Assembly (NCBI GenBank): GCA_023396915.1
Contig: JAEWUV010000006.1
Location: 21,129-85,128 of the forward strand
Origin: Candidatus Parcubacteria bacterium
GTDB taxonomy: Bacteria; Patescibacteriota; Microgenomatia; UBA12405
Reading direction: 5' to 3'
Length of the DNA: 64,000 bases
Shown: piece by piece, positions 1-64,000 of the stretch
Position numbering within the stretch: the stretch's first letter is position 1
Layout: each line of letters starts with the position of its first letter
Made by a program: the position numbers and the translations under genes
The notes under the pieces: generated by a model
What the model was told of the DNA's origin: nothing
Seen by the model: the letters and a program-made list of their open reading frames with translations, nothing else
Database searches by the model: none

Positions 1-120
1 GCGTGATGATATTAGTAAGGCCTATATTTGGGGTAAAAAAGCCAGATTTCCAGGACAAGAAGTATCCTTTAATTTTCCGGTTTTTGATGAAATGGAAGTG
101 TACTTTGGACGGTAGGTTAT

Positions 121-390
121 TTAGACCCTTAGTGCCTTGATTTTTAGTGGTGAGTCTTCTCTGTTTATAGATTTTCCTGTAATTTTTTCTCCATTTTCTA
201 CAAAAAAGCCAATTACAGAAAATCCTTTTCTTTTGTTTGTTGGAGAATTAGCAACTGTTACGAAACCTCCATTTTCATATCCTTCTGCTGTAATATATGT
301 GTTGTTTTTAGGGTCGTGGATGGCGTGATTATTTACTGTTCCATTTCTAACGAAACAAGACTGATTACCACATTCAATCTTTACTGACAT
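121..390 (-). CDS. hypothetical small protein (89 aa) downstream of the MiaB-like gene
   Basis: Intact ORF on the same strand, 17 nt after the MiaB-like stop. No recognisable motif. Confidence 0.3.
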   Translation of the reverse strand: MSVKIECGNQSCFVRNGTVNNHAIHDPKNNTYITAEGYENGGFVTVANSPTNKRKGFSVIGFFVENGEKITGKSINREDSPLKIKALRV

Positions 391-407
391 GTATAATTTT
401 AGCAGAT

Positions 408-1493
408 TTATTGTCTTATAAGGTTTTGGATTTGAGTAGATCGGGATTTGAGGGTTTCTTTGTTAATTTTAGGTGAGTTTTCAAAAATTATTCTGGCTTT
501 GGTGCCGGGGCGAGGAGAAAATGGGAAAGTGTGGATTTTGGTAAAGCCGATTTTTTTACATAAGTTTAGAGTTTCTTTAAAATCTTTTTCAGATTCGGTC
601 GGGAAACCTACAATAATATCAGTGCCAAAACGAAACCCTCCCCTAGCCCCTCCCTTGACAGGGCGGGGAACTATTTTTTTGATTTTATTAAATTTTTCTA
701 GAATTTCAGACTTAGCGTAGGGACGGTTCATGAGTTTTAGGATTTTGTCAGAACCGGATTGAATAGGAATATGGAAAAAATTTTTAATTCTATTGGGGTA
801 GTTTTTAATTAAATCAATGAATTTATCGTCAATACAGTTAATTGGGATAGAGCCAAAACTAATTAATTTAATTTTTGTTTGTTTGAGTATAAATTCGAGT
901 AAATTAGAAAAGCCATATTCGTATTGGTCTAAATTAACACCGGTGATAATTAATTCTTTATAGCTGTTTTTAACGGCTTGGTTAACTGTGTTTACGGCAT
1001 CTTTTATGGGTAATGACCATAAATAATCTCTTTTGAAGGGGACAATACAATAAGAACAAAATTGAGTACAGCCTGATTGAACCTTGAGAATATAACGATT
1101 AGTATGACTAAATTTGTCTTTAATCTTTGGGGAATATAAAGATTTGAGCTGGTTTAATAATTCTTCTTTTTCGTTATTTTTAAAAAACTTAATATTAGAG
1201 AGGTTTTCTATTTTTTTAAAATTAGCACAGCCAGAAACATAGATTTTGACTTTGGGATAAAGTTGTCGAAGCTGTTTGACTTTATTAATTGATTCTTTTT
1301 CTCCTTTTTTGGTGATGGCACAAGTGTTAAGTAAGATTATAGATGGTAGGTCGTAGGTTGTAGCAGGAACAAAACCTTGGTTAATCAGAAGTTGAGACCA
1401 TTGATTGGTTTCGGCGGCGTTAACCCGACAGCCAAAGCTAATTGATAAAAAAGTTTTTGGTGAGGCCATGGATTGAATTATAGCAGAAGGCAA
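408..1493 (-). CDS. radical SAM methylthiotransferase, MiaB/RimO/MtaB family
   Basis: N-terminal MTTase domain with three spaced Cys (FGCRVN..., NTCAIT, VSGC). Radical SAM motif CTQFCSYC (CX3CX2C). At 361 aa it is shorter than typical MiaB, so the TRAM domain may be missing. Confidence 0.75.
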   Translation of the reverse strand: MPSAIIQSMASPKTFLSISFGCRVNAAETNQWSQLLINQGFVPATTYDLPSIILLNTCAITKKGEKESINKVKQLRQLYPKVKIYVSGCANFKKIENLSNIKFFKNNEKEELLNQLKSLYSPKIKDKFSHTNRYILKVQSGCTQFCSYCIVPFKRDYLWSLPIKDAVNTVNQAVKNSYKELIITGVNLDQYEYGFSNLLEFILKQTKIKLISFGSIPINCIDDKFIDLIKNYPNRIKNFFHIPIQSGSDKILKLMNRPYAKSEILEKFNKIKKIVPRPVKGGARGGFRFGTDIIVGFPTESEKDFKETLNLCKKIGFTKIHTFPFSPRPGTKARIIFENSPKINKETLKSRSTQIQNLIRQ

Positions 1494-1620
1494 ATTTATG
1501 TATAAATATTTCCTATCTTTAGGTAAAATTAATTTTTATGTACTATTTAGCAGTCAGATAATCACTCTGCTAATTATATTTTACTATCGAAATATATCAA
1601 ATAATATAAAAGTATACTGA

Positions 1621-2496
1621 TTATTTTTTGGGGTGTTTTGAAACAAAGTCTTTGATGTAGTCCATAATATCAACAGTTGTTTTCCAACCTAGTTCAGTTC
1701 TGGCTTTGTTAGAAATATTTTTACCAGATTCAGTGCGACCGGGATAACCATTTACCATTTCAATAGGTCCACCGAAGGCTTTGGCTATTTTTTTAATAGA
1801 ATAAGCCTTTTTATTATTAAGGTTATAGCCATCACCCTGACCCCTTTCCCCTACCAAAATCATACCGTGAGCTAAATCTTTGACATAAGTGAAGTTGCGT
1901 TTTTGAGTACCGGGTTTAACAACTGTAAGTGGTTTGTTTTCTAAATAAAGTTTTTGAAATCTGGCGATTAATGTGGCATATTTATCGTTGCCATTTTCGC
2001 GGGGCCCAAAGGCGTTGTAGAAATAACAAATAGCGTAAGGCAAATTGTACCAACGACCATAACAGTTGATTAAATCAACATTATTGGCTTTGGTAAAAGA
2101 ATAGGGATTTTTAAAGCGTTCCTCACCCTTACTGGCAAACTTGGTGCTAGAAGCGGCATAAACAAGTTTTTTTACTTTTCTTTGGCGGCAAAATTCGACG
2201 ACTGCAAAAGTTCCTAAGGCATTCATTTCGTAAACTTTGTTTGGCTCATTAATTGAAGGAGTGATTCGGGCGTATTCACCAAGATGATAAACAATGTCTG
2301 GGGTTTCAGGAATTAGTTTATCAATGTCTTTTGTACTTCCTTTGCGGTATTCAGCCCCATTAATATGATTATTTTTACTGCCGTTGAGATAATTATCCAA
2401 AGAAATAACTTTATTTTCTGGGTTTTGAAGTAATTCTTCAATTAAATGTGAACCAACATGTCCAGCTCCTCCGGTAACTAAAATTATTTTTTTCAT
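1621..2496 (-). CDS. NAD-dependent epimerase/dehydratase family protein
   Basis: N-terminal Rossmann motif VTGGAGHVGSHL. Length and Y-x3-K-containing core are typical of SDR-type sugar epimerases/dehydratases. Confidence 0.75.
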   Translation of the reverse strand: MKKIILVTGGAGHVGSHLIEELLQNPENKVISLDNYLNGSKNNHINGAEYRKGSTKDIDKLIPETPDIVYHLGEYARITPSINEPNKVYEMNALGTFAVVEFCRQRKVKKLVYAASSTKFASKGEERFKNPYSFTKANNVDLINCYGRWYNLPYAICYFYNAFGPRENGNDKYATLIARFQKLYLENKPLTVVKPGTQKRNFTYVKDLAHGMILVGERGQGDGYNLNNKKAYSIKKIAKAFGGPIEMVNGYPGRTESGKNISNKARTELGWKTTVDIMDYIKDFVSKHPKK

Positions 2497-2500
2497 AAAT

Positions 2501-3610
<1,110 letters not shown>

Positions 3611-3615
3611 CTAAA

Positions 3616-4722
3616 TTAACGTACCTTTAGGGTATTTGACTCAAAAACTATATCTAGTGGTTTGATAATAACTTTTTTAGGTCCGGTAGTAATTTGGCCG
3701 GCGATAACCGATTTAAAACCAGATTCTGAAATTATTTTTTGAGCAAATTCGGTTTGATCTTTTGGCAAGAACAAAGCATAACCGACTCCCATATTAAAAT
3801 TGGCGTACATTTCGGTATTACTAATATTGCCTTGTTTTTGAATAAAATCGAAGACTGGTTGGGGTGGAAGTATATTTTCGATAGTATAAATAAAGTCTTT
3901 GTTGGCTCGCATAAGTTTACGCCACCCGTGACCGGTAATATTGGAAATGTAGTGGATATCAATATTTTGGTCTAATAAATTAGCAATAACTTTGGCGTAA
4001 ATATGGGTTGGGGCTAAAAGAGCTTCTCCATAGGTAGAACCGTTGGGAAGTTTGGCGGCATAACCATCAGGGTGATTTTCGGCAATGGATCGGGCCAAAG
4101 ATAAACCGTTGGCATGAATGCCGCTGCTTTCGATAAAAATAATAGAGTCGCCGTCTTGGAGTTTGTTTTGAGTAATCAGTTTTTCTTTTGGTTTAATAAT
4201 TCCAATGGCTGAACCGGCTAAATCAATGGTTTCAGGGTTGATAACACCCCTTAAGGTTGGGGTTTCGCCCCCACCATAAACAGCACCAGACATATCGCAG
4301 GCATTTTTCCAACCAATAATCAGGTCTTTAAATCGGGTTTCGTCAGATAACCAGTCAGAACTGCCAATACCAAAATAGGCATTGACCACCATAGGTTTGG
4401 CTCCGACGGTAACTAGATCGTTTACAATCATAGCCACAGTGTCTTGGGCAATTTGGTCATAATGGGTTTTGCCGGTAAATTTGCGGGTGGCGTCGGCAAC
4501 TAAATTTTTGGTACCTAAGCCTTCAATTACTAGTGCTTTATAACAATCGCCTTCGTCCCAAACATAGGCAGATTCTCCCCTGCTTTCGGTAACTTCTGAC
4601 ATATTTAGTTTTGATAAATTTTGTGCAGTATTAGCGGCTTGAGTTTGAGCAAAAACCTTGACTGGGTCCATTTTTGAATAATCAACTCCTGAAGAAGCGT
4701 AGTTGGAATTTTGTTTTGTCAT
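3616..4722 (-). CDS. purM: phosphoribosylformylglycinamidine cyclo-ligase (AIR synthase)
   Basis: Aligns along its length to E. coli PurM from memory: EGLGTKNLVAD, VAMIVNDLVTVGAKP, GGGETPTLRG, HANGLSLAR, LLAPTHIY, NITGHG, EMYANFNMGVG. Confidence 0.8.
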   Translation of the reverse strand: MTKQNSNYASSGVDYSKMDPVKVFAQTQAANTAQNLSKLNMSEVTESRGESAYVWDEGDCYKALVIEGLGTKNLVADATRKFTGKTHYDQIAQDTVAMIVNDLVTVGAKPMVVNAYFGIGSSDWLSDETRFKDLIIGWKNACDMSGAVYGGGETPTLRGVINPETIDLAGSAIGIIKPKEKLITQNKLQDGDSIIFIESSGIHANGLSLARSIAENHPDGYAAKLPNGSTYGEALLAPTHIYAKVIANLLDQNIDIHYISNITGHGWRKLMRANKDFIYTIENILPPQPVFDFIQKQGNISNTEMYANFNMGVGYALFLPKDQTEFAQKIISESGFKSVIAGQITTGPKKVIIKPLDIVFESNTLKVR

Positions 4723-4779
4723 AGCTTATTATAAATGATTAATTTTGTTATAAAAATTGTTATAATATGGACACATTTA

Positions 4780-4864
4780 GCCGCAGTGGTGAAACTGGTA
4801 TACACGCAAGACTTAAAATCTTGTGCTCTCAACAAGCGTGTGGGTTCGATTCCCGCCTGCGGCA
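4780..4864 (+). tRNA. tRNA-Leu(TAA), long variable arm
   Basis: Acceptor stem GCCGCAG/CTGCGGC. Anticodon arm caaga-CTTAAAA-tcttg. T-loop GGTTCGATTCC. Immediately followed by CC and then the next tRNA. Confidence 0.8.
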
Positions 4865-4865
4865 C

Positions 4866-4939
4866 CGGGGATTGGCGCAATTGGCTAGCGTGCGTGCTTT
4901 GGGAGCATGAGGTTGCAGGTTCGAATCCTGTATCCCCGA
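4866..4939 (+). tRNA. tRNA-Pro(TGG)
   Basis: Acceptor stem CGGGGAT/ATCCCCG. Anticodon loop tTTGGGa. T-arm GCAGGTTCGAATCCTGT. Starts 1 nt after the tRNA-Leu discriminator. Confidence 0.7.
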
Positions 4940-5012
4940 CTTCGTTCCGATAAATCGGAACTTCGTCGAGGCAAGGCCCGACTGTTTTGGTAAAATAAGT
5001 TACATTAAAAAT

Positions 5013-5083
5013 GCGGGTATAGTTTAGTGGTAGAACGAAAGATTTCCAATCTCTCGGCAGGGGTTCGATTCCCCTTACCCGCT
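5013..5083 (+). tRNA. tRNA-Gly(TCC)
   Basis: Very similar to E. coli glyT as recalled (GCGGG..TAGTT.A.TGGTAGAACGA.AG.TTCCAA...GGTTCGATTCCC..CCCGCTCCA). Confidence 0.8.
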
Positions 5084-5097
5084 CAGAAATTGTTGAT

Positions 5098-5745
5098 TTA
5101 AATTGTGTTTCCCTGTCGTGTTACAATACTGGATACGATTTTTAGATTTGGAAGTGTTTCTAGAGTCGTTCGAGAAAGATTATTTTTGACTAGATTTACT
5201 CTTATTTCAGGGAAAATTGAAGCAATGAAGTGAGCTGTTGGGGCTTCATCATCACTAAATTCAACAGTATTGTATCCCTTGCTAAGGAGATGAAGTACAT
5301 GAGCTTTACTAATGGTTGAGCTGACACCTGGGGGTTTATAAAAAATTTCTTTGAAAAAATTTAATATACCTGCGTTGTCTAATGTTTCATTGGTTACGTC
5401 TGCCCAAGTTAATTTGTTAGGTCGACCAGTGTTAATAAAGATGTCAAAACCTTCATCGATTAATCTTTTAATTTCGTCAGCTACACCTGGAAATAATTTA
5501 CTTCTGGCAATAAGTTGAAGGGAAAAGTCCTCACTTAGACCTGTAGAAGGTTGTTTTGTTGGTGAATGGTTAATGTCTAAACGGGCAATTTCTTCTCTGG
5601 TGTGTATTGGTAACTCGTGAGGGGGTTTTCTTTGTTTTAAAAAAAGAATGGGTTTTCCTAATGGAGTTATTTTGAATAATGTTCTATCAAGATCAAAAAC
5701 GATAGCTTTTGTTCCTGCTTCTGATAACATGCCGTATTCTAACAT
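5098..5745 (-). CDS. HAD-superfamily hydrolase
   Basis: Motif I FDLDRTL (DxD). A later FINTGRP motif is consistent with HAD phosphatases. Confidence 0.55.
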   Translation of the reverse strand: MLEYGMLSEAGTKAIVFDLDRTLFKITPLGKPILFLKQRKPPHELPIHTREEIARLDINHSPTKQPSTGLSEDFSLQLIARSKLFPGVADEIKRLIDEGFDIFINTGRPNKLTWADVTNETLDNAGILNFFKEIFYKPPGVSSTISKAHVLHLLSKGYNTVEFSDDEAPTAHFIASIFPEIRVNLVKNNLSRTTLETLPNLKIVSSIVTRQGNTI

Positions 5746-5797
5746 AGTAAAATTTTTTGGAATGATTGATTAGAAAAATTTTTGTTAAAATTGGCTT

Positions 5798-6442
5798 ATG
5801 ATACAAGTTTTTTTACTTGGTGATAGTTTTGTTTATGGTGTTGGTGCAGAAGACGGTGGTTGGGGTGATTTGATTAAGAAATATTTTCATAAAAAAATGT
5901 ATTTTTTTGGTGGGATTGGGGAAAAATACGAGATTTATAATTTTGGGAAACCAGGAGAAGGAATTGATTTTATTGAAAAAACTTTCAAACAGCAATTAGA
6001 GCAATATGGTAGAGATGGCGAGATTATTGCTGTTATTTCTGTTGGAACAAATGATATTAAAGCTAAAGATACTCCGGAAAATTTTGGAATGGCTATTAGC
6101 GATTTTTTAAATAAATTAAGTGAATTTGTAGATTTTTTAGTAGATAAAAATATTAAAGTCTTTTTAGTTGGCACAGGGTTTTTTGATGAAACAAAAAGTA
6201 ACCCAAGAATTAGTCCTATTACCGGTATAAAATCATTTTTTACAAATGAACGACAGAATGATTTTTTGGGTGGTTTAGAAAAATTATGTGAGGATAAAAA
6301 TATTTCTTTTGTTGACATTGGAATAGATGAAAAAGAATGGAAAGAAAAATATTTGTATATTGATGGTGTACACCCTAATCAAGAAGGCCATAATTTTATC
6401 GCAGGTAAAGTTTTAGATAAATTGGGTGAAATGGGATATTAA
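5798..6442 (+). CDS. SGNH/GDSL-family hydrolase (lipase/acylesterase)
   Basis: N-terminal block I LLGDSFVYGVG (GDS). Block V DGVHPNQEGH (DxxH). Confidence 0.7.
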   Translation: MIQVFLLGDSFVYGVGAEDGGWGDLIKKYFHKKMYFFGGIGEKYEIYNFGKPGEGIDFIEKTFKQQLEQYGRDGEIIAVISVGTNDIKAKDTPENFGMAISDFLNKLSEFVDFLVDKNIKVFLVGTGFFDETKSNPRISPITGIKSFFTNERQNDFLGGLEKLCEDKNISFVDIGIDEKEWKEKYLYIDGVHPNQEGHNFIAGKVLDKLGEMGY

Positions 6443-6454
6443 TTTGGTGATTTT

Positions 6455-7243
6455 TTGTTAAAATTGGCTGTGGAGAATAAATCAGAATTTTTAAAAGTAG
6501 GACTGGAAGCGGTTAAAAAAGCCGAGGAAATTATTAAAAAATATTATTTTGAACAGAATTTGGAGACTTCTTATAAAAAGAACGGCTCGCCTGTAACTAT
6601 TGCTGACAAAGAGGCAGAAAAAGTAATTAGAGAAACAATAACAGAGGCTTTTCCAGACCATATGTTTTTAGGCGAAGAAATGGGTCGATCTGGTGTTGGG
6701 TCTGAATATATGTGGATTATTGACCCAATTGACGGGACTAAAAATTTTGTCAGAGGACTGACTTCTTTTTCTACTTTGTTGGCCTTGGTAAAAGATGGGG
6801 AGATAATTTTGGGAATTTCTAATGCACCAATGATGAATGAATGTTTGTATGCCGAAAAAGGGAAAGGAGCTTATTTTAATGATAAAAAAATAGAAGTTTC
6901 TAAGGTCGATTCAATAAAAGATGCTTATATGAGTTATGGAGGGATTACCTATTTTGTGGATAAAAAGATGTGGAAACCACTTTTAGCACTTAATCGAGAT
7001 ACTCGTTTTCATCGAGCCTTAGGTGATTTTTGGAGTTTTCATTTATTGGCGATGGGAAAGTTAGATTTGATGGTTGAGGCGGATATTCGGATTTGGGATA
7101 TTGCACCGTTGGTTTGTATAGTTCAGGAAGCTGGCGGGAAAATAACCGATTTACAGGGTAAAAAAATAGATTTAAATTCTGATACTGTGTTGGCAAGTAA
7201 TGGACTCTTGCATAGTAACGTAGTGAAATATTTTAAGAAATAG
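6455..7243 (+). CDS. inositol monophosphatase family protein (SuhB-like)
   Basis: IMPase signature WIIDPIDGTKNFVRG. A downstream WDIAP motif is present. The true start may be slightly upstream. Confidence 0.8.
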   Translation: MLKLAVENKSEFLKVGLEAVKKAEEIIKKYYFEQNLETSYKKNGSPVTIADKEAEKVIRETITEAFPDHMFLGEEMGRSGVGSEYMWIIDPIDGTKNFVRGLTSFSTLLALVKDGEIILGISNAPMMNECLYAEKGKGAYFNDKKIEVSKVDSIKDAYMSYGGITYFVDKKMWKPLLALNRDTRFHRALGDFWSFHLLAMGKLDLMVEADIRIWDIAPLVCIVQEAGGKITDLQGKKIDLNSDTVLASNGLLHSNVVKYFKK

Positions 7244-7256
7244 TTTAGACTTTCTT

Positions 7257-7592
7257 ATGAAAGCATTGATTAAATTAGTGTTGATGGGTGTGGCAGTGAT
7301 GATAAGTGCTTATGTGATTCCAAATGTTTATGTAGATGGGTTTTTAGTGGCGGTGATAGTGGCCGTGATTTTATCGGTAGTCAACTTTATTATTAAACCG
7401 ATTGTAACTTTATTAACTTTGCCGATTAATATTTTAACTTTGGGTTTGTTTACTTTTGTAATAAATGCGTTGATGGTTTTGTTGGTTTCATCAATAGTTC
7501 CTGGCTTTGTGGTGGTTGGTTTGTGGTCGGCAGTATTGTTTAGTATCGTTTTGTCGATAGTGAATGGATTTTTGAATAAAATTTCTAAGTAA
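7257..7592 (+). CDS. 4-TM membrane protein, 'phage holin 4_2'-like family
   Basis: Entirely hydrophobic 111 aa with the IIKPIVTLLTLPINILTLGLFTF core. A paralog lies at 22362-22781. Confidence 0.5.
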   Translation: MKALIKLVLMGVAVMISAYVIPNVYVDGFLVAVIVAVILSVVNFIIKPIVTLLTLPINILTLGLFTFVINALMVLLVSSIVPGFVVVGLWSAVLFSIVLSIVNGFLNKISK

Positions 7593-7593
7593 G

Positions 7594-8472
7594 TTATTCA
7601 AGGTTATCGTGGTCAAGAATTATTTGATCAATTTTTTGGGTGGATATTAGTTTGTCAGTTGGAAGTTTAAACTTTGGCATGTTTAAGTTTCCTAATTCAA
7701 TTATTTGGTTGATGACGGTTTTGGCTAGATAATCGAGAGTTGGAACGTTTTTTCTAATTCTATTAGTAAGAATTATATTGGCTTTGACAGCGGCTTTTTG
7801 AATTTCCCAACCGGATTTGTTGATTCTAGACTCTAAATCTTCATTGGCTCTTTCTGTTTTTAGCCATTCTACATATTCAGAAATAGACATATCCGGCATA
7901 ATGAATTCTTTGATAATTAGGGTGTTTTTGTATTTTGATTTAATGTATTTTTCTAGTCGTGGCCAGCCACTCATTTCAATTTGACAGTAAATAACGGGTT
8001 TGGATTGGTTAAAGGCAAAATCAATACTTTTTTTGGGTAAGCCATAATAACTGTCCCCTCTTTTAAGAAACTCTAGGAATTCATTATTTTTGAGTAGTTT
8101 TAAAAATTTTTCGGTGGTGTAAAAAAAGTAATCAACTTCGTTGGTTTCGTCTTTCCTTGGAAGTCTGGAGGTAGCGGTAATCGTTTTGTGAAATAAGTTT
8201 GGTGATAGGTTAACCATTCGTCCATAGATACTGTCTTTGCCGGCGGCGGCTAAACCACTGGCCAGAAAAATTATTTTGTCGTATTTGATTTTTTTAGAAA
8301 ATGATTTGTTGTCAATCCAAAGACCATATTTTTTTATATCGGGAATAAATCTTTTATATTTTTGAATAGTTTGTTGTAAATAAAATGGAAGTAGCCGAGG
8401 GTTTTTAACCAAAAGTTTGTCAATTATTTTTTTACCGGAGTTAATATCTTTTTGGGAAATATTTGATTTCAT
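7594..8472 (-). CDS. guanylate kinase-like protein with N-terminal extension and atypical P-loop
   Basis: The C-terminal 200 aa align to E. coli Gmk (TSRLPRKDE..DYFFY..F..EF.....YYG). The P-loop is GLAAAGKDS, with Lys followed by Asp instead of Ser/Thr. About 70 extra N-terminal residues. Confidence 0.6.
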   Translation of the reverse strand: MKSNISQKDINSGKKIIDKLLVKNPRLLPFYLQQTIQKYKRFIPDIKKYGLWIDNKSFSKKIKYDKIIFLASGLAAAGKDSIYGRMVNLSPNLFHKTITATSRLPRKDETNEVDYFFYTTEKFLKLLKNNEFLEFLKRGDSYYGLPKKSIDFAFNQSKPVIYCQIEMSGWPRLEKYIKSKYKNTLIIKEFIMPDMSISEYVEWLKTERANEDLESRINKSGWEIQKAAVKANIILTNRIRKNVPTLDYLAKTVINQIIELGNLNMPKFKLPTDKLISTQKIDQIILDHDNLE

Positions 8473-8527
8473 GAGATTAGTAATTTTACTATAGAATTGG
8501 GTTTAAATGGTAGAATAGTGTAATTTT

Positions 8528-8609
8528 GCCAGGGTGTTGAAATTGGTATACAAGCATCGCTCAGAACGGTGTGTCGCAAGACGTATGGGTTCAAGTCCCA
8601 TCCCTGGCA
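8528..8609 (+). tRNA. tRNA-Leu(CAG), long variable arm
   Basis: Acceptor stem GCCAGGG/CCCTGGC. Anticodon arm catcg-CTCAGAA-cggtg. T-loop GGTTCAAGTCC. Confidence 0.75.
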
Positions 8610-8655
8610 CTAGGGTAGTGAAAAATGGATAGTATTTAGTATAATAAGGACACTG

Positions 8656-8728
8656 GCCGAAGTAGCCAAGATGGTCACGGCACTGGTCTGAAAAACCTGG
8701 GATGTCAGTTCGAGTCTGACCTTCGGCA
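8656..8728 (+). tRNA. tRNA-Phe(GAA)
   Basis: Acceptor stem GCCGAAG/CTTCGGC. Anticodon loop cTGAAaa. T-arm GTCAGTTCGAGTCTGAC. Confidence 0.6.
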
Positions 8729-8732
8729 CAGT

Positions 8733-8805
8733 GCGGGAATAGCTCAATTGGTGGAGCGTCTCCTTGCCAAGGAGAAGGTCGCGGGTTCGAGTCCCGTTTC
8801 CCGCT
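8733..8805 (+). tRNA. tRNA-Gly(GCC)
   Basis: Acceptor stem GCGGGAA/TTCCCGC. Anticodon arm tctcc-TTGCCAA-ggaga. T-loop GGTTCGAGTCC. Confidence 0.8.
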
Positions 8806-8816
8806 CATTTTTTTTG

Positions 8817-8889
8817 GGCCGTTTAGCTCAGTTGGTAGAGCGCTTCGTTTACATCGAAGATGTCGGGGGTCCGAGTCCCTCAGCGGCCA
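8817..8889 (+). tRNA. tRNA-Val(TAC)
   Basis: D-arm TAGCTCAGTTGGTAGAGC. Anticodon arm cttcg-TTTACAT-cgaag. T-loop GGTCCGAGTCC. Confidence 0.8.
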
Positions 8890-8910
8890 CCCGATTACAT
8901 TAAAAAATAA

Positions 8911-8992
8911 GCCGATGTGGTGAAATTGGTATACACGTACGCTTGAGGTGCGTATGCCGCAAGGCGTGGGGGTTCAAGTCCCTCCATCGGCA
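8911..8992 (+). tRNA. tRNA-Leu(GAG), long variable arm
   Basis: Acceptor stem GCCGATG/CATCGGC. Anticodon arm tacgc-TTGAGGT-gcgta. T-loop GGTTCAAGTCC. Confidence 0.75.
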
Positions 8993-9005
8993 CATTTAGT
9001 TCAAT

Positions 9006-11270
9006 TTGGCAGTGGACTTTAGTTTTAACTCGGATATAATTAGTTGCTTGTTTATGAAAAAAAAGAATATTTTATCTAATCAAAAAGAAGTTGATGTACG
9101 TGATTTTGTATTTAAAAATATTACTCCATACGATGGAAACAGTGAATTTTTAACTGGTCCGAGCGAAAAGACTAAAAAACTTTGGGATAGATGTAAAGTT
9201 CTGTTGGATAAAGAAATTAAAAATGGTGGGGTATTGGATATAGACACAGAAACAGTTTCTACTATTACTAGTCATAAACCCGGTTATATTGATAAAAAAT
9301 TAGAAGTGATTGTCGGTTTGCAAACAGATGAAGCTTTGAAGAGGGCTATTAAGCCGGCTGGTGGAATTAGAGTAGTAATGAAGGCTTGTGAGGAAAATGG
9401 TAGAGAGGTTAATGATGAAATTGTTAAGGTTTTTACTGAATATAGAAAAACCCATAATGACGGTGTTTTTAGCGCTTATACTGAGGAAATGAGGCGACTA
9501 AGAAAGACAGGTGTATTAACTGGGCTGCCTGATGCTTATGCCAGAGGAAGAATTATTGGAGATTATAGGAGAGTTGCTTTGTATGGTGTGGATAAATTGA
9601 TTGAAGAAAAACAAAAGGATGAAGAGAAATTGTTAGGTGAAATGAATGATGAAAAAATTAGATTAAAGGAAGAAATCAGCGAACAGATATTGGCTTTGGG
9701 AATGATGAAACAGATGGCGTCAACTTATGGTTTTGACATTGGTAGACCGGCAGCCTCAGCTTCTGAAGCAATAGAATGGACTTATTTAGCCTATTTATCG
9801 GCAGTTAAAGAACATGATGGAGCGGCCATGAGTTTGGGTAATGTAAGTAGTTTTTTTGATATTTATATTGAAAAAGATATAAATAATGGGATTTTGACTG
9901 AAGAGAAAGCACAAGAATTAATTGATCAATTTGTGATTAAACTTAGATTGGTCCGACATTTAAGAACGTCGGAGTATAACGAGTTATTTGCTGGTGACCC
10001 GACATGGATTACTGAATCTTTGGGGGGATGTTGGAATAATGGTAAACATAAAGTAACAAAAACTACATATAGATTTTTACAAACTCTTTATAATTTGGGA
10101 CCATCACCAGAGCCGAATATGACTGTGTTATGGTCAGAGAATTTACCTGAAGAATTTAGGAAATTTTGTGCTAAGGTTTCGATTGATACTTCATCCATTC
10201 AATATGAGAATGATGATTTGATGAGAGAATGTGGTTGTACTGATGATTATGGGATTAGTTGTTGTGTGTCAATGTTGGAAACTGGAAAGCAAATGCAGTT
10301 TTTTGGAGCCAGATGTAATATCGCCAAAGCTTTATTATTGTCTTTAAATGAGGGTGTTGATGAGATAACCGGAATTAAAATTTTAGATATTGATGCAGTT
10401 CCTGGAAAATATTTGGATTACAAGGAAGTTTGGAAAAGATATAAAAAGACTTTGTCTTTTTTGGCTGAAAATTACGTAAATACTATGAATATCATTCATT
10501 ATATGCATGATAAATATTACTATGAGAGAGCTCAGATGGCATTGTTGGATACTGAAGTGAAAAGAGTGATGGCCTTTGGTGCAGCTGGTTTTTCAGTAGC
10601 TGTTGATTCTTTGTCGGCGATAAAATATGCCAAGGTTAAGGCGGTTAGAAACGATCAAGGAGTGGCGACAGACTTTGAGGTCATAGGTGATTTTCCAAAA
10701 TATGGTAATGATGATGATAGGGTTGATAATATTGCCAAAGAGGTGGTGGAGTTTTTCAATAATGAGTTGAAAAAACATCATATTTATAGGGATGCTGTAC
10801 CGACTTTGTCAATTTTGACAATTACTTCAAATGTAGTTTATGGCCATAAAACCGGAGCTACTCCGGATGGAAGAAAAGCTGGTGCACCTTTTGCTCCGGG
10901 AGCCAATCCGATGCATGGTAGAGATACTAGTGGGGCGATTGCATCGTTAAATTCGGTAACAAAATTAGGTTATGAGAATGCTCGTGATGGAATTTCTAAT
11001 ACTTTTTCGACAACCACGAAGACTTTGGGTGGTACTTTGGATGAAAAAGAAAATAATTTAATGAAATTATTGGATGGTTATTTTAAGAAAGGTGGACATC
11101 ATTTGAATGTCAATGTAATGGATAAATCAACCTTACTTAAAGCAATGAAGCATCCGGAAAATTATCCGCAATTGACAATTAGGGTTTCTGGTTATGCAGT
11201 TAATTTTATTAAATTAACTCGTGAACAGCAGGAAGAAGTACTAGCCAGAACTTTTTTTGAATCAATGTAA
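9006..11270 (+). CDS. pflB: formate C-acetyltransferase (pyruvate formate-lyase)
   Basis: Near full-length similarity to E. coli PflB. Glycyl radical motif RVSGYAV near the C-terminus. Active-site CC region (GISCCVS) present. By alignment the true start is probably the internal Met near 9054 ([18 protein letters not shown]...). Confidence 0.9.
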
Positions 11271-11275
11271 GATTT

Positions 11276-12103
11276 ATGTTAAAACAAATTTTGGGAAAGG
11301 AAAGTTTTTCACCTGAGGAGATGGGTCAGAATTTAGATATTGTGGCTTTGAAAAAAGTAAGTTATCCATGGGTAAAAACGTTTATTTTGGCTGTTTTGGC
11401 TGGTATTTTTATTTCGTTTGGGGCAATGTTTTCGACTGTCGTTGGTTCTGGCTCTAGTAATTTTTATGGTTTATCTAGGTTGTTGGTTGGACTGTCATTT
11501 AGTTTAGGGTTAATTTTAGTAATATTGAGTGGAGCTGAATTATTTACCGGATCGACAATTGTGTCTGTCGGAGTGGCGAATAAAAAAATTAGATTATCGA
11601 AGTTATTTACTAATTGGTTGTTGGTTTATCTGGGAAATTTTATCGGTTCATTTTTAATTGCGTTATTGGTTTTTTGGGGTAAACAATATATGTTTGGTAA
11701 CGGATTAGTTGGAATAAATGCTGTTAATACAGTATTATCCAAATTACATCATACTTTTGGTGAGGCAATTGCTTTGGGAGTTTTGTGTAATATGTTGGTT
11801 TGTTTGGCTATTTGGTTAACTTATAGTACGAAATCAGTGTCGGGGAAAATATTGGTGTTAACGTTTCCAGTTACCGCTTTTGTAGCGGCAGGATTTGAGC
11901 ATAGTGTGGCTAATATGTATTTTTTCCCGATGGCTTTGTTGATTAAAAATTTTGATTTAAGTTTTACAGGATTGGTTGATATGTCTAGTTTAACTTGGGG
12001 TCATTTTTTGATTAGTAATTTGTTACCGGTAACTATAGGAAATATTATTGGAGGAGTTTTTATTTGGTTGATATTAAATTTTTTGTATAAAAAACATGCT
12101 TAG
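11276..12103 (+). CDS. focA: formate/nitrite transporter family (FocA-like formate channel)
   Basis: FNT-family hydropathy and motifs (GAELFTG, FEHSVANMYF). Sits between pflB and pflA. Confidence 0.85.
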   Translation: MLKQILGKESFSPEEMGQNLDIVALKKVSYPWVKTFILAVLAGIFISFGAMFSTVVGSGSSNFYGLSRLLVGLSFSLGLILVILSGAELFTGSTIVSVGVANKKIRLSKLFTNWLLVYLGNFIGSFLIALLVFWGKQYMFGNGLVGINAVNTVLSKLHHTFGEAIALGVLCNMLVCLAIWLTYSTKSVSGKILVLTFPVTAFVAAGFEHSVANMYFFPMALLIKNFDLSFTGLVDMSSLTWGHFLISNLLPVTIGNIIGGVFIWLILNFLYKKHA

Positions 12104-12821
12104 AGTTCATTCGATAGAAACTTTTGGAACTCACGATGGTCCGGGCTTACGGTTGGTAATATTTTTACAAGGTTGTGGTCTTCGTTGCTTGTATTGTCAT
12201 AATCCTGATTTATGGGAACGTTGCGGTGGTAAGTTAATGAAAAGATCAGACTTAATTAAAACCGCTGAGAAACAAAGAGAGTATTTTGGTAAAAATGGTG
12301 GGGTGACGGTTTCTGGGGGTGAACCAACTTTACAAGTAAAAAATTTAACTAAGTTATTTATTTCACTAAAAAAAAGAGGAATTAATACAGCTTTGGACAC
12401 TAATGGAATAATTGTCTCTAAAGAGGTTAAGAGGCTATATCGTTATAGTGATTTAGTGTTGCTTGACGTAAAACATATAGATGAAAAAATGCATATTAAA
12501 TTAACTGGGGCTTCGAATGGGAATGTATTTAAAATGGCTGAATTTAGGGAGAAAAGCGGAAAAGATATGTGGATAAGATATGTGTTGGTGCCGGGGTGGA
12601 ATGATAGTGACAAATATTTAAGACAATTTGGAGAGTATTTTAAGAATTACAAAACGATAAAAAAAATAGAGATACTCCCCTATCATACTTTGGGAGTGTA
12701 TAAATATAAGGAATTAGGGTTGAAATATAAATTGTCTAAGGTTAAACCACCAACTAAGGAAAACATTGAAAACGCTAAAAAAATATTGAGCGAATATTTT
12801 TCGAATGTAACGGTAGAATGA
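12096..12821 (+). CDS. pflA: pyruvate formate-lyase activating enzyme
   Basis: Radical SAM motif CGLRCLYC and GGVTVSGGEP. Similar in size and order to PflA. Confidence 0.9.
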   Translation: MLRVHSIETFGTHDGPGLRLVIFLQGCGLRCLYCHNPDLWERCGGKLMKRSDLIKTAEKQREYFGKNGGVTVSGGEPTLQVKNLTKLFISLKKRGINTALDTNGIIVSKEVKRLYRYSDLVLLDVKHIDEKMHIKLTGASNGNVFKMAEFREKSGKDMWIRYVLVPGWNDSDKYLRQFGEYFKNYKTIKKIEILPYHTLGVYKYKELGLKYKLSKVKPPTKENIENAKKILSEYFSNVTVE

Positions 12822-12846
12822 TGTTATAATAACAGCACTTTTATAT

Positions 12847-12917
12847 TGCCCTGTCGTCTAATGGTAGGACATCAGCCTTTGGAGCTGAGTATTGTGGTTC
12901 GAATCCATGCAGGGCAA
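12847..12917 (+). tRNA. tRNA-Gln(TTG)
   Basis: U1-A72 acceptor pair TGCCCTG/CAGGGCA. Anticodon arm cagc-CTTTGGA-gctg. T-loop GGTTCGAATCC. Confidence 0.7.
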
Positions 12918-12946
12918 CATTGTATAGGTGATATAATGCTGACTAT

Positions 12947-14164
12947 ATGAAAGGGACTGTTATTTTTGGAATTACTGGGGGAATTGCTGCGTTTAAATCA
13001 ATAGAGTTGGTTAAGGAACTTAAAAACGAGGGATTGGATGTGCATGTAGTTATGACGAAACACGCGACAGAGATGATTTCACCTAAAGAATTTAAGTTGG
13101 TTTCGGGGAATTTGGTTATCACAAAACTGTTTGGGAAAGATTTTGATTATAAAAAAATTTTGGAAAATAAAGATGTTAAACATATTTCTTTGGCAGAAAA
13201 GGCTAATGTTATGGTTATCTGTCCGGCAACGGCTAATATTATTTCAAAATTAGCCAATGGAATTGCGGATGATTATTTGACAACTACGGCATTAGCGGTA
13301 ACTTCCCCTATTATTATTTGTCCAGCGATGAATGTTAATATGTGGAACAACCCGATAGTACAGGAAAATTTGGAAAAATTAAGAAAAAGGAATTTCTATA
13401 TAGTGGAACCTGAAAAAGGGATGTTAGCCTGTGGCTATGAAGGAATGGGAAGATTGGCTGAGATTAAAAAAGTAAAACAAGAAGTTTTGAATTGTCTTAA
13501 TCAAAAAAAATCTTTGAAGGGTAAAAAAGTTATCGTAACGGCGGGTGGAACTGTGGAAAAAATTGATGATGTGAGAGTAATTACAAACAGGAGTTCTGGA
13601 AAAATGGGGGTGGCTATTGCTGAAGAGTGCTTTTTGAGAGGTGCAGAAGTTTTATTGTTGCGGGCGAAAAATTCTGTTGCGCCACGTTATTGTATTAATG
13701 AAAAAACTTTTACAACAGCTGATGGACTGTTGAAAATGGTTGAGTCAAATGTAAAAAAATATGATTATTTTTATCATGCGGCGGCAGTGTCGGATTTTAA
13801 ACCGGAAGTTCAAATAAAAGGTAAATTATCCAGTAAGAAAACGGTAATAATAAAATTAAAGCCTCAAGTAAAAATTCTGGATAGAATTAAAGAATTTAAT
13901 CCGTCTATACGTTTGATTGCGTTTAAGGCAGAGTGTATATCAGATCAAGGAAAGCTTGGTAATGTTGCTTTTAAAAGACTTAAAGAATCTAATTCTGATG
14001 TAATTATTGCCAATGATGTGGGTAAAAGAAGTAGAGGTTTTGAGGTTGATACTAATGAAGTAATGATTATTTTTGCAGACGGGGAGAAAGTATTCGTACC
14101 ATTGTCTGATAAGCGAAAAGTTGCCCAACAAATTGTTGAGTCTGTTTCTAAAAAATTAATTTAA
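12947..14164 (+). CDS. coaBC: bifunctional phosphopantothenoylcysteine decarboxylase / phosphopantothenate-cysteine ligase
   Basis: N-terminal flavoprotein domain (GITGGIAAFKS, PAMNVNMW). C-terminal CoaB domain (GGTVEKIDDVRVITNRSSGKMG, KLKPQVKIL). Confidence 0.85.
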   Translation: MKGTVIFGITGGIAAFKSIELVKELKNEGLDVHVVMTKHATEMISPKEFKLVSGNLVITKLFGKDFDYKKILENKDVKHISLAEKANVMVICPATANIISKLANGIADDYLTTTALAVTSPIIICPAMNVNMWNNPIVQENLEKLRKRNFYIVEPEKGMLACGYEGMGRLAEIKKVKQEVLNCLNQKKSLKGKKVIVTAGGTVEKIDDVRVITNRSSGKMGVAIAEECFLRGAEVLLLRAKNSVAPRYCINEKTFTTADGLLKMVESNVKKYDYFYHAAAVSDFKPEVQIKGKLSSKKTVIIKLKPQVKILDRIKEFNPSIRLIAFKAECISDQGKLGNVAFKRLKESNSDVIIANDVGKRSRGFEVDTNEVMIIFADGEKVFVPLSDKRKVAQQIVESVSKKLI

Positions 14165-14647
14165 AATTTTTTGGAGTTTTAATTTTAATTCTTTTTCTCC
14201 ATCAGTATTGTTGATTATTTGTTTGTAATTTATTTTTGGTTTTTCAAATATGGTGGTCATTTTTTGGGAATATTTAATATCGAGAGGATATTCAAGTCTG
14301 GCCAAAAGACGTCTTTCTCGAACTGATTTGTTGGCTTTGATAAAAATAAATTGAGTATTTGGAATTTGGTTTAAAAAATGTTCTCGATATTTTTCTTTTA
14401 TAAAAGTTTGGGAAATAACAAGGTTTTTGTAATTTTTTGATAGTTTTTTAGTTTTCTGAGTAAGTCTTTTGAAAAAAAGATTTCTCATAGAGTCGTCGAT
14501 TGGAAGTTTTTTAAAAATTGCTTGTTTCATGATTTTTGGTAAACTGCAATCGCCATCATAATGGTAAAAGCCAAAATCACTTTGGAGTAAATCTCCGATA
14601 TAACTTTTTCCGGCACCAGGTAGACCGAAAAGAACAATAATTTTCAT
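14156..14647 (-). CDS. P-loop kinase (gluconokinase/shikimate-kinase-like fold)
   Basis: Walker A LFGLPGAGKSY at the N-terminus. Small 163-aa NMP-kinase-like size. Substrate not assignable. Confidence 0.5.
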   Translation of the reverse strand: MKIIVLFGLPGAGKSYIGDLLQSDFGFYHYDGDCSLPKIMKQAIFKKLPIDDSMRNLFFKRLTQKTKKLSKNYKNLVISQTFIKEKYREHFLNQIPNTQFIFIKANKSVRERRLLARLEYPLDIKYSQKMTTIFEKPKINYKQIINNTDGEKELKLKLQKILN

Positions 14648-14668
14648 GAAAGGAATTATACTTTATTT

Positions 14669-16498
14669 TTACAATCCTGATTGAACGAAATCTCCATAAG
14701 AACCTATATCTCCGATACTGGTGGCATCTTTAATTCCGATATAAATCCATTTGACAGGGATGATAGCAAATGAGTATTTATTTGATTCTATTTGACGATA
14801 ATAACCATGAGAATATATTTGTTTTAAGACTTTTGCTCCATTTTTGTAACTGGTATTTAAATTTGCTGTTATTTGTCGGCCAAATTCAGCCAGTTCTTCA
14901 ATTCCTTCACGTTTGAGTTCGGGAGATAATTTTCTCTCTTTTGGGGTTTCTGTGGTGGATTCTTGACCGGTTAGCCATTCAACAACTCTTTGTTTAGTAT
15001 GGTACATAGCTTTCACTTCTGTTTCGAGTTGTTTGTCTTCAGTAATTCCTTTTCGGACAACAAGGTCAACAGAGTGGCCGTGAACATATAACCTATCAAG
15101 TTTGAGATAACTAGCAAGGGCAATAGCATTTTGATAAATTGAATAAGCATCTGAACTTTTATATATTTTTATATAATGTGGAATTTCTCCTATTTTTTGT
15201 AATTCTGAAACTACTTCACATAATTCTTCGTGTCCAGTACCCATACTACTAAATCTCCCTTTAACGACATCTTTGAGATATGCTAATTTACTTTTGGTAT
15301 CTCCGGAAATTTCATAATGGGTTTTAACTCCAAATGATTTTAAGATATCTAATTGTTTTGTAATTTGGGGAACGATTTGTTGGTATAGCTCTGAAGGATA
15401 TTTTTGGAGATATTGAATTCCATTAATGATAATGTATTCATACTGGGAAGCTACTTGTTTTAGTTCAGCATCGGAGCAGTTAAACATAGGAGGGGTTTCG
15501 GCAGAGTTACCGTTTTGATCGAAATACTTAGTAGTGAAAATAATTCTATCTGTAATATCTTTTGATTCTATTATTTGACCATTAAACTCAATTTTTGTTT
15601 TAGCTGGTATTTTGATAGGATAATTTTTTCTGATTGGATGACTTGGGTTAACACTTTCATTATCAGTAATTAAGTGAACTTCCATACCTTTTTCTGAAAA
15701 ATGAAGGAATTTAACTGGTCTTTTGTAGGCACTGGCTTGGTCTGGAGAATTATATTCGGTATAAACTGTACAATTTTCTTCTCCAATGCCGGTTAGAAAG
15801 TCGGTTGATTGAGCTGAGGCCCCTCCAACTTTATTAAAATATTTTGGAAAAGTTGTTTCTACCCAATCAGCTAATTTTTTATCCGAAATGGAGGCTCGAC
15901 TTACACGATATTTAAATGTTCTTAGAATAAAACCAATTACTTGGGCTTTAGTTTTAGCCTCTGTGGAAACATTTGTTGAATCTTCAGGTTCATCTAAAAA
16001 TGTTTGAATTTCTTGTATGACTTGTTCTTTGGATGTTCCTGGTTCGTTGCTGGCATCTTCAATTGCTAAATTAATTGTTTCTTGAGAAAACTGACGGACA
16101 CAATCAACACAAGAATAAAAAGCGGTTAAAATTTTTTTGTGGGTTGGAGGTAAATCTTGGCTTTCGGTAAATAATTTGCCCATGTTTTCTATCATTCTAG
16201 CGAAGATGTGCGGTTGAGTAATTCCGGCTGTTTTTTTATCGACCAAAGCACTAGTATCTAAAAGTTCTTGAATAGATTGTGGTGATGGGAATCTTCCTCC
16301 TTGGTTTTTAAGAGCATCGGAGATTTTTTTATAAGTTTCTGGTCTAGCATCGAAGTGATTTGAATCATTCCCCAGAGTTTGTCCGTCAAGTTGAATACTA
16401 ACAGATGGCAATAATTCTAGCGATTGTCGTAGTTGGAGGACTTGAGATCTATTAATTTCACCTGTGATGAAATTGGTTTCTAACATTTCAGCAGGCAT
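14669..16498 (-). CDS. large uncharacterised protein whose C-terminal half resembles ADP-dependent sugar kinases (ADP-PFK/GK family)
   Basis: The C-terminal half (HYEISGD...SSMGTGHEEL...HGHSVDLVV...IGDIGSYGDF) resembles ADP-dependent kinase family motifs as recalled. The N-terminal ~300 aa have no recognisable domain. Weak, memory-based call. Confidence 0.3.
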   Translation of the reverse strand: MPAEMLETNFITGEINRSQVLQLRQSLELLPSVSIQLDGQTLGNDSNHFDARPETYKKISDALKNQGGRFPSPQSIQELLDTSALVDKKTAGITQPHIFARMIENMGKLFTESQDLPPTHKKILTAFYSCVDCVRQFSQETINLAIEDASNEPGTSKEQVIQEIQTFLDEPEDSTNVSTEAKTKAQVIGFILRTFKYRVSRASISDKKLADWVETTFPKYFNKVGGASAQSTDFLTGIGEENCTVYTEYNSPDQASAYKRPVKFLHFSEKGMEVHLITDNESVNPSHPIRKNYPIKIPAKTKIEFNGQIIESKDITDRIIFTTKYFDQNGNSAETPPMFNCSDAELKQVASQYEYIIINGIQYLQKYPSELYQQIVPQITKQLDILKSFGVKTHYEISGDTKSKLAYLKDVVKGRFSSMGTGHEELCEVVSELQKIGEIPHYIKIYKSSDAYSIYQNAIALASYLKLDRLYVHGHSVDLVVRKGITEDKQLETEVKAMYHTKQRVVEWLTGQESTTETPKERKLSPELKREGIEELAEFGRQITANLNTSYKNGAKVLKQIYSHGYYRQIESNKYSFAIIPVKWIYIGIKDATSIGDIGSYGDFVQSGL

Positions 16499-16560
16499 AA
16501 TATATTTTTTTTTATAAACCTGAAGTTGATTTTAGCACTTATAGGCTTATTTTTAAAGTT

Positions 16561-17055
16561 TTATCTTCTTGTAAAAAAGTGACTTAATATTTGTCTAATT
16601 TTAGATGATTGGTTTTGACTAATAATACGGAATGGTCCTGTATATTCAGTGATGTTTGTAAGTAAATTATCTGTTTGAACAATAATTAACTTAGTTTTAT
16701 TAAAATTAAATATATGAAAACAATATGATTTTTCTGTTGTTTTACTGCCTTCAAAAGCTTGTATAAGATTAGATTCTTCTATCGGTGGAGGGAGTTCTTC
16801 TATATTGTCGTCGGTAATTTTAATTACTGCATTTTTTTGGATTTGTTGGATTAATGTGTTTTCATCAGTTGTGTCATTGTGTTTTAGTGTAGATGTTATT
16901 AGTGGGTTTATATATATTTCTAGGTGGTCATTATATATGGCGCAAACACCTCCGTTAGTAATATAATTTGTTGCTTCGTTTGGTGTTAAAACAATATGTC
17001 CAGGAATATAATTTATTTGGTTTTCTGGTTGGGGATTGTCCTTAATAATTTCCAT
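16561..17055 (-). CDS. hypothetical protein (164 aa)
   Basis: Intact ORF with codon usage like its neighbours. No recognisable motifs. Confidence 0.4.
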   Translation of the reverse strand: MEIIKDNPQPENQINYIPGHIVLTPNEATNYITNGGVCAIYNDHLEIYINPLITSTLKHNDTTDENTLIQQIQKNAVIKITDDNIEELPPPIEESNLIQAFEGSKTTEKSYCFHIFNFNKTKLIIVQTDNLLTNITEYTGPFRIISQNQSSKIRQILSHFFTRR

Positions 17056-17233
17056 AAAAATGGCGAAATTCGTATTCGCTGGAGTATAACATATATATAA
17101 AATTTGGTTTTTTAGTGTTTTTGGGATGTGAAAAACGGTATTGGTAGTGTTTGATATACATTTCCTTAGTTTTATCCCCTACTATAATTTTTTGAAAAAA
17201 ATATACTGGTAAATACATTAGAAATAAATAATG

Positions 17234-17320
17234 AATTGGGTGTAATTCCCAAACTGTGCCGCAACGGTTAAAGTCCGATCTTATTTATTTTATTAGTTAG
17301 TCCGAGCCAGACTGTCTTTT
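17234..17320 (+). promoter_or_regulatory. cobalamin (B12) riboswitch-like aptamer in the nrdD 5' leader
   Basis: 17238-17278 GGGTGTAATTCCCAAACTGTGCCGCAACGGTTAAAGTCCGA matches the conserved cobalamin riboswitch core (GGTG.AAT.CC....CTG.CCGCAAC.GT.AA). 17299-17316 AGTCCGAGCCAGACTGTC is B12-box-like. Confidence 0.55.
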
Positions 17321-17336
17321 TGATTAATTTTTTAAG

Positions 17337-17360
17337 CCTGGTCAAGACCAGGTTTTTTTA
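17337..17360 (+). terminator. intrinsic terminator / riboswitch expression platform upstream of nrdD
   Basis: Hairpin CCTGGT-CAAG-ACCAGG followed by T7, ending 12 nt before the nrdD ATG. Confidence 0.6.
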
Positions 17361-17371
17361 TTAATAAAATT

Positions 17372-19708
17372 ATGTTCAAAAAAATAAAAAAAAGAGATGG
17401 AAGAGTGGTTAAATTTGATTCGAGTAAAATTAAATTGGCAATTCAAAAAGCAGGTAGGGTTACCGGTGAATTTGATGAGAGAATAGCTTTGAAATTGAGC
17501 GTAAAAGTATTAGATTTAGCTGAGGAAAAAATTACAAATAAAATCCCAAAAGTTGAAGAATTGCAGGATGTTGTGGAAGAGGTGTTGTTGGATTCGAAAT
17601 ATAAAAAAACAGCTAAAGAATATATTACCTATAGACAAGAAAGAACACAAATTAGGGAAGCTAAGGCAAATTTGATGCAGGTTTATAAAACAATTGCTTT
17701 GGCTCAGGCAGAAGAAGACAGTGATGTAAAACGGGGTAATGCTAATGTTGATGGCGATACGGCGATGGGAAAAATGTTACAATTTGGAGCTGAAGGAAGT
17801 AAAGAATTTGCCAAAAAATTTTTGATGAAACCAGAACATGCAGTGGCGCACGATAATGGGGATATTCATATTCATGATTTGGATTTTTGGGCCACAGGGA
17901 CGTTGACTTGTTGTCAATCTGACCCGTTAGTTTTATTTGAAAAAGGATTTAATACTGGTCATGGTTTTTTAAGAACACCAAATTCTATTGGTAGTTATGC
18001 GGCATTGGCGGCAATATTGTTACAAGCGAATCAAAATGAACAACATGGGGGGCAGTCTATTCCAAATTTTGATTATGCTATGGCGCCGGGGGTGTTGAAG
18101 ACTTTTAGAAAAAGTTTAGTGAGTAACATTTTAAAATCAATTGATTTTATTTTTAGTAAAAGTATTGAGAAACAAGTGATAAAACAAATTGTTGTTGAGA
18201 TTGAAGAAAAAAATAAATTAACTTTCCCAGAATTGTCCAAGGATTTTTTGAAAAGTTTAAAAAGTTTAGTAAAGAAAAAAATAAAAGAAGATTTAACGTT
18301 TAAACAATTAAATAAGATTGTTGAACTTTCGGTTAAAGATACTGAAGAACAAACAAATCAAGCGATGGAGGGATTGATTCACAACTTGAATACCATGCAT
18401 TCTCGGGCTGGAGCTCAGGTGCCATTTACTTCAATTAACTTTGGGACAGATACTACAGCTGAAGGGCGATTGGTTTCAAAAGCTTTTTTAAAGGCGACTA
18501 TGAATGGGTTAGGAAAAGGAGAAACGCCAATTTTCCCTATCTCAATTTTTAAAGTGAAAGAAGGAATAAATTATAATCCGACGGATCCTAATTATGATCT
18601 ATTTAAGCAATCAATGGAAGTTTCGAGTAAAAGATTGTTTCCTAATTTTGTGTTTGTGGACGCACCATTTAATTTAAAATATTACAAACCAGGTGATTAT
18701 CGAACAGAAATTGCCACCATGGGGTGTAGAACTCGGGTGTTTGGATCGGTATTTCCTGAAAGTGATGGAATTGCCACTAGGAGAGGAAATTGTTCGTTTA
18801 CGACAATAAATTTGCCTAGAATTGGGATAAAACATGGAGTTGATTGGGATGGGTTTTATAAAGAATTAGATGAAAAGATGGATTTAGTGGCTAACCAATT
18901 ATTGGAGAGATTTGAGTTTCAAGGTGAAAGGCGAGTAAGAAATTTTCCATTTTTGATGGGGCAAGGAAATTGGATGGGAAGTGAAAAATTAGGTCCTGAC
19001 GACAAATTAAAAGATGTAATTAAACATGGAACTTTGTCGATTGGTTTTATTGGTTTGGCAGAAACTTTAGTGGCAATGACCGGAAAACATCACGGAGAAT
19101 CGGTTGAGTCCCAAAAAAATGGTTTGGAAATAATTGGATTTATGAGAAAAAAATGTGATGAATTGATGAAGAGATATAATTTGAATTTTAGTTTGTTAGC
19201 AACTCCGGCCGAAGGTTTGTCAGGACGATTTACAAAAATGGATAAAAAAGAATTTGGGGTGATTAAGGGAGTAACTGATCGGGAATTCTATACTAACTCT
19301 TTTCATGTGCCGGTCTACTTCCCTCTTGGAGCTTTTGAAAAAATTGAAATTGAAGCGCCGTATCATGATTTGTGTAATGCTGGACATATTACTTATGTGG
19401 AGTTAGACGGTAATTTGAGTAATAATATTGATGCTTTTGAGGCGGTAGTACGAAAAATGAAAGAATCAGGAGTCGGTTATGGCAGTATTAACCACCCGGT
19501 TGATAGAGATCCGGTATGTGGTTTTAGTGGAATTATAGATGGTGATACTTGTCCGTCCTGTGGCAGAAAAGAGTTTAACAATGGAGTCGGTTTTGAAAGA
19601 TTGAGAAGAATTACCGGTTATTTGGTGGGGTCATTAGAGCGGTGGAATGATGCCAAAAAAGCTGAAGAAAAAGCCAGGGTTAAGCATTCCGTAAAATTTA
19701 AAAATTGA
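17372..19708 (+). CDS. nrdD: anaerobic ribonucleoside-triphosphate reductase (class III)
   Basis: N-terminal ATP-cone (KRDGRVVKFDSSKI). C-terminal Zn motif CPSCG. Glycyl radical motif RITGYLVGSL. Confidence 0.9.
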   Translation: MFKKIKKRDGRVVKFDSSKIKLAIQKAGRVTGEFDERIALKLSVKVLDLAEEKITNKIPKVEELQDVVEEVLLDSKYKKTAKEYITYRQERTQIREAKANLMQVYKTIALAQAEEDSDVKRGNANVDGDTAMGKMLQFGAEGSKEFAKKFLMKPEHAVAHDNGDIHIHDLDFWATGTLTCCQSDPLVLFEKGFNTGHGFLRTPNSIGSYAALAAILLQANQNEQHGGQSIPNFDYAMAPGVLKTFRKSLVSNILKSIDFIFSKSIEKQVIKQIVVEIEEKNKLTFPELSKDFLKSLKSLVKKKIKEDLTFKQLNKIVELSVKDTEEQTNQAMEGLIHNLNTMHSRAGAQVPFTSINFGTDTTAEGRLVSKAFLKATMNGLGKGETPIFPISIFKVKEGINYNPTDPNYDLFKQSMEVSSKRLFPNFVFVDAPFNLKYYKPGDYRTEIATMGCRTRVFGSVFPESDGIATRRGNCSFTTINLPRIGIKHGVDWDGFYKELDEKMDLVANQLLERFEFQGERRVRNFPFLMGQGNWMGSEKLGPDDKLKDVIKHGTLSIGFIGLAETLVAMTGKHHGESVESQKNGLEIIGFMRKKCDELMKRYNLNFSLLATPAEGLSGRFTKMDKKEFGVIKGVTDREFYTNSFHVPVYFPLGAFEKIEIEAPYHDLCNAGHITYVELDGNLSNNIDAFEAVVRKMKESGVGYGSINHPVDRDPVCGFSGIIDGDTCPSCGRKEFNNGVGFERLRRITGYLVGSLERWNDAKKAEEKARVKHSVKFKN

Positions 19709-20196
19709 TGAATCAAATTAGATTAGCTAGTGAAATTGAGACCGATAATGTGGTTAATGGTGATGGCTTGAGAGCTGTAATTTGGTGTCAGGGTTGTAGA
19801 CTTCGTTGCAAGGGGTGCCATAATCCTGAAACTTGGGATGAAAAAGGTGGAACTTTGGTGGATGTTGATGAGATTAAAGGAAAATTAAAAAAAATAAAAG
19901 GTCAAAACGGTTTGACATTTTGTGGTGGTGAACCGATGTTACAACCACTAGTTTGTAAAGAAATAAGTGAGTGGGTAAAAAAAGAATTGGGCTGGTCAGT
20001 GTGGTCGTTTACTGGATATTTATATGAAGATATAAAAAAAGAAGGTGGTGATAGATGGGAGTTTTTGAAGACTTTGGACGTTTTAATTGATGGTCCTTTT
20101 ATATTAGCTGAAAAAGATTTAAGTATTAAATTTAGAGGGTCACGAAATCAAAGATTAATAAGATTGAGTAAAGGTGAAATTTTATCTATTGAATAG
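19705..20196 (+). CDS. nrdG: anaerobic RNR activating protein
   Basis: Radical SAM motif CQGCRLRCKGCHN. Overlaps the nrdD stop by 4 nt. Confidence 0.9.
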   Translation: MMNQIRLASEIETDNVVNGDGLRAVIWCQGCRLRCKGCHNPETWDEKGGTLVDVDEIKGKLKKIKGQNGLTFCGGEPMLQPLVCKEISEWVKKELGWSVWSFTGYLYEDIKKEGGDRWEFLKTLDVLIDGPFILAEKDLSIKFRGSRNQRLIRLSKGEILSIE

Positions 20197-20211
20197 GATA
20201 TAATTAAATAT

Positions 20212-20631
20212 ATGCAATGGTATATAGCGGCGGCTTTGTCAGCAATATTTGCCGCTTTAACATCAATTTTGGCTAAAATTGGGATTAAAGATGTAAATAG
20301 TAATTTGGCTACAGCTATTAGAACTTCTTTTGTATTAATGATTACTTGGGGAATCGCTTTTTGGCAGGGTGGAGTTTCGGGGATCAGTAGTATCTCAAAA
20401 AATAGTTGGGTATTTTTAATTTTGTCGGCAGTGGCTACTGGTTTGTCTTGGGTATTTTATTTTTATGCTTTGAAAGTTGGTGAGGCCAGTAAAGTAGCAC
20501 CGATTGATAAAATGAGTTTAGTATTAACAATTTTGTTTGCGGCGTTGATTTTAGGGGAAAAGATTACTTGGGCAAAGGCGGTGGGAGCATTGTTAATGAC
20601 GGGTGGAGTCTTGATAATTGCGTTGTTTTAA
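20212..20631 (+). CDS. EamA/DMT-like small membrane transporter
   Basis: Four predicted TM helices with an EamA-like pattern (ILAKIGIK..., GEKITWAKAVGALLMTGGVLIIALF). Confidence 0.55.
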   Translation: MQWYIAAALSAIFAALTSILAKIGIKDVNSNLATAIRTSFVLMITWGIAFWQGGVSGISSISKNSWVFLILSAVATGLSWVFYFYALKVGEASKVAPIDKMSLVLTILFAALILGEKITWAKAVGALLMTGGVLIIALF

Positions 20632-20813
20632 ATTTGGGTGGTGGAAGAAGTGGCTTCAGTTGTTGGAATTTGGGTGGGGAGAATTAATTCTTGGTTTTCG
20701 AGACGATTAAGGACTGTCCAGTCAATACTTTTATAAGAAATAATACCGGCGATTATTAATAAGATGAATAAAATAGTAAGAATAATTGGCCCAAAAATGT
20801 CTTTGTTTTTCAT
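20628..20813 (-). CDS. small single-TM protein (61 aa)
   Basis: One hydrophobic helix. Last gene of the minus-strand envelope operon. Weak call. Confidence 0.3.
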   Translation of the reverse strand: MKNKDIFGPIILTILFILLIIAGIISYKSIDWTVLNRLENQELILPTQIPTTEATSSTTQI

Positions 20814-20814
20814 A

Positions 20815-22146
20815 TTACTTAATTCTATTGATGGTATAAATGGTTGGATAATATAAAAAGATTGCTGGAGATTCTTCTAATAGGTAGGTTTGGAAGTCTT
20901 GATATATTTTCTTGCGTTCGATTTGATCGCTGGTTTGACGACCTTCTTCTAGAAGTTTATCGATGCGGGCGTCGTTAAGTTTAGTAATATTAGTATTAAC
21001 TTGGGTTGAATGCCAAAAAAGGTATTGGTCTGGATCTTTGGTGATAGCGCCATAGGTTAATAATGTCTCATAATCGTTAATGTTTATTTGGTTTTCAATC
21101 GAAATTGATACGGGGATACCAAATGTTTCTTGCCATGAAGTTTTGATACTTTCAGCAACAGAAAGTAACTCGCGGTTGTTAACACTTAGGTTAAGATGGT
21201 CAATTTTTTCATCCCCCAATAATTCTTTGGCTCTAGTTTTATTGTAATTATATTCTTTAATATCCGGATTGTAGGCCCATGAGGTGGGAGAGATTGGACC
21301 AAGGCAGCGTTCATTTTTATCTCCTTTTGTGGTTGAATAGGCTAGGGCTTGGCGAATTTGTCGATTACTAATTTTTTGGGTATTGATAAAAATAGCTACG
21401 TATTTTTCATTAGTTTCTATTTTTTTACTGATGTTTAAGTTTTTCCAAGTAGTTAGTTCTTGTGGTAACGAATTAATCCGAATTTCGTCGACATTGCCTA
21501 TTTTAAAAGCATGGACAACATCGTTTTGGTTGAAAAAAAAGTAATATTTTATTGGATTTAAGTCTTTGTGGCGTGGTTTTAAGTAAATAGTTTTTATATA
21601 ACCTTCTTGATAAGTAACCTTAGTAACGGAATATTCCCCTAGCCCATTAAAATTTTTTTTGATTAAAGGTTGACTTAGCAAAGCCAGAATTGGTTCAAAA
21701 GCGGATTCTGATGATATTTTAATACTGTACTGAGATAGTGGAGTAATAGAAACGCCGTCTATTTTATAATTAATATCATAAGCAGTTAGATTTTTTCCAT
21801 TACTCCAGTAAATATTATTTTTAAGATTAAAAATATAGTCTTTATTTTCGTTTTGGATATCAAGACTATCAACAATCTGAGAAATTTCTGGTTTTTGATT
21901 TTCTGAAAGAGTCATTAGCCCAAAACTTATTTTTTGAGAAATTTCGTCAGGAAGTGTGTCGACAGTATATCTGCCTTCGAGACCTATGATTTTGGTATGC
22001 CAAGAAGGCTGATTATAAATGGAAACTATTTGGTTTTTAAAAATAAATGCAGCTGTAATTATCAAAAAAATAACGGTAGCAATGAGCCAGTGTTTTTTGA
22101 GATATATCCAAAGAATTTCTAGCTTAAAATGAATTTTAGTAAACAC
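20815..22146 (-). CDS. membrane-anchored solute-binding-protein family 5-like protein
   Basis: N-terminal TM anchor. The C-terminal half looks like SBP_bac_5 (YSTTKGDKNER..., AIFLYYPTIYTINR). No adjacent ABC permease or ATPase. Confidence 0.45.
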   Translation of the reverse strand: MFTKIHFKLEILWIYLKKHWLIATVIFLIITAAFIFKNQIVSIYNQPSWHTKIIGLEGRYTVDTLPDEISQKISFGLMTLSENQKPEISQIVDSLDIQNENKDYIFNLKNNIYWSNGKNLTAYDINYKIDGVSITPLSQYSIKISSESAFEPILALLSQPLIKKNFNGLGEYSVTKVTYQEGYIKTIYLKPRHKDLNPIKYYFFFNQNDVVHAFKIGNVDEIRINSLPQELTTWKNLNISKKIETNEKYVAIFINTQKISNRQIRQALAYSTTKGDKNERCLGPISPTSWAYNPDIKEYNYNKTRAKELLGDEKIDHLNLSVNNRELLSVAESIKTSWQETFGIPVSISIENQININDYETLLTYGAITKDPDQYLFWHSTQVNTNITKLNDARIDKLLEEGRQTSDQIERKKIYQDFQTYLLEESPAIFLYYPTIYTINRIK

Positions 22147-22155
22147 GTTTTTGGT

Positions 22156-22365
22156 TTAGATTAAAGTTTGAATAATGGAAGAAATGATAAAAATAACGAT
22201 AATAAAAATTGTTAAATTAAACATAATTTTTTCCCAACCACGTTTTTGCGGAGCTGGTGACATTAAGTTGGAGCGGGATTCACTGTCGCCATTTGTTTGA
22301 AGAAAAACAAGACCGGCCAGAACTATAGACAGAATAATTTGAATTATGATGAGAGCTGTTTTCAT
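22156..22365 (-). CDS. secG: SecG-like preprotein translocase subunit
   Basis: 69 aa with two TM helices and a LAGLVFLQTNG motif, like SecG (LxxLxQxxKG). Confidence 0.5.
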   Translation of the reverse strand: MKTALIIIQIILSIVLAGLVFLQTNGDSESRSNLMSPAPQKRGWEKIMFNLTIFIIVIFIISSIIQTLI

Positions 22366-22781
22366 TGTTTAACTTTTTTCTTAATAATTAATGTAAATAG
22401 ATTTAGAAAGAAACCTATGGTGATTGAAGTGACTAGGTAGGCAAAAAAGCCTGAAAAGTTTAATTGTGGAATATTTATTCCCAAGACAGACGTTTCTGGA
22501 GTGTGAATATTTTTTATGTAAAAGTCGGAAAAAATGAACACTGCCAAATAAAGTCCAACTACATCGATAATGGCACGAAAAAGACCTAGGGTAAGGATAT
22601 TTATGGGGAAAAGAATAATTTTTAGTATTGGTTTGATGATAATTTCAAAAATAGATAAAAGAAATCCGGTTTTGATTATGGTCCATGGGATGTTGATAAA
22701 TTCTAAGTTACCCCAAATTTGATTAGCGGTGATTAAACTGAAAGTGATGAGGAGAGTTAATTTAGCGATTTTTTTTATCAT
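22362..22781 (-). CDS. 4-TM membrane protein, 'phage holin 4_2'-like family (paralog of 7257-7592)
   Basis: Shares the IIKPILKIILFPINILTLGLF core with the ORF at 7257-7592. Confidence 0.5.
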   Translation of the reverse strand: MIKKIAKLTLLITFSLITANQIWGNLEFINIPWTIIKTGFLLSIFEIIIKPILKIILFPINILTLGLFRAIIDVVGLYLAVFIFSDFYIKNIHTPETSVLGINIPQLNFSGFFAYLVTSITIGFFLNLFTLIIKKKVKQ

Positions 22782-24522
22782 GATTTTTCTTTTTTATTAT
22801 ACCGCCAAGGCCAATTAAAGTGGCGATTGAAGCGATAATTATGGTCCAGTGAAGATAAAATTGATAAAGGGGTATCTTAAAACTAATATTTTGATTGTTA
22901 TACTCTAAGTTGATTTTGTAAGTATTTAAGTTTAGAGAATTTAGAAAACTAAAGTTTGGAAATGTGTTTTCGATTGAAGACAATGGAGGGATTAGTGTAA
23001 TTTCTTGTTTAAAGTTAATGGACTTTATTGATAAAAATAATTTTGAGGCTGAATTGTAGTTAGGGTTAGTAATTTTGATTTTTGGAGTTTGGAAAGCCTT
23101 AGAAATAGTTTTTACGACTAAAGGAGTCATCTCATTTTTAAGTTCGTTTTTGGCAAATTCTACATTAATAGTTTTGATGTTTTGTCTGTTTTTATATCCG
23201 CCTGCTGAAATAGGCTGTTGACTGTCAATGCCATGAAAAACAAAGGCGAAATGATTGGGATCAAGATCATTAAAATAATCGATACCATTGGTGGTTTTTT
23301 CCCAAGTCGGGTCAACCGAAATCCAAGCTTTTTTTGAAGTGTCATAATATTGTGGCCAAGCATGGAGGATATCAGTATTGATGTTTATGGGTTTTATCTT
23401 GGTATTGTTACTGTAAGCGAAACCTTCAACTTCTCGGGCGGGTATACCCTTGATACGACATAGAGTGATAAAAAGATCAGTAAATTCGGTGCATAAAACA
23501 GAGTTTGGGAAGGTAACAGCCATAGTGGCTCCCTGACGAATTGAAGTGTCGTAATCATCGGTTTTATAACTTAAAGTGTTAACGACATATCGATAGATAT
23601 CTTTGACATTCTTTAATTGGTTGGCAATTTGGATTAAAGATGGATCGTTAGTTTCCCAAAATATATCTGATGTAGTGTATTGTTGTGGTTTAATGTCGGC
23701 ATAATTTAGATTTGTATGAATAATTTTGGCTTGACCGTCAATGTTAATTTCTAATTCTTGGTTGGGGTTCAATTCGTAAGAGGCCAGGTAGTTGCCATCA
23801 GGGTCAATGTTAATATTTTTTGGGGCTGGAATAATTGATCTGTAGGTAATTTTTTGGGAAGTGGTTTCTGGGGGGAAGGCAACAGAAAGGGTTTGTTTTT
23901 CAGAAGAACTGTTTTCTAAAAAATACTTAAATTTAAAATCAAAGAGTTGGTAATCACCAAATATTAGAAGAATTTTTGAAGTGGATATATTTTGAAAATA
24001 AAGTTCGGTTTGGTTATTGAGAAATATATTTTTTTGAGGCGGAGCGGAAGTGAAAGATAGATTGCCAAAACTTGAAGGAACAGTAATAGTAATTTCTGTT
24101 TGGGAGGCATATCCAGATGATTGGTTTTCAGGTAGAGCAATTTCCCAAGTATTTCCTTTGTTTTGAGCTAAAGTTTTTATATTGTAATTGAGTTTAAATT
24201 TAGTGGTTTTATTTTTACCGGTATTTTCTTGGTTAAAAACAATATTAATTGTGGTTGATTCGTTTTGTTGGTCAATGCTTTTAATGATATTACCTAAATT
24301 ATCTGAACCGGTGATGTTTTCTATTTGATTTGAAGATAGAGTAATTTGGTACTCTTTTGGGTAAATTTGAGAATAGTTATTAGTTAGTTCTATTTGTTGA
24401 GTAACAGTGGCATTGCCAGAGTTGTCAATTTGATATTGAATTTGTTGAGAGATATTAAATTCGTTGGCGGCAAAAATAGATTTGGGAATGAGAAAAAATA
24501 AGATTAGAAACAGATAAAACAT
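22762..24522 (-). CDS. secreted/membrane-anchored transglutaminase-like cysteine protease domain protein
   Basis: N-terminal signal peptide. Transglutaminase-like core LCTEFTDLFITLCRIKGIPAREVEGFAY...HAWPQYY...WISVDPTWE (Cys-His-Asp). C-terminal TM anchor. Confidence 0.65.
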   Translation of the reverse strand: MFYLFLILFFLIPKSIFAANEFNISQQIQYQIDNSGNATVTQQIELTNNYSQIYPKEYQITLSSNQIENITGSDNLGNIIKSIDQQNESTTINIVFNQENTGKNKTTKFKLNYNIKTLAQNKGNTWEIALPENQSSGYASQTEITITVPSSFGNLSFTSAPPQKNIFLNNQTELYFQNISTSKILLIFGDYQLFDFKFKYFLENSSSEKQTLSVAFPPETTSQKITYRSIIPAPKNINIDPDGNYLASYELNPNQELEINIDGQAKIIHTNLNYADIKPQQYTTSDIFWETNDPSLIQIANQLKNVKDIYRYVVNTLSYKTDDYDTSIRQGATMAVTFPNSVLCTEFTDLFITLCRIKGIPAREVEGFAYSNNTKIKPININTDILHAWPQYYDTSKKAWISVDPTWEKTTNGIDYFNDLDPNHFAFVFHGIDSQQPISAGGYKNRQNIKTINVEFAKNELKNEMTPLVVKTISKAFQTPKIKITNPNYNSASKLFLSIKSINFKQEITLIPPLSSIENTFPNFSFLNSLNLNTYKINLEYNNQNISFKIPLYQFYLHWTIIIASIATLIGLGGIIKKKNHDKKNR

Positions 24523-24573
24523 GAGTAGTTTACTATAACATTAAATTTGTCTAATTGACTTCGGGTATTATTC

Positions 24574-25215
24574 GTGTATATTAAATTTATGGCAACCACA
24601 TTATATAAAAGACAGAAGCAAATTTTAGATTATATTGACAAAAATATTGAGGATTACGGTTATGCCCCGACATTGACGGAAATCGCACAACATTTTGGGT
24701 TGTCTTCTTTGTCGACGGTTCATGAACATTTGGCGGTGTTAGAAAAAAAAGGATTAATCAGACGTTATAAAGGTGCAGTTAGAGGTATAGAGGTTTTGCA
24801 AAAAGAGACTGAAGAAATAGCCGGAATGGCGGCAATGATAGAGTTGCCGGTTTTGGGTTTTATTGCCTGTGGTGAACCGATTGAACCATATACTGATCCG
24901 AATGCTACTTTGGCAGTAAATAGTAATCTGGTTAGACCGGGTGATAAATCTTTTGTACTTCAAGCCAAAGGAGACTCGATGATTGACGATGGAATATTAA
25001 GTGGTGATTATGTGGTGGTCAAAGAACAACGCAATGCTTATGATGGGGACATTGTAGTGGCGGTTTTGAAAAATGGATTTGCTACATTAAAAAGATTTTA
25101 CAAAGAAGCGACCAGAATTAGGCTTCAACCAGCAAATTCGACCATGTCCCCTATTTATGTAAGAGATGTGGAAATACGGGGGAAAGTAGTAGCAGTGATT
25201 AGACAATTTAATTAG
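24574..25215 (+). CDS. lexA: LexA repressor
   Basis: N-terminal wHTH (LTEIAQHFGLSSLSTVHEHL). Cleavage-site region and S24 peptidase motif GDSMIDDGI...VAVLKNGFATLKRF (Ser/Lys dyad). Confidence 0.85.
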   Translation: MYIKFMATTLYKRQKQILDYIDKNIEDYGYAPTLTEIAQHFGLSSLSTVHEHLAVLEKKGLIRRYKGAVRGIEVLQKETEEIAGMAAMIELPVLGFIACGEPIEPYTDPNATLAVNSNLVRPGDKSFVLQAKGDSMIDDGILSGDYVVVKEQRNAYDGDIVVAVLKNGFATLKRFYKEATRIRLQPANSTMSPIYVRDVEIRGKVVAVIRQFN

Positions 25216-25218
25216 AGT

Positions 25219-25857
25219 ATGTTGTATATAATAGCGACACCGATTGGGAATCTAAAAGATATTACTGTAAGGGCAATGGAAACTTTGGAAAAGGTGGAAT
25301 ATTTGTTGTGTGAGGATACGAGAAACACAGGGTTGTTGTTGAAAAATTTAGGAATTAAAAATAAACCAAAATTAATTTCTTTTTATGATGAAGTGGAAGA
25401 TCAAAAAATTCCAGAAATAATAAATTTATTAAAAGAAAATAAAGAAGTTGGGTTGGTGACAGATGCTGGAACTCCAATAATCTCGGATCCGGGATGGAAA
25501 TTAATTAAAAAATGCCAAGGTTTAGGGATTAGTTATACGTCTTTGCCTGGAGCGTGTGCGGCAATTAATGGAGCAGTTTTGTCGGGCTTGCCGGTTGGAA
25601 GATTTTCTTTTTTGGGATTTTTGTCAAAAAAAGATGGTGAGAGAAAAAAGATTTTGGAAAAATATAAAAGTATCGATGGAGCAAAAATTGTTTATGAATC
25701 TCCTTTTCGGGTGGAAAAGTTAGTAGAGCAAATTAGACAAGTTTATGGAGGTGAAGTGCAAATAAAAATTATTCGGGAAATGACTAAAAAGTTTGAAGAA
25801 GTTTTGGAGACAACTAGTAAAAATATTAAGGGTGAAATAACGGTTATTTTTTGCTAA
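25219..25857 (+). CDS. rsmI: 16S rRNA (cytidine1402-2'-O)-methyltransferase
   Basis: Tetrapyrrole-methylase fold N-terminus YIIATPIGNLKDITVRA...CEDTRNTGLLL, typical of RsmI. Confidence 0.8.
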   Translation: MLYIIATPIGNLKDITVRAMETLEKVEYLLCEDTRNTGLLLKNLGIKNKPKLISFYDEVEDQKIPEIINLLKENKEVGLVTDAGTPIISDPGWKLIKKCQGLGISYTSLPGACAAINGAVLSGLPVGRFSFLGFLSKKDGERKKILEKYKSIDGAKIVYESPFRVEKLVEQIRQVYGGEVQIKIIREMTKKFEEVLETTSKNIKGEITVIFC

Positions 25858-28138
25858 TTTTTTTCTTTTCGGCTGCGGCAACAATTTCTCGGGTAGCATC
25901 AATAGCATCAGGGCTAACAGAAACACTGGTAGCCCCCCACTTAACTAATTTTTCGACTAGTTCGGGATAATTACTAGGCGCTTGACCGCAGATAGAACAC
26001 ATAATCCCGCGTTTTTTGGATTTGGTGACCAAGCGTTTTAGCGACCAAAGTACTGCCGGGTCCATTTCATTAAAATTTTTGGCAACTTCACCGTTGTCAC
26101 GATCAAGGCCGAGGGTAAGCATGGTTAAGTCGTTACTACCAATGGAAATTCCGTCGATACCAACGTCAATAAATTTGTCTAATAAAATAACATTGCTGGG
26201 GATTTCGGTCATCATTAAAAATTTAAATGACGGTGAACGGAGAAGTCCGGCATCGGTTACAAGTTTTTTGACTTGGGTTAGTTCTTCGACGGTACGAACA
26301 AAGGGAATCATGAGCCAAATATTTTTGTAACCATATTTATTTCTAACCATTTTTATGGCTTCAAGTTCCATGTTAAAAACATCAGGTGAACTTATGTAGC
26401 GGGAGGCACCACGAAAACCTAGCATGGGGTTTGATTCTTCAGGTTCATATAGTTTTCCCCATTTGAGGTGGCGGTATTCTTTGGTTTTGAAATCGGTAGC
26501 TCGGTAGACTACAGGTCTAGGTGAAAAGCTTTTACAAAATTTAAGTAAGTCTTTGGTAAGTTGATTAATAAATTGTTTTTGTTGATTGTGAGCAATTATG
26601 TATTTGGGATGCATCCCAATATTGGCCATCATAAATTCAGCTCGAAGTAGACCAATGCCATCAACGTTTCTTTTGGCTATAGTTTCAGCCAGGTCTGGCT
26701 CGCCTAAATTAACATAGACTTTGGTGGCGGTTTTGATTAGTTTGTTAGTAGATTGGTTGTTTGATTTATCAGCGCTAATGGTTGAACCTTGGGTTAAATC
26801 TCCTTTCCAAATTTGACCAGTAGCGCCATTTAGGGTGACAATGTCCCCTTCCTTGAGATCTTTGGTGGCAGTTTTGGTACCAACAACACAAGGAACTCCA
26901 AGTTCCCGGCTGACAATAGCGGCGTGGGATGTTTGACCACCTTTGTTGGTAATAATGCCATTAACTTTTTTCATAGCGGGAACAAAGTCGGGGGTGGTCA
27001 TATCGGTAACTAATATTTGGCCTTTTTGGGCTCGGGTAATTTCTTTTGGGTTATTGATAATAACTACAACTCCGGATGAAATTCCTGGACTGGCTGGTTC
27101 ACCAGTTAAATCGGGAGTTTGAGTAATGTTTTGTTTTTGTTGCTGATTTTCAATTTTTTCTTTACTGGATTCAATAGTAGTAATTGGTCTGGTTTGAACT
27201 ATGTAAAGTTGTCCCCTGTCAATGGCAAATTCAACGTCTTGGGGACGGCCGTAATGATTGTGGAGTTTTTGACCAATTTTGGCAATTTTTATGGCCATTT
27301 TATCATCAATTTTTTTTCTATTTTGTTTACTTTTGGGTACTTTTGTTTCTCCGGTTTCGTCATTATCTCGGACTAATTGAATATTTTGAGAAACATGATT
27401 TTCAGAAGTTATTTTCCATTCGTTTTTGTCGATAACGTATTGATCGGGAGTAATTTTACCTTGGACGATATATTCGCCAAGTCCCCAAATAGTTTCGACA
27501 ATAATCTCTTTTTTGTCGCCGGTTACCGGATTGGCAGTAAACATAATTCCAGAAATTTCAGAGTTAATTAGTTTTTGAACAGGAACAGCAACTCCAATTT
27601 TAAAATGATCATAATGTTTTTTGACTTGGTAAAAGATGGATCTAGAAGTAAAAAGACTGGACCAACAGTCACGAACCCTATCTATAACATTAACTTCTCC
27701 TATTACATTTAAAAAAGTGTCTCCTTGTCCAGCAAAAGAGGCATCGGCCGAATCTTCGGCGGTGGCAGAAGTTCTGACAGCAACTGGGACATGTTTTAAG
27801 CCACCGAAACCAGAAAGTTTTTTATAAGCTTTCATAATTTCTGTTGATAAAGCTTGACTGACTGGGGTTTTTTGAATTAAGTTTCTGATTTTTTTTGAGG
27901 CATATTGGAGTTGATCTGGTTGGTCGACGTCGGTAGTTTTTAAAATGTCTTTAATTTTTGGTTTAAGGTTATTTTCTTCAATAAATTTGAAATAAGCGTT
28001 TGAAGTGACTACAAAGCCGTTGGGAACTGGAATACCAAGTTGGTACATCTCACCTAAATTCCCTCCTTTACCACCAACTAAATTGACGTCATCTAAATCA
28101 ATTTCATGAAACCAAAGAACATTGGCAGATTTGTTCAT
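25844..28138 (-). CDS. ppsA: phosphoenolpyruvate synthase (pyruvate, water dikinase)
   Basis: N-terminal ATP-grasp motif GGKGGNLGEM. Phosphohistidine motif GGQTSHAAIVSRELGVPCVVG. C-terminal PEP-utilising domain. A PPDK-type enzyme is not fully excluded. Confidence 0.8.
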   Translation of the reverse strand: MNKSANVLWFHEIDLDDVNLVGGKGGNLGEMYQLGIPVPNGFVVTSNAYFKFIEENNLKPKIKDILKTTDVDQPDQLQYASKKIRNLIQKTPVSQALSTEIMKAYKKLSGFGGLKHVPVAVRTSATAEDSADASFAGQGDTFLNVIGEVNVIDRVRDCWSSLFTSRSIFYQVKKHYDHFKIGVAVPVQKLINSEISGIMFTANPVTGDKKEIIVETIWGLGEYIVQGKITPDQYVIDKNEWKITSENHVSQNIQLVRDNDETGETKVPKSKQNRKKIDDKMAIKIAKIGQKLHNHYGRPQDVEFAIDRGQLYIVQTRPITTIESSKEKIENQQQKQNITQTPDLTGEPASPGISSGVVVIINNPKEITRAQKGQILVTDMTTPDFVPAMKKVNGIITNKGGQTSHAAIVSRELGVPCVVGTKTATKDLKEGDIVTLNGATGQIWKGDLTQGSTISADKSNNQSTNKLIKTATKVYVNLGEPDLAETIAKRNVDGIGLLRAEFMMANIGMHPKYIIAHNQQKQFINQLTKDLLKFCKSFSPRPVVYRATDFKTKEYRHLKWGKLYEPEESNPMLGFRGASRYISSPDVFNMELEAIKMVRNKYGYKNIWLMIPFVRTVEELTQVKKLVTDAGLLRSPSFKFLMMTEIPSNVILLDKFIDVGIDGISIGSNDLTMLTLGLDRDNGEVAKNFNEMDPAVLWSLKRLVTKSKKRGIMCSICGQAPSNYPELVEKLVKWGATSVSVSPDAIDATREIVAAAEKKKISKK

Positions 28139-28292
28139 ATAAAAAGAATAACAGAATTTAGGAGAATGTAAATTAGCAGAGTTATTGTTTAAGTGCTAAT
28201 AAAAACTATTTTTTATAAATTGCCTATTTTAAGGATAAATATTATATAATATCAAACAGATTCTTTTTATATAAGACTATATAAAAAGATAT

Positions 28293-28721
28293 TTATTGAT
28301 TAGGGTTCCAGCCTCGATTCTCTAATTTTCTCATTTCTTCTGTTTCATCGGGGCGCTTGTAATCATCTTGGTAGCGAAAGGTTTTGCCGGTTTCTGGAGT
28401 TGAAGCTTCTAAAATAACAGCGTTTTTGATTCCAATCATGCGGTGAACAACGCCAAGTGGGATGTTGTAACCTTTTTTAATTCCCATGTGGATGGTTTCT
28501 AGATGATCTATATCTGGTCCAATGACTAAGTCAGCTTCGCCTTCGATTAAAACAAAGGTTTCGATTTTCTCATCATGTGATTGAAGTGAGAGTCGAGCTC
28601 CGTCGTTAATTTTTATTTGTTTGAAAGTGTATTTAAGGTCTTCAGGGGTGTAGATAATTTCCTCTCCCCAAGGTTTTATGATTACTTTAGTGTCAGACAA
28701 GTTGTTTAGATTTAGGTTCAT
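28293..28721 (-). CDS. cupin-domain protein
   Basis: Cupin_2-like motifs (PWGEEIIY, LSLQSHDEKIETFVLIEGEA, H-containing second motif). Confidence 0.55.
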   Translation of the reverse strand: MNLNLNNLSDTKVIIKPWGEEIIYTPEDLKYTFKQIKINDGARLSLQSHDEKIETFVLIEGEADLVIGPDIDHLETIHMGIKKGYNIPLGVVHRMIGIKNAVILEASTPETGKTFRYQDDYKRPDETEEMRKLENRGWNPNQ

Positions 28722-28739
28722 AGGTCAGTTTAACACAAA

Positions 28740-29360
28740 CTATTTGAGGAGGTTAATAAAAATTCTTTCAAGAGCGATTTCTTTGGGAATGTTAAGTTGT
28801 CCATTTTTTGATTGGAAGTCTAATTCAATTGTTTGAAGATAAGCGTTTTTTAGTTTTTCGGTTGGGAATTTTGAGTAACCAGTTAGTTGTTTACGTAAAT
28901 TAAATTTTACCCAAAACATGAAGAGTTCAAATGGTTCTTGGTTTATTACTTGTCGGTAAAGGGTTAAAAATTTGGGTAAATTGTTAGGGTATAGACTGTT
29001 TAAACAGGCAAACAATTTTTTGTCTAGTGGAAACAACTCTACTTTGGCTGTGGGGAAATTTTTAAGTTGGGTTGGGGTGAGTTTTTTATCTTGCCAGATG
29101 ACAATGTCAAATGAATCATTAGATTTAATTATCTTAATAATTTTGTCTAAATTTGCTTTTGGGATTGAGAAGAAATTGGAAAAGACGATAATTTTTTGAG
29201 ATGAAAAAAGGGATTGTCCATTAATAAAGCCGTTAATCTTGTCTAAATTAATTTCTTTTGAATCTATCCGTAGAATATCGAAGTCTTTTTTTTGATTGAG
29301 AAATAAGTTTAGAGCACTACGGCTGGTAAATTGATTATCGCCATGGAAAATATAAACCAT
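28740..29360 (-). CDS. DNA polymerase III delta subunit N-terminal-domain-like protein
   Basis: The N-terminus (VYIFHGDNQF...SLFSSQKIIVF) resembles the HolA N-terminal pattern. At 206 aa it is short for HolA. Confidence 0.35.
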   Translation of the reverse strand: MVYIFHGDNQFTSRSALNLFLNQKKDFDILRIDSKEINLDKINGFINGQSLFSSQKIIVFSNFFSIPKANLDKIIKIIKSNDSFDIVIWQDKKLTPTQLKNFPTAKVELFPLDKKLFACLNSLYPNNLPKFLTLYRQVINQEPFELFMFWVKFNLRKQLTGYSKFPTEKLKNAYLQTIELDFQSKNGQLNIPKEIALERIFINLLK

Positions 29361-29538
29361 AGTTTATTTTATCAAAAACAAAACCCCTCTATCCCAATAA
29401 ATTGGGATATCTCCCCTTAAAAAGGGGAGAAGTCAAAAAACAAAAAATGATTAGACGTGGAAATTTACTGGATATATTGATAGAATATCAAGTACTTTTG
29501 GCTCCGTCCCGATGTGTCGGGACTCCGCCGATTAAATC

Positions 29539-29612
29539 GGCTCCGTCGTCTAGTGGCCTAGGACTCCTGGCTTTCATCCAGGCAATCGAGGGTTCGACTC
29601 CCTCCGGAGTCA
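29539..29612 (+). tRNA. tRNA-Glu(TTC)
   Basis: D-arm TCGTCTAGTGGCCTAGGAC, as in E. coli tRNA-Glu. Anticodon arm cctgg-CTTTCAT-ccagg. T-loop GGTTCGACTCC. Confidence 0.8.
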
Positions 29613-29618
29613 CAAAAT

Positions 29619-30212
29619 ATGAACAAAAGGATAATTTTAGCTTCGGGGTCGAAACAGAGAAAAATGATTATGGATTCGTTGGGGGTGAGTTATGAGGTTG
29701 TGGTAGCAAATGTTGATGAAAAATCTATTCGAGATAAAAATTTATCACTTCGAGCTAAGAAAATTGCCAAACTTAAGGGAGATAAAATTTTAGAAAATAA
29801 AAATGGTGGAATTGTAGTTGCGGCAGATACATTTGTAGAATGTAATGGAAAAGTATTGGAAAAACCGGTTGATTTGGAAGAAGCTAAAAAAATGCTAAAA
29901 ATGGAAAGTGGTAATAAAATGACGGTTTATACGGGTTTTTATTATATGGACATTAATAAAAAATTTAAGGTTTTAAAGACTTCTGTGAGTAAAGTTTGGT
30001 TTAGAGAATTGTCAGATAGTGAAATTAATAATTTTGTAAAAAATAATCCGGTTATGACCTGGGCAGGAGGTTTTTCATTGATGTTTTTGTATCAGTCAAG
30101 TTTTGTCAAAAAAATTAGCGGATCAATGACGGCTGTTTATGGTTTACCGACTGAATTTTTGGTTGAGTGTTTCCAAAGATCTGGGGTGGAGATAAAAGGA
30201 GAAGGAGAATAA
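29619..30212 (+). CDS. maf: Maf-like nucleoside triphosphate pyrophosphatase
   Basis: N-terminal ILASGSKQRKMIMDSLG and VVAADT motifs are characteristic of Maf. Confidence 0.8.
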   Translation: MNKRIILASGSKQRKMIMDSLGVSYEVVVANVDEKSIRDKNLSLRAKKIAKLKGDKILENKNGGIVVAADTFVECNGKVLEKPVDLEEAKKMLKMESGNKMTVYTGFYYMDINKKFKVLKTSVSKVWFRELSDSEINNFVKNNPVMTWAGGFSLMFLYQSSFVKKISGSMTAVYGLPTEFLVECFQRSGVEIKGEGE

Positions 30213-30220
30213 AATTGATT

Positions 30221-30886
30221 ATGAGTGTGAAGATTGAGGAAAGTTGGAAAAAAGTTTTGGAAAAAGAATTTGAAGAGGATTATTTTAAACAATTGGCGGA
30301 ATTTGTAAAACAAGAGTACAAAAACACAACAGTTTATCCCCCACCTCAATTTATATTTCATGCTTTTGATTTAACTCCGTTTGATAAGGTAAAAGTGGTG
30401 ATTTTGGGACAAGATCCATATCATGGTGAAAAACAGGCCAACGGTTTGGCCTTTTCGGTGAATGATAATGTAGCCATTCCTCCATCACTGGTAAATATTT
30501 ATAAAGAAATCGAAAGTGATATGGGGGTCAAGACAAAAAATAAAAATGGAAATTTAGAAAATTGGGCCAGGCAGGGAGTGTTGATGTTAAACGCAACTTT
30601 GACAGTTAGGGCTCATATGGCAGGGTCACATCAAAATAAGGGCTGGGAGAGGTTTACAGATACTGTGGTGAGGGTTTTATCGGAACAAAAAGAAAATTTG
30701 GTGTTCATTTTGTGGGGTGGCTATGCCCAAAAAAAAGGCAGTGTGATTGACGAGACTAAACATTTAGTGATTAAATCAGCCCATCCATCACCATTATCAG
30801 CTTATGCTGGGTTTTTTGGATCAAAACCATTTTCACAAACAAATAGCTATTTGATTTTTAGTGGACAAGAACCTATTGAATGGTAA
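30221..30886 (+). CDS. ung: uracil-DNA glycosylase (family 1)
   Basis: Motifs GQDPYH, water-activating region, LLLN, HPSPLS. The listed ORF starts at 30167, but the Met at 30221 fits UNG alignment. Confidence 0.85.
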   Translation: MSVKIEESWKKVLEKEFEEDYFKQLAEFVKQEYKNTTVYPPPQFIFHAFDLTPFDKVKVVILGQDPYHGEKQANGLAFSVNDNVAIPPSLVNIYKEIESDMGVKTKNKNGNLENWARQGVLMLNATLTVRAHMAGSHQNKGWERFTDTVVRVLSEQKENLVFILWGGYAQKKGSVIDETKHLVIKSAHPSPLSAYAGFFGSKPFSQTNSYLIFSGQEPIEW

Positions 30887-30887
30887 T

Positions 30888-31973
30888 TTATTTGTACTCT
30901 TTGGCTATTTCTTCATTATTAAGAACACGAAGGGCGCCGTCGCGGAGAGCTTCAAGTTCTTTTTCACCAGGGATGACTGTAACACCGATATTTACTTGTT
31001 TTAAGTATTGAGAGATTCTTTCGGTTAAGAGTTTCCATTGAGCAATTCCACCGGTGAGAACTATTTGATCAATTGGTTCTCCTTCAAAATCTGGAATGAT
31101 ATGGCAAATATAACGGGCAAAACCGGTAATCATTTCATCGACAATATCCTTGGTATTTTTATCTAAACTGTCATAATTTACATTTAGATAATAAACATCT
31201 TTGGTATTAAGAAGTGAAAATAATCCACCTCCACCAAGGACTTTGTGTAAAATTTCTTCTTTGGTAAATTTATTTGAAAAACATAATTCAACTAATTGTT
31301 GCGAAGGTAAATAACCAGACCTTTCTGGAGTGAATGGTCCTTCACCGGGAATGGCATTAATAACATTAATGGTACGGCCTTTTTTGTGAGCGCCAAAAGA
31401 GGAGCCACCACCAAAGTGAGCTACAATGAGATTTAAGTCTTCATATTTTTTACCAATAGATGTGGCATATTCACGAGCAATAGCTTTTTGATTAAGGGCG
31501 TGCCAACCGGCGTAACGTTTGATTTCAGCGATACCTGTTAGTTTCTTTTTCGGTTCAATTTCGTCAGTGGTAACAGGGTCAACTATAAAAGCTTTGTCGG
31601 TGATGTTGAATTTTTCGGCTACTTTTAGGGCTAATGGAGCGCCTAAATTGGAAGCATGATTGGCTACTGGACGGTGATAAAGGTCATCCATCATTTTGTC
31701 ATTAATAGGAAAAGTTCCTGATGGGGTTGGGGGTAACATGCCACCACGGCCGACAACTGCATCGAGCTGGGTTATTTGGTTTTTGGTTAAAAGTTCTTCG
31801 ACAGCTTTGTATCTGTCTTCAAGTTGGTCCAAAACACTTCCAGGACGACTAAATTTTTTTTGAAATTCAAGATCTCTAGCGTGATCAATTTTTTCTTCAA
31901 AAATAGCGTTTTTATCTTCGTATAAAGCTAATTTGGTAGTAGTTGAACCGGGATTAATGATGAGTATTTTCAT
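30888..31973 (-). CDS. buk: butyrate kinase-like ASKHA-family acyl kinase
   Basis: N-terminus MKILIINPGSTTTKLALY matches the butyrate kinase consensus. ~360 aa. No ptb gene adjacent. Confidence 0.7.
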   Translation of the reverse strand: MKILIINPGSTTTKLALYEDKNAIFEEKIDHARDLEFQKKFSRPGSVLDQLEDRYKAVEELLTKNQITQLDAVVGRGGMLPPTPSGTFPINDKMMDDLYHRPVANHASNLGAPLALKVAEKFNITDKAFIVDPVTTDEIEPKKKLTGIAEIKRYAGWHALNQKAIAREYATSIGKKYEDLNLIVAHFGGGSSFGAHKKGRTINVINAIPGEGPFTPERSGYLPSQQLVELCFSNKFTKEEILHKVLGGGGLFSLLNTKDVYYLNVNYDSLDKNTKDIVDEMITGFARYICHIIPDFEGEPIDQIVLTGGIAQWKLLTERISQYLKQVNIGVTVIPGEKELEALRDGALRVLNNEEIAKEYK

Positions 31974-32580
31974 ATTTAATAATAAAAATTCCGAATAATA
32001 TAAATAATAAACTTAGAATTTGGGCTAAAGATAGATACAATATTGGTATGGTGTCTATTCTAGCAAACTCTAATACAAATCGTATTATACCGTAGCTGAT
32101 TAAATAAATTCCAGTTTGATGGCTTTTAGTTTTGTGAAGCAATAAAAAAATAATAAACATAGGAATTGATTCGTATAACCAAACTGGTTGTCCATTTTTT
32201 GAATAGATTTCGTGATTAAAAAAATTACCAAAACGACCGATACTTTGGCAAAGAGGGATAGCGGGAGTGAGTGAATTTAAAATAGTTAGAATTTTTAGTT
32301 TGTTTTTTAAACAAAACGAAATTATAAAAATAATTCCACCAATAAGTCCGCCGTAAATTCCCAATCCCCCACCTCGAAGGTTAAGTATTTGAATTGGGTT
32401 TTGAGAAAAATAGTCCCAATCGGCAATAATGCCATAAATTCGAGCACCGATAAGGCCGGAGATTAAGGTAGAGAAAATAAAAACATTTTCCTGTTTTTTG
32501 GGGATAATTTGATTATGTTTAAAGAAGTACTGGATACCAATGACGAAAGCGATACCGAGAATTAAACCGTAGAGAGACAT
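31954..32580 (-). CDS. lgt: prolipoprotein diacylglyceryl transferase
   Basis: Lgt signature GRFGNFFNHEIYS and polytopic hydropathy. The start was moved to the internal Met (MSLYGL) because the longer ORF overlaps tRNA-Lys. Confidence 0.8.
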   Translation of the reverse strand: MSLYGLILGIAFVIGIQYFFKHNQIIPKKQENVFIFSTLISGLIGARIYGIIADWDYFSQNPIQILNLRGGGLGIYGGLIGGIIFIISFCLKNKLKILTILNSLTPAIPLCQSIGRFGNFFNHEIYSKNGQPVWLYESIPMFIIFLLLHKTKSHQTGIYLISYGIIRFVLEFARIDTIPILYLSLAQILSLLFILFGIFIIKYENTHH

Positions 32581-32582
32581 GG

Positions 32583-32655
32583 TGGGTCCAGCGGGACTCG
32601 AACCCGCGACCAATTGCTTAAAAGGCAACTGCTCTACCGACTGAGCTATAGACCC
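32583..32655 (-). tRNA. tRNA-Lys(TTT), CCA encoded
   Basis: Reverse complement GGGTCTATAGCTCAGTCGGTAGAGCA...gttgc-CTTTTAA-gcaat...GGTTCGAGTCC...TGGACCCACCA. Confidence 0.8.
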
Positions 32656-32661
32656 TGGTTA

Positions 32662-32973
32662 TTAAATACTCTTAACCTTTGGATCACGGAGATAGTAAAG
32701 TTTAGATCGGCGAATCTTAACTTTAGGTCCGCGGAGTTTTTTGATACTATCAATCCAAGGGGAATTAACGGGGAAAATTCTTTCGACATCAACAGCATCG
32801 CTGGCATGTTTTTGAACAACAAAATTTTTGTTTTCACCTTGACCAGTGATAGATAAAATAATACCGTCGAAAGCTTGCAATCTTTCTTTGTCTTTTTCTT
32901 TGATTTTATAATTAACTCTGACAGTGTCACCAACGAAAAATTCGTGGTCTTTGTGGGTTATTTTTAATGACAT
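32662..32973 (-). CDS. rplS: 50S ribosomal protein L19
   Basis: Conserved L19 motifs (GDTVRVNYKIKE, RRSKLYYLR). Confidence 0.85.
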   Translation of the reverse strand: MSLKITHKDHEFFVGDTVRVNYKIKEKDKERLQAFDGIILSITGQGENKNFVVQKHASDAVDVERIFPVNSPWIDSIKKLRGPKVKIRRSKLYYLRDPKVKSI

Positions 32974-33033
32974 ATTTTTATAAGAAAATTGTGTTGAAAT
33001 TATAGCACAATTGAACCTTGGTAGTTTACCAAG

Positions 33034-36000
33034 CTAAGATTGCTTTGACAAGAGGATGTCGTCAATTTGTTGCTGGAGTTTTTTGTTGTAGTTTACCCCG
33101 TAATTGAGAGGTAGATTTTTCCCATTTGGGAGGATAATTAAACCTTTGTGGCCATTAGGGTTGTTTTTGAGTAATGTATTTAATTGCATTAATTGACTTT
33201 GAGAGGCGCTTTGAGGAACGGTAATGACGAAGTCATATTTGTCGGTATTTTTCGGGGCTTTGTCGGTAAGATTGTCAATCAATATGGATAAATTCCCTTC
33301 TCTCATATTAGTTTTTCCCTCTATATAGACGGCCTTATTTTCTTTTAAGAGGTCGGCTATTTTTTCGTAGATTTTTGGGAAAACTACTGCTTCTATAGTT
33401 TCGGTTTCGTCTGTCAGAGTAACAAAAGCCATTTTAGCATTGCTTTTTTTGGTAAAAATATTTCTAACTTTTTGAATAACGGCAACTAGTTTGACTGGGG
33501 CACCGCTAGAGTATCCAAGGATTTCGTTTATTTTTGGAAGGTTCAGGGAATTAAATGGTTCTAAAATTTTGGTTAAAGGGTTTTCGGTAACAAAAACACC
33601 GATTAGGTCCTTTTCCATTATCAGACGATCATGTTCGGGCATTGGTTCTACTTCGAGAAATTTATCCGGAGGGGCGATAATTTTGCCTTTGTCTTCGTTG
33701 GGAGTATCAAACAAACCGAATTGTCCGCTGTTTTTTTTATCACTTAATTTCTCACAATCTGTTCTGATTTTATCCAGAGAGGCTAGAATTGCATTTCTTT
33801 CGCCAAATTGATCTAAGGCTCCAACTTTGATTAAACTTTCTAAAACGCGTTTGTTTACTTTTTGACTATCAACCCGAATACAAAAATCATTAAAGTTAAC
33901 AAATGGTCCGTTTTCGCGTTCTTTGAGGATATTTTCGATAGCGGCAATACCGACATTTTTAATAGCGCTTAAACCAAAACGGATAGACATTTTTTCCAAA
34001 GAATTAGGATTTTCTTCTATTTCAAAGCCACTATTAGATTTGTTTATGTCTGGGGGGGCAACAATAATTCCCATTTTTCGGCTTTCTTCAATTCCATTGG
34101 TTATTTTTTCGGTATCACCTGATTCGGCAGTAAGTAAGGCACACATATATTCAACCGGATAGTTGGCTTTCATATAGGCAGTGCGATAAGCTAACATGCC
34201 ATAAGAGGCGGCATGGGCTTTGTTAAATCCATAAGAGGTAAATGGTTCGATGAGTTTAAAAATTTCTTCTGCCTTTTTTTTGGTATAGCCGTTTTTGACA
34301 CAGCCGTTGATAAATTTTTCTTTTTGAGCAGCCATTTCTTCGGGGATTTTTTTACCGATAGCTTTTCTAAATTTATCGACTTCAGTCCAGTTGTAGCCGG
34401 CAAGTTCGATAGCAGTATATAAACAGTCATCTTGATAAACCAAAAGCCCATAGGAACTTTTGAGGAATTTTTCCATTTTTGGATCAAAATAGTCGATTTT
34501 TGAAGAATCATTCTTTCGGGCAATATATTCGGGAATAATTCCCATTGGTCCGGGTCGATAAAGGGCTACCATGGCCATTAAGTCTTCGATTCGATTAGGT
34601 TTAAGTTCTTTGAGCCATTTAGTCATGCCTTCGCCGGAAAGTTGGAATGTTCCCATGGTACTACCACGGGAAAGCATATCGAAAGTTTTTTGGTCATCAA
34701 GAGGAATTTTACGTAAATTTATTTCAATTTTTTTGCTTTTTCGGACATTAACCACTGCTTGTCCTAAGAAAGATAAATTGCGGATACCTAGAATATCGAA
34801 TTTAATTAATCCAACATCTTCGCAAGCATGCATTTCATATTGGGTAATGGTTTTATCACCACCGGTTTCTAACTGAGTCGGAGAGAAATCGTTGATGGTA
34901 GTTGGAGAAATAACGATAGCACAGGCGTGAACACTAATATGACGGGCACAACCTTCAATTTGTTTGGCAGAATCTATAATTTTTTTAGCATCTGGATCAC
35001 TGTTGTAGAGGCTTTTTAGTTCTGGGGTAATGCTTAAGGCTTTGTCGATGGACATGGGAAAACCTTGGGAACCTTCGGGAATAAGTTTACTTATTTTGTC
35101 TCCGGTTGAATATTCGTAGCCCAAAACTCTGGCAGTATCGCGAACGGCACCTTTGGCCATCATTCGACCAAAAGTACATATTTGAGCAACGGCGTCTTTG
35201 CCATATTGGTCGATAATATGATAAAGCATTCCTTGGCGTTTGTCGTCGGCGATATCAAGATCAATATCAGGAGGTGAGGGACGGTCTTTGTTTAAAAACC
35301 TTTCAAAGGGTAATTGATAAATTAGAGGGTCTACCGGGGTGATGCCTAAGACAAAGGCGACTAAACAGCCAGCGGCGGATCCTCTGGTGTTTGTTGGAGT
35401 ATCATTTTCTTCCGTCCATTGGATAAAGTCGCGCATGATTAAAAAGTAGGCGGCATAACCCTTACTACAAATAACGTCCATTTCATATTCGATTCGGTCG
35501 GTAATTTCTTGGTTTAGATTGTCACCATAATGCTCTTTGGCGGCTTGATAAACAGCATCGTGAAGAGTTTGTTCGGCGGTCTTGTCTTTTGGAAGTTTAA
35601 ATTTAGGGAAATACCATTTACCCAGTTCAATTTCTAAGTCACATTTGTCGGCAATTTTTTGGGTGTTTTCTAAAGCATCGGGATAGTCGATGAATTGCTG
35701 CTGCATTTCTTCAGGTGATTTGATGTAAAAATCGGGGATATCTAACATACTCATTCTTTTGGTGTCGTTGATAGTAGTTTGAGTATTAATCATAACCAAG
35801 ACATCTTGGGCAAAAGCATCTTCCTTTTTAATGTAATGAGCGTCGTTGGTGGCGATTAGAGGGACTCCGATTTCACGGCTTATTTTAACAATGCCTTCAT
35901 TGGCTGTTTCTTGACCTTCCAGTCCGGGGTGACGTTGGATTTCTAAGTAGTAATCATTTCCAAAAAGTTGTTGGAAATCTTGGGCTCGTTTTTTGGCTTG

Positions 36001-36453
36001 GTCATATTTATCATCTAAGATTAATTGCGATATTTCTCCTTCAATGCAGGCACTGCTACAAATAATACCTTCGTGATATTTGGTTAAAAGTTCCCAGTCG
36101 ATACGTGGTTTGTAGTAATAGCCTTCAATATGGGCAGTACTGACTAATCTCATTAAATTTTGATAACCTTGTTGGTTTTTGGCTAGAAGAATTAAATGTT
36201 GATTGCGGCGATTGCTGGTAGATTTATCTAAGTGTCCGTTTGGGGCTAAATATGTTTCACAACCAATAATTGGTTTAATGCCGGCTTTGGTGCAAGTTTT
36301 GTAAAATTCTACAGCGCCATACATAACTCCGTGATCGGTTATAGCAATAGAATTCATACCCATTTCTTTGACAGTGCTAACTAGATTTTTGATTTTAGAA
36401 AGTCCGTCTAAAAGTGAATATTCAGTATGAACGTGAAGATGAACAAAAGACAT
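33034..36453 (-). CDS. dnaE: DNA polymerase III alpha subunit
   Basis: N-terminal PHP domain (FVHLHVHTEYSLLDG). Polymerase core and OB-fold, 1139 aa. Confidence 0.9.
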   Translation of the reverse strand: MSFVHLHVHTEYSLLDGLSKIKNLVSTVKEMGMNSIAITDHGVMYGAVEFYKTCTKAGIKPIIGCETYLAPNGHLDKSTSNRRNQHLILLAKNQQGYQNLMRLVSTAHIEGYYYKPRIDWELLTKYHEGIICSSACIEGEISQLILDDKYDQAKKRAQDFQQLFGNDYYLEIQRHPGLEGQETANEGIVKISREIGVPLIATNDAHYIKKEDAFAQDVLVMINTQTTINDTKRMSMLDIPDFYIKSPEEMQQQFIDYPDALENTQKIADKCDLEIELGKWYFPKFKLPKDKTAEQTLHDAVYQAAKEHYGDNLNQEITDRIEYEMDVICSKGYAAYFLIMRDFIQWTEENDTPTNTRGSAAGCLVAFVLGITPVDPLIYQLPFERFLNKDRPSPPDIDLDIADDKRQGMLYHIIDQYGKDAVAQICTFGRMMAKGAVRDTARVLGYEYSTGDKISKLIPEGSQGFPMSIDKALSITPELKSLYNSDPDAKKIIDSAKQIEGCARHISVHACAIVISPTTINDFSPTQLETGGDKTITQYEMHACEDVGLIKFDILGIRNLSFLGQAVVNVRKSKKIEINLRKIPLDDQKTFDMLSRGSTMGTFQLSGEGMTKWLKELKPNRIEDLMAMVALYRPGPMGIIPEYIARKNDSSKIDYFDPKMEKFLKSSYGLLVYQDDCLYTAIELAGYNWTEVDKFRKAIGKKIPEEMAAQKEKFINGCVKNGYTKKKAEEIFKLIEPFTSYGFNKAHAASYGMLAYRTAYMKANYPVEYMCALLTAESGDTEKITNGIEESRKMGIIVAPPDINKSNSGFEIEENPNSLEKMSIRFGLSAIKNVGIAAIENILKERENGPFVNFNDFCIRVDSQKVNKRVLESLIKVGALDQFGERNAILASLDKIRTDCEKLSDKKNSGQFGLFDTPNEDKGKIIAPPDKFLEVEPMPEHDRLIMEKDLIGVFVTENPLTKILEPFNSLNLPKINEILGYSSGAPVKLVAVIQKVRNIFTKKSNAKMAFVTLTDETETIEAVVFPKIYEKIADLLKENKAVYIEGKTNMREGNLSILIDNLTDKAPKNTDKYDFVITVPQSASQSQLMQLNTLLKNNPNGHKGLIILPNGKNLPLNYGVNYNKKLQQQIDDILLSKQS

Positions 36454-36464
36454 ATTGATAGTTT

Positions 36465-36489
36465 AAAGTTAAAAGTTAAAAGTTAAAAG
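36465..36489. repeat. tandem heptamer repeat (AAAGTTA x3.6) in the dnaE 5' leader
   Basis: Direct reading: aaagtta aaagtta aaagtta aaag, starting 12 nt upstream of the dnaE start codon. Confidence 0.6.
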
Positions 36490-36535
36490 ACTAATAAACT
36501 GAATCAATTCTAAAAATACTAACATTATGCGGTAA

Positions 36536-37423
36536 TTACATCATTTCTTGAAGGGCTTTGATGCGGTCTTTGATAGGTGGGTGGGTAGAAAAAAGACTAG
36601 CGATTTTATTACTTTTAAAAGGATTAGTAATGTAAAGTGAAGCGGTGGCCGTGGAGGCGGTTTCAAAAACAGAGTCATCGTTGGATATTTTGGTTAGGGC
36701 ATCGATTAAAGCTTGAGGTTGACGGGTTAGTTTAACTGCTGAAGCATCAGCGTAATATTCTCGGCGACGAGAAATAGCCAGTTGAATTAATTGGGCAATT
36801 AAAGGGGCAAAAATTATCATAATAAATCCCAAAAGCATAATAATATTATTAGCTTGGTTATTTTCTTTATCGTTGCTTTTTCTGAAAAATGAAGAACGAT
36901 AAGCCATATTAATAAGAATTGAAAGTGAGCCAATAAGAATACTGACAAGAGTCATTAAACGAATATCGTAGTTTTTTATATGAGAAAGTTCGTGGGCGAT
37001 AACAGCTTCAAGTTCGCTACGGTTAAGTTTTGGTAAAAGACCCGTTGTTACACAAACGACCGCGTGTTGAGGGTCGCGACCAGTGGCAAAAGCATTTGGA
37101 GCGTTAGTGCTAATGATATAAATTTGAGGCATGGGAGTTTGATTGGCAATACTTAAGTTTTCGATAACTTGATATAAAAGAGGATAATTATTTTTATTGG
37201 CAGGTTGGGCGTGATTTAAGGCTAGAACCATTTTGTCGCCGTAAAAATAACTACCAAGAGAGGAAATGATCGAAAATAAAATGGCAAAAGCTAAAAAAAC
37301 TCCATCAAGATTGTAGGCACGAGTAATTAGGTAGGCAACTAAAACTATAAAGGCAGAAAATAAAGAGATAATAAAAGTAGATCTGATTTTATTACGACTT
37401 ATTTGTTCGTAGATATTGACCAT
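36536..37423 (-). CDS. htpX: HtpX-like M48 zinc metalloprotease
   Basis: HEXXH motif (HELSHIKNYD). TM helices at the N-terminus. Confidence 0.8.
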   Translation of the reverse strand: MVNIYEQISRNKIRSTFIISLFSAFIVLVAYLITRAYNLDGVFLAFAILFSIISSLGSYFYGDKMVLALNHAQPANKNNYPLLYQVIENLSIANQTPMPQIYIISTNAPNAFATGRDPQHAVVCVTTGLLPKLNRSELEAVIAHELSHIKNYDIRLMTLVSILIGSLSILINMAYRSSFFRKSNDKENNQANNIIMLLGFIMIIFAPLIAQLIQLAISRRREYYADASAVKLTRQPQALIDALTKISNDDSVFETASTATASLYITNPFKSNKIASLFSTHPPIKDRIKALQEMM

Positions 37424-37474
37424 AAAAACGAAACTCTTTCCGGTTGAACCGGTTTTTCCCTTAAAAAGGGCAAT

Positions 37475-38053
37475 TTATAACTGGACTTTTGGATTTTTCA
37501 TTTCTTCAGAAGTGATTTCGGTGGCAGATTTATCGTCTGGCATAGATAAGCCTTTTTCTGCTTCAAACCCAAAAAGTTTGGCGACCCAGACACCGGGTAT
37601 GGTGACAATAGATGAGTTGTAGTCGGCAGTTAGGTCGATTAAAGTTCGGCGGGAATACATAAGTTTGTCGGCAGTGTCGCGAAGTTCGTCCATAAGATTG
37701 TTAACTAAGGCAGAAGTTTGAAGTTCAGGATTGCTTTCAACTATGACTTTAAGTGAGCTTAGAATTTTGTTAATAGTTTTTTGGGATTCATCAAGTGCTT
37801 TTGGATTATTAGTATTAGCGGCTGTTTCTATGGTTTTTCTGGCATTAGTTAAATCTTCAAAAATTCCTTTTTCATGAGTCATATAACCTTTGACAGAATT
37901 GACTAAATTTGGAATTAAGTCGGCTTGGCGCTTGAGTTGATTACCAATTTCTTGGATAGAGGCTTTGATACGGACTTGAAAAGTTTTTAATTTGTTATAA
38001 AAACTCATCATGACTAGGGCAATGATAATTAGAATTGCTAAGAAAATTAACAT
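37475..38053 (-). CDS. lemA: LemA family protein
   Basis: N-terminal TM followed by the LemA consensus (YNKLKTFQVRIKASIQEIGNQLKRQADLIPNLV). Typical lemA-htpX pairing. Confidence 0.75.
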   Translation of the reverse strand: MLIFLAILIIIALVMMSFYNKLKTFQVRIKASIQEIGNQLKRQADLIPNLVNSVKGYMTHEKGIFEDLTNARKTIETAANTNNPKALDESQKTINKILSSLKVIVESNPELQTSALVNNLMDELRDTADKLMYSRRTLIDLTADYNSSIVTIPGVWVAKLFGFEAEKGLSMPDDKSATEITSEEMKNPKVQL

Positions 38054-38068
38054 AATTTTTGTTAAAAA

Positions 38069-39112
38069 TTAACCTGATTGATTATAGCATTTATAAGCGG
38101 TTTCAAGTTCGTTTTCTCCTAATCTATTTTTGGGTTCTATGTAGCAAAGTTTTAAGAAATTATAAAGTTTTTTTTCATTAGTAAAATTATAAATTTTTCC
38201 TGTTTTTAGGTTTTTTATTCCATATTCTGAGACTGAATAACCTAAAGAAAGGGCATGTTTTCGAAGTAAGATATTGTGTTGGCGTGAACCGGTAAAATGT
38301 TGTAAAAGCGAGGCAAAATTTTTGGCCGGTTGGACCATAATATCAACCCTAATATCTGGATAAATTTTAATGGAAGCTTTTTTGGCCCCACGATCAATAG
38401 TTTGAATATTTTCAGGATATTGAATGAAATAATCCAAAATTTTTGCAGAATTTTTTGATTTAGCGGCTAGGTCAATATCCCCTATCGTAAGTGAATGTCG
38501 ACGTAAACTGCCGAGGGCGTAAATTTCAATTTTGGGAAATTTTTCATGAAGATATTTAATGATTTTGTCAGATTTAATTTTGGCTTCTTGATAATACATG
38601 CGGCGACTTTGACCTAAAAAGGCTAGTGTATTTTCTAGTATTGAGGCTTCGGATTTAATTCCAAAATGGGGCCAATTTCTAATTTTGCCTTGCCGACAAT
38701 ATTGGATTAACTGGTCCAATGCTTTGAGTGGATTTTTAGAAAATTTTAGTTTTTTGGTAAGAATATAAGCAGTTTTGGGGCCGATACTATTGATTTTGGT
38801 AAAAATGAAAACCAAAGGAGAGATACCTTTGAAGGCACGGATAACATGAGGGTGAAGTTTGCCGGTGGTAAAAAGATAAGTAATTTTGGTAAAAATGTTG
38901 GGACCAATGCCGGGAATATTATCAAATAATTGTGGGTCTTTTTGCCAAAGATGATAGACAGATTTGGGATAAGTCAGAATGGTTTCAGCAGCGTCTTGAT
39001 AGGATTTAATTCGGAAGAAATTTTTCTTTTTGATTTCGTAGGCAGTAGCAATATTTTGGAGTATCTCGGCAATTTGTTGGTTAGAGTAATCTTTTTTAGT
39101 TTTACTCATCAC
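38069..39112 (-). CDS. DNA polymerase beta-like (family X) nucleotidyltransferase
   Basis: HhH motif IPGIGPNI. NT_POLXc catalytic motif GSLRRHSLTIGDIDL. No PHP domain. Confidence 0.65.
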   Translation of the reverse strand: MMSKTKKDYSNQQIAEILQNIATAYEIKKKNFFRIKSYQDAAETILTYPKSVYHLWQKDPQLFDNIPGIGPNIFTKITYLFTTGKLHPHVIRAFKGISPLVFIFTKINSIGPKTAYILTKKLKFSKNPLKALDQLIQYCRQGKIRNWPHFGIKSEASILENTLAFLGQSRRMYYQEAKIKSDKIIKYLHEKFPKIEIYALGSLRRHSLTIGDIDLAAKSKNSAKILDYFIQYPENIQTIDRGAKKASIKIYPDIRVDIMVQPAKNFASLLQHFTGSRQHNILLRKHALSLGYSVSEYGIKNLKTGKIYNFTNEKKLYNFLKLCYIEPKNRLGENELETAYKCYNQSG

Positions 39113-39150
39113 TTGATTATATAAGATTTGGCGGCATATAATAGGTTCTC

Positions 39151-39885
39151 ATGTTTAAAGAAGGGTCTCCATCACATTCTTTGAATATTAATAAAGAAAA
39201 AAGTTTTAATTGGGACAGGGCTTTGGAGGCAGCAAAGTTTTTTGAACGCGACATTGATGTAGAGGATGTAGTTCCTAGATATGTTACTAATTGGGAGATT
39301 TTGGCTTCTTTTGTAAATTTGGCAATAGACTTAAAAGGAAAAGAATTTAAATACAACACTATAGTTTCTGATGATGGGGGTGGTCGAGTTATATCGATTT
39401 TTATAAAATATCTTTTTAGTATTAAGCGTATGGAGATTGAAAATAATGCTCCTAGTCCAATGGTTTATTTTGTTTCTCCACATAAACCGGATTTAGTGAA
39501 TAGTTTTGTTGATAATATTCATGATTCATTGGGAAAAGTCTTGGTGGTTACGGAATTAATTAGAAATGGGAAAGGGACGAGAGTTTTTGGTGATGCCTTG
39601 AAAAGATATAACGATGTAAGTTTTGATGTGGCCTCGGTTTCTAGTGTGAAGCCTGGAGTACCAGAACAACTAGAGTCTGAATATAACACTAAGGTGTTTG
39701 TAGGTGAGAGTCTAGGTTGGGGAGCGGGAGAGGTTTTTCATAAACAACCGTTTAATGCGGTTGGTGGTGTCCTTATAGAAGGGAAACCACATTTAAAAAA
39801 AAGAGATGATTTTGATTCCCCAGTTGTGGCTGCTGCTCGGAAGAATATTTTTACTTTAGCTGAGGAAATTTCGAAGTTAATTTAG
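39151..39885 (+). CDS. hypothetical protein, possibly phosphoribosyltransferase-like
   Basis: Weak PRTase-like motif VLVVTELIRNGKGT (hydrophobic run + acidic + G.T). Otherwise uncharacterised. Adjacent to the purine genes. Confidence 0.3.
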   Translation: MFKEGSPSHSLNINKEKSFNWDRALEAAKFFERDIDVEDVVPRYVTNWEILASFVNLAIDLKGKEFKYNTIVSDDGGGRVISIFIKYLFSIKRMEIENNAPSPMVYFVSPHKPDLVNSFVDNIHDSLGKVLVVTELIRNGKGTRVFGDALKRYNDVSFDVASVSSVKPGVPEQLESEYNTKVFVGESLGWGAGEVFHKQPFNAVGGVLIEGKPHLKKRDDFDSPVVAAARKNIFTLAEEISKLI

Positions 39886-40997
39886 GTAGTGATTTGGTCT
39901 AGACAATTATTTTTAACAGCTGATTTGATTTCCATAGCGACACGAGTACCGACACTTAAATGTTTTCCATAAAGATAGAAGTTGTAAGGAGTGGCAAAAA
40001 GTCCGGGTGATCCGGGCATTCTAGGTGAAACATCAATAACAACAATATCTTTTTGTGGAGGTCCGGGGACGATAATTGATTGAAGAGCAAAAGGACCAAT
40101 TACTCCGGGTGAATAAAGATCCTGACAGGCTTTGACAAAGCTTTCGCCTAAAATAAAAGCTTTTTCGAGCATTGATTCCAATACCGTGACAGCAATGTGG
40201 CCGGCTTCTTCATATTTAATTTCCATTTTTTTAAGAACTTCAGTTTGATAACTGACGGGAATACGAGAAAGACCTTCGAGATTGGTTTGGCGACGGGTAT
40301 CAGTGCCCATAAGCTCTAATCTTTTGCTAGTCGGTGAATAGAAATAATTAAAATTGGTATGAACTCCAGTGACAAATTCTTCGATTACAGATTTTTGTAA
40401 TTGTTCTTCGGTAAAGGCGCCTTGTTGAAGTAATTTATCAGTTTGATTTTTAAAATCTTGATAAGAATCGACCATAAAGAAAGCTCTTTCAAAACCACGG
40501 GCTTTTTCTAGAACTTTAACTAAACAAAGTCTGTCGATGTTTTTTGGGTCGGTGAATTGAATAGGAAAACGAATGCCGGCCGATTTTAGGATATCGTATT
40601 GGTTGGGTTTGACTCCCCTCTCTTCGGATTTGAGTAAAAATTTATTACCAAACATAGGAATTTTAAAGTCATTTTCAATAGCCTTGTAGTCGAAATTTAG
40701 GTAAACTTCAAAAGATCGATGAGGGACAAAAATGGTATTTTGATCAATTAATTGTTGTTGGATTTGAGGGTTAAGTAAATCAGAAAATTTGTCTAAAATT
40801 AGACAATTATCAACACAACCAATTTTTCCGTCGGTTTTGTAATATTTAGAATAAACAGCATCACGGCCCTTTTGGGCAATAACCAGTGTTTTGAAACCGA
40901 GTTTTTTGGCACCACTACAAACATCAAGAGCACTGTGTGAACCGAGAACGGCAATAGTAATTTTTGACGGGTCGTAAGTTTTAATTATATTCTCCAT
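39882..40997 (-). CDS. purP: PurP-family ATP-grasp protein (FAICAR synthetase paralog)
   Basis: Collinear with archaeal PurP (IAVLGSHSALDVCSGAKKLGF, VPHRSFEVYL, FGNKFLLKSE, NFNYFYSP, ELMGTDTRRQTN, PFALQSII). Paralog of the adjacent gene. Confidence 0.8.
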   Translation of the reverse strand: MENIIKTYDPSKITIAVLGSHSALDVCSGAKKLGFKTLVIAQKGRDAVYSKYYKTDGKIGCVDNCLILDKFSDLLNPQIQQQLIDQNTIFVPHRSFEVYLNFDYKAIENDFKIPMFGNKFLLKSEERGVKPNQYDILKSAGIRFPIQFTDPKNIDRLCLVKVLEKARGFERAFFMVDSYQDFKNQTDKLLQQGAFTEEQLQKSVIEEFVTGVHTNFNYFYSPTSKRLELMGTDTRRQTNLEGLSRIPVSYQTEVLKKMEIKYEEAGHIAVTVLESMLEKAFILGESFVKACQDLYSPGVIGPFALQSIIVPGPPQKDIVVIDVSPRMPGSPGLFATPYNFYLYGKHLSVGTRVAMEIKSAVKNNCLDQITT

Positions 40998-40998
40998 T

Positions 40999-42012
40999 TT
41001 AGTCTAAAATTAAATTTAATTTATTGGATTTTTTGGCTAAATTAATTTCTCGGGCGATACGACGACCAGTGCTCATGGGTTGACCATAAACCAAATCGCT
41101 ATAAGGAGATCCGTTGATATGGATGTTGGTACCGGCAACAATGCGGCAAGAAATTTCGATAATATGGAATTTTAGGTCGGGAGTAATAATAGTTTCCAAA
41201 CAAAAAGGTCCGTAAATACCTTTTTTGTCAATTAATTTTTGAGAAGCGGCAACTAGGCGTTCACCCATTTCGTAAGCTTCGGGCATCATGGATTCCCGTA
41301 AAACAACAGGGGTATTCCCTACTACGGTATAACTAGGATTAATATCAAGTTCTTGTTGGTTTTTTGAAGGGATTCTACCAAGTGAATCAACGTTGGTTTC
41401 ATAACGGCGATCCATACCAAGAATTTCAACTTGTTTGGTTAAAGGAGAATAAAAATAATGGATATAAAGATTGACACCGATGACATATTGTTGAATAGTA
41501 TATTTTTTGCCTTTGGGGATATTTTTAAGTTTTTTGGCTAAATCTTTTTTAGAACTGGCATAAAAATAACCACTACCACCATCAGCTCCGTGGGTTTTGA
41601 CGATAACAGGATATTCAATTTTATTAATGTCAGAGTATTCTTTTGGAGTATTAATATTGGCTTGTTTAAGCCAAAGGGATTGTTTATCTCTGTCGGCTTC
41701 CCAATCCAGAACGGCTTTGTTGCCAAAATAAGGTAAAGACATTTCTTTGTTTTTTTCTAGACCTAAGTGAGCCACAAAGCTACCATGAGGAATGACAATA
41801 GCATTTTCTTTTCGGAGTTCTGGTTCTACTTTAGAAAAATCTGACCAGTCGGGAATGGTAATAATTTTGTCGATAAAAGGGAAACGCTTATAAAAAGAAA
41901 CTCTGTCTGGGGTAGAAACCAGAATTGTGTTGAACTTCTCGTCTTTGGCGCCCTTAAGGATTTGAAGAGCAGAATGACTAGCTAGAGTAACGATACTATA
42001 TTTTTTATTCAC
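40999..42012 (-). CDS. purP: 5-formaminoimidazole-4-carboxamide ribonucleotide (FAICAR) synthetase, archaeal type
   Basis: Strong collinear similarity to M. jannaschii PurP as recalled (IVTLASHSALQILKGAKDEKF, IPHGSFVAHLGLE, YFGNKAVLDWEADR, YPVIVK, YIHYFYSPL, ILGMDRRYETNVD, GPFCLETI). Confidence 0.85.
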   Translation of the reverse strand: MNKKYSIVTLASHSALQILKGAKDEKFNTILVSTPDRVSFYKRFPFIDKIITIPDWSDFSKVEPELRKENAIVIPHGSFVAHLGLEKNKEMSLPYFGNKAVLDWEADRDKQSLWLKQANINTPKEYSDINKIEYPVIVKTHGADGGSGYFYASSKKDLAKKLKNIPKGKKYTIQQYVIGVNLYIHYFYSPLTKQVEILGMDRRYETNVDSLGRIPSKNQQELDINPSYTVVGNTPVVLRESMMPEAYEMGERLVAASQKLIDKKGIYGPFCLETIITPDLKFHIIEISCRIVAGTNIHINGSPYSDLVYGQPMSTGRRIAREINLAKKSNKLNLILD

Positions 42013-42060
42013 TGATAAGCTGAGTTTAAATGGCTAAGGGCGATAATTCAAGGCTATATT

Positions 42061-43467
42061 TTAAAGTTTCTCAACTCTGATGACCTGTTTCCTTTCCGGT
42101 CCGGTACCTAAAAGGACAGGTTGACAACCGGTTTTTTCCAAAAGAAATTTTAAATATTCTTTGGCCTCGTCAGGAATTTCGTCATAATTTTTGGCAGCAC
42201 TGATTTTATCAGTGTTCCATGAAGGAAGCTCTTGATATTGTGGTTCTACTAGGTCTGCCCACCATTGGTAAGGACGATAGTCAACTTTTTCTCCGGTGCT
42301 TTTTAATTTATATTCGGTGCAGAGTTTAATGTTAGTATTTGGTTTAATGGCATCCATGTGACTAATAGCAATTTCATTGGCATGGCTGACTTTGGCATAA
42401 AAGGCAGTAGCTACCAAGTCGGGAAAAGCAACATCTCGGGGTCTGCCGGTGGTTCCACCAAATTCATGGAAAGTGTCCCGGTACCAATTGGCCAAATCTT
42501 CGGGCATTTGGGTGGGTAATTTTCTGGCACCAACACTGGAACAGTAAAGTTTACTGATTCCAATTCGGTGTTCAATTTCCATATGATTAACCAAACCTTC
42601 GGTCGAGGCATCAATTCCGATAAAACTTGGGTCAGAGGCGGTTATATCAGGTTTGACTCCATATACCGGATGGATACCAACACCCTGAGACATTTCAAAA
42701 AGGAAAGCATACTTGTTCGGACTTTCCCAGGCTTGTTTGACAAAATCATAGACATCTTCGATATAAGGTAAAAGGAACTCACGATATTTTTTAAGGTTAG
42801 AAATAAAATCTTGTTTACTTCCAACTAGTTGTTTCTCTCCGCCTTTGGTGTCGGAAAAAATAGGAATTAAGATTTCTGACATTTTAAGGTCAAGGCCGGA
42901 TATAATTTGAGAAAAATAGTCGTAATGTTTTTCAAAAGCCCCAAAATTTCCTTCAACTAAATCTTTGACATAAAGTTCTTGGCGAAGGGTTCTGTCGGCA
43001 TAAGCGGGACTAATCCCTTGCCCGGTAGCTCCTTTGCCAATATCTTTGGTACTTTTAAGGGCGAATTCAAAAGCCTGATGAGTGGGTAGAGCTAAGGTGG
43101 CGGTAGCGCTGACTTTAATAGTTGAAGGAATTTCTCCTCCGGATAATTCTTTGACCTTGCCTATTTCATAGGTTAATCCCTGAGGGTTGATAACTTTGCT
43201 GTTGCCTAAAATGGCATAAACATTTTTATTAAAAACTCCGCTGGGAAGTTGGTGAAGATTAATAGAAATTCTTTGTCCATTATTCTGGTCTATTTCTATC
43301 CGGTGTCCAGCATTGGCTCCACCGCTAACACTGTAATCGACGCAAGTAAGGCCTTTTCCAACATACTCTTCGGCTATTTTATCGGCGAATTTTGCTTTAC
43401 CCTCATCTCCCCATTGGGCGCCTTGGATGGCGGTACTGTTTGGTCTGGTTTTAATCATATAACTCAT
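42061..43467 (-). CDS. purA: adenylosuccinate synthetase (divergent)
   Basis: PurA motifs GAQWGDEGKAK, GGANAGH, GATGQGISPAY, GGTTGRPRD, LGTGPER. The P-loop reads GKAK instead of GKGK. 468 aa. Confidence 0.75.
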   Translation of the reverse strand: MSYMIKTRPNSTAIQGAQWGDEGKAKFADKIAEEYVGKGLTCVDYSVSGGANAGHRIEIDQNNGQRISINLHQLPSGVFNKNVYAILGNSKVINPQGLTYEIGKVKELSGGEIPSTIKVSATATLALPTHQAFEFALKSTKDIGKGATGQGISPAYADRTLRQELYVKDLVEGNFGAFEKHYDYFSQIISGLDLKMSEILIPIFSDTKGGEKQLVGSKQDFISNLKKYREFLLPYIEDVYDFVKQAWESPNKYAFLFEMSQGVGIHPVYGVKPDITASDPSFIGIDASTEGLVNHMEIEHRIGISKLYCSSVGARKLPTQMPEDLANWYRDTFHEFGGTTGRPRDVAFPDLVATAFYAKVSHANEIAISHMDAIKPNTNIKLCTEYKLKSTGEKVDYRPYQWWADLVEPQYQELPSWNTDKISAAKNYDEIPDEAKEYLKFLLEKTGCQPVLLGTGPERKQVIRVEKL

Positions 43468-43586
43468 TTTAAGGTGGTTTTATTGTAAAAGAAAGGAATT
43501 GTTTAATGAGTAAATAGTAAGTATAATGAGGAAATAGACAAAAATTTACTATTTTGATATAGTATCTCTTGTCTTTAGACCAAAAA

Positions 43587-43660
43587 GGGTTTGTGGTGCA
43601 GCGGTCTAGCACATCCGCCTGTCACGCGGAAGATCGTGGGTTCGAATCCCATCAGACCCG
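43587..43660 (+). tRNA. tRNA-Asp(GTC)
   Basis: Acceptor stem GGGTTTG/CAGACCC. Anticodon arm tccgc-CTGTCAC-gcgga. T-loop GGTTCGAATCC. Confidence 0.8.
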
Positions 43661-43670
43661 CTTTTAAATT

Positions 43671-43698
43671 AATCCCCTATATTAGGGGATTTTTGATA
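43671..43698. terminator. bidirectional intrinsic terminator-like hairpin
   Basis: ATCCCCT-ATATT-AGGGGAT followed by TTTTT. Lies between tRNA-Asp (+) and the end of the radical SAM gene (-). Confidence 0.55.
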
Positions 43699-43713
43699 AG
43701 TTATTGTTTATCT

Positions 43714-44754
43714 TTATAGTTTTGTTTTGATTGGTGATTTGAGTTTACTGCGGCGCAACAAGCTTCTTAGTTCCTTGGCTAAATTTTGACTACTTGGAGC
43801 TCCCATTGTGCCGATTCGTTCATAAATTTTACGACGGGGTAGATTAATTGGGTTACGACAAAGTCCTTCATGAATGTCGTCTCCATAAATGCCAATGTTG
43901 GTTGGGAAATCTAATTGTTCGATAATTTGAGCTGTTTGTTCCACTATTTCGTATGGGGTTAAATTGCGATTTTGGTTTAATTGTTCTTGTCTTTTTATCC
44001 AAGTTTCGTAAGGAGTACCTTTTTTAACATCAAGCCCCATAAAAGTAACCCAGAAAGGCCTTGTTTCGTTGAGAACTCTAGCTGTTTCTCTTACATGATC
44101 TTCAAAATTGGCCATGCCACCAAGACCTGGCATAACCATAGTTGAGTTTCCTATACTAGTCCATCTTAGAATTTCTCCAGCCTTGACTGCTTCGTCTTGA
44201 GTGTTTCCTTTATTAATTATTCTTAATACATTATTGCTTCCGCTTTCTAGACCAACGTAGACTATTTTTTCGCTAATGCGTCCTCTCTTATCATGGTCAA
44301 CATTTTTGAATCTTGACATATATTCTTCTCCTTTACCTAAAACATCTTTTACTCTTCCATAAGTTGAAAGACGGACTGTCCTAGTAAAAAATTCTTTATC
44401 ATAAAGAGCTTGTATTATAGTTTGACAGGCTTCAATAAATTTTTTATTATCAACACTTAAGGCATTACCAGCACCAATAAAAATTCTGGGTCTCATAAAA
44501 GCATATTTAGCCTGTCTTTCTTTTGCGACAAAATCTAAAACCAAATTTACATGTCGACTAAACTCTTCAATTGATTTTTCGTTGTAACCAATTTGGCTAT
44601 ACATATCACAAAAAGTGCATCGACCATGATTACAACCGGTGGTTAGTTCAAATTGAATTCCTTCACTTCTGCTTTCTGATGGTGGAGGAGCCATAGGTTT
44701 ATCACTAAAACCATATGTACCAATTAACCTTTCACAAAGAGGCACATTTGCCAT
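43714..44754 (-). CDS. radical SAM superfamily protein with atypical CX4CX2C cluster motif
   Basis: FELTTGCNHGRCTFCDMY: three Cys spaced C-x4-C-x2-C with an aromatic residue before the last Cys. A glycine-rich SAM-binding-like GAGNAL follows. No further family assignment. Confidence 0.55.
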   Translation of the reverse strand: MANVPLCERLIGTYGFSDKPMAPPPSESRSEGIQFELTTGCNHGRCTFCDMYSQIGYNEKSIEEFSRHVNLVLDFVAKERQAKYAFMRPRIFIGAGNALSVDNKKFIEACQTIIQALYDKEFFTRTVRLSTYGRVKDVLGKGEEYMSRFKNVDHDKRGRISEKIVYVGLESGSNNVLRIINKGNTQDEAVKAGEILRWTSIGNSTMVMPGLGGMANFEDHVRETARVLNETRPFWVTFMGLDVKKGTPYETWIKRQEQLNQNRNLTPYEIVEQTAQIIEQLDFPTNIGIYGDDIHEGLCRNPINLPRRKIYERIGTMGAPSSQNLAKELRSLLRRSKLKSPIKTKL

Positions 44755-44819
44755 AATTGCGATGATTATATCAATTAATTAAACGTTTCGCTTTAATCCC
44801 ATATCTTAGGGGATTTTTT

Positions 44820-45263
44820 GTGTTTGTTGCGTTTGTGTTAGAATTTTTTATGCAATATGAACCGTCCCTTGTTCCAGAATTAATTGTTTTTGATTTTCAA
44901 AAGAGTTTAGATTTTTATACTAAAGTTTTAGGTTTTAAAATTGAATATGATAGACCAGAGAAAAAATTTGCATTGCTTTCATTTGAAAATAGCCAAATAA
45001 TGATTAATGAGTATAACGGTACTTGGGAGACTGGTAAATTAGAGTATCCATTGGGTCGGGGTGTTAATTTTCAAATTGAATGTAGTAATGTTGATTTATT
45101 GGTTAGTCAATTGAGAAAAAATAATTATAAATTGTTTCAAGAAATTGAAGAAAATTGGTATAGAAAGAATAAGAAAGAAGTTGGAAATAGAGAATTTTTG
45201 GTCCAAGATTTAGATGGCTATTTACTGCGTTTTGCTCAGGATTTGGGAGAAAGAGATATCTAG
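44820..45263 (+). CDS. VOC-family (glyoxalase/bleomycin-resistance-like) protein
   Basis: Beta-alpha-beta-beta-beta modules (FDFQKSLDFYTKVLGF, REFLVQDLDGYLLRF). The start may be the internal Met (MQYEPS...). Confidence 0.55.
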   Translation: MFVAFVLEFFMQYEPSLVPELIVFDFQKSLDFYTKVLGFKIEYDRPEKKFALLSFENSQIMINEYNGTWETGKLEYPLGRGVNFQIECSNVDLLVSQLRKNNYKLFQEIEENWYRKNKKEVGNREFLVQDLDGYLLRFAQDLGERDI

Positions 45264-45305
45264 TATTGGTTGTTGGTTGGTGGTATATATTAAAATAATA
45301 AATCC

Positions 45306-45758
45306 GTGAAAGTAAGAAAACTAAGGAAAAGTGAGATAGACATAGTTTGTAAAATTGTTGAGGAGAATTATCCTCCGGGTCATGACGATGAGGATTTAAG
45401 TAAAAAATGCAAAGCAGAGTTAGAGGCGATGTTTGTTCGTTCTGTTATTAAACCTGAATATTATGTGGTGGAGGATAAGGGTGAAATAATAGGTTTTGGA
45501 GGTTTTTTTCAGTCGTGGATGGATTATAATGTTTATGAAATTTGTTGGATAAATATTAGACCATGTTATCAGCTTAAAGAGAAGGGAAGATTTTTAATTA
45601 ATGAACTTATTAAAAGAATCAAAAAAAGAAAAGGTGCCAGATTAGTTTTTTTGGCAGCTATCGTGGTAGATTTTTACAAAAAATTTGGGTTTGAAGACTT
45701 AGAAATTTTTGACGTGGGAGGTTACAAAATTATGTACTTAGACTTAGAGAAAATTTAG
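45306..45758 (+). CDS. GNAT-family N-acetyltransferase
   Basis: Motif A-like region (RPCYQLKEKGRFLINELIK) and a typical ~150 aa size. Confidence 0.55.
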   Translation: MKVRKLRKSEIDIVCKIVEENYPPGHDDEDLSKKCKAELEAMFVRSVIKPEYYVVEDKGEIIGFGGFFQSWMDYNVYEICWINIRPCYQLKEKGRFLINELIKRIKKRKGARLVFLAAIVVDFYKKFGFEDLEIFDVGGYKIMYLDLEKI

Positions 45759-45762
45759 ATTT

Positions 45763-46374
45763 TTATTCTAAAATTCCATCTAAATTGACATCGTAGATGA
45801 TTTCTTCAGATATTAGTCGATAGTTAATGATTTCGTTTTTGTTAAACCAAATTGGAATTTCTTTTTCAGCTTCTTCAACAGATCCAGAAGAATGAATAAT
45901 GTTTCTGACGGCTCTTTTGTCAGCGTTAGCGGCAGTGTAGGAATCAATGGTGAAATCACCGCGAATTGTTCCTGGTGCAGAACTTAATGGTTCGGTAGAT
46001 CCGGTAATTTTTCTAACGATGGCGACTGCTCCCATTCCCTGCCAAACCATAGCGATGACCGGACCACTACTCATAAAATCCATAAGTTGTGATCTAACTT
46101 CTTCGGCAAATGCTTCAGGGGTATCGGCAGGCATGGGTAAGCCTTTTTCTTTGTAAGATTCAAAAGTTTTGTTACCAGTTTTAGTGGCCCATTCGGGGTC
46201 AATAGAATAATGATTTTTAACTGTTTCTTTGTTCGGAGTAAGCATTTTTAAAGCGACTAATTTTAATCCGCAGGTTTCGTATCTTTTAATAACTTCTCCA
46301 ATTAGACCTCTTTGAACTCCGTCGGGTTTAACAATAACTAAGGTTTGTTCTTGTTTACTATCAAAGTTTTTCAT
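45763..46374 (-). CDS. ndk: nucleoside diphosphate kinase (with C-terminal extension)
   Basis: Motifs TLVIVKPDGVQRG and NIIHSSGSVEEAEKEI (NxxHGSD-like). ~50 extra C-terminal residues. Confidence 0.85.
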   Translation of the reverse strand: MKNFDSKQEQTLVIVKPDGVQRGLIGEVIKRYETCGLKLVALKMLTPNKETVKNHYSIDPEWATKTGNKTFESYKEKGLPMPADTPEAFAEEVRSQLMDFMSSGPVIAMVWQGMGAVAIVRKITGSTEPLSSAPGTIRGDFTIDSYTAANADKRAVRNIIHSSGSVEEAEKEIPIWFNKNEIINYRLISEEIIYDVNLDGILE

Positions 46375-46415
46375 AAGTAGTTGTATTGTCTATTAAATTG
46401 GATAAATAATCAAGT

Positions 46416-46769
46416 TTGAAAAAGGAAGTTGTTTATATTGATGTTTATCGATATAATAGTTTTATGGATAAAATTTTTAAGGCATTAGCCGATAGAAACA
46501 GAAGGAAAATATTAACTTTGCTAAAGGATAAAGAATATTCAGTAACGGATTTATTGGTCAATTTTGATATTGGGCAGGCGACTTTGTCCAGCCATTTAGC
46601 GATTTTAAAAAAAGCAGAATTAGTTAATTGCAGAGTAGTTGGTAAACAAAGAATATATAGGTTAAATTGTGAGACACTAACAATTTTTGCCCAAAATTTA
46701 CGTAAATTTGTTGGAATTATAGAGGAAACAGGCATACAGGATATTGCAATAAGACCAAGTCGGGTGTAA
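46416..46769 (+). CDS. ArsR/SmtB-family transcriptional regulator
   Basis: wHTH motif ALADRNRRKILTLLKDKEYSVTDLLVNFDIGQATLSSHLAILKKAELV. Confidence 0.7.
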   Translation: MKKEVVYIDVYRYNSFMDKIFKALADRNRRKILTLLKDKEYSVTDLLVNFDIGQATLSSHLAILKKAELVNCRVVGKQRIYRLNCETLTIFAQNLRKFVGIIEETGIQDIAIRPSRV

Positions 46770-46832
46770 ATTGAAAATAGTTTTATAGTTATTTATTATT
46801 TGCGATAAAGCAATTTTTTAAAATATCCAATA

Positions 46833-47414
46833 ATGAATTTTAAACAAATAAAAAGGAAATATTTTAAGTCAAGTGAAGAAGTTATTAGTATGTTTTTGGG
46901 GTTGGTGATTGTAGTGGTGGTGATTGGTTTGATATTTAATTATTTTCAGAAAAATAAGGGGTCAGTTAATATCCCAGGATTGAATGATGATGTGTCTTTG
47001 AATGGGGATACCATTAGTGGTGACTCCGGTAAATATGAAGTTGTTAAGGGTGATAATTTGTGGAAAATTTCGATGGAAAAATATGGAAATGGATATGCTT
47101 GGACTGAAGTTGCTAAAGCTAATGGGTTGGAAAATCCTTCTGCCATTGAGGTTGGTCAAAAATTAGTTATTCCAGATAAAGTGGTGGTTAATGGTAAAGA
47201 GTTTGGGGTTGTCAGTACTACCAGTGGTGATTCTGATGTTTTGGTTGGTAGTGAATATCAAGTAGCTAAAGGTGATAGTTTATGGAAGATAGCTGTTAAA
47301 GCTTATGGTGATGGTTATCAATGGCCAAAGATTTGGGAAGAAAATAGGGCTAAGTTGCCAAACGCTAATGGTTTGGAAATTGGTATGATGTTGATGATAC
47401 CGAGATTAAATTAA
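46833..47414 (+). CDS. membrane-anchored protein with two LysM domains
   Basis: N-terminal TM. Two LysM repeats (YEVVKGDNLWKIS...GQKLVIP and YQVAKGDSLWKIA...GMMLMIP). Confidence 0.75.
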   Translation: MNFKQIKRKYFKSSEEVISMFLGLVIVVVVIGLIFNYFQKNKGSVNIPGLNDDVSLNGDTISGDSGKYEVVKGDNLWKISMEKYGNGYAWTEVAKANGLENPSAIEVGQKLVIPDKVVVNGKEFGVVSTTSGDSDVLVGSEYQVAKGDSLWKIAVKAYGDGYQWPKIWEENRAKLPNANGLEIGMMLMIPRLN

Positions 47415-47431
47415 GCTATAATTTGTACGTT

Positions 47432-47502
47432 GCGGCTATAGTTTAGTGGTAAAATATGTCCTTCCCAAGGATAGGTCGAGGGTTCAATTCCCTCTAGCCG
47501 CT
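47432..47502 (+). tRNA. tRNA-Gly(CCC), CCA encoded
   Basis: Acceptor stem GCGGCTA/TAGCCGC. Anticodon arm tgtcc-TTCCCAA-ggata. T-loop GGTTCAATTCC. Followed by TCCA. Confidence 0.75.
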
Positions 47503-47513
47503 CCAGAATACGC

Positions 47514-47586
47514 GCCGGAGTAGCTCAGTTGGTAGAGCAAAGCTTTCGTAAAGCTGAGGTCGGGAGTTCGATTCTCCCCTTCGGCT
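47514..47586 (+). tRNA. tRNA-Thr(CGT)
   Basis: D-arm TAGCTCAGTTGGTAGAGC. Anticodon loop tTCGTAa, like E. coli thrW. T-loop GAGTTCGATTCTCCC. One A-G mismatch at the base of the anticodon stem. Confidence 0.65.
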
Positions 47587-47636
47587 CATTAATTAGATAT
47601 TAGTAAAAAAGTAGAAATGTTATACTTTAATATATT

Positions 47637-48353
47637 ATGGCTGAGTTCAAAAGATCAAGATTAATCAGAAAAAATCAAGATCAGATAACAAAAAAAACAG
47701 TTTTTTTGGGTTTTTTGACGATTACTTCTTTGATATTGGTTTTGGTATTTGGTTTACCCCTTTTGATAAAATTTTCGGTTTTTTTGGGTGAAGGAAAAAA
47801 GGATTCTGGTCAGGATGATGAGAAAATATTAGCACCATTAGCTCCGAGATTGATTATTCCATATGAAGCAACGAATAGTGCTGAAATTAAAATAAGTGGT
47901 TTTGCCGAACCTGAGGTAACAGTTGAATTATTTAAAAATGAGGTTTCGGTCGGAACAACGAAGGTGACAGAAAGTGGGGATTTTGTTTTTAATAAAATTA
48001 ATTTAGAAGAAGGTGATAATGGTTTTAGTGCAATTGCCAGTACTGAAAAATCGGGTAATGGCGATGGTTCAAAAACTATTAACGTTGTTTTTGATAAAAC
48101 AGCTCCAAAATTAGAATTAACTAATCCAACTGAAGATAGTTTGACTGTTGATTCAGCAGATTTTGATATTTTAGGAAAAACTGATATAAAGGCAAGTGTG
48201 TCTATTAATAATAGAATTGCTATGGTTGATGGTGATGGAAATTTCAAACTAAAATGGCAGTTAAATACAGGAAAAAATGAGTTGGAAGTAACGTCAACTG
48301 ATTTGGCGGGTAATCAAACTAAAAAGAAAATTTCTATAACTTACAGTCTTTAA
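47637..48353 (+). CDS. membrane-anchored protein with Ig-like/beta-rich extracellular region
   Basis: N-terminal TM, then a Ser/Thr/Gly-rich beta-strand pattern (VTVELFKNEVSVGTTKVTESGDFVF...). No catalytic motifs. Confidence 0.4.
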   Translation: MAEFKRSRLIRKNQDQITKKTVFLGFLTITSLILVLVFGLPLLIKFSVFLGEGKKDSGQDDEKILAPLAPRLIIPYEATNSAEIKISGFAEPEVTVELFKNEVSVGTTKVTESGDFVFNKINLEEGDNGFSAIASTEKSGNGDGSKTINVVFDKTAPKLELTNPTEDSLTVDSADFDILGKTDIKASVSINNRIAMVDGDGNFKLKWQLNTGKNELEVTSTDLAGNQTKKKISITYSL

Positions 48354-49426
48354 AGAAAGATTAGAGCCAGTAGCGTCCATGGATAAAGAAGTGAGTTGGC
48401 AAATAGTGAGTGGATTAAGATTATCCAAATTAATGTTTTTTTGCCTAATGAAATAGATGGATAATAATTTTTAACCCCGAAAAGAAAAAGAGTTGTATCA
48501 ATAATTCCAGTTGAAATTAGTAAGGTTAAAATACTACCATCAAAACCGGAATTAGCGTGGGAATTGGGGTTTTTATTTTCTCTGAATATCGGAATGTTAT
48601 TGTAGCCGATACCTATTATTGGATGTTTGATAAAAAGTTTTAAGCCTTCTTGGTAATTTTGTATTTTGGCAGTTATTGATGAGGTTCTTTCTAATTTAGT
48701 CCCCTCTCCGGGTTGGCGGGGTAAACAAAAAATAGTGAAAGCTATGATAATCAAGCTAATCAAAAAGGGGCGTATTTTTTTAGTAGAAAATGAAATAAAT
48801 GCAAAAGCGCCGACAAATGATAGATAAGTAGAACGACTGTAGGTTAGAGCTATGGCCAAATAAGAAATGGTTAACAAAAATTTACGATAAGGGATTTTTT
48901 TATCAAAATAGATGGTGATAAAAAACATAAGATAAATAAGTCCGGTAAAGGTGGGATCGAAAAAGGTACTGACCAAACGATACAAATGTGGGTCCCATTG
49001 ATTAACATCAAAGTGAGTAAAGTCCGGCCAAAAAAAGTATTGGATGAGGCCGAAAATAATATTAGCAATGAGGAATAAATAAAATAATTGATGTTGTTTT
49101 TTACTTATTTTGGACGGCAAAATAAACAAGGAGAGTAAACAGGTAAAACGGATAAGATAAAAAAGTGAGTTTAAAGAAAATATTTGAAAACGGAAATAGT
49201 TGAAAAGCAACAGAACCCAGGCGTAAACAATAAAATAAAGGAGGTATTTATTGCTTATTTTTAGTGGCTTATTTTTGAAATGAAAAATGATATTAAAAAT
49301 AGACAAAATGACGATGGAAAGATCAATTAGTGGAAAAGAGGTTCCAAATAAATTGAGACGGAATATTTGACCAATAAAAAATGAAAAAAAACAAAGAATT
49401 AAGATTGAGTTTTGTATAAATGCCAT
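48350..49426 (-). CDS. polytopic membrane protein, O-antigen ligase/polymerase (Wzy_C)-like
   Basis: About 10 TM helices with a central extracytoplasmic loop containing YSRSTYLSFVGAF, adjacent to glycosyltransferases. The function is inferred from context. Confidence 0.4.
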   Translation of the reverse strand: MAFIQNSILILCFFSFFIGQIFRLNLFGTSFPLIDLSIVILSIFNIIFHFKNKPLKISNKYLLYFIVYAWVLLLFNYFRFQIFSLNSLFYLIRFTCLLSLFILPSKISKKQHQLFYLFLIANIIFGLIQYFFWPDFTHFDVNQWDPHLYRLVSTFFDPTFTGLIYLMFFITIYFDKKIPYRKFLLTISYLAIALTYSRSTYLSFVGAFAFISFSTKKIRPFLISLIIIAFTIFCLPRQPGEGTKLERTSSITAKIQNYQEGLKLFIKHPIIGIGYNNIPIFRENKNPNSHANSGFDGSILTLLISTGIIDTTLFLFGVKNYYPSISLGKKTLIWIILIHSLFANSLLYPWTLLALIFL

Positions 49427-50172
49427 AGTTTAGCTTTGTTTAAAAAAACATGGAAACTCATGGAAAGAGCCATAATTATACCGGCGGTTCCATCTAAAAA
49501 ACCTAAGCGCAAGAAATAATCTTGAATAAACTTACCGATTGGAAAAAATATAATTTGAAACATGTTTGTTTTGATTTTTTGTTGATAAAGTTCATGGGAG
49601 CGAATGTCAGTATAAAAGTTTATTTTTTGAATAAAAGATTTGATTGTTTGGTGAGAGTAGTGGCTGATGGCAAGTCGTGTTTTTTTAATAAATTTTTGAC
49701 TTTGCCAAATTTCATGAACTTGATTAACAAACTTTCCATAATTTTTATTAAAAAGACGAGTGAAATAAAGATGTGCGTTTTCACCATGTTTTATGGTTTG
49801 ATTTAAAAATATATCCTTTCTTTTAAAAGCGTATGATTTATATCGATGTTTATCGAAATGATTTAAAAATAGGATTAATTCCTTTGTTGGTTGTTCGTCA
49901 GGATCGATAGTAAAAATCCAATTGTGTTTTGATTTTGAGATGCCGAAATTGCGTTGTGAGGCAAAGTTGTTGTTTAAATCACGGCTAAATATTTTGACTT
50001 TTTGGTGTTTTGATTCAAGCTTTTTAATTTGTTCAAGGGTATCGTCAGTAGAATAATCATCGACAATAATTATTTCTTTTATACTTTTACACTCCCCCAC
50101 CCAATTAAAATTCTTTTGTATATTTTCCGATTCGTTTTTGGTGAGGAGAAGAAGAGTGAGTTTATGGTTCAT
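49399..50172 (-). CDS. family 2 glycosyltransferase
   Basis: GT2 N-terminal motifs (LTLLLLTKNESENI, IIIVDDYSTDDT, DxD). Confidence 0.75.
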   Translation of the reverse strand: MNHKLTLLLLTKNESENIQKNFNWVGECKSIKEIIIVDDYSTDDTLEQIKKLESKHQKVKIFSRDLNNNFASQRNFGISKSKHNWIFTIDPDEQPTKELILFLNHFDKHRYKSYAFKRKDIFLNQTIKHGENAHLYFTRLFNKNYGKFVNQVHEIWQSQKFIKKTRLAISHYSHQTIKSFIQKINFYTDIRSHELYQQKIKTNMFQIIFFPIGKFIQDYFLRLGFLDGTAGIIMALSMSFHVFLNKAKLWHLYKTQS

Positions 50173-51259
50173 GTTTGATGTGATTGATGTAGTACTCTAT
50201 TATTTTATCAGAAGTATACTTCCAATCTATCGTATTTATCTGTGTAAATGTTAGTTTGTTTTGGGAAAGAACTTTTTTGAGAATTTTTCTAGCCTGATTA
50301 AGGTTTGAATATAAATAACCATTTATTCCACTTTTGATTATTTCTGATGTACCACCTTCTTTTTTACCTAAAACTAGGCAATTATTTGACGTTGCTTCGA
50401 GAGTGGTTATTCCAAATGGTTCATTTGAGTTGTTTGCCAGGTAGATTGAATAATATTTATATAAGTCGTCTTTAACTTCATCGTCTTCGGTGTTGATTAT
50501 ATTTAAAAATATATTTTTCTTTTTTGCTAATTTATATATAGTTTTACTTTCAGATGTTTCTCTTCCGAGAATAGTGAAGTTATCAACAATTTTGTCTAAT
50601 TGATTTATAGAAAAATCATGTCCTTTGATTTTTGACAATTGTCCAACAGATAGTATTTTTTTATTATTATTGATTATTATTTTTTTAGGTTTGATTGGTT
50701 TTAATCCGGGATAAATAATTGTTGAATTTTTATGGTAGATTTTTTTGAGGTTTTTGGCTGTGAATTTTGAATTGCAGATTATATGTTTGGCTGATTTACA
50801 GTTTTTTATATCGATATATTTTATTGGTAATCGTGTTAGTCGGGATAGCATCTTTTTGGGTGACCGATAATTAAAAGAAGTATTTTCATAAAATTCTCTT
50901 TTAGTTTCTGTGAAGAAATAAATTACTTTTTCTTTGTGTTTTAAATAGCGTAAAAGATATGGTGATTGGGTTAGTAAACAAGGAAAAACTAAAATTAAAT
51001 CATAGTTATTTTTATTGATATCTTCAGTTATTTTTTTGTTTATTGTTTTTAGTTTAAATAAAACTTGAGATAGATTTTGAAAAATATTTTTAGTTTTTCC
51101 AATCTTGTAAATATAAAAGTTGTTAGCTAGGTTGTTTGGGATATTCCTTTGAAGGGAATATATATCAATTTTATTTCTTTGTTTTAGATGTTCAAGTATA
51201 AAAATGATTGAATTTAATGCCCCTCCTTTTTCTAGGTTGTGAAATATTGCTATTTTCAT
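50162..51259 (-). CDS. family 1 (GT4-like) glycosyltransferase
   Basis: C-terminal GT-B motif (SNEPFGITTLEATSNNCLVLG..EGGTSEII). Confidence 0.7.
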   Translation of the reverse strand: MKIAIFHNLEKGGALNSIIFILEHLKQRNKIDIYSLQRNIPNNLANNFYIYKIGKTKNIFQNLSQVLFKLKTINKKITEDINKNNYDLILVFPCLLTQSPYLLRYLKHKEKVIYFFTETKREFYENTSFNYRSPKKMLSRLTRLPIKYIDIKNCKSAKHIICNSKFTAKNLKKIYHKNSTIIYPGLKPIKPKKIIINNNKKILSVGQLSKIKGHDFSINQLDKIVDNFTILGRETSESKTIYKLAKKKNIFLNIINTEDDEVKDDLYKYYSIYLANNSNEPFGITTLEATSNNCLVLGKKEGGTSEIIKSGINGYLYSNLNQARKILKKVLSQNKLTFTQINTIDWKYTSDKIIEYYINHIKHEP

Positions 51260-51274
51260 TAGTATTAATATTAA

Positions 51275-53824
51275 ATGAAAGTAAATTTAAGGGTGGTTTT
51301 ATTTATTTTACTATTTTTTATTTTTGGCAAAACTGTTTTTGCCGAGAGTTATTTTGAGGATGAATTTGATAATTTAGATAACAATAAGTGGATTTATTAC
51401 TGTAATTATTCTTATACAAATCCAAATAATAGAACCGAGTGTATTTTGTCAAATTCTAAAGTTGTTTATGAGGGCGGGTTTGTAAATTTATCTACAAATG
51501 ATTCTGATTTTCCTGTTGTGATATCAAAAAATGATATTGTTCCAACTGACGGGGACTTCTGGATAAGAATTAAATTTCGTTACCCATCAATAACTAATAG
51601 AGGGGTTGGTTTGGGAGTTGGTTTTACGGGTCCTTTTGGTAAATTATTTTCACAGTTTGGTATTTGGAACGATACTAGTAGTGGTCAGGGATTTAAATTT
51701 TATTATAATGATTTTAATGACCAAGGAGCTTGTTCAAAATTTACAGCCTCTACTAGTGATTTATCTGGACGAATAACTCAAACGAATATTGTCTTATCTA
51801 ATAACTATTGGCATTACTTTGATATTTCTAAAGTGGGTAATTTTTATTATGTTTATTTAGATAAGTTTTATGGGAATACTACTCCAATTTTTACAACTGA
51901 GATAAGAAATAATTGTATTCCTAAAATTATATGGTTTGGAAATTTTGTTTCTGATGGTGGTGGTCCTTGGTCTAAATTTTCTCTGGATAAAATTGTTATA
52001 GATGGGAGTGAACCAGTGATTTCTCAGACCCCTACGCCTACCTCCACACCAACTCCAACTCCAACACCGACGGAGGAGCCAGCAGCAACCCCTATTCCAA
52101 CTCAAACACCTATTCCGACACCAACATTGACCCAAACACCAACTCCGACACCGACCGAGGTGTCGAGGAGAAAGAAAATTTTTATACTTCCTGGGTTGGG
52201 AGCAAGTTGGAATTCGAAGGCAATTGTTTATGGAAATAGTGTTGGGGGTGATGAATGGAAAATGACTCCATTTGTTAATAATTATGATGGATTAATAGAG
52301 TTGTTAGACAAAAATGGTTTGGTGAAGAATCAGGATTATTTTGTGTGGAATTATGATTGGAGAAAACCCATTGAAGAAATTAAAAGTAATTTTAATGAGT
52401 TTGTGATTAGTAAGGGATTGAATGAAAACGATGACATTTATTTGGTTGGCCATAGTTTGGGCGGGGTGGTGGCCAGGTTGTGGGCGCAGGATAATAAAAA
52501 CAGGGGAAATGTAAAACGAGTAATTAATTTAGGGTCGCCGAATTTAGGTTCTTTGGATACTTATTCTGTTTGGAATGGAGGGGAAATATTGGAGTATGAC
52601 GGGATAAGTTCTGTGGCTTTTCAAATATTATTGGGTTTACAAAATAAGGGTTTTGTAGTGACGGATCTGGCTAAAATCCGTAATTTTGCTCCGGTAGTAA
52701 AAGATTTATTACCAGTTTTTGATTATATTTCTAAAAATAATGAAATGATTTCTTGGAATAATTTGGATAGTTATAATAGTTATTTGGATGATAAAAATAA
52801 GAATGTTTCTGATGTTTCAGAGAAATTATTTTCGTCGGTGGGGGTCGGAATATCGACCCCAAAAATATTGAAATTGGGGGAAAGGTCGGTTTATGACAGA
52901 GTTTTAGGATTATGGCCTGATGGTGAAATTTTTGGTTTAGCAAAAGGGAATGGTGATATGACTGTTTTGAAAAATAGTTCTTCTTTTGGAACCGGAGAGC
53001 GATTTGAATTAATGACTGATCATGGAGCGATAGTAAATGATTCATTATCCTTTATTGCTGATAAATTAGGTTTGGGGAATAGTGGAGTTGATTTTGTATA
53101 TAAAGATAATTTTAAAAATAGTTTAGTGGTTTTTGTGGGGTCTCCGGTGACGGCTGAATTAAAGTGCGGAGGTGATGTTTATAAGGAAGATGATGGTTTT
53201 ATTGTAGTTGGTGGTAAAAATTATAATGATTGTGATTTAAACTTATCCCCTATTGATAATGGTTTGGTTCACTTGGTTTTTGGTAATACTAAAGAAAATA
53301 AGTGGAAATATGTGGAAAAAGAAGTTGGGGTTGGAGTGACTAATACAGTGGTAGTTAAGTTTGATGATGGGCAAATTTTTGGTGATAATAAGAGTGAGGA
53401 TTTTTTAAGAGAACAAATTAGAAAAGACTTGGATGATTTAGGTTTAATTAGTGCTGTTAGTGATTTTGATCAGAAATTTTTAACTAAAGCGGCGGTGCGA
53501 GTTTTTAAATATCGAGAGGAGACCGATGAAAGGGTTGTTAGTCAGCGTGTTTTGAATAATCTTTTTGATTTAGCAAATTTAATAGCCTGGGATAAAAGAG
53601 TAAATAATTTTAGTTCACTATTAGATTATTTTAGTTTAGTTGAAGGTAGGGTAAAAATGAAATTTGAAAATTCTTCTGTTAGTAAAGATTCGGCGGTAAG
53701 TTTGGCTTTATTGGATGATTTAAAAAAGAAAGTTTTGAATATGTCTGATAATTATTCAGAAACAAGTTATTCAATGGTGATGGTGTTGGCGAGTGGGTAT
53801 GGGGCAGAGGCGTTGAGGGATTAG
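51275..53824 (+). CDS. secreted alpha/beta-hydrolase (lipase/esterase-like) with N-terminal beta-rich domain and Pro/Thr-rich linker
   Basis: Signal peptide. N-terminal ~240 aa domain. PT-repeat linker (PTPTSTPTPTPTPTEEPAATPIPTQTPIPTPTLTQTPTPTPTE). Lipase nucleophile elbow IYLVGHSLGGVVARLW (GHSxG). ~330 aa C-terminal region of unknown function. Confidence 0.6.
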   Translation: MKVNLRVVLFILLFFIFGKTVFAESYFEDEFDNLDNNKWIYYCNYSYTNPNNRTECILSNSKVVYEGGFVNLSTNDSDFPVVISKNDIVPTDGDFWIRIKFRYPSITNRGVGLGVGFTGPFGKLFSQFGIWNDTSSGQGFKFYYNDFNDQGACSKFTASTSDLSGRITQTNIVLSNNYWHYFDISKVGNFYYVYLDKFYGNTTPIFTTEIRNNCIPKIIWFGNFVSDGGGPWSKFSLDKIVIDGSEPVISQTPTPTSTPTPTPTPTEEPAATPIPTQTPIPTPTLTQTPTPTPTEVSRRKKIFILPGLGASWNSKAIVYGNSVGGDEWKMTPFVNNYDGLIELLDKNGLVKNQDYFVWNYDWRKPIEEIKSNFNEFVISKGLNENDDIYLVGHSLGGVVARLWAQDNKNRGNVKRVINLGSPNLGSLDTYSVWNGGEILEYDGISSVAFQILLGLQNKGFVVTDLAKIRNFAPVVKDLLPVFDYISKNNEMISWNNLDSYNSYLDDKNKNVSDVSEKLFSSVGVGISTPKILKLGERSVYDRVLGLWPDGEIFGLAKGNGDMTVLKNSSSFGTGERFELMTDHGAIVNDSLSFIADKLGLGNSGVDFVYKDNFKNSLVVFVGSPVTAELKCGGDVYKEDDGFIVVGGKNYNDCDLNLSPIDNGLVHLVFGNTKENKWKYVEKEVGVGVTNTVVVKFDDGQIFGDNKSEDFLREQIRKDLDDLGLISAVSDFDQKFLTKAAVRVFKYREETDERVVSQRVLNNLFDLANLIAWDKRVNNFSSLLDYFSLVEGRVKMKFENSSVSKDSAVSLALLDDLKKKVLNMSDNYSETSYSMVMVLASGYGAEALRD

Positions 53825-54861
53825 AGTTTGTGGATTTCGGAAAGTAAGACTTCTAGAATTTTTTCTTCTGGAACGGTGCAGATGATTTGATCTTTTTTGA
53901 AGATTACGCCTTGATGGTGTCCACCGGCAATGCCGATGTCGGCTTCTTTTGCTTCTCCCGGTCCATTAACAACGCAGCCCATAACAGCAACTGTGATGGG
54001 TTTGTCGATACTAGTTAATGCTTTTTCAACTTTGTTGGCTAATCCAATTAAATCAATTTCGGTACGACCACAGGTGGGGCAAGAAATTAGATTGACTCCC
54101 CTACTTCGAAGTTTTAGTGATTTTAAAATTTCCCAACCAACGCGAACTTCTTCGAGTGGGTCTCCTGTTAAAGATACTCGAATGGTGTCACCAATGCCTT
54201 TGAAAAGCATGATTCCTAGTCCAACGGAGCTTTTGACTGTTCCGATGTTTATGGTGCCTGCTTCGGTGATGCCGAGGTGTAATGGGTAACTAACTTTTTT
54301 GGATAATAATTCGTAAGCCTCGACGGTCCGTTGAATATCAGAGGCTTTCATAGAAATAACAATGTTGTAGAAATGAAGTTTCTCTAAAATTTTGATATGA
54401 CTCAGGGCACTTTCAACCATGGCTTTGGCGGTGCGGCCATATTTTTTTTCGGCTCCTTTTTCTAGCGAACCGGTGTTGATACCGATACGAATGGGAATAT
54501 TTTTGTCTTTGCAGGCATCGACAACTTTTTTGACATTTTGATTGGATCCGATATTACCAGGGTTAATACGAACTTTATCCACTCCGTTTTTTATGGATTC
54601 TAAGGCTAAATTATAATCAAAATGGATGTCAGCAACTAAGGGAATGTGAATATTTTTTTTGATATCTTTGATGGCTTTGGCGGCAGTCATATCGGGAACA
54701 GCAACACGAATAATTTCACAACCGGCTTTTTCAAGTTCTAAAATTTGTTTGACAGTAGATTTTGAATCTCGAGTATCAGTGTTGCACATGGATTGAACTC
54801 TGATTGGATTGTTTCCTCCGATTTTTAGATTACCTATTTGAACAACACGTGTTTGTTTCAT
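53821..54861 (-). CDS. ispG: 4-hydroxy-3-methylbut-2-enyl diphosphate synthase
   Basis: GcpE motifs (VRVQSMCNTDT, GINTGSLEKG, Fe-S Cys motif CPTCGRTE). The start was moved to the internal Met (MKQTRVVQ) because the longer ORF overlaps tRNA-Val. Confidence 0.85.
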   Translation of the reverse strand: MKQTRVVQIGNLKIGGNNPIRVQSMCNTDTRDSKSTVKQILELEKAGCEIIRVAVPDMTAAKAIKDIKKNIHIPLVADIHFDYNLALESIKNGVDKVRINPGNIGSNQNVKKVVDACKDKNIPIRIGINTGSLEKGAEKKYGRTAKAMVESALSHIKILEKLHFYNIVISMKASDIQRTVEAYELLSKKVSYPLHLGITEAGTINIGTVKSSVGLGIMLFKGIGDTIRVSLTGDPLEEVRVGWEILKSLKLRSRGVNLISCPTCGRTEIDLIGLANKVEKALTSIDKPITVAVMGCVVNGPGEAKEADIGIAGGHHQGVIFKKDQIICTVPEEKILEVLLSEIHKL

Positions 54862-54898
54862 GAAAATTAAGTCGTAAAAAATTAGTTTTACCTTTTGG

Positions 54899-54972
54899 TG
54901 GTTGTTAGAGGACTCGGACCTCTGACCTCTTCGATGTGAACGAAGCGCTCTAACCAACTGAGCTAAACAACC
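54899..54972 (-). tRNA. tRNA-Val(CAC), CCA encoded
   Basis: Reverse complement GGTTGTTTAGCTCAGTTGGTTAGAGCG-cttcg-TTCACAT-cgaag...GGTCCGAGTCC...AACAACCACCA. Confidence 0.8.
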
Positions 54973-55014
54973 AAGATTATGGCTTTTGGTAATTATATCA
55001 GTTAGAATGAAGTC

Positions 55015-55605
55015 ATGAAAAATAGATATAAAAGTCAGTATGGATTTGCTTTGGGTAATTTTTTACTTGAATTTATTCAGTCGATAGTTTTGGCTTTGTC
55101 GGTTTTTGTGGTGATTTATTTATTTGTAGCTCAGCCAAATGAAGTTAAAGGAAGTTCTATGTATCCTAATTTTGAAGATAAAGAGTATTTGTTAACAGAA
55201 AAATTGAGTTATCAGTTTGGCGATCCCAAACGGGGTGATGTGGTAATTTTTAAAGCTCCGGCTAGTGAACCCTGTTCGGCTGATGAGTGTGAATATATTA
55301 AACGGGTCATTGGTGTCCCAGGAGACAAAGTTATGGTGAAAGAAGGTGATGTTTATGTGAATGGGGAAATGTTGGATCAGTCTTTTTTGCCGGTAATGGT
55401 TTATACTTCGGCAGGTGAGTATGCACAAGAAGGGGTAGAAGTAACGGTGCCAGAAGGACAATATTTGTGTTTTGGGGATAATAGGCCTAACTCTAGAGAT
55501 GGACGTGAATTTGGGCCGATAGAGAGAGATTCTATTATCGGAAAAGCCTTTTTTATTTATTGGCCTTTATCAAAAGTTTCATTAGTACCAAAAGTTAGAA
55601 TTTAG
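55015..55605 (+). CDS. lepB: signal peptidase I
   Basis: Box B GSSMYP (Ser nucleophile). Box D RVIGVPGD (Lys region). Box E GDNRPNSRDGR. Confidence 0.85.
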   Translation: MKNRYKSQYGFALGNFLLEFIQSIVLALSVFVVIYLFVAQPNEVKGSSMYPNFEDKEYLLTEKLSYQFGDPKRGDVVIFKAPASEPCSADECEYIKRVIGVPGDKVMVKEGDVYVNGEMLDQSFLPVMVYTSAGEYAQEGVEVTVPEGQYLCFGDNRPNSRDGREFGPIERDSIIGKAFFIYWPLSKVSLVPKVRI

Positions 55606-56456
55606 TCTTCTGTTTTAAGGTCGGTTAAATCTTTTTTACAAACTTGTTTGTATAATTCTTTGAGATTTTGAAAGCGTTGATCAATTCCACCTTTGAATTG
55701 AAAAGTGATTTGGGTTAGAACATTTGTTTGAACTATTTTGACATTAGTAGTTTTGTCGTCAAAAAAATCTTTGAAATCAGTACTAATATTATCTAGTTTT
55801 GATTTTAAAAATTGAGGTAAATTTTCTTTGGTAATGGGAACACTTCCCTCTTGAATTTTTTTCTTCATCCGACGGGCAATATCTTCGGCACGACGGACAG
55901 AGGCCTTTTCGCGGAGGACTATTTTGTAAGCTTCAATGGTTAAACGAGTATCCCCTATATTAGATAAAGCTCGGGCGTGCCCTTCGCTGATAAGACCAGA
56001 AAGAAGGCCGTCTTTGAGAGCGTCTGGGAGAGTTAATAATTTAAGGCAATTAATAACATAAGGAACACTTTTACTAACTTTTTTGGCAATTTGATGATTG
56101 TCAAACTGGAATTCTTCTTTTAGCCTTAAGAAGGCTTTGGCTCGTTCGATTGGATTTAAATCTTTTCTTTGGACATTTTCAACGATAGCCATTTCTAACA
56201 TTTGTTGAGGGTTGGTTTCTTTGATAATGGCAGGGACATATTCTAGTTTTAGAAATCTAGCAGCCCGCCAACGGCGTTCACCGGCAATAATTTGATAACC
56301 GGCTGGAGTTTTGGCAATAATTAATGGCTCTAATATGCCATGTTCTTTGATGGAGTCTATGAGTTCAGTTATAGATTCAGGAGCAATGTTTCCGCGAGGT
56401 TGAAGAGGATTAGGTTCTAGTTGGTTGGTGGGGATTTGAGTAATTTGTTTAAACAT
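55602..56456 (-). CDS. parB: ParB/Spo0J chromosome partitioning protein
   Basis: ParB box IIAGERRWRAARFL, an HTH and the N-terminal ParB domain. No parA adjacent in this window. Confidence 0.8.
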   Translation of the reverse strand: MFKQITQIPTNQLEPNPLQPRGNIAPESITELIDSIKEHGILEPLIIAKTPAGYQIIAGERRWRAARFLKLEYVPAIIKETNPQQMLEMAIVENVQRKDLNPIERAKAFLRLKEEFQFDNHQIAKKVSKSVPYVINCLKLLTLPDALKDGLLSGLISEGHARALSNIGDTRLTIEAYKIVLREKASVRRAEDIARRMKKKIQEGSVPITKENLPQFLKSKLDNISTDFKDFFDDKTTNVKIVQTNVLTQITFQFKGGIDQRFQNLKELYKQVCKKDLTDLKTED

Positions 56457-56536
56457 GAATTAGGTTACTATGAAAAGCGTCGTGAAAAAAGGAGACAAAA
56501 GTGGTTCAAATGAAGTCAAAAGGGCAATTAAAAAAA

Positions 56537-56788
56537 TTATTTCTTTACGATAGAAACGAAATTCTTACCAAACTTTTTGAAGAATTTAATAATACCTGGT
56601 TTGACAGCATAAAGTGTATAGTCCTTTCCGGTTTTGACACCATTGCCAGCACGGAAACTAGATCCAACCTGACGAACAATAATTTGACCAACAGTGGCTT
56701 TTTGACCACCGAATTTTTTAACCCCCCGACGTTGTCCGGGACGATTGGCTTTTTGATTGGTTTTACCCTGTGATTTTGTATGTGCCAT
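56537..56788 (-). CDS. rpmA: 50S ribosomal protein L27
   Basis: MAHTKSQGKTNQKANRPGQRRGVKKFGG... matches L27 N-terminal conservation. Confidence 0.85.
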   Translation of the reverse strand: MAHTKSQGKTNQKANRPGQRRGVKKFGGQKATVGQIIVRQVGSSFRAGNGVKTGKDYTLYAVKPGIIKFFKKFGKNFVSIVKK

Positions 56789-56795
56789 AGTTTAG

Positions 56796-57113
56796 TTATT
56801 TAGTTGAAATTTTAGTAATTTGGATTTGAGTTAGTTGAGGGCGGAAACCCATGGTTTTACGGTAACGAGATTTTGACTTGTATTTAAAAACTCTTAATTT
56901 TTTACCTTGATAATTTTTAATAACAGTAAATTCAACTTTGGAATCTTTGACAGTTGGAGTTCCAACTTTGACGGTTTTATCATCGGCAATCAGCAAGACT
57001 TGATCGGTTGACGATTTTTCACCTTCTTTAAGGTTTAAGTTGTTGACGTCTAATTTTTGATTTTCTTCAACTTTGAATTGTGAGCCACTAATGGCGATAA
57101 CGGCGTATTTCAT
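56796..57113 (-). CDS. rplU: 50S ribosomal protein L21
   Basis: MKYAVIAISGSQFKVEE...VFKYKSKSRYRK is an L21 pattern. Directly upstream of rpmA. Confidence 0.85.
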   Translation of the reverse strand: MKYAVIAISGSQFKVEENQKLDVNNLNLKEGEKSSTDQVLLIADDKTVKVGTPTVKDSKVEFTVIKNYQGKKLRVFKYKSKSRYRKTMGFRPQLTQIQITKISTK

Positions 57114-57173
57114 ACTTTTCGATTATAGCATAGGAAAAATTGTAGACAAGGTTTAGAAAAAATCGTAGAAAAT

Positions 57174-58130
57174 TTATTTTTTTGTTCTTTGAATTAGTTT
57201 TTCTATCTCAGTTTTTCTTCTTTGTAATTCGTTTTCGGAAAGATTAATTAGTGTTAATTTATTCTTTGCTTCGTTAATTTGATTTTGGACGTGAGAAATA
57301 TGCCCCATCCAATATTCTTTTTTTTCTCCTTTTGTATTATTTGCTTTTTCAATAAATTGTTCGAAAGCCCAAATGGCCTGTTTTAAAAAGGGAATGTCTG
57401 GTTTATTGGATAGAGATTCTCCGAGAATTGGATAAAATCCTGGATATTCTGGATTACTTTCAATTGCTTGATAAGCTAGGTTTGTGGCCTCTTCATATCG
57501 TTCAGTAGAATTTAGTAAGTGACCTAATATAAAGTGATAATAATCATCTTTTTTAGAAGATTTTTTATTTAATTTACGACATACTTTGATACACTCTTCT
57601 TTGCAATCTTCTTCTTTAAGAATATCTGCTATGGTTTTTAAGCTTTTAAGTGTCAGCTCCTTATAGTTTGAAATCTTTTTCATATCTTCACCGACCCAAA
57701 AAACTAGACCTTTGGGTTTACTCCTTTTGGTGAGAGCAAGAATATTAGAAATATTTTGATTTCTAACATTTTCGTTCGTGAGAAATTCTTCGTTATCTAG
57801 TCTTTGTAGTGTGTTATCTGCAGTTACTATAACTAAGGTCTCAGGTCTTTGATGTGAATCTTCTAGTTTTAAATATTGAATATCAAGTTCTTGCAATAAG
57901 AATTCAGTAATTGCTGGTCCGCATAGCTTAAAACCTTGCATTTCTTTTTTTATAATGCCCACTATATCTCGTTCTTTTTGAGCAATTTGTTCTGGATCTG
58001 GATTTTCAACTTGGCGGAGTGAACCTAGTTCTGTTTTGAATTGGGTGACATCTAAAGAATCGTGAAAGGCTTGGTATTTATCTACTTGGGGCTCTAGTGA
58101 TGCTTTTGCTTCGACGGATGGGTTTGACAT
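57174..58130 (-). CDS. hypothetical protein (318 aa), helical/TPR-like C-terminus
   Basis: Intact ORF between ftsW/rodA and rplU. No recognisable motif. Confidence 0.4.
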   Translation of the reverse strand: MSNPSVEAKASLEPQVDKYQAFHDSLDVTQFKTELGSLRQVENPDPEQIAQKERDIVGIIKKEMQGFKLCGPAITEFLLQELDIQYLKLEDSHQRPETLVIVTADNTLQRLDNEEFLTNENVRNQNISNILALTKRSKPKGLVFWVGEDMKKISNYKELTLKSLKTIADILKEEDCKEECIKVCRKLNKKSSKKDDYYHFILGHLLNSTERYEEATNLAYQAIESNPEYPGFYPILGESLSNKPDIPFLKQAIWAFEQFIEKANNTKGEKKEYWMGHISHVQNQINEAKNKLTLINLSENELQRRKTEIEKLIQRTKK

Positions 58131-58162
58131 ACCTGGCGGTATTTTAACCTAAATTTTCTATT

Positions 58163-59161
58163 TTAGGAAGAGTAGATGATACCGAGTGAGAAGAGAAGAG
58201 TCATAATGGAGGAACCGCCGACCGATAGAAATGGTAAAGGGATTCCGGTGACCGGAAGAATACCTAAATTCATCCCGATGTTGACAAAAGCCTGCATCCA
58301 AATTTGAAGACCAATACCTAGACTAAATAAAAACAAAACACGATTGTTGGTGGACATAAAGGCTTTGATAAAGATTGTTTTGATTAGAAAATAGTAGGAA
58401 ATCAAAATTATAATTATCCCGACAATTCCAAGTTCTTCGGCGGTGGCGGCAAAGATAAAATCGGTGTGTTTTTCAGGTAAAAACAATAATTGTGCCTGAG
58501 TACCTTTTTTGTAACCTTTGCCCCAAAGACCACCAGAACCAATGGCTATTTTTGATTGGATAACGTTGTAACCCGTATCTAATGGATCTGATGATGGATT
58601 AATGAAATTGGTAATTCGCTCTCTTTGATAATCGTGGAGGACATATTTATAAATTAAAGGGGAAGTTATCACTAAAATAGATATAAGAAGTAGGGATATT
58701 TTGGCTAGTTTTTTGTTATATAAAACAATTGGAGTTAGTAAAAATAAGACAGAAATAGCGCTACCTAGGTCTGGTTGGAGCATGATGATTCCAACGGGAA
58801 TTAAGTGGAGCAAGGGGTATTGGGTATTGCTTAGAAATAACATTAGCCAGGGTTTAACGATTTCTGAAGGTTGAATGGAGGTAAAACCAAGGTCAATCCA
58901 ACGACGGGAACCACGAGTGATGTTATTGAGAAGTATTGGTATAAGAAGCAAAATGCATGAGCCAATAAAAATGAACCATTTTGAGGAGGCGATTTGTTTT
59001 GGATTGATTAAGCGACCAATGAAAAATAGTAAAACTCCAATTCCCCAGGCAATAAGTTGTTTGACTAATGAATTTGGAGCAACTGAACTTACCATTAAGA
59101 TATTGATAGAAAAAAGAAAAATCAGGCTAATTAAAACAGATAACCATGGCGTTTTAGACAT
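58163..59161 (-). CDS. ftsW: SEDS-family peptidoglycan glycosyltransferase (FtsW/RodA)
   Basis: 10-TM topology and SEDS motifs (GIPLPFLSVGGSS, DFIFAATAEELG). Confidence 0.8.
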   Translation of the reverse strand: MSKTPWLSVLISLIFLFSINILMVSSVAPNSLVKQLIAWGIGVLLFFIGRLINPKQIASSKWFIFIGSCILLLIPILLNNITRGSRRWIDLGFTSIQPSEIVKPWLMLFLSNTQYPLLHLIPVGIIMLQPDLGSAISVLFLLTPIVLYNKKLAKISLLLISILVITSPLIYKYVLHDYQRERITNFINPSSDPLDTGYNVIQSKIAIGSGGLWGKGYKKGTQAQLLFLPEKHTDFIFAATAEELGIVGIIIILISYYFLIKTIFIKAFMSTNNRVLFLFSLGIGLQIWMQAFVNIGMNLGILPVTGIPLPFLSVGGSSIMTLLFSLGIIYSS

Positions 59162-59170
59162 GATTTAATT

Positions 59171-61981
59171 TTAGCTGATTTTTTCTATTTTGAGTTCTTC
59201 TGCTTTGTTGATACTTTCAGCCAATGTTTTTGATTTAATTTCTGCTTCAAATTTTTGTGGCCATGTGGGGGCAAAAATTATGATTTTATCATCAAGATTA
59301 AGATTAGCTTCTTTTCGAAGGCTTTGAATTTGGCGGATTAAGTCACGGGAATCCCCTTCTTCTTTGAGTTCTGGGGTAATATTAGTGTCTAAAGTGACAA
59401 TTAAATTGTCTTTTGATGAGACAATTTCAATTTTTTTGACATTAATTTCATTTTTAATAATTTCTAAGAGTGAATCGGATAAATTGATTTTTTGGTTTGA
59501 GGAAATAGTCAGAAGTGATAAGGGTTGACGGGTACTAATTTGTTGGGTTTTCCTAGCCATATTACCCTGCTCGCAGATTTGTTGAACCAGACTCATATCG
59601 GAAGCTAATTTTTCGTCAAAATTTTTAGTTTCGGGATAATATTCAAGATGAATTGATTCCGGTTTTGAGGAGTCAATGTCAATAACTAGTTTTTGCCAAA
59701 AATATTCGGTAATAAAGGGGATAATTGGAGCAGTGGTAAGACTGAATTGAACTAAAACTTGCCATAAGGTTTGGAGGGCATTAGTGTCACCAGTAACAAA
59801 ACGGTCACGGGATTGACGAATGTACCAACGGGATAAGTCATTAACGAAAGGTTCTAACAATCTGGTAGCATTTGGTAAATTATAGTTTTCTAGTTGTTTA
59901 CTAATATTAATTGTCAGAGCGTTAATTTGATTTTGGATCCAAAGATCAAGAGGATTTTGGGAGTTATTTTCTTTGTTTGGGGCAAAGTTGTGTAAATCGG
60001 CGTAAGTTAAAAAATATTTAAATGAATTCCAAAGAGGTAATAAAATATTTTTGACTTGGTTATCGAATTCTTTTTCATCAAGATTGATATTTTCACCAAC
60101 CATAATGACACTTCCCATAAGATAAAGTCGCATGGCGTCTCCGCCATATTTTTGGAGAACCATTTTTGGGTCGGGGTAGTTTTTGAAAAGTTTACTCATT
60201 TTGCGACCGTCGGTACCCATCATGGTGCCAGTAACAACACAGTTTTTGAAACTTTCTGATTGAAATAAAGTGTTGCTCAAAACGTGAAGGGTATAAAACC
60301 AACCGCGGGTTTGGCCGATGTATTCGACGATGTAATCAGCAGGAAAACTTTTTTCAAAAAATTCTTTATTTTCAAAAGGGTAGTGGAGTTGGGCATAAGG
60401 CATGGCGCCGGATTCAAACCAACAGTCTAAGACTTCAGGAACGCGGTGAACTTTTTTGCCACATTTGTTACAAGTAATAGTGACTTCGTCAATTTCTGGT
60501 TTGTGAAGATTGGTAATTTTTTGACCTGATTTTTCTTCTAATTCGGCGATGCTTGAAGGAACGAATCTCTCACCGCATTCACATTCCCAAACAGGAATTG
60601 GTGAAGCCCAATAGCGAGAACGGGAAAGACACCAATCTGGAGCAGTTTCGATCCCCTGACCGAATCGGCCGTCTTTGATGTGGTCTGGAACCCAATTAAT
60701 TTTTTGATTGGTGATACGCATTTGGTCTTTTACTTTTTGGACATTGAGATACCAAGCGGTTTGAGATTTATAAATTAATGGCGTGCCACAGCGATAACAG
60801 AAAGGGTAACTATGAGTTATCCTTTCTTCTTTGAAAAGTAAATTACGATTTTTGAGATCTTCGATAACTAATGGATCGGCTTTTTTGACAAAAAGACCAG
60901 CGAATGGAGTAACTTGGCTAATAATTTTTCCTTCATCGTCAACATGGCTGATGAGCGATAATTTATTTTCTTTGCCAAAAGCAGAATCATCTTCACCAAA
61001 CGCAGGAGCAGTGTGAACTACACCGGTACCATCGGTCATAGAAACAAAATCAGCATGATAAATTTTGTAATCGTTATCCCCTGTTTCAAAAAAATGATAA
61101 AGAGGTTCGTAAGATAAACCGATTAATTCTTCTCCTTTAAAATCTTTGATAGTTTCATATTTTCGATCTCCTAAAACTGTTTCAACTCGGGCTTTGGCTA
61201 AAATTATATTTTCATTATTAACTTTAATTTCGGAATAAATTTCGTCTTTATTGACGGCAAGAGCTAAATTGGCCGGAAGAGTCCAAGGAGTAGTAGTCCA
61301 GGCTAAAATATAGGCATCACGGTCAGTTAATTTAAATTTGATAGAAATAGCTGGGTCTTCGACATCTTTGTAAGAATTATCCATGGCAATTTCAAAATTA
61401 GAAAGAGGGGTCGAACAACGAGGGCAAAATAAAGAGATACGATTACCTTTGTAAATTAAGTCTTTTTTGTAAATTTCGGAAAAAGCCCACATGACACTTT
61501 CCATATAAGGCAAATCCATGGTTTTGTAGGCGTGGTCTAAATCAACCCAACGACCAACATGGTCAACATACCAGGGCCATTCCTGGGAAACGTTTTGAAC
61601 GTAATCGTAACAAGTATCGATATATTTTTTGATTCCGACAGTTTCGATATCTTTTTTGTTTTTTAGACCTAATTGTTCTTCGACTTTATTTTCGGCCGGG
61701 AGTCCATGGCAATCCCATCCCCAGACACGGCGGACACGTTTGCCTTTCATAGTCCAATAACGAGGAATGACATCTTTGGCGATACTCGAAAGTAAATGGC
61801 CATGGTGAGGCATACCGGTAATGAAAGGAGGGCCGTCGTAAAAACTGTAAGCATTATCCTCTGGTCGTGATTCAACTGATTTTTCAAAAATTTTTTTATC
61901 CTTCCAAAATTTTATAGTTTCTTCTTCGAGTTGGGGGAAGTTTACGTACTGAGGTAAAGTTTTAGTTTTGAATTTAGACAT
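59171..61981 (-). CDS. ileS: isoleucyl-tRNA synthetase
   Basis: HIGH-region PHHGH. WTTTPWTLPAN (IleS editing/CP1 signature). KMSKL motif. 936 aa. Confidence 0.9.
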   Translation of the reverse strand: MSKFKTKTLPQYVNFPQLEEETIKFWKDKKIFEKSVESRPEDNAYSFYDGPPFITGMPHHGHLLSSIAKDVIPRYWTMKGKRVRRVWGWDCHGLPAENKVEEQLGLKNKKDIETVGIKKYIDTCYDYVQNVSQEWPWYVDHVGRWVDLDHAYKTMDLPYMESVMWAFSEIYKKDLIYKGNRISLFCPRCSTPLSNFEIAMDNSYKDVEDPAISIKFKLTDRDAYILAWTTTPWTLPANLALAVNKDEIYSEIKVNNENIILAKARVETVLGDRKYETIKDFKGEELIGLSYEPLYHFFETGDNDYKIYHADFVSMTDGTGVVHTAPAFGEDDSAFGKENKLSLISHVDDEGKIISQVTPFAGLFVKKADPLVIEDLKNRNLLFKEERITHSYPFCYRCGTPLIYKSQTAWYLNVQKVKDQMRITNQKINWVPDHIKDGRFGQGIETAPDWCLSRSRYWASPIPVWECECGERFVPSSIAELEEKSGQKITNLHKPEIDEVTITCNKCGKKVHRVPEVLDCWFESGAMPYAQLHYPFENKEFFEKSFPADYIVEYIGQTRGWFYTLHVLSNTLFQSESFKNCVVTGTMMGTDGRKMSKLFKNYPDPKMVLQKYGGDAMRLYLMGSVIMVGENINLDEKEFDNQVKNILLPLWNSFKYFLTYADLHNFAPNKENNSQNPLDLWIQNQINALTINISKQLENYNLPNATRLLEPFVNDLSRWYIRQSRDRFVTGDTNALQTLWQVLVQFSLTTAPIIPFITEYFWQKLVIDIDSSKPESIHLEYYPETKNFDEKLASDMSLVQQICEQGNMARKTQQISTRQPLSLLTISSNQKINLSDSLLEIIKNEINVKKIEIVSSKDNLIVTLDTNITPELKEEGDSRDLIRQIQSLRKEANLNLDDKIIIFAPTWPQKFEAEIKSKTLAESINKAEELKIEKIS

Positions 61982-62128
61982 AGCTTATTGTACAAAAAAA
62001 TCCTTCAAATAGAAGGATTTTGATATGCCACGGGTTTCCGACGAATCGGAACCGCAGCTATTTAATAATGATTTTTGAACTAAAAGGATTCACTGATGAA
62101 TATTATACCCTATTTGTATGTGGATTTT

Positions 62129-64000
62129 TTATTGTCTTTCCCAAATTACGTCCATATCTTTTATTTTGTATTCAGGATAGTAAGAAAATTGTTTCTCTTT
62201 TGAAAAACTAAAAATTTTATGTATTTGAGAAACTTTTTTATCAATAGATTGTTCAAAGATACCACCTCTACGATTTGTTCTAATTGCTTTATTTTGAGAA
62301 GTGGCAATGATATCAAATCCATTTTGACTGGCAAAATCTTTGAGATGGTCGTAAATTCCATTAAAAATTGATGATTCGTCTACGGAATAGAGATATGTAC
62401 TTGATGGGTTAAATGAGACAGTGAGAACTTTTTTACCATTTTCTTTGAAGTGGTGGAGTAAACATAATCCTCGACATTGATAATTTTCAGGATCTTGAAA
62501 AACCATCTGAAAGTAATTTGACATATCCCATTGATTTAGTTTTTGCTTTATACCGCTTGTATCAATTGGGTTATCACCAGAAACACAGACACCTCCAACC
62601 ATACGAGCATTAGCGCTAGATTTAGTTTTAGTAATGTAGGCATTTAAGACCTCTCTTTGTGTGCCATTTTCAGAAACATATTTAGAAAGTTCGGTATCGA
62701 GTTGTGATTTTTCATCTACAAAGATGTTAATAAACTTTTGAGCGGTATAAGCCAAAAATTCATCTTGATTATAATTACCACTTTCTATAGATTGATTTAA
62801 ATTCAGTGCCTGTTGAAGATTAATTTCATCAAGATGAATTGATCGAGGATCAATATAATCACTACCTAATTGTTTTAATAATGCAAAGGTTTTTTCTCGT
62901 TGAGAACGAAGTTGGCCATAGAAGGCTTGAGTGTTTTTGTCTGGTGAATTTGATTTTTGTTCAGTTAACCCTTGTGTAACAGTTTCGTAAATATGAAGCA
63001 TTCTTTTAACTTGGTCTGAAGTAAAAATTTTATCAGGAAAACGTCGTTTTAGAGTTTTTGCAAGTTGATCAACAAATCCATCGGCTAAACCAAGTTTGTC
63101 AGTTTGAAGCTTATTTAAATTGTTTTGAGTTGATTGTTGAGATTCTTGCTGAGTTAAACTTTTGAAATAAGTTGGAAGAAGTTGACTGATTTGTGGATTG
63201 GCGGAAACTGATTCAATAATTCGTTTGTTAACTTCTTTGATTCGGTCAGAATAGAAATTACTTAGTTCACAAAGATGAGCATAATCTGGGTTATTAGACT
63301 GGCTAACTTTATCATTAGTTCCTTGAATAAAGTTTCTAATATCTTCAAAATTAACAAATTCATAAGTAATTAAGAGATGCTTTAGGTCATTAGAGTCGAT
63401 GTTTTGGTGGTGATAGATTGATTCTGAAGTGATAATAAATAATTTGTCTTCGATAGATAATCTTGATAAATCAATATCTGGAAGATTAATTTGAGTAAGA
63501 ATTTTATCGGCTTGTTGGTGAAGTTGTTGATTTGCCAATTCTTTGTCAAAATTAATAATTCGTAGATTTTCTAAAACTTGAAGAATTGGTTTTTCGAGTT
63601 GAATTTGGAGATTAGGGTTTACCTGTTCTCCATCTTTAATTTTGATTTCGCTTTGACTTAATAAATCAATTTGATAAACATCTTTAATATTAAATTGCGA
63701 TAAATCGCTGCTTCTGTCAGAGCAAGAATGGTTAGATTCGTAACTAGTATATTGACCGACATTATTGGGATAAACATGCTGAATTAAATCTTGATAGTAT
63801 GGAGATTGATATTCTATCTCACTAAGGCCTTTTGATGATGTTAGTTTTTGAGCAATTTCTTTAAGACTAGAGATAAATAATTTTTCTGTGTGATTTTGTT
63901 TTGCTTCTTTGTAATCATTAATAATATTTGGAGTTAAAACAGAAAATTCATTTAAAAATTCTAAAACTAATGTTTTATCTTCTTTTGTAATTACTTTAGA
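62129..64000 (-). CDS. large hypothetical protein, 5'-partial (reading frame stays open to the window edge)
   Basis: The listed ORF (62129-63538) begins at an in-frame TTG. The frame has no stop upstream through 64000. The C-terminal ~150 aa are rich in conserved-looking Cys/His/Asp (GVCVSGDNPID, CRGLCLLHHF). Confidence 0.45.
   Translation of the reverse strand, partial: SKVITKEDKTLVLEFLNEFSVLTPNIINDYKEAKQNHTEKLFISSLKEIAQKLTSSKGLSEIEYQSPYYQDLIQHVYPNNVGQYTSYESNHSCSDRSSDLSQFNIKDVYQIDLLSQSEIKIKDGEQVNPNLQIQLEKPILQVLENLRIINFDKELANQQLHQQADKILTQINLPDIDLSRLSIEDKLFIITSESIYHHQNIDSNDLKHLLITYEFVNFEDIRNFIQGTNDKVSQSNNPDYAHLCELSNFYSDRIKEVNKRIIESVSANPQISQLLPTYFKSLTQQESQQSTQNNLNKLQTDKLGLADGFVDQLAKTLKRRFPDKIFTSDQVKRMLHIYETVTQGLTEQKSNSPDKNTQAFYGQLRSQREKTFALLKQLGSDYIDPRSIHLDEINLQQALNLNQSIESGNYNQDEFLAYTAQKFINIFVDEKSQLDTELSKYVSENGTQREVLNAYITKTKSSANARMVGGVCVSGDNPIDTSGIKQKLNQWDMSNYFQMVFQDPENYQCRGLCLLHHFKENGKKVLTVSFNPSSTYLYSVDESSIFNGIYDHLKDFASQNGFDIIATSQNKAIRTNRRGGIFEQSIDKKVSQIHKIFSFSKEKQFSYYPEYKIKDMDVIWERQ

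Follow-up and report, generated by a model that had tools for sequence, protein, structure and literature searches.

What is a CPR bacterium doing with two adjacent genes for PurP, a family recorded in archaea only when 1,403 complete genomes were surveyed in 2019, and what does the second gene contribute that the first does not? We examined this pair in a 64,000-nucleotide stretch of DNA (the window), in which the coordinates of all four ORFs at the locus were verified. Three of these ORFs form one minus-strand unit that runs from purA (42061..43467), which encodes a divergent adenylosuccinate synthetase of 468 amino acids, through PurP-A (40999..42012; 337 amino acids) to PurP-B (39882..40997; 371 amino acids). 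The stop codon of PurP-A is separated from the start codon of PurP-B by a 1-nt spacer, and both are intact genes. We find that they make up a type I/type II PurP pair, an arrangement previously described only from archaea and found here in a CPR bacterium beside purA. The host probably belongs to the Microgenomates group of the CPR/Patescibacteria. The leader and promoter region of the unit (43468..43586, minus strand) lies between the purA start and a tRNA-Asp gene on the opposite strand (43587-43661), and a hairpin at ~43665-43690 terminates the radical-SAM gene upstream of it. Searches of this leader against Rfam returned no riboswitch and no other match, and promoter-like matches within it were not above chance.

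Profile searches assign both proteins to the PurP family proper (DUF1246 plus DUF1297; COG1759), as the original prediction had proposed; in an HMM search, the best ATP-grasp score of each was to PurP. PurP-A matches DUF1246 with 137.4 bits and DUF1297 with 232.1 bits, and PurP-B matches them with 138 and 195.8 bits (cutoffs 25 and 23.8). Each is collinear over its full length with MJ0136 and PF1517, the proteins of known structure (2R7K, 2R84), with E values of 1e-95 to 1e-47, and of 1.6e-102 for the best alignment. Among solved structures, PurP-A scores best against PF1517 (346 bits; residues 4-335 collinear with residues 2-332, E 1.6e-102) and second against MJ0136 (320 bits), while PurP-B aligns with MJ0136 at 238 bits (residues 4-369 to 10-359, E 1.2e-69). 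Both proteins fall below the NCBIfam PurP equivalog cutoffs (379 versus 580 for PurP-A, 287 versus 556 for PurP-B), which belong to models built on archaeal subgroups. The family is archaeal in character, as had been claimed, and the two proteins are mutual paralogs with 30% identity (E 4e-50).

The two proteins differ in a consistent manner at positions that define two types of PurP. Scoring signature residues over 89, and later 150, family members, we found 37 positions that are invariant across both types and 16 further positions that are at least 90% conserved within each type, with a different residue in each. PurP-A carries the type-I residue at all 16 of these positions and groups with type I in the tree; PurP-B has all 16 type-II consensus residues. 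Common to both proteins (in MJ0136 numbering) are His27 and Arg314, which contact the formyl group, Ser94 and Ser266, which contact the 5'-phosphate, and the ATP-grasp Lys156. PurP-A also retains N258 (its Asn233) and E310, and its loop GADGGSGYF keeps every glycine of the glycine-rich loop; the two basic positions of the (K/R)GG(K/R)G sequence at 161-165 are Asp and Ser, a DGGSG variant that is common to PurP-A and its closest relatives. We thus assign PurP-A to type I (archaeal cluster Ib, 'PurP II'-like) with a full catalytic signature, and predict it to be an ATP- and formate-dependent FAICAR synthetase. PurP-B fails both type-I features: the carboxamide-contacting Asn258 is replaced by His (its His267), and the loop, EKARGFERAFF, is two residues longer, with a conserved ERAFF motif in place of the glycines. 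Moreover, E310 is Asp, RIVAGTN has become RMPGSPG, and type II carries the changes E230Q and E297Q along with the rewritten ATP loop; the formyl contacts are His21 and Arg326 in PurP-B's own numbering. The Asn258-to-His exchange and the longer loop without glycines are the published diagnostics of the archaeal types (Brown 2011, PMC3261824), by which PurP-B is classified as type II (archaeal cluster II, 'PurP III').

Both types are ancient and were known from archaea beforehand (Brown 2011, PMC3261824; Cruz 2019, PMC6486802). In our tree, the division between type I and type II is placed as the deepest in the family, older than the archaeal phyla, with PurP-A and PurP-B on opposite sides of it, and the Microgenomates clades in the two halves match. 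Over 66 genomes, type-I distances track type-II distances (matrix correlation r = 0.80; maximum of the permuted values 0.14), and thus the types have been inherited, or transferred, as a pair; it appears that the pair passed as a unit between CPR bacteria and DPANN or other archaea. The two copies are accordingly no lineage-specific tandem duplicates that later subfunctionalised, but two old types that travel together. The genes themselves are closely associated. In a survey of 80 genomes or loci (50 bacterial-labelled and 30 archaeal-labelled, ±10 kb each), 49/50 bacterial-labelled and 20/30 archaeal-labelled loci had type I no farther than 10 kb from type II; the two were adjacent (<300 nt apart) in 39 bacterial and 17 archaeal cases, and the gap was ≤10 nt in 35 pairs.

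The surroundings of the pair point to purine synthesis, as originally predicted. At least five de novo pur genes surround the pair at 29 bacterial loci, in the order purF-N-D-L-Q-(guaA)-(purA)-I-II-(purH)-purB-(purK)-purE-purC-purM; no PurT was seen. purA is linked to the pair in 21 of the 50 bacterial loci. In the window, the product of purA, recognized beforehand as an upstream homolog on the same strand with a GKAK P-loop, matches PF00709 (Adenylsucc_synt) with 263.7 bits over residues 14-463 and keeps the motifs GDEGKAK (one Gly replaced by Ala relative to GDEGKGK), NAGH, FEMSQG (versus FEGAQG) and TTGRPR; it scores below the NCBIfam PurA equivalog cutoff (246 versus 402 bits). The unlinked purM (3616..4722, minus strand), also correctly identified at the outset, encodes an AIR synthetase with AIRS and AIRS_C domains, scores 222 bits against TIGR00878 (cutoff 236) and is 50% identical to the purM of a CPR pur operon (locus L046); its presence indicates that purines are made de novo in this genome. 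Pfam matches bear out PflB and FocA as well, in a pflB-focA-pflA cluster (9006..12821, plus strand) that includes the PFL-activating enzyme: PFL-like with 672 bits plus Gly_radical, Form_Nir_trans with 246 bits, and Radical_SAM plus Fer4_12. This cluster is a possible internal source of formate for the PurP pair.

Full-length, apparently intact purH is present in 11 of the 29 operon-rich CPR loci, and also in Gracili- and Peregrinibacteria loci, whereas the other 18 have no purH, purO or purJ within the ±10 kb scanned; PurH or another cyclohydrolase could sit beyond ±10 kb in these genomes. The 18 loci share no conserved unassigned ORF besides PurK, an ITPase and a small ORF of ~88 amino acids. 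In the window, no IMP cyclohydrolase domains (MGS-like plus AICARFT_IMPCHas, or IMP_cyclohyd) were found in the ~60 ORFs of ≥100 amino acids; apart from two or three that overlap longer ORFs or tRNA genes, each ORF was either scanned directly or judged by the Pfam label of the source contig, and the same domain scan does find PurH in the relatives that have it. In archaea, PurP I alone always occurs with PurO (25/25 taxa); of 61 taxa with the II/III pair, 37 have no cyclohydrolase of a known kind and 10 have PurH alongside the pair (Cruz 2019, PMC6486802, Table 1).

We therefore favor, with a probability of roughly 65%, the reading that the unit is a formate- and ATP-dependent AICAR-to-IMP module that feeds PurA, in which PurP-B is an obligate partner. 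PurP-A, with all of the catalytic and substrate-contact residues of the M. jannaschii enzyme, would use ATP and free formate, by way of formyl phosphate, to make FAICAR. PurP-B retains the shared contacts and Lys156, but has His for Asn258, the rewritten loop, and amides or shorter side chains at acidic positions that type I conserves. From these altered residues we infer an obligate partner, one that probably joins PurP-A in a hetero-oligomer and would either close FAICAR to IMP or enable the formylation. PurA would then convert IMP to adenylosuccinate, and the PFL/FocA system, encoded 30 kb away, could supply the formate. Most relatives, Microgenomates among them, have the pair midway through a complete operon for de novo purine synthesis, between purQ/guaA and purB, where it would form the folate-independent end of the pathway; here the operon has come apart, leaving the pair with purA. 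It counts against this reading that activity has never been demonstrated for a protein of cluster Ib or of cluster II; in particular, PF1517 and PF0421 of P. furiosus, assayed singly, are cited as inactive as FAICAR synthetases (Zhang 2008, as cited). The sub-cutoff NCBIfam scores of both proteins and the DGGSG loop of PurP-A also weigh against it, as do the loci with an intact PurH beside the pair, where the pair is dispensable for both steps and could act otherwise, and the chance that a cyclohydrolase gene lies beyond ±10 kb in the other loci.

A stronger version, which we put forward as a tentative proposal that is well short of even odds, is that type II is itself the IMP cyclohydrolase that has been missing from Crenarchaeota, Thaumarchaeota, Pyrococcus and many CPR bacteria. 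Type II would then be an ATP-grasp paralog without acyl-phosphate chemistry, in which His267 together with His21 and Arg326 closes FAICAR, and the pair would be a hetero-oligomeric AICAR-to-IMP synthase that performs two steps and needs no folate, a non-homologous equivalent of PurH.

A competing possibility, following a proposal of Cruz 2019, is that type II is a silent structural or regulatory subunit, such that a hetero-hexamer of types I and II formylates AICAR only and the ring is closed elsewhere by PurH, PurJ, PurO or another protein. The strict pairing and tight coupling of the genes fit this possibility, as do the rewritten ATP loop with E230Q and E297Q, the inactivity of the P. furiosus proteins on their own and the weak trimer-trimer interface of PF1517; moreover, in Daviesbacteria-type operons a full-length PurH lies directly downstream of type II, and thus IMP cyclohydrolase is supplied there. 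However, type II is not decaying. Purifying selection acts on both types, with within-type divergence of 0.41 for type II and 0.46 for type I, and type II has invariant residues of its own (R94, E164, R167, R171, N215, N217, Q237, H267 and Q306) in addition to the nucleotide and formyl contacts that it retains. The lack of a cyclohydrolase in so many CPR operons and archaeal taxa likewise speaks against a subunit confined to formylation, and we regard this explanation as possible, but the less probable one.

Somewhat more doubtful is the idea that a folate-dependent PurH is encoded elsewhere in the genome and that the pair serves as its conditional back-up, when 10-formyl-THF runs short and fermentation yields ample formate, much as PurT stands beside PurN. 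PurH does co-occur with the pair in 15 of the 50 bacterial loci in addition to the 10 archaeal taxa, the relatives have PurN, and both PFL and FocA are encoded in the window. On the other hand, the nearest relatives of the window in both trees (L007, L008, L012, L014, L017, L019 and L023) have no purH in otherwise compact operons, no ZTP or folate-stress riboswitch precedes the unit, and a back-up does not explain the need for two paralogs. The use of the folate-dependent PurN by relatives also means that a lack of folate is no reason for PurP. A refuting condition named in the original prediction, that a complete PurH route would leave PurP redundant, with a pseudogene as its second copy, is not borne out in relatives, which keep both types intact and conserved where full-length PurH is present.

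The fourth ORF at the locus, which bears on a further alternative, is a lineage-specific gene for a 244-amino-acid protein (39151..39885, plus strand). It had been described as divergently transcribed, but it is convergent with PurP-B, tail-to-tail, with 4 nt shared between the 3' ends; it is divergent solely from a PolX-like gene (38069-39112). The PRTase-like character proposed for the protein is weakly supported. A PRPP-binding loop has four hydrophobic residues, two acidic residues and then xx-x-(S/T)-G-x-T, and the corresponding motif, VLVVTELIRNGKGT, is invariant in five sequences, with Thr-Glu in place of the two acidic residues. No Pfam or NCBIfam match was obtained at E ≤ 0.01, including to Pribosyltran (PF00156), a profile search of PDB sequences gave nothing, and Foldseek gave no significant result; among 5.8 billion proteins there are just five relatives. 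The protein possibly has a PRTase-like fold, and the gene is probably not part of the purA-PurP module.

This neighbor, if PRTase-like, would suit a salvage module, in which imported or recycled AICAR (ZMP) yields first IMP and then AMP; such a role has been proposed for Korarchaeum, where the pair occurs with purB only. The K. cryptofilum precedent, the detachment of the pair from a pur operon and its junction with purA, and the reduced gene set of Saccharibacteria-like loci (L060, L064, L076 and L085), where nothing but purA, guaA, prs, pyrF and a PRTase-like gene accompanies the pair, are all consistent with salvage. We nevertheless consider it unlikely, given that purM, which has no salvage role, lies 35 kb away and that close relatives at 65-70% identity have the full pur operon. 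Least probable by far is a recent tandem duplication in which the second copy came to act on another aminoimidazole ribotide, such as AIR, as a PurK-like N5-carboxylase: PurP and PurK both use an acyl phosphate to acylate a 5-amino group, the changed residue is the AICAR carboxamide contact and purK is missing from many operons. This version is nevertheless contradicted: no division in the family is deeper than that between the two types, which is older than the archaeal phyla, PurK-like genes are present in at least nine pair loci (one confirmed by Pfam as ATP-grasp plus PurK_C), the PurE is of class I, and Sulfolobus has a functional PurK together with the pair, as most Crenarchaeota have both.

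The occurrence of the pair in CPR bacteria bears on two questions that have been open since 2008-2011, namely how the ring is closed in purine-making archaea without PurH or PurO, and why neither PurP II nor PurP III of P. furiosus is active in single assays. The pair is widespread in CPR bacteria, in compact operons in which the other steps are accounted for, and the 18 of 29 operons in which no cyclohydrolase appears within ±10 kb provide an independent phyletic test. Because the hosts presumably live at moderate temperatures, cyclisation by heat without an enzyme explains little, and E. coli purH or purK mutants should be easy to complement with the CPR proteins. PurP is thus not a signature of archaea alone, and de novo purine synthesis, with free formate as one of its inputs, is probably within the reach of many Microgenomates.

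Among known systems, the pair most resembles the archaeal pair of clusters Ib and II (PF1517 with PF0421, those of Sulfolobales and Pyrobaculum, and Korarchaeum Kcr_0400/0401), to which the window proteins are 50-56% identical. The archaeal pair has the same Asn258/His258 and loop diagnostics, and shares with the CPR pair obligatory co-occurrence, frequent adjacency, linkage to purB or other pur genes, and occurrence both with and without PurH. It differs in that the host here is a presumably mesophilic CPR bacterium (sample SAMN17215431, with no sign of high temperature), in that the bacterial order is I followed by II in 48 of the 49 loci with both types while the archaeal order is mostly II followed by I, and in that the pair here has purA as its partner and lies outside a pur operon, with the loop DGGSG in PurP-A. 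MJ0136 (cluster Ia, 'PurP I'), the sole PurP with demonstrated FAICAR synthetase activity, resembles PurP-A in its ATP-grasp fold, DUF1246 and DUF1297 domains, contact residues and glycine-rich loop, but MJ0136 works alone and always with PurO, whereas the PurP-A lineage is always paired with type II and its members have shown no activity in single assays. PurT and PurK share with PurP the ATP-grasp acyl-phosphate chemistry on a ribotide amino group, and PurT also takes free formate, but they are separate families (PF02222, PurK_C), and a genuine PurK is found beside the pair in several loci. Finally, the bifunctional PurH is unrelated to PurP in fold and chemistry, using 10-formyl-THF and no ATP, and some CPR operons contain both PurH and the pair; it catalyzes the same step and in relatives occupies the same operon neighborhood, and the pair may do with two proteins what PurH does with one.

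The paired PurP genes beside purA are confirmed, and the interpretation placed on them in the original prediction was right in part, as to membership of the PurP family and not as to a local duplication. All ORFs lie where they had been placed: purA (42061-43467, 468 aa), PurP-A (40999-42012, 337 aa) and PurP-B (39882-40997, 371 aa) on the minus strand, and a 244-aa ORF (39151-39885) on the plus strand. In a Pfam scan, PurP-A and PurP-B each have both PurP-specific domains far over threshold, with rival ATP-grasp families reaching at best E ~1e-4, and both proteins are collinear over their full length with solved PurP structures; the NCBIfam equivalog cutoffs are reached by neither. The window PurA is a divergent adenylosuccinate synthetase in which all motifs are kept.

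The two PurP proteins are only 30% identical and fall on the two sides of the known type I/type II split, and thus the two copies are not the product of local duplication. Archaeal PurP has been divided into clusters Ia, Ib and II, or PurP I, II and III (Brown 2011, PMC3261824; Cruz 2019, PMC6486802). The sole active enzyme known is in cluster Ia (PurP I; for example MJ0136 of M. jannaschii); cluster Ib (PurP II; for example PF1517 of P. furiosus) binds ATP and AICAR with no activity found, and no activity has been found for cluster II (PurP III; for example PF0421 of P. furiosus) (PMC3261824; PMC6486802). Clusters Ib and II co-occur invariably and are frequently adjacent, and cluster II is diagnosed by replacement of Asn258 (MJ0136 numbering) with His and by a loop that is two residues longer and is without the glycines of the (K/R)GG(K/R)G P-loop (PMC3261824; PMC6486802). 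PurP-A has Asn at the 258 position and the loop GADGGSGYF, while PurP-B has His267 at this position and the loop EKARGFERAFF. We compared 150 sequences, comprising PurP-A and PurP-B, three solved structures and the type I and type II proteins of 80 loci from a genome-collection scan, and found a clean two-way split of the family. Across both types 37 positions are invariant, among them H27, K156, S266 and R314, and 16 positions are switched, each type being at least 90% conserved with a different residue (type I to type II: G93R, G159E, G162R, Y166F, Q199E, Y208N, H210N, E230Q, N258H, E297Q, E310D, A317G, G318S, T319P, N320G and S326T). PurP-A has the full type I consensus and PurP-B the full type II consensus, and therefore both proteins are intact. 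Within-type divergence is 0.41 for type II versus 0.46 for type I, and type II is a distinct conserved protein rather than a decaying copy.

The end of purA is 48 nt from the start of PurP-A, and a single base separates the PurP-A stop from the PurP-B ATG (GAC TAA A ATG). Found 5′ of purA are only a tRNA-Asp gene on the other strand and a hairpin that ends the radical-SAM gene before it, and searches of the leader, with the gathering threshold and with E ≤ 1 as cutoffs, gave no ZTP (pfl) or other riboswitch; thus, purA, PurP-A and PurP-B look like a single transcription unit. Promoter and terminator scans gave matches not above shuffled expectation. The 244-aa gene is outside this co-transcription, and it is not divergent as had been stated, since it converges on PurP-B with a 3′ overlap of 4 nt. 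It is lineage-specific, with five homologs, and has no HMM match in Pfam, NCBIfam or a PDB-sequence profile search; its AF2 model is of moderate quality and yielded no significant Foldseek match. Its invariant VLVVTELIRNGKGT motif is PRPP-loop-like, yet Thr-Glu replaces the acidic pair, and a PRTase-like identity is possible but unproven. Homology to the PRTase-like gene in the equivalent position of a Saccharibacteria locus (L064) was rejected (hhalign probability <1%). In a close relative (contig of P0242, JGI 3300075153), the 244-aa ORF is 84% identical, and gene calling gives PurP-B as two ORFs, one of 102 aa with DUF1246 and one of 235 aa with DUF1297; frameshifting, pseudogene formation or faulty sequencing could account for this. 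A PolX-like gene (38069-39112, minus strand; 347 aa) is divergent from the 244-aa ORF; its product has the HHH_8 and thumb domains, matches the palm domain weakly and lacks a PHP domain.

The PurP family is small, with only 591 clusters at 50% identity in an exhaustive search. The type II profile used for the genome scan, which returned the 80 loci, was built from a narrower alignment (A3), as a diverse alignment (A2) was without a sufficiently conserved stretch. Bacterial loci come from many Microgenomates lineages, Saccharibacteria, Gracilibacteria, Peregrinibacteria, Dependentiae and a few MAGs with other labels; the many archaeal loci (51-55% identity) come from DPANN, Methanosarcinales, Thermoplasmatota and Thaumarchaeota. 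A type I gene lies within 10 kb of the type II gene in 49 of 50 bacterial-labelled and 20 of 30 archaeal-labelled loci, and the two are directly adjacent in 39 and 17, respectively, with a gap often ≤10 nt, although some gap values are approximate because ORF starts are naive longest-ORF calls. Bacteria have type I followed by type II, while archaea mostly have the reverse order. In a neighbour-joining tree (without bootstrap), the type I and type II halves mirror one another, and the distance matrices of the two types are correlated with r = 0.80, compared to a permuted maximum of 0.14; the pair has therefore travelled as one unit, by inheritance as well as by transfer. Two Micrarchaeota MAGs of the DPANN (L050 and L061) have the bacterial order followed by purA, and in the type I half of the tree as in the type II half their proteins adjoin the Microgenomates clade, which suggests that the module as a whole has moved between CPR and DPANN.

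Natural type I-type II fusions, looked for as a sign of a complex, were not found, the long ORFs being N-terminal over-extensions. One locus (L022, 9989-12403) has a single 804-aa ORF that joins a type II PurP (residues 2-340) to PurB (residues 374-801); an error of assembly or a frameshift could have produced it, and if real, it would tie type II physically to the AICAR-making enzyme. Several TPA_asm MAGs titled ‘uncultured Gammaproteobacteria bacterium’ (L007, L010, L011, L013, L015, L016, L022, L023, L028, L034, L037, L041 and L047) bear Microgenomates-like pur operons with PurP 60-70% identical to those of the window, and these titles look unreliable. The closest PurP homologs of the window proteins carry the names Roizman-, Davies- and Shapirobacteria, and the window, of ∼35% GC, encodes a bacterial Pol III alpha. 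Judged by the homolog names, the host would be a CPR/Patescibacteria member of the Microgenomates group, with which GC content and polymerase agree. The window's GC skew is positive in all 2-kb bins of the 64 kb.

In 29 bacterial loci the pair is inside a compact de novo operon with the order purF-purN-purD-purL-purQ-(guaA)-(purA)-I-II-(purH)-purB-(purK)-purE-purC-purM, and purA is linked to the pair in 21 of 50 bacterial loci. The purA-I-II order in the window is a piece of this layout, with purM located 35 kb from the pair. Curtissbacteria-type operons (L032, L034, L035 and L043) end, after guaA, with a gene for Ham1/ITPase, a non-canonical purine NTP pyrophosphatase. Four Saccharibacteria-like loci (L060, L064, L076 and L085) have the pair with purA, guaA, prs, pyrF and a weak PRTase-like gene, and no further de novo pur gene inside ±10 kb; they hint at use of the pair in AICAR/ZMP salvage and resemble the minimal situation of Korarchaeum.

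Of the 29 operon-rich loci, 11 encode full-length PurH, the bifunctional AICAR transformylase/IMP cyclohydrolase, beside the pair, as do Gracilibacteria and Peregrinibacteria loci (L074 and L081). E. coli PurH and PurK sequences served only as BLAST probes, with matches verified by Pfam; three PurH proteins were so verified (MGS and AICARFT_IMPCHas), and in the alignment both sets of catalytic motifs are intact. The idea that the Daviesbacteria-type PurH is a cyclohydrolase only, with a dead transformylase, was rejected, since the catalytic Lys-His (KHLSPCG), GAGQxSR and DxFFPF are all kept. Some PurH motifs are unusual (L016, L018, L021, L024, L025, L027, L031, L039, L041 and L045): the Microgenomates type has GRMKTISF versus GRVKTLHP in the cyclohydrolase domain, and the Davies type has KHLSPCG versus KHxNPCG, retaining the catalytic Lys and His. 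Some PurH-bearing operons also have PurK and class-I PurE, and one (L025) encodes all of the canonical bacterial pathway in addition to the pair; the co-occurrence of PurK with the pair dismisses PurP-B as a PurK substitute. The remaining 18 of the 29 operons show no purH, purO or purJ, and the window's closest relatives in both trees are in this PurH-less group; likewise, domain scans found no cyclohydrolase gene among the window ORFs. A hidden cyclohydrolase among the conserved unassigned ORFs of PurH-less operons was also rejected, as these yielded only PurK, Ham1/ITPase, an ∼88-aa ORF and a Glu/Gln-tRNA synthetase.

The pair is part of the closing stretch of purine synthesis, and each member is functionally tied to the other. 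PurP-A would be an ATP- and formate-dependent FAICAR synthetase, because all MJ0136 residues are present (residue roles follow Brown 2011, PMC3261824). PurP-B retains the ribotide-phosphate and formyl contacts and swaps precisely the residue in contact with the carboxamide, the nucleophile of ring closure; its glycine-rich loop is rewritten, and conserved acidic residues are changed, E230 and E297 to Gln and E310 to Asp. Analogy with other ATP-grasp enzymes makes E297 and E310 probable Mg-ATP ligands. This pattern fits a protein that binds FAICAR and has given up acyl-phosphate chemistry. PurP-B could thus be a cyclohydrolase, a role on which Brown et al. 2011 (PMC3261824) speculated for cluster II, or a non-catalytic partner required for formylation, as proposed by Cruz et al. 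2019 (PMC6486802). Either reading can accommodate the co-occurrence with PurH, provided that the pair offers a folate-independent alternative to PurH as a whole or in part. Lack of folate is not the driver, since relatives use the folate-dependent PurN. A plausible donor is formate from the PFL/FocA encoded in the window; of the window's 15 tRNA genes, five are clustered (8528-8993) directly 5′ of pflB.

Elsewhere in the window, an AdoCbl-II (cobalamin) riboswitch (17221-17291, plus strand) is directly 5′ of an anaerobic NrdD and activase-like gene (17372-20196), which suggests that B12 represses an RNR that does not need it. Phage_holin_4_2 family genes (7257-7592, plus strand; 22362-22781, minus strand) lie in otherwise housekeeping surroundings. 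A 609-aa protein (14669-16498, minus strand) with weak matches (29-35 bits) to archaeal ADP-dependent phosphofructokinase/glucokinase is a further archaeal-flavoured enzyme in this bacterium.

The CPR operon pattern, with and without PurH, matches that in archaea, where all 25 taxa with a lone PurP I also have PurO, and where, of 61 taxa with the pair, 37 have no cyclohydrolase and 10 have PurH (Cruz 2019 Table 1, PMC6486802). The crenarchaeal cyclohydrolase was not yet identified as of 2019, and our literature search found nothing later that settles its identity, nor, among the papers searched, any that names PurP along with CPR terms. Presumably mesophilic proteins from compact operons offer material for the puzzle of the missing cyclohydrolase and the inactive PurP proteins. 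The window pair is no new kind of system; it is a bacterial (CPR) case of the known archaeal PurP type I/type II pair, the range of which is thereby widened to bacteria, against the ‘archaea-only’ statement of the literature.
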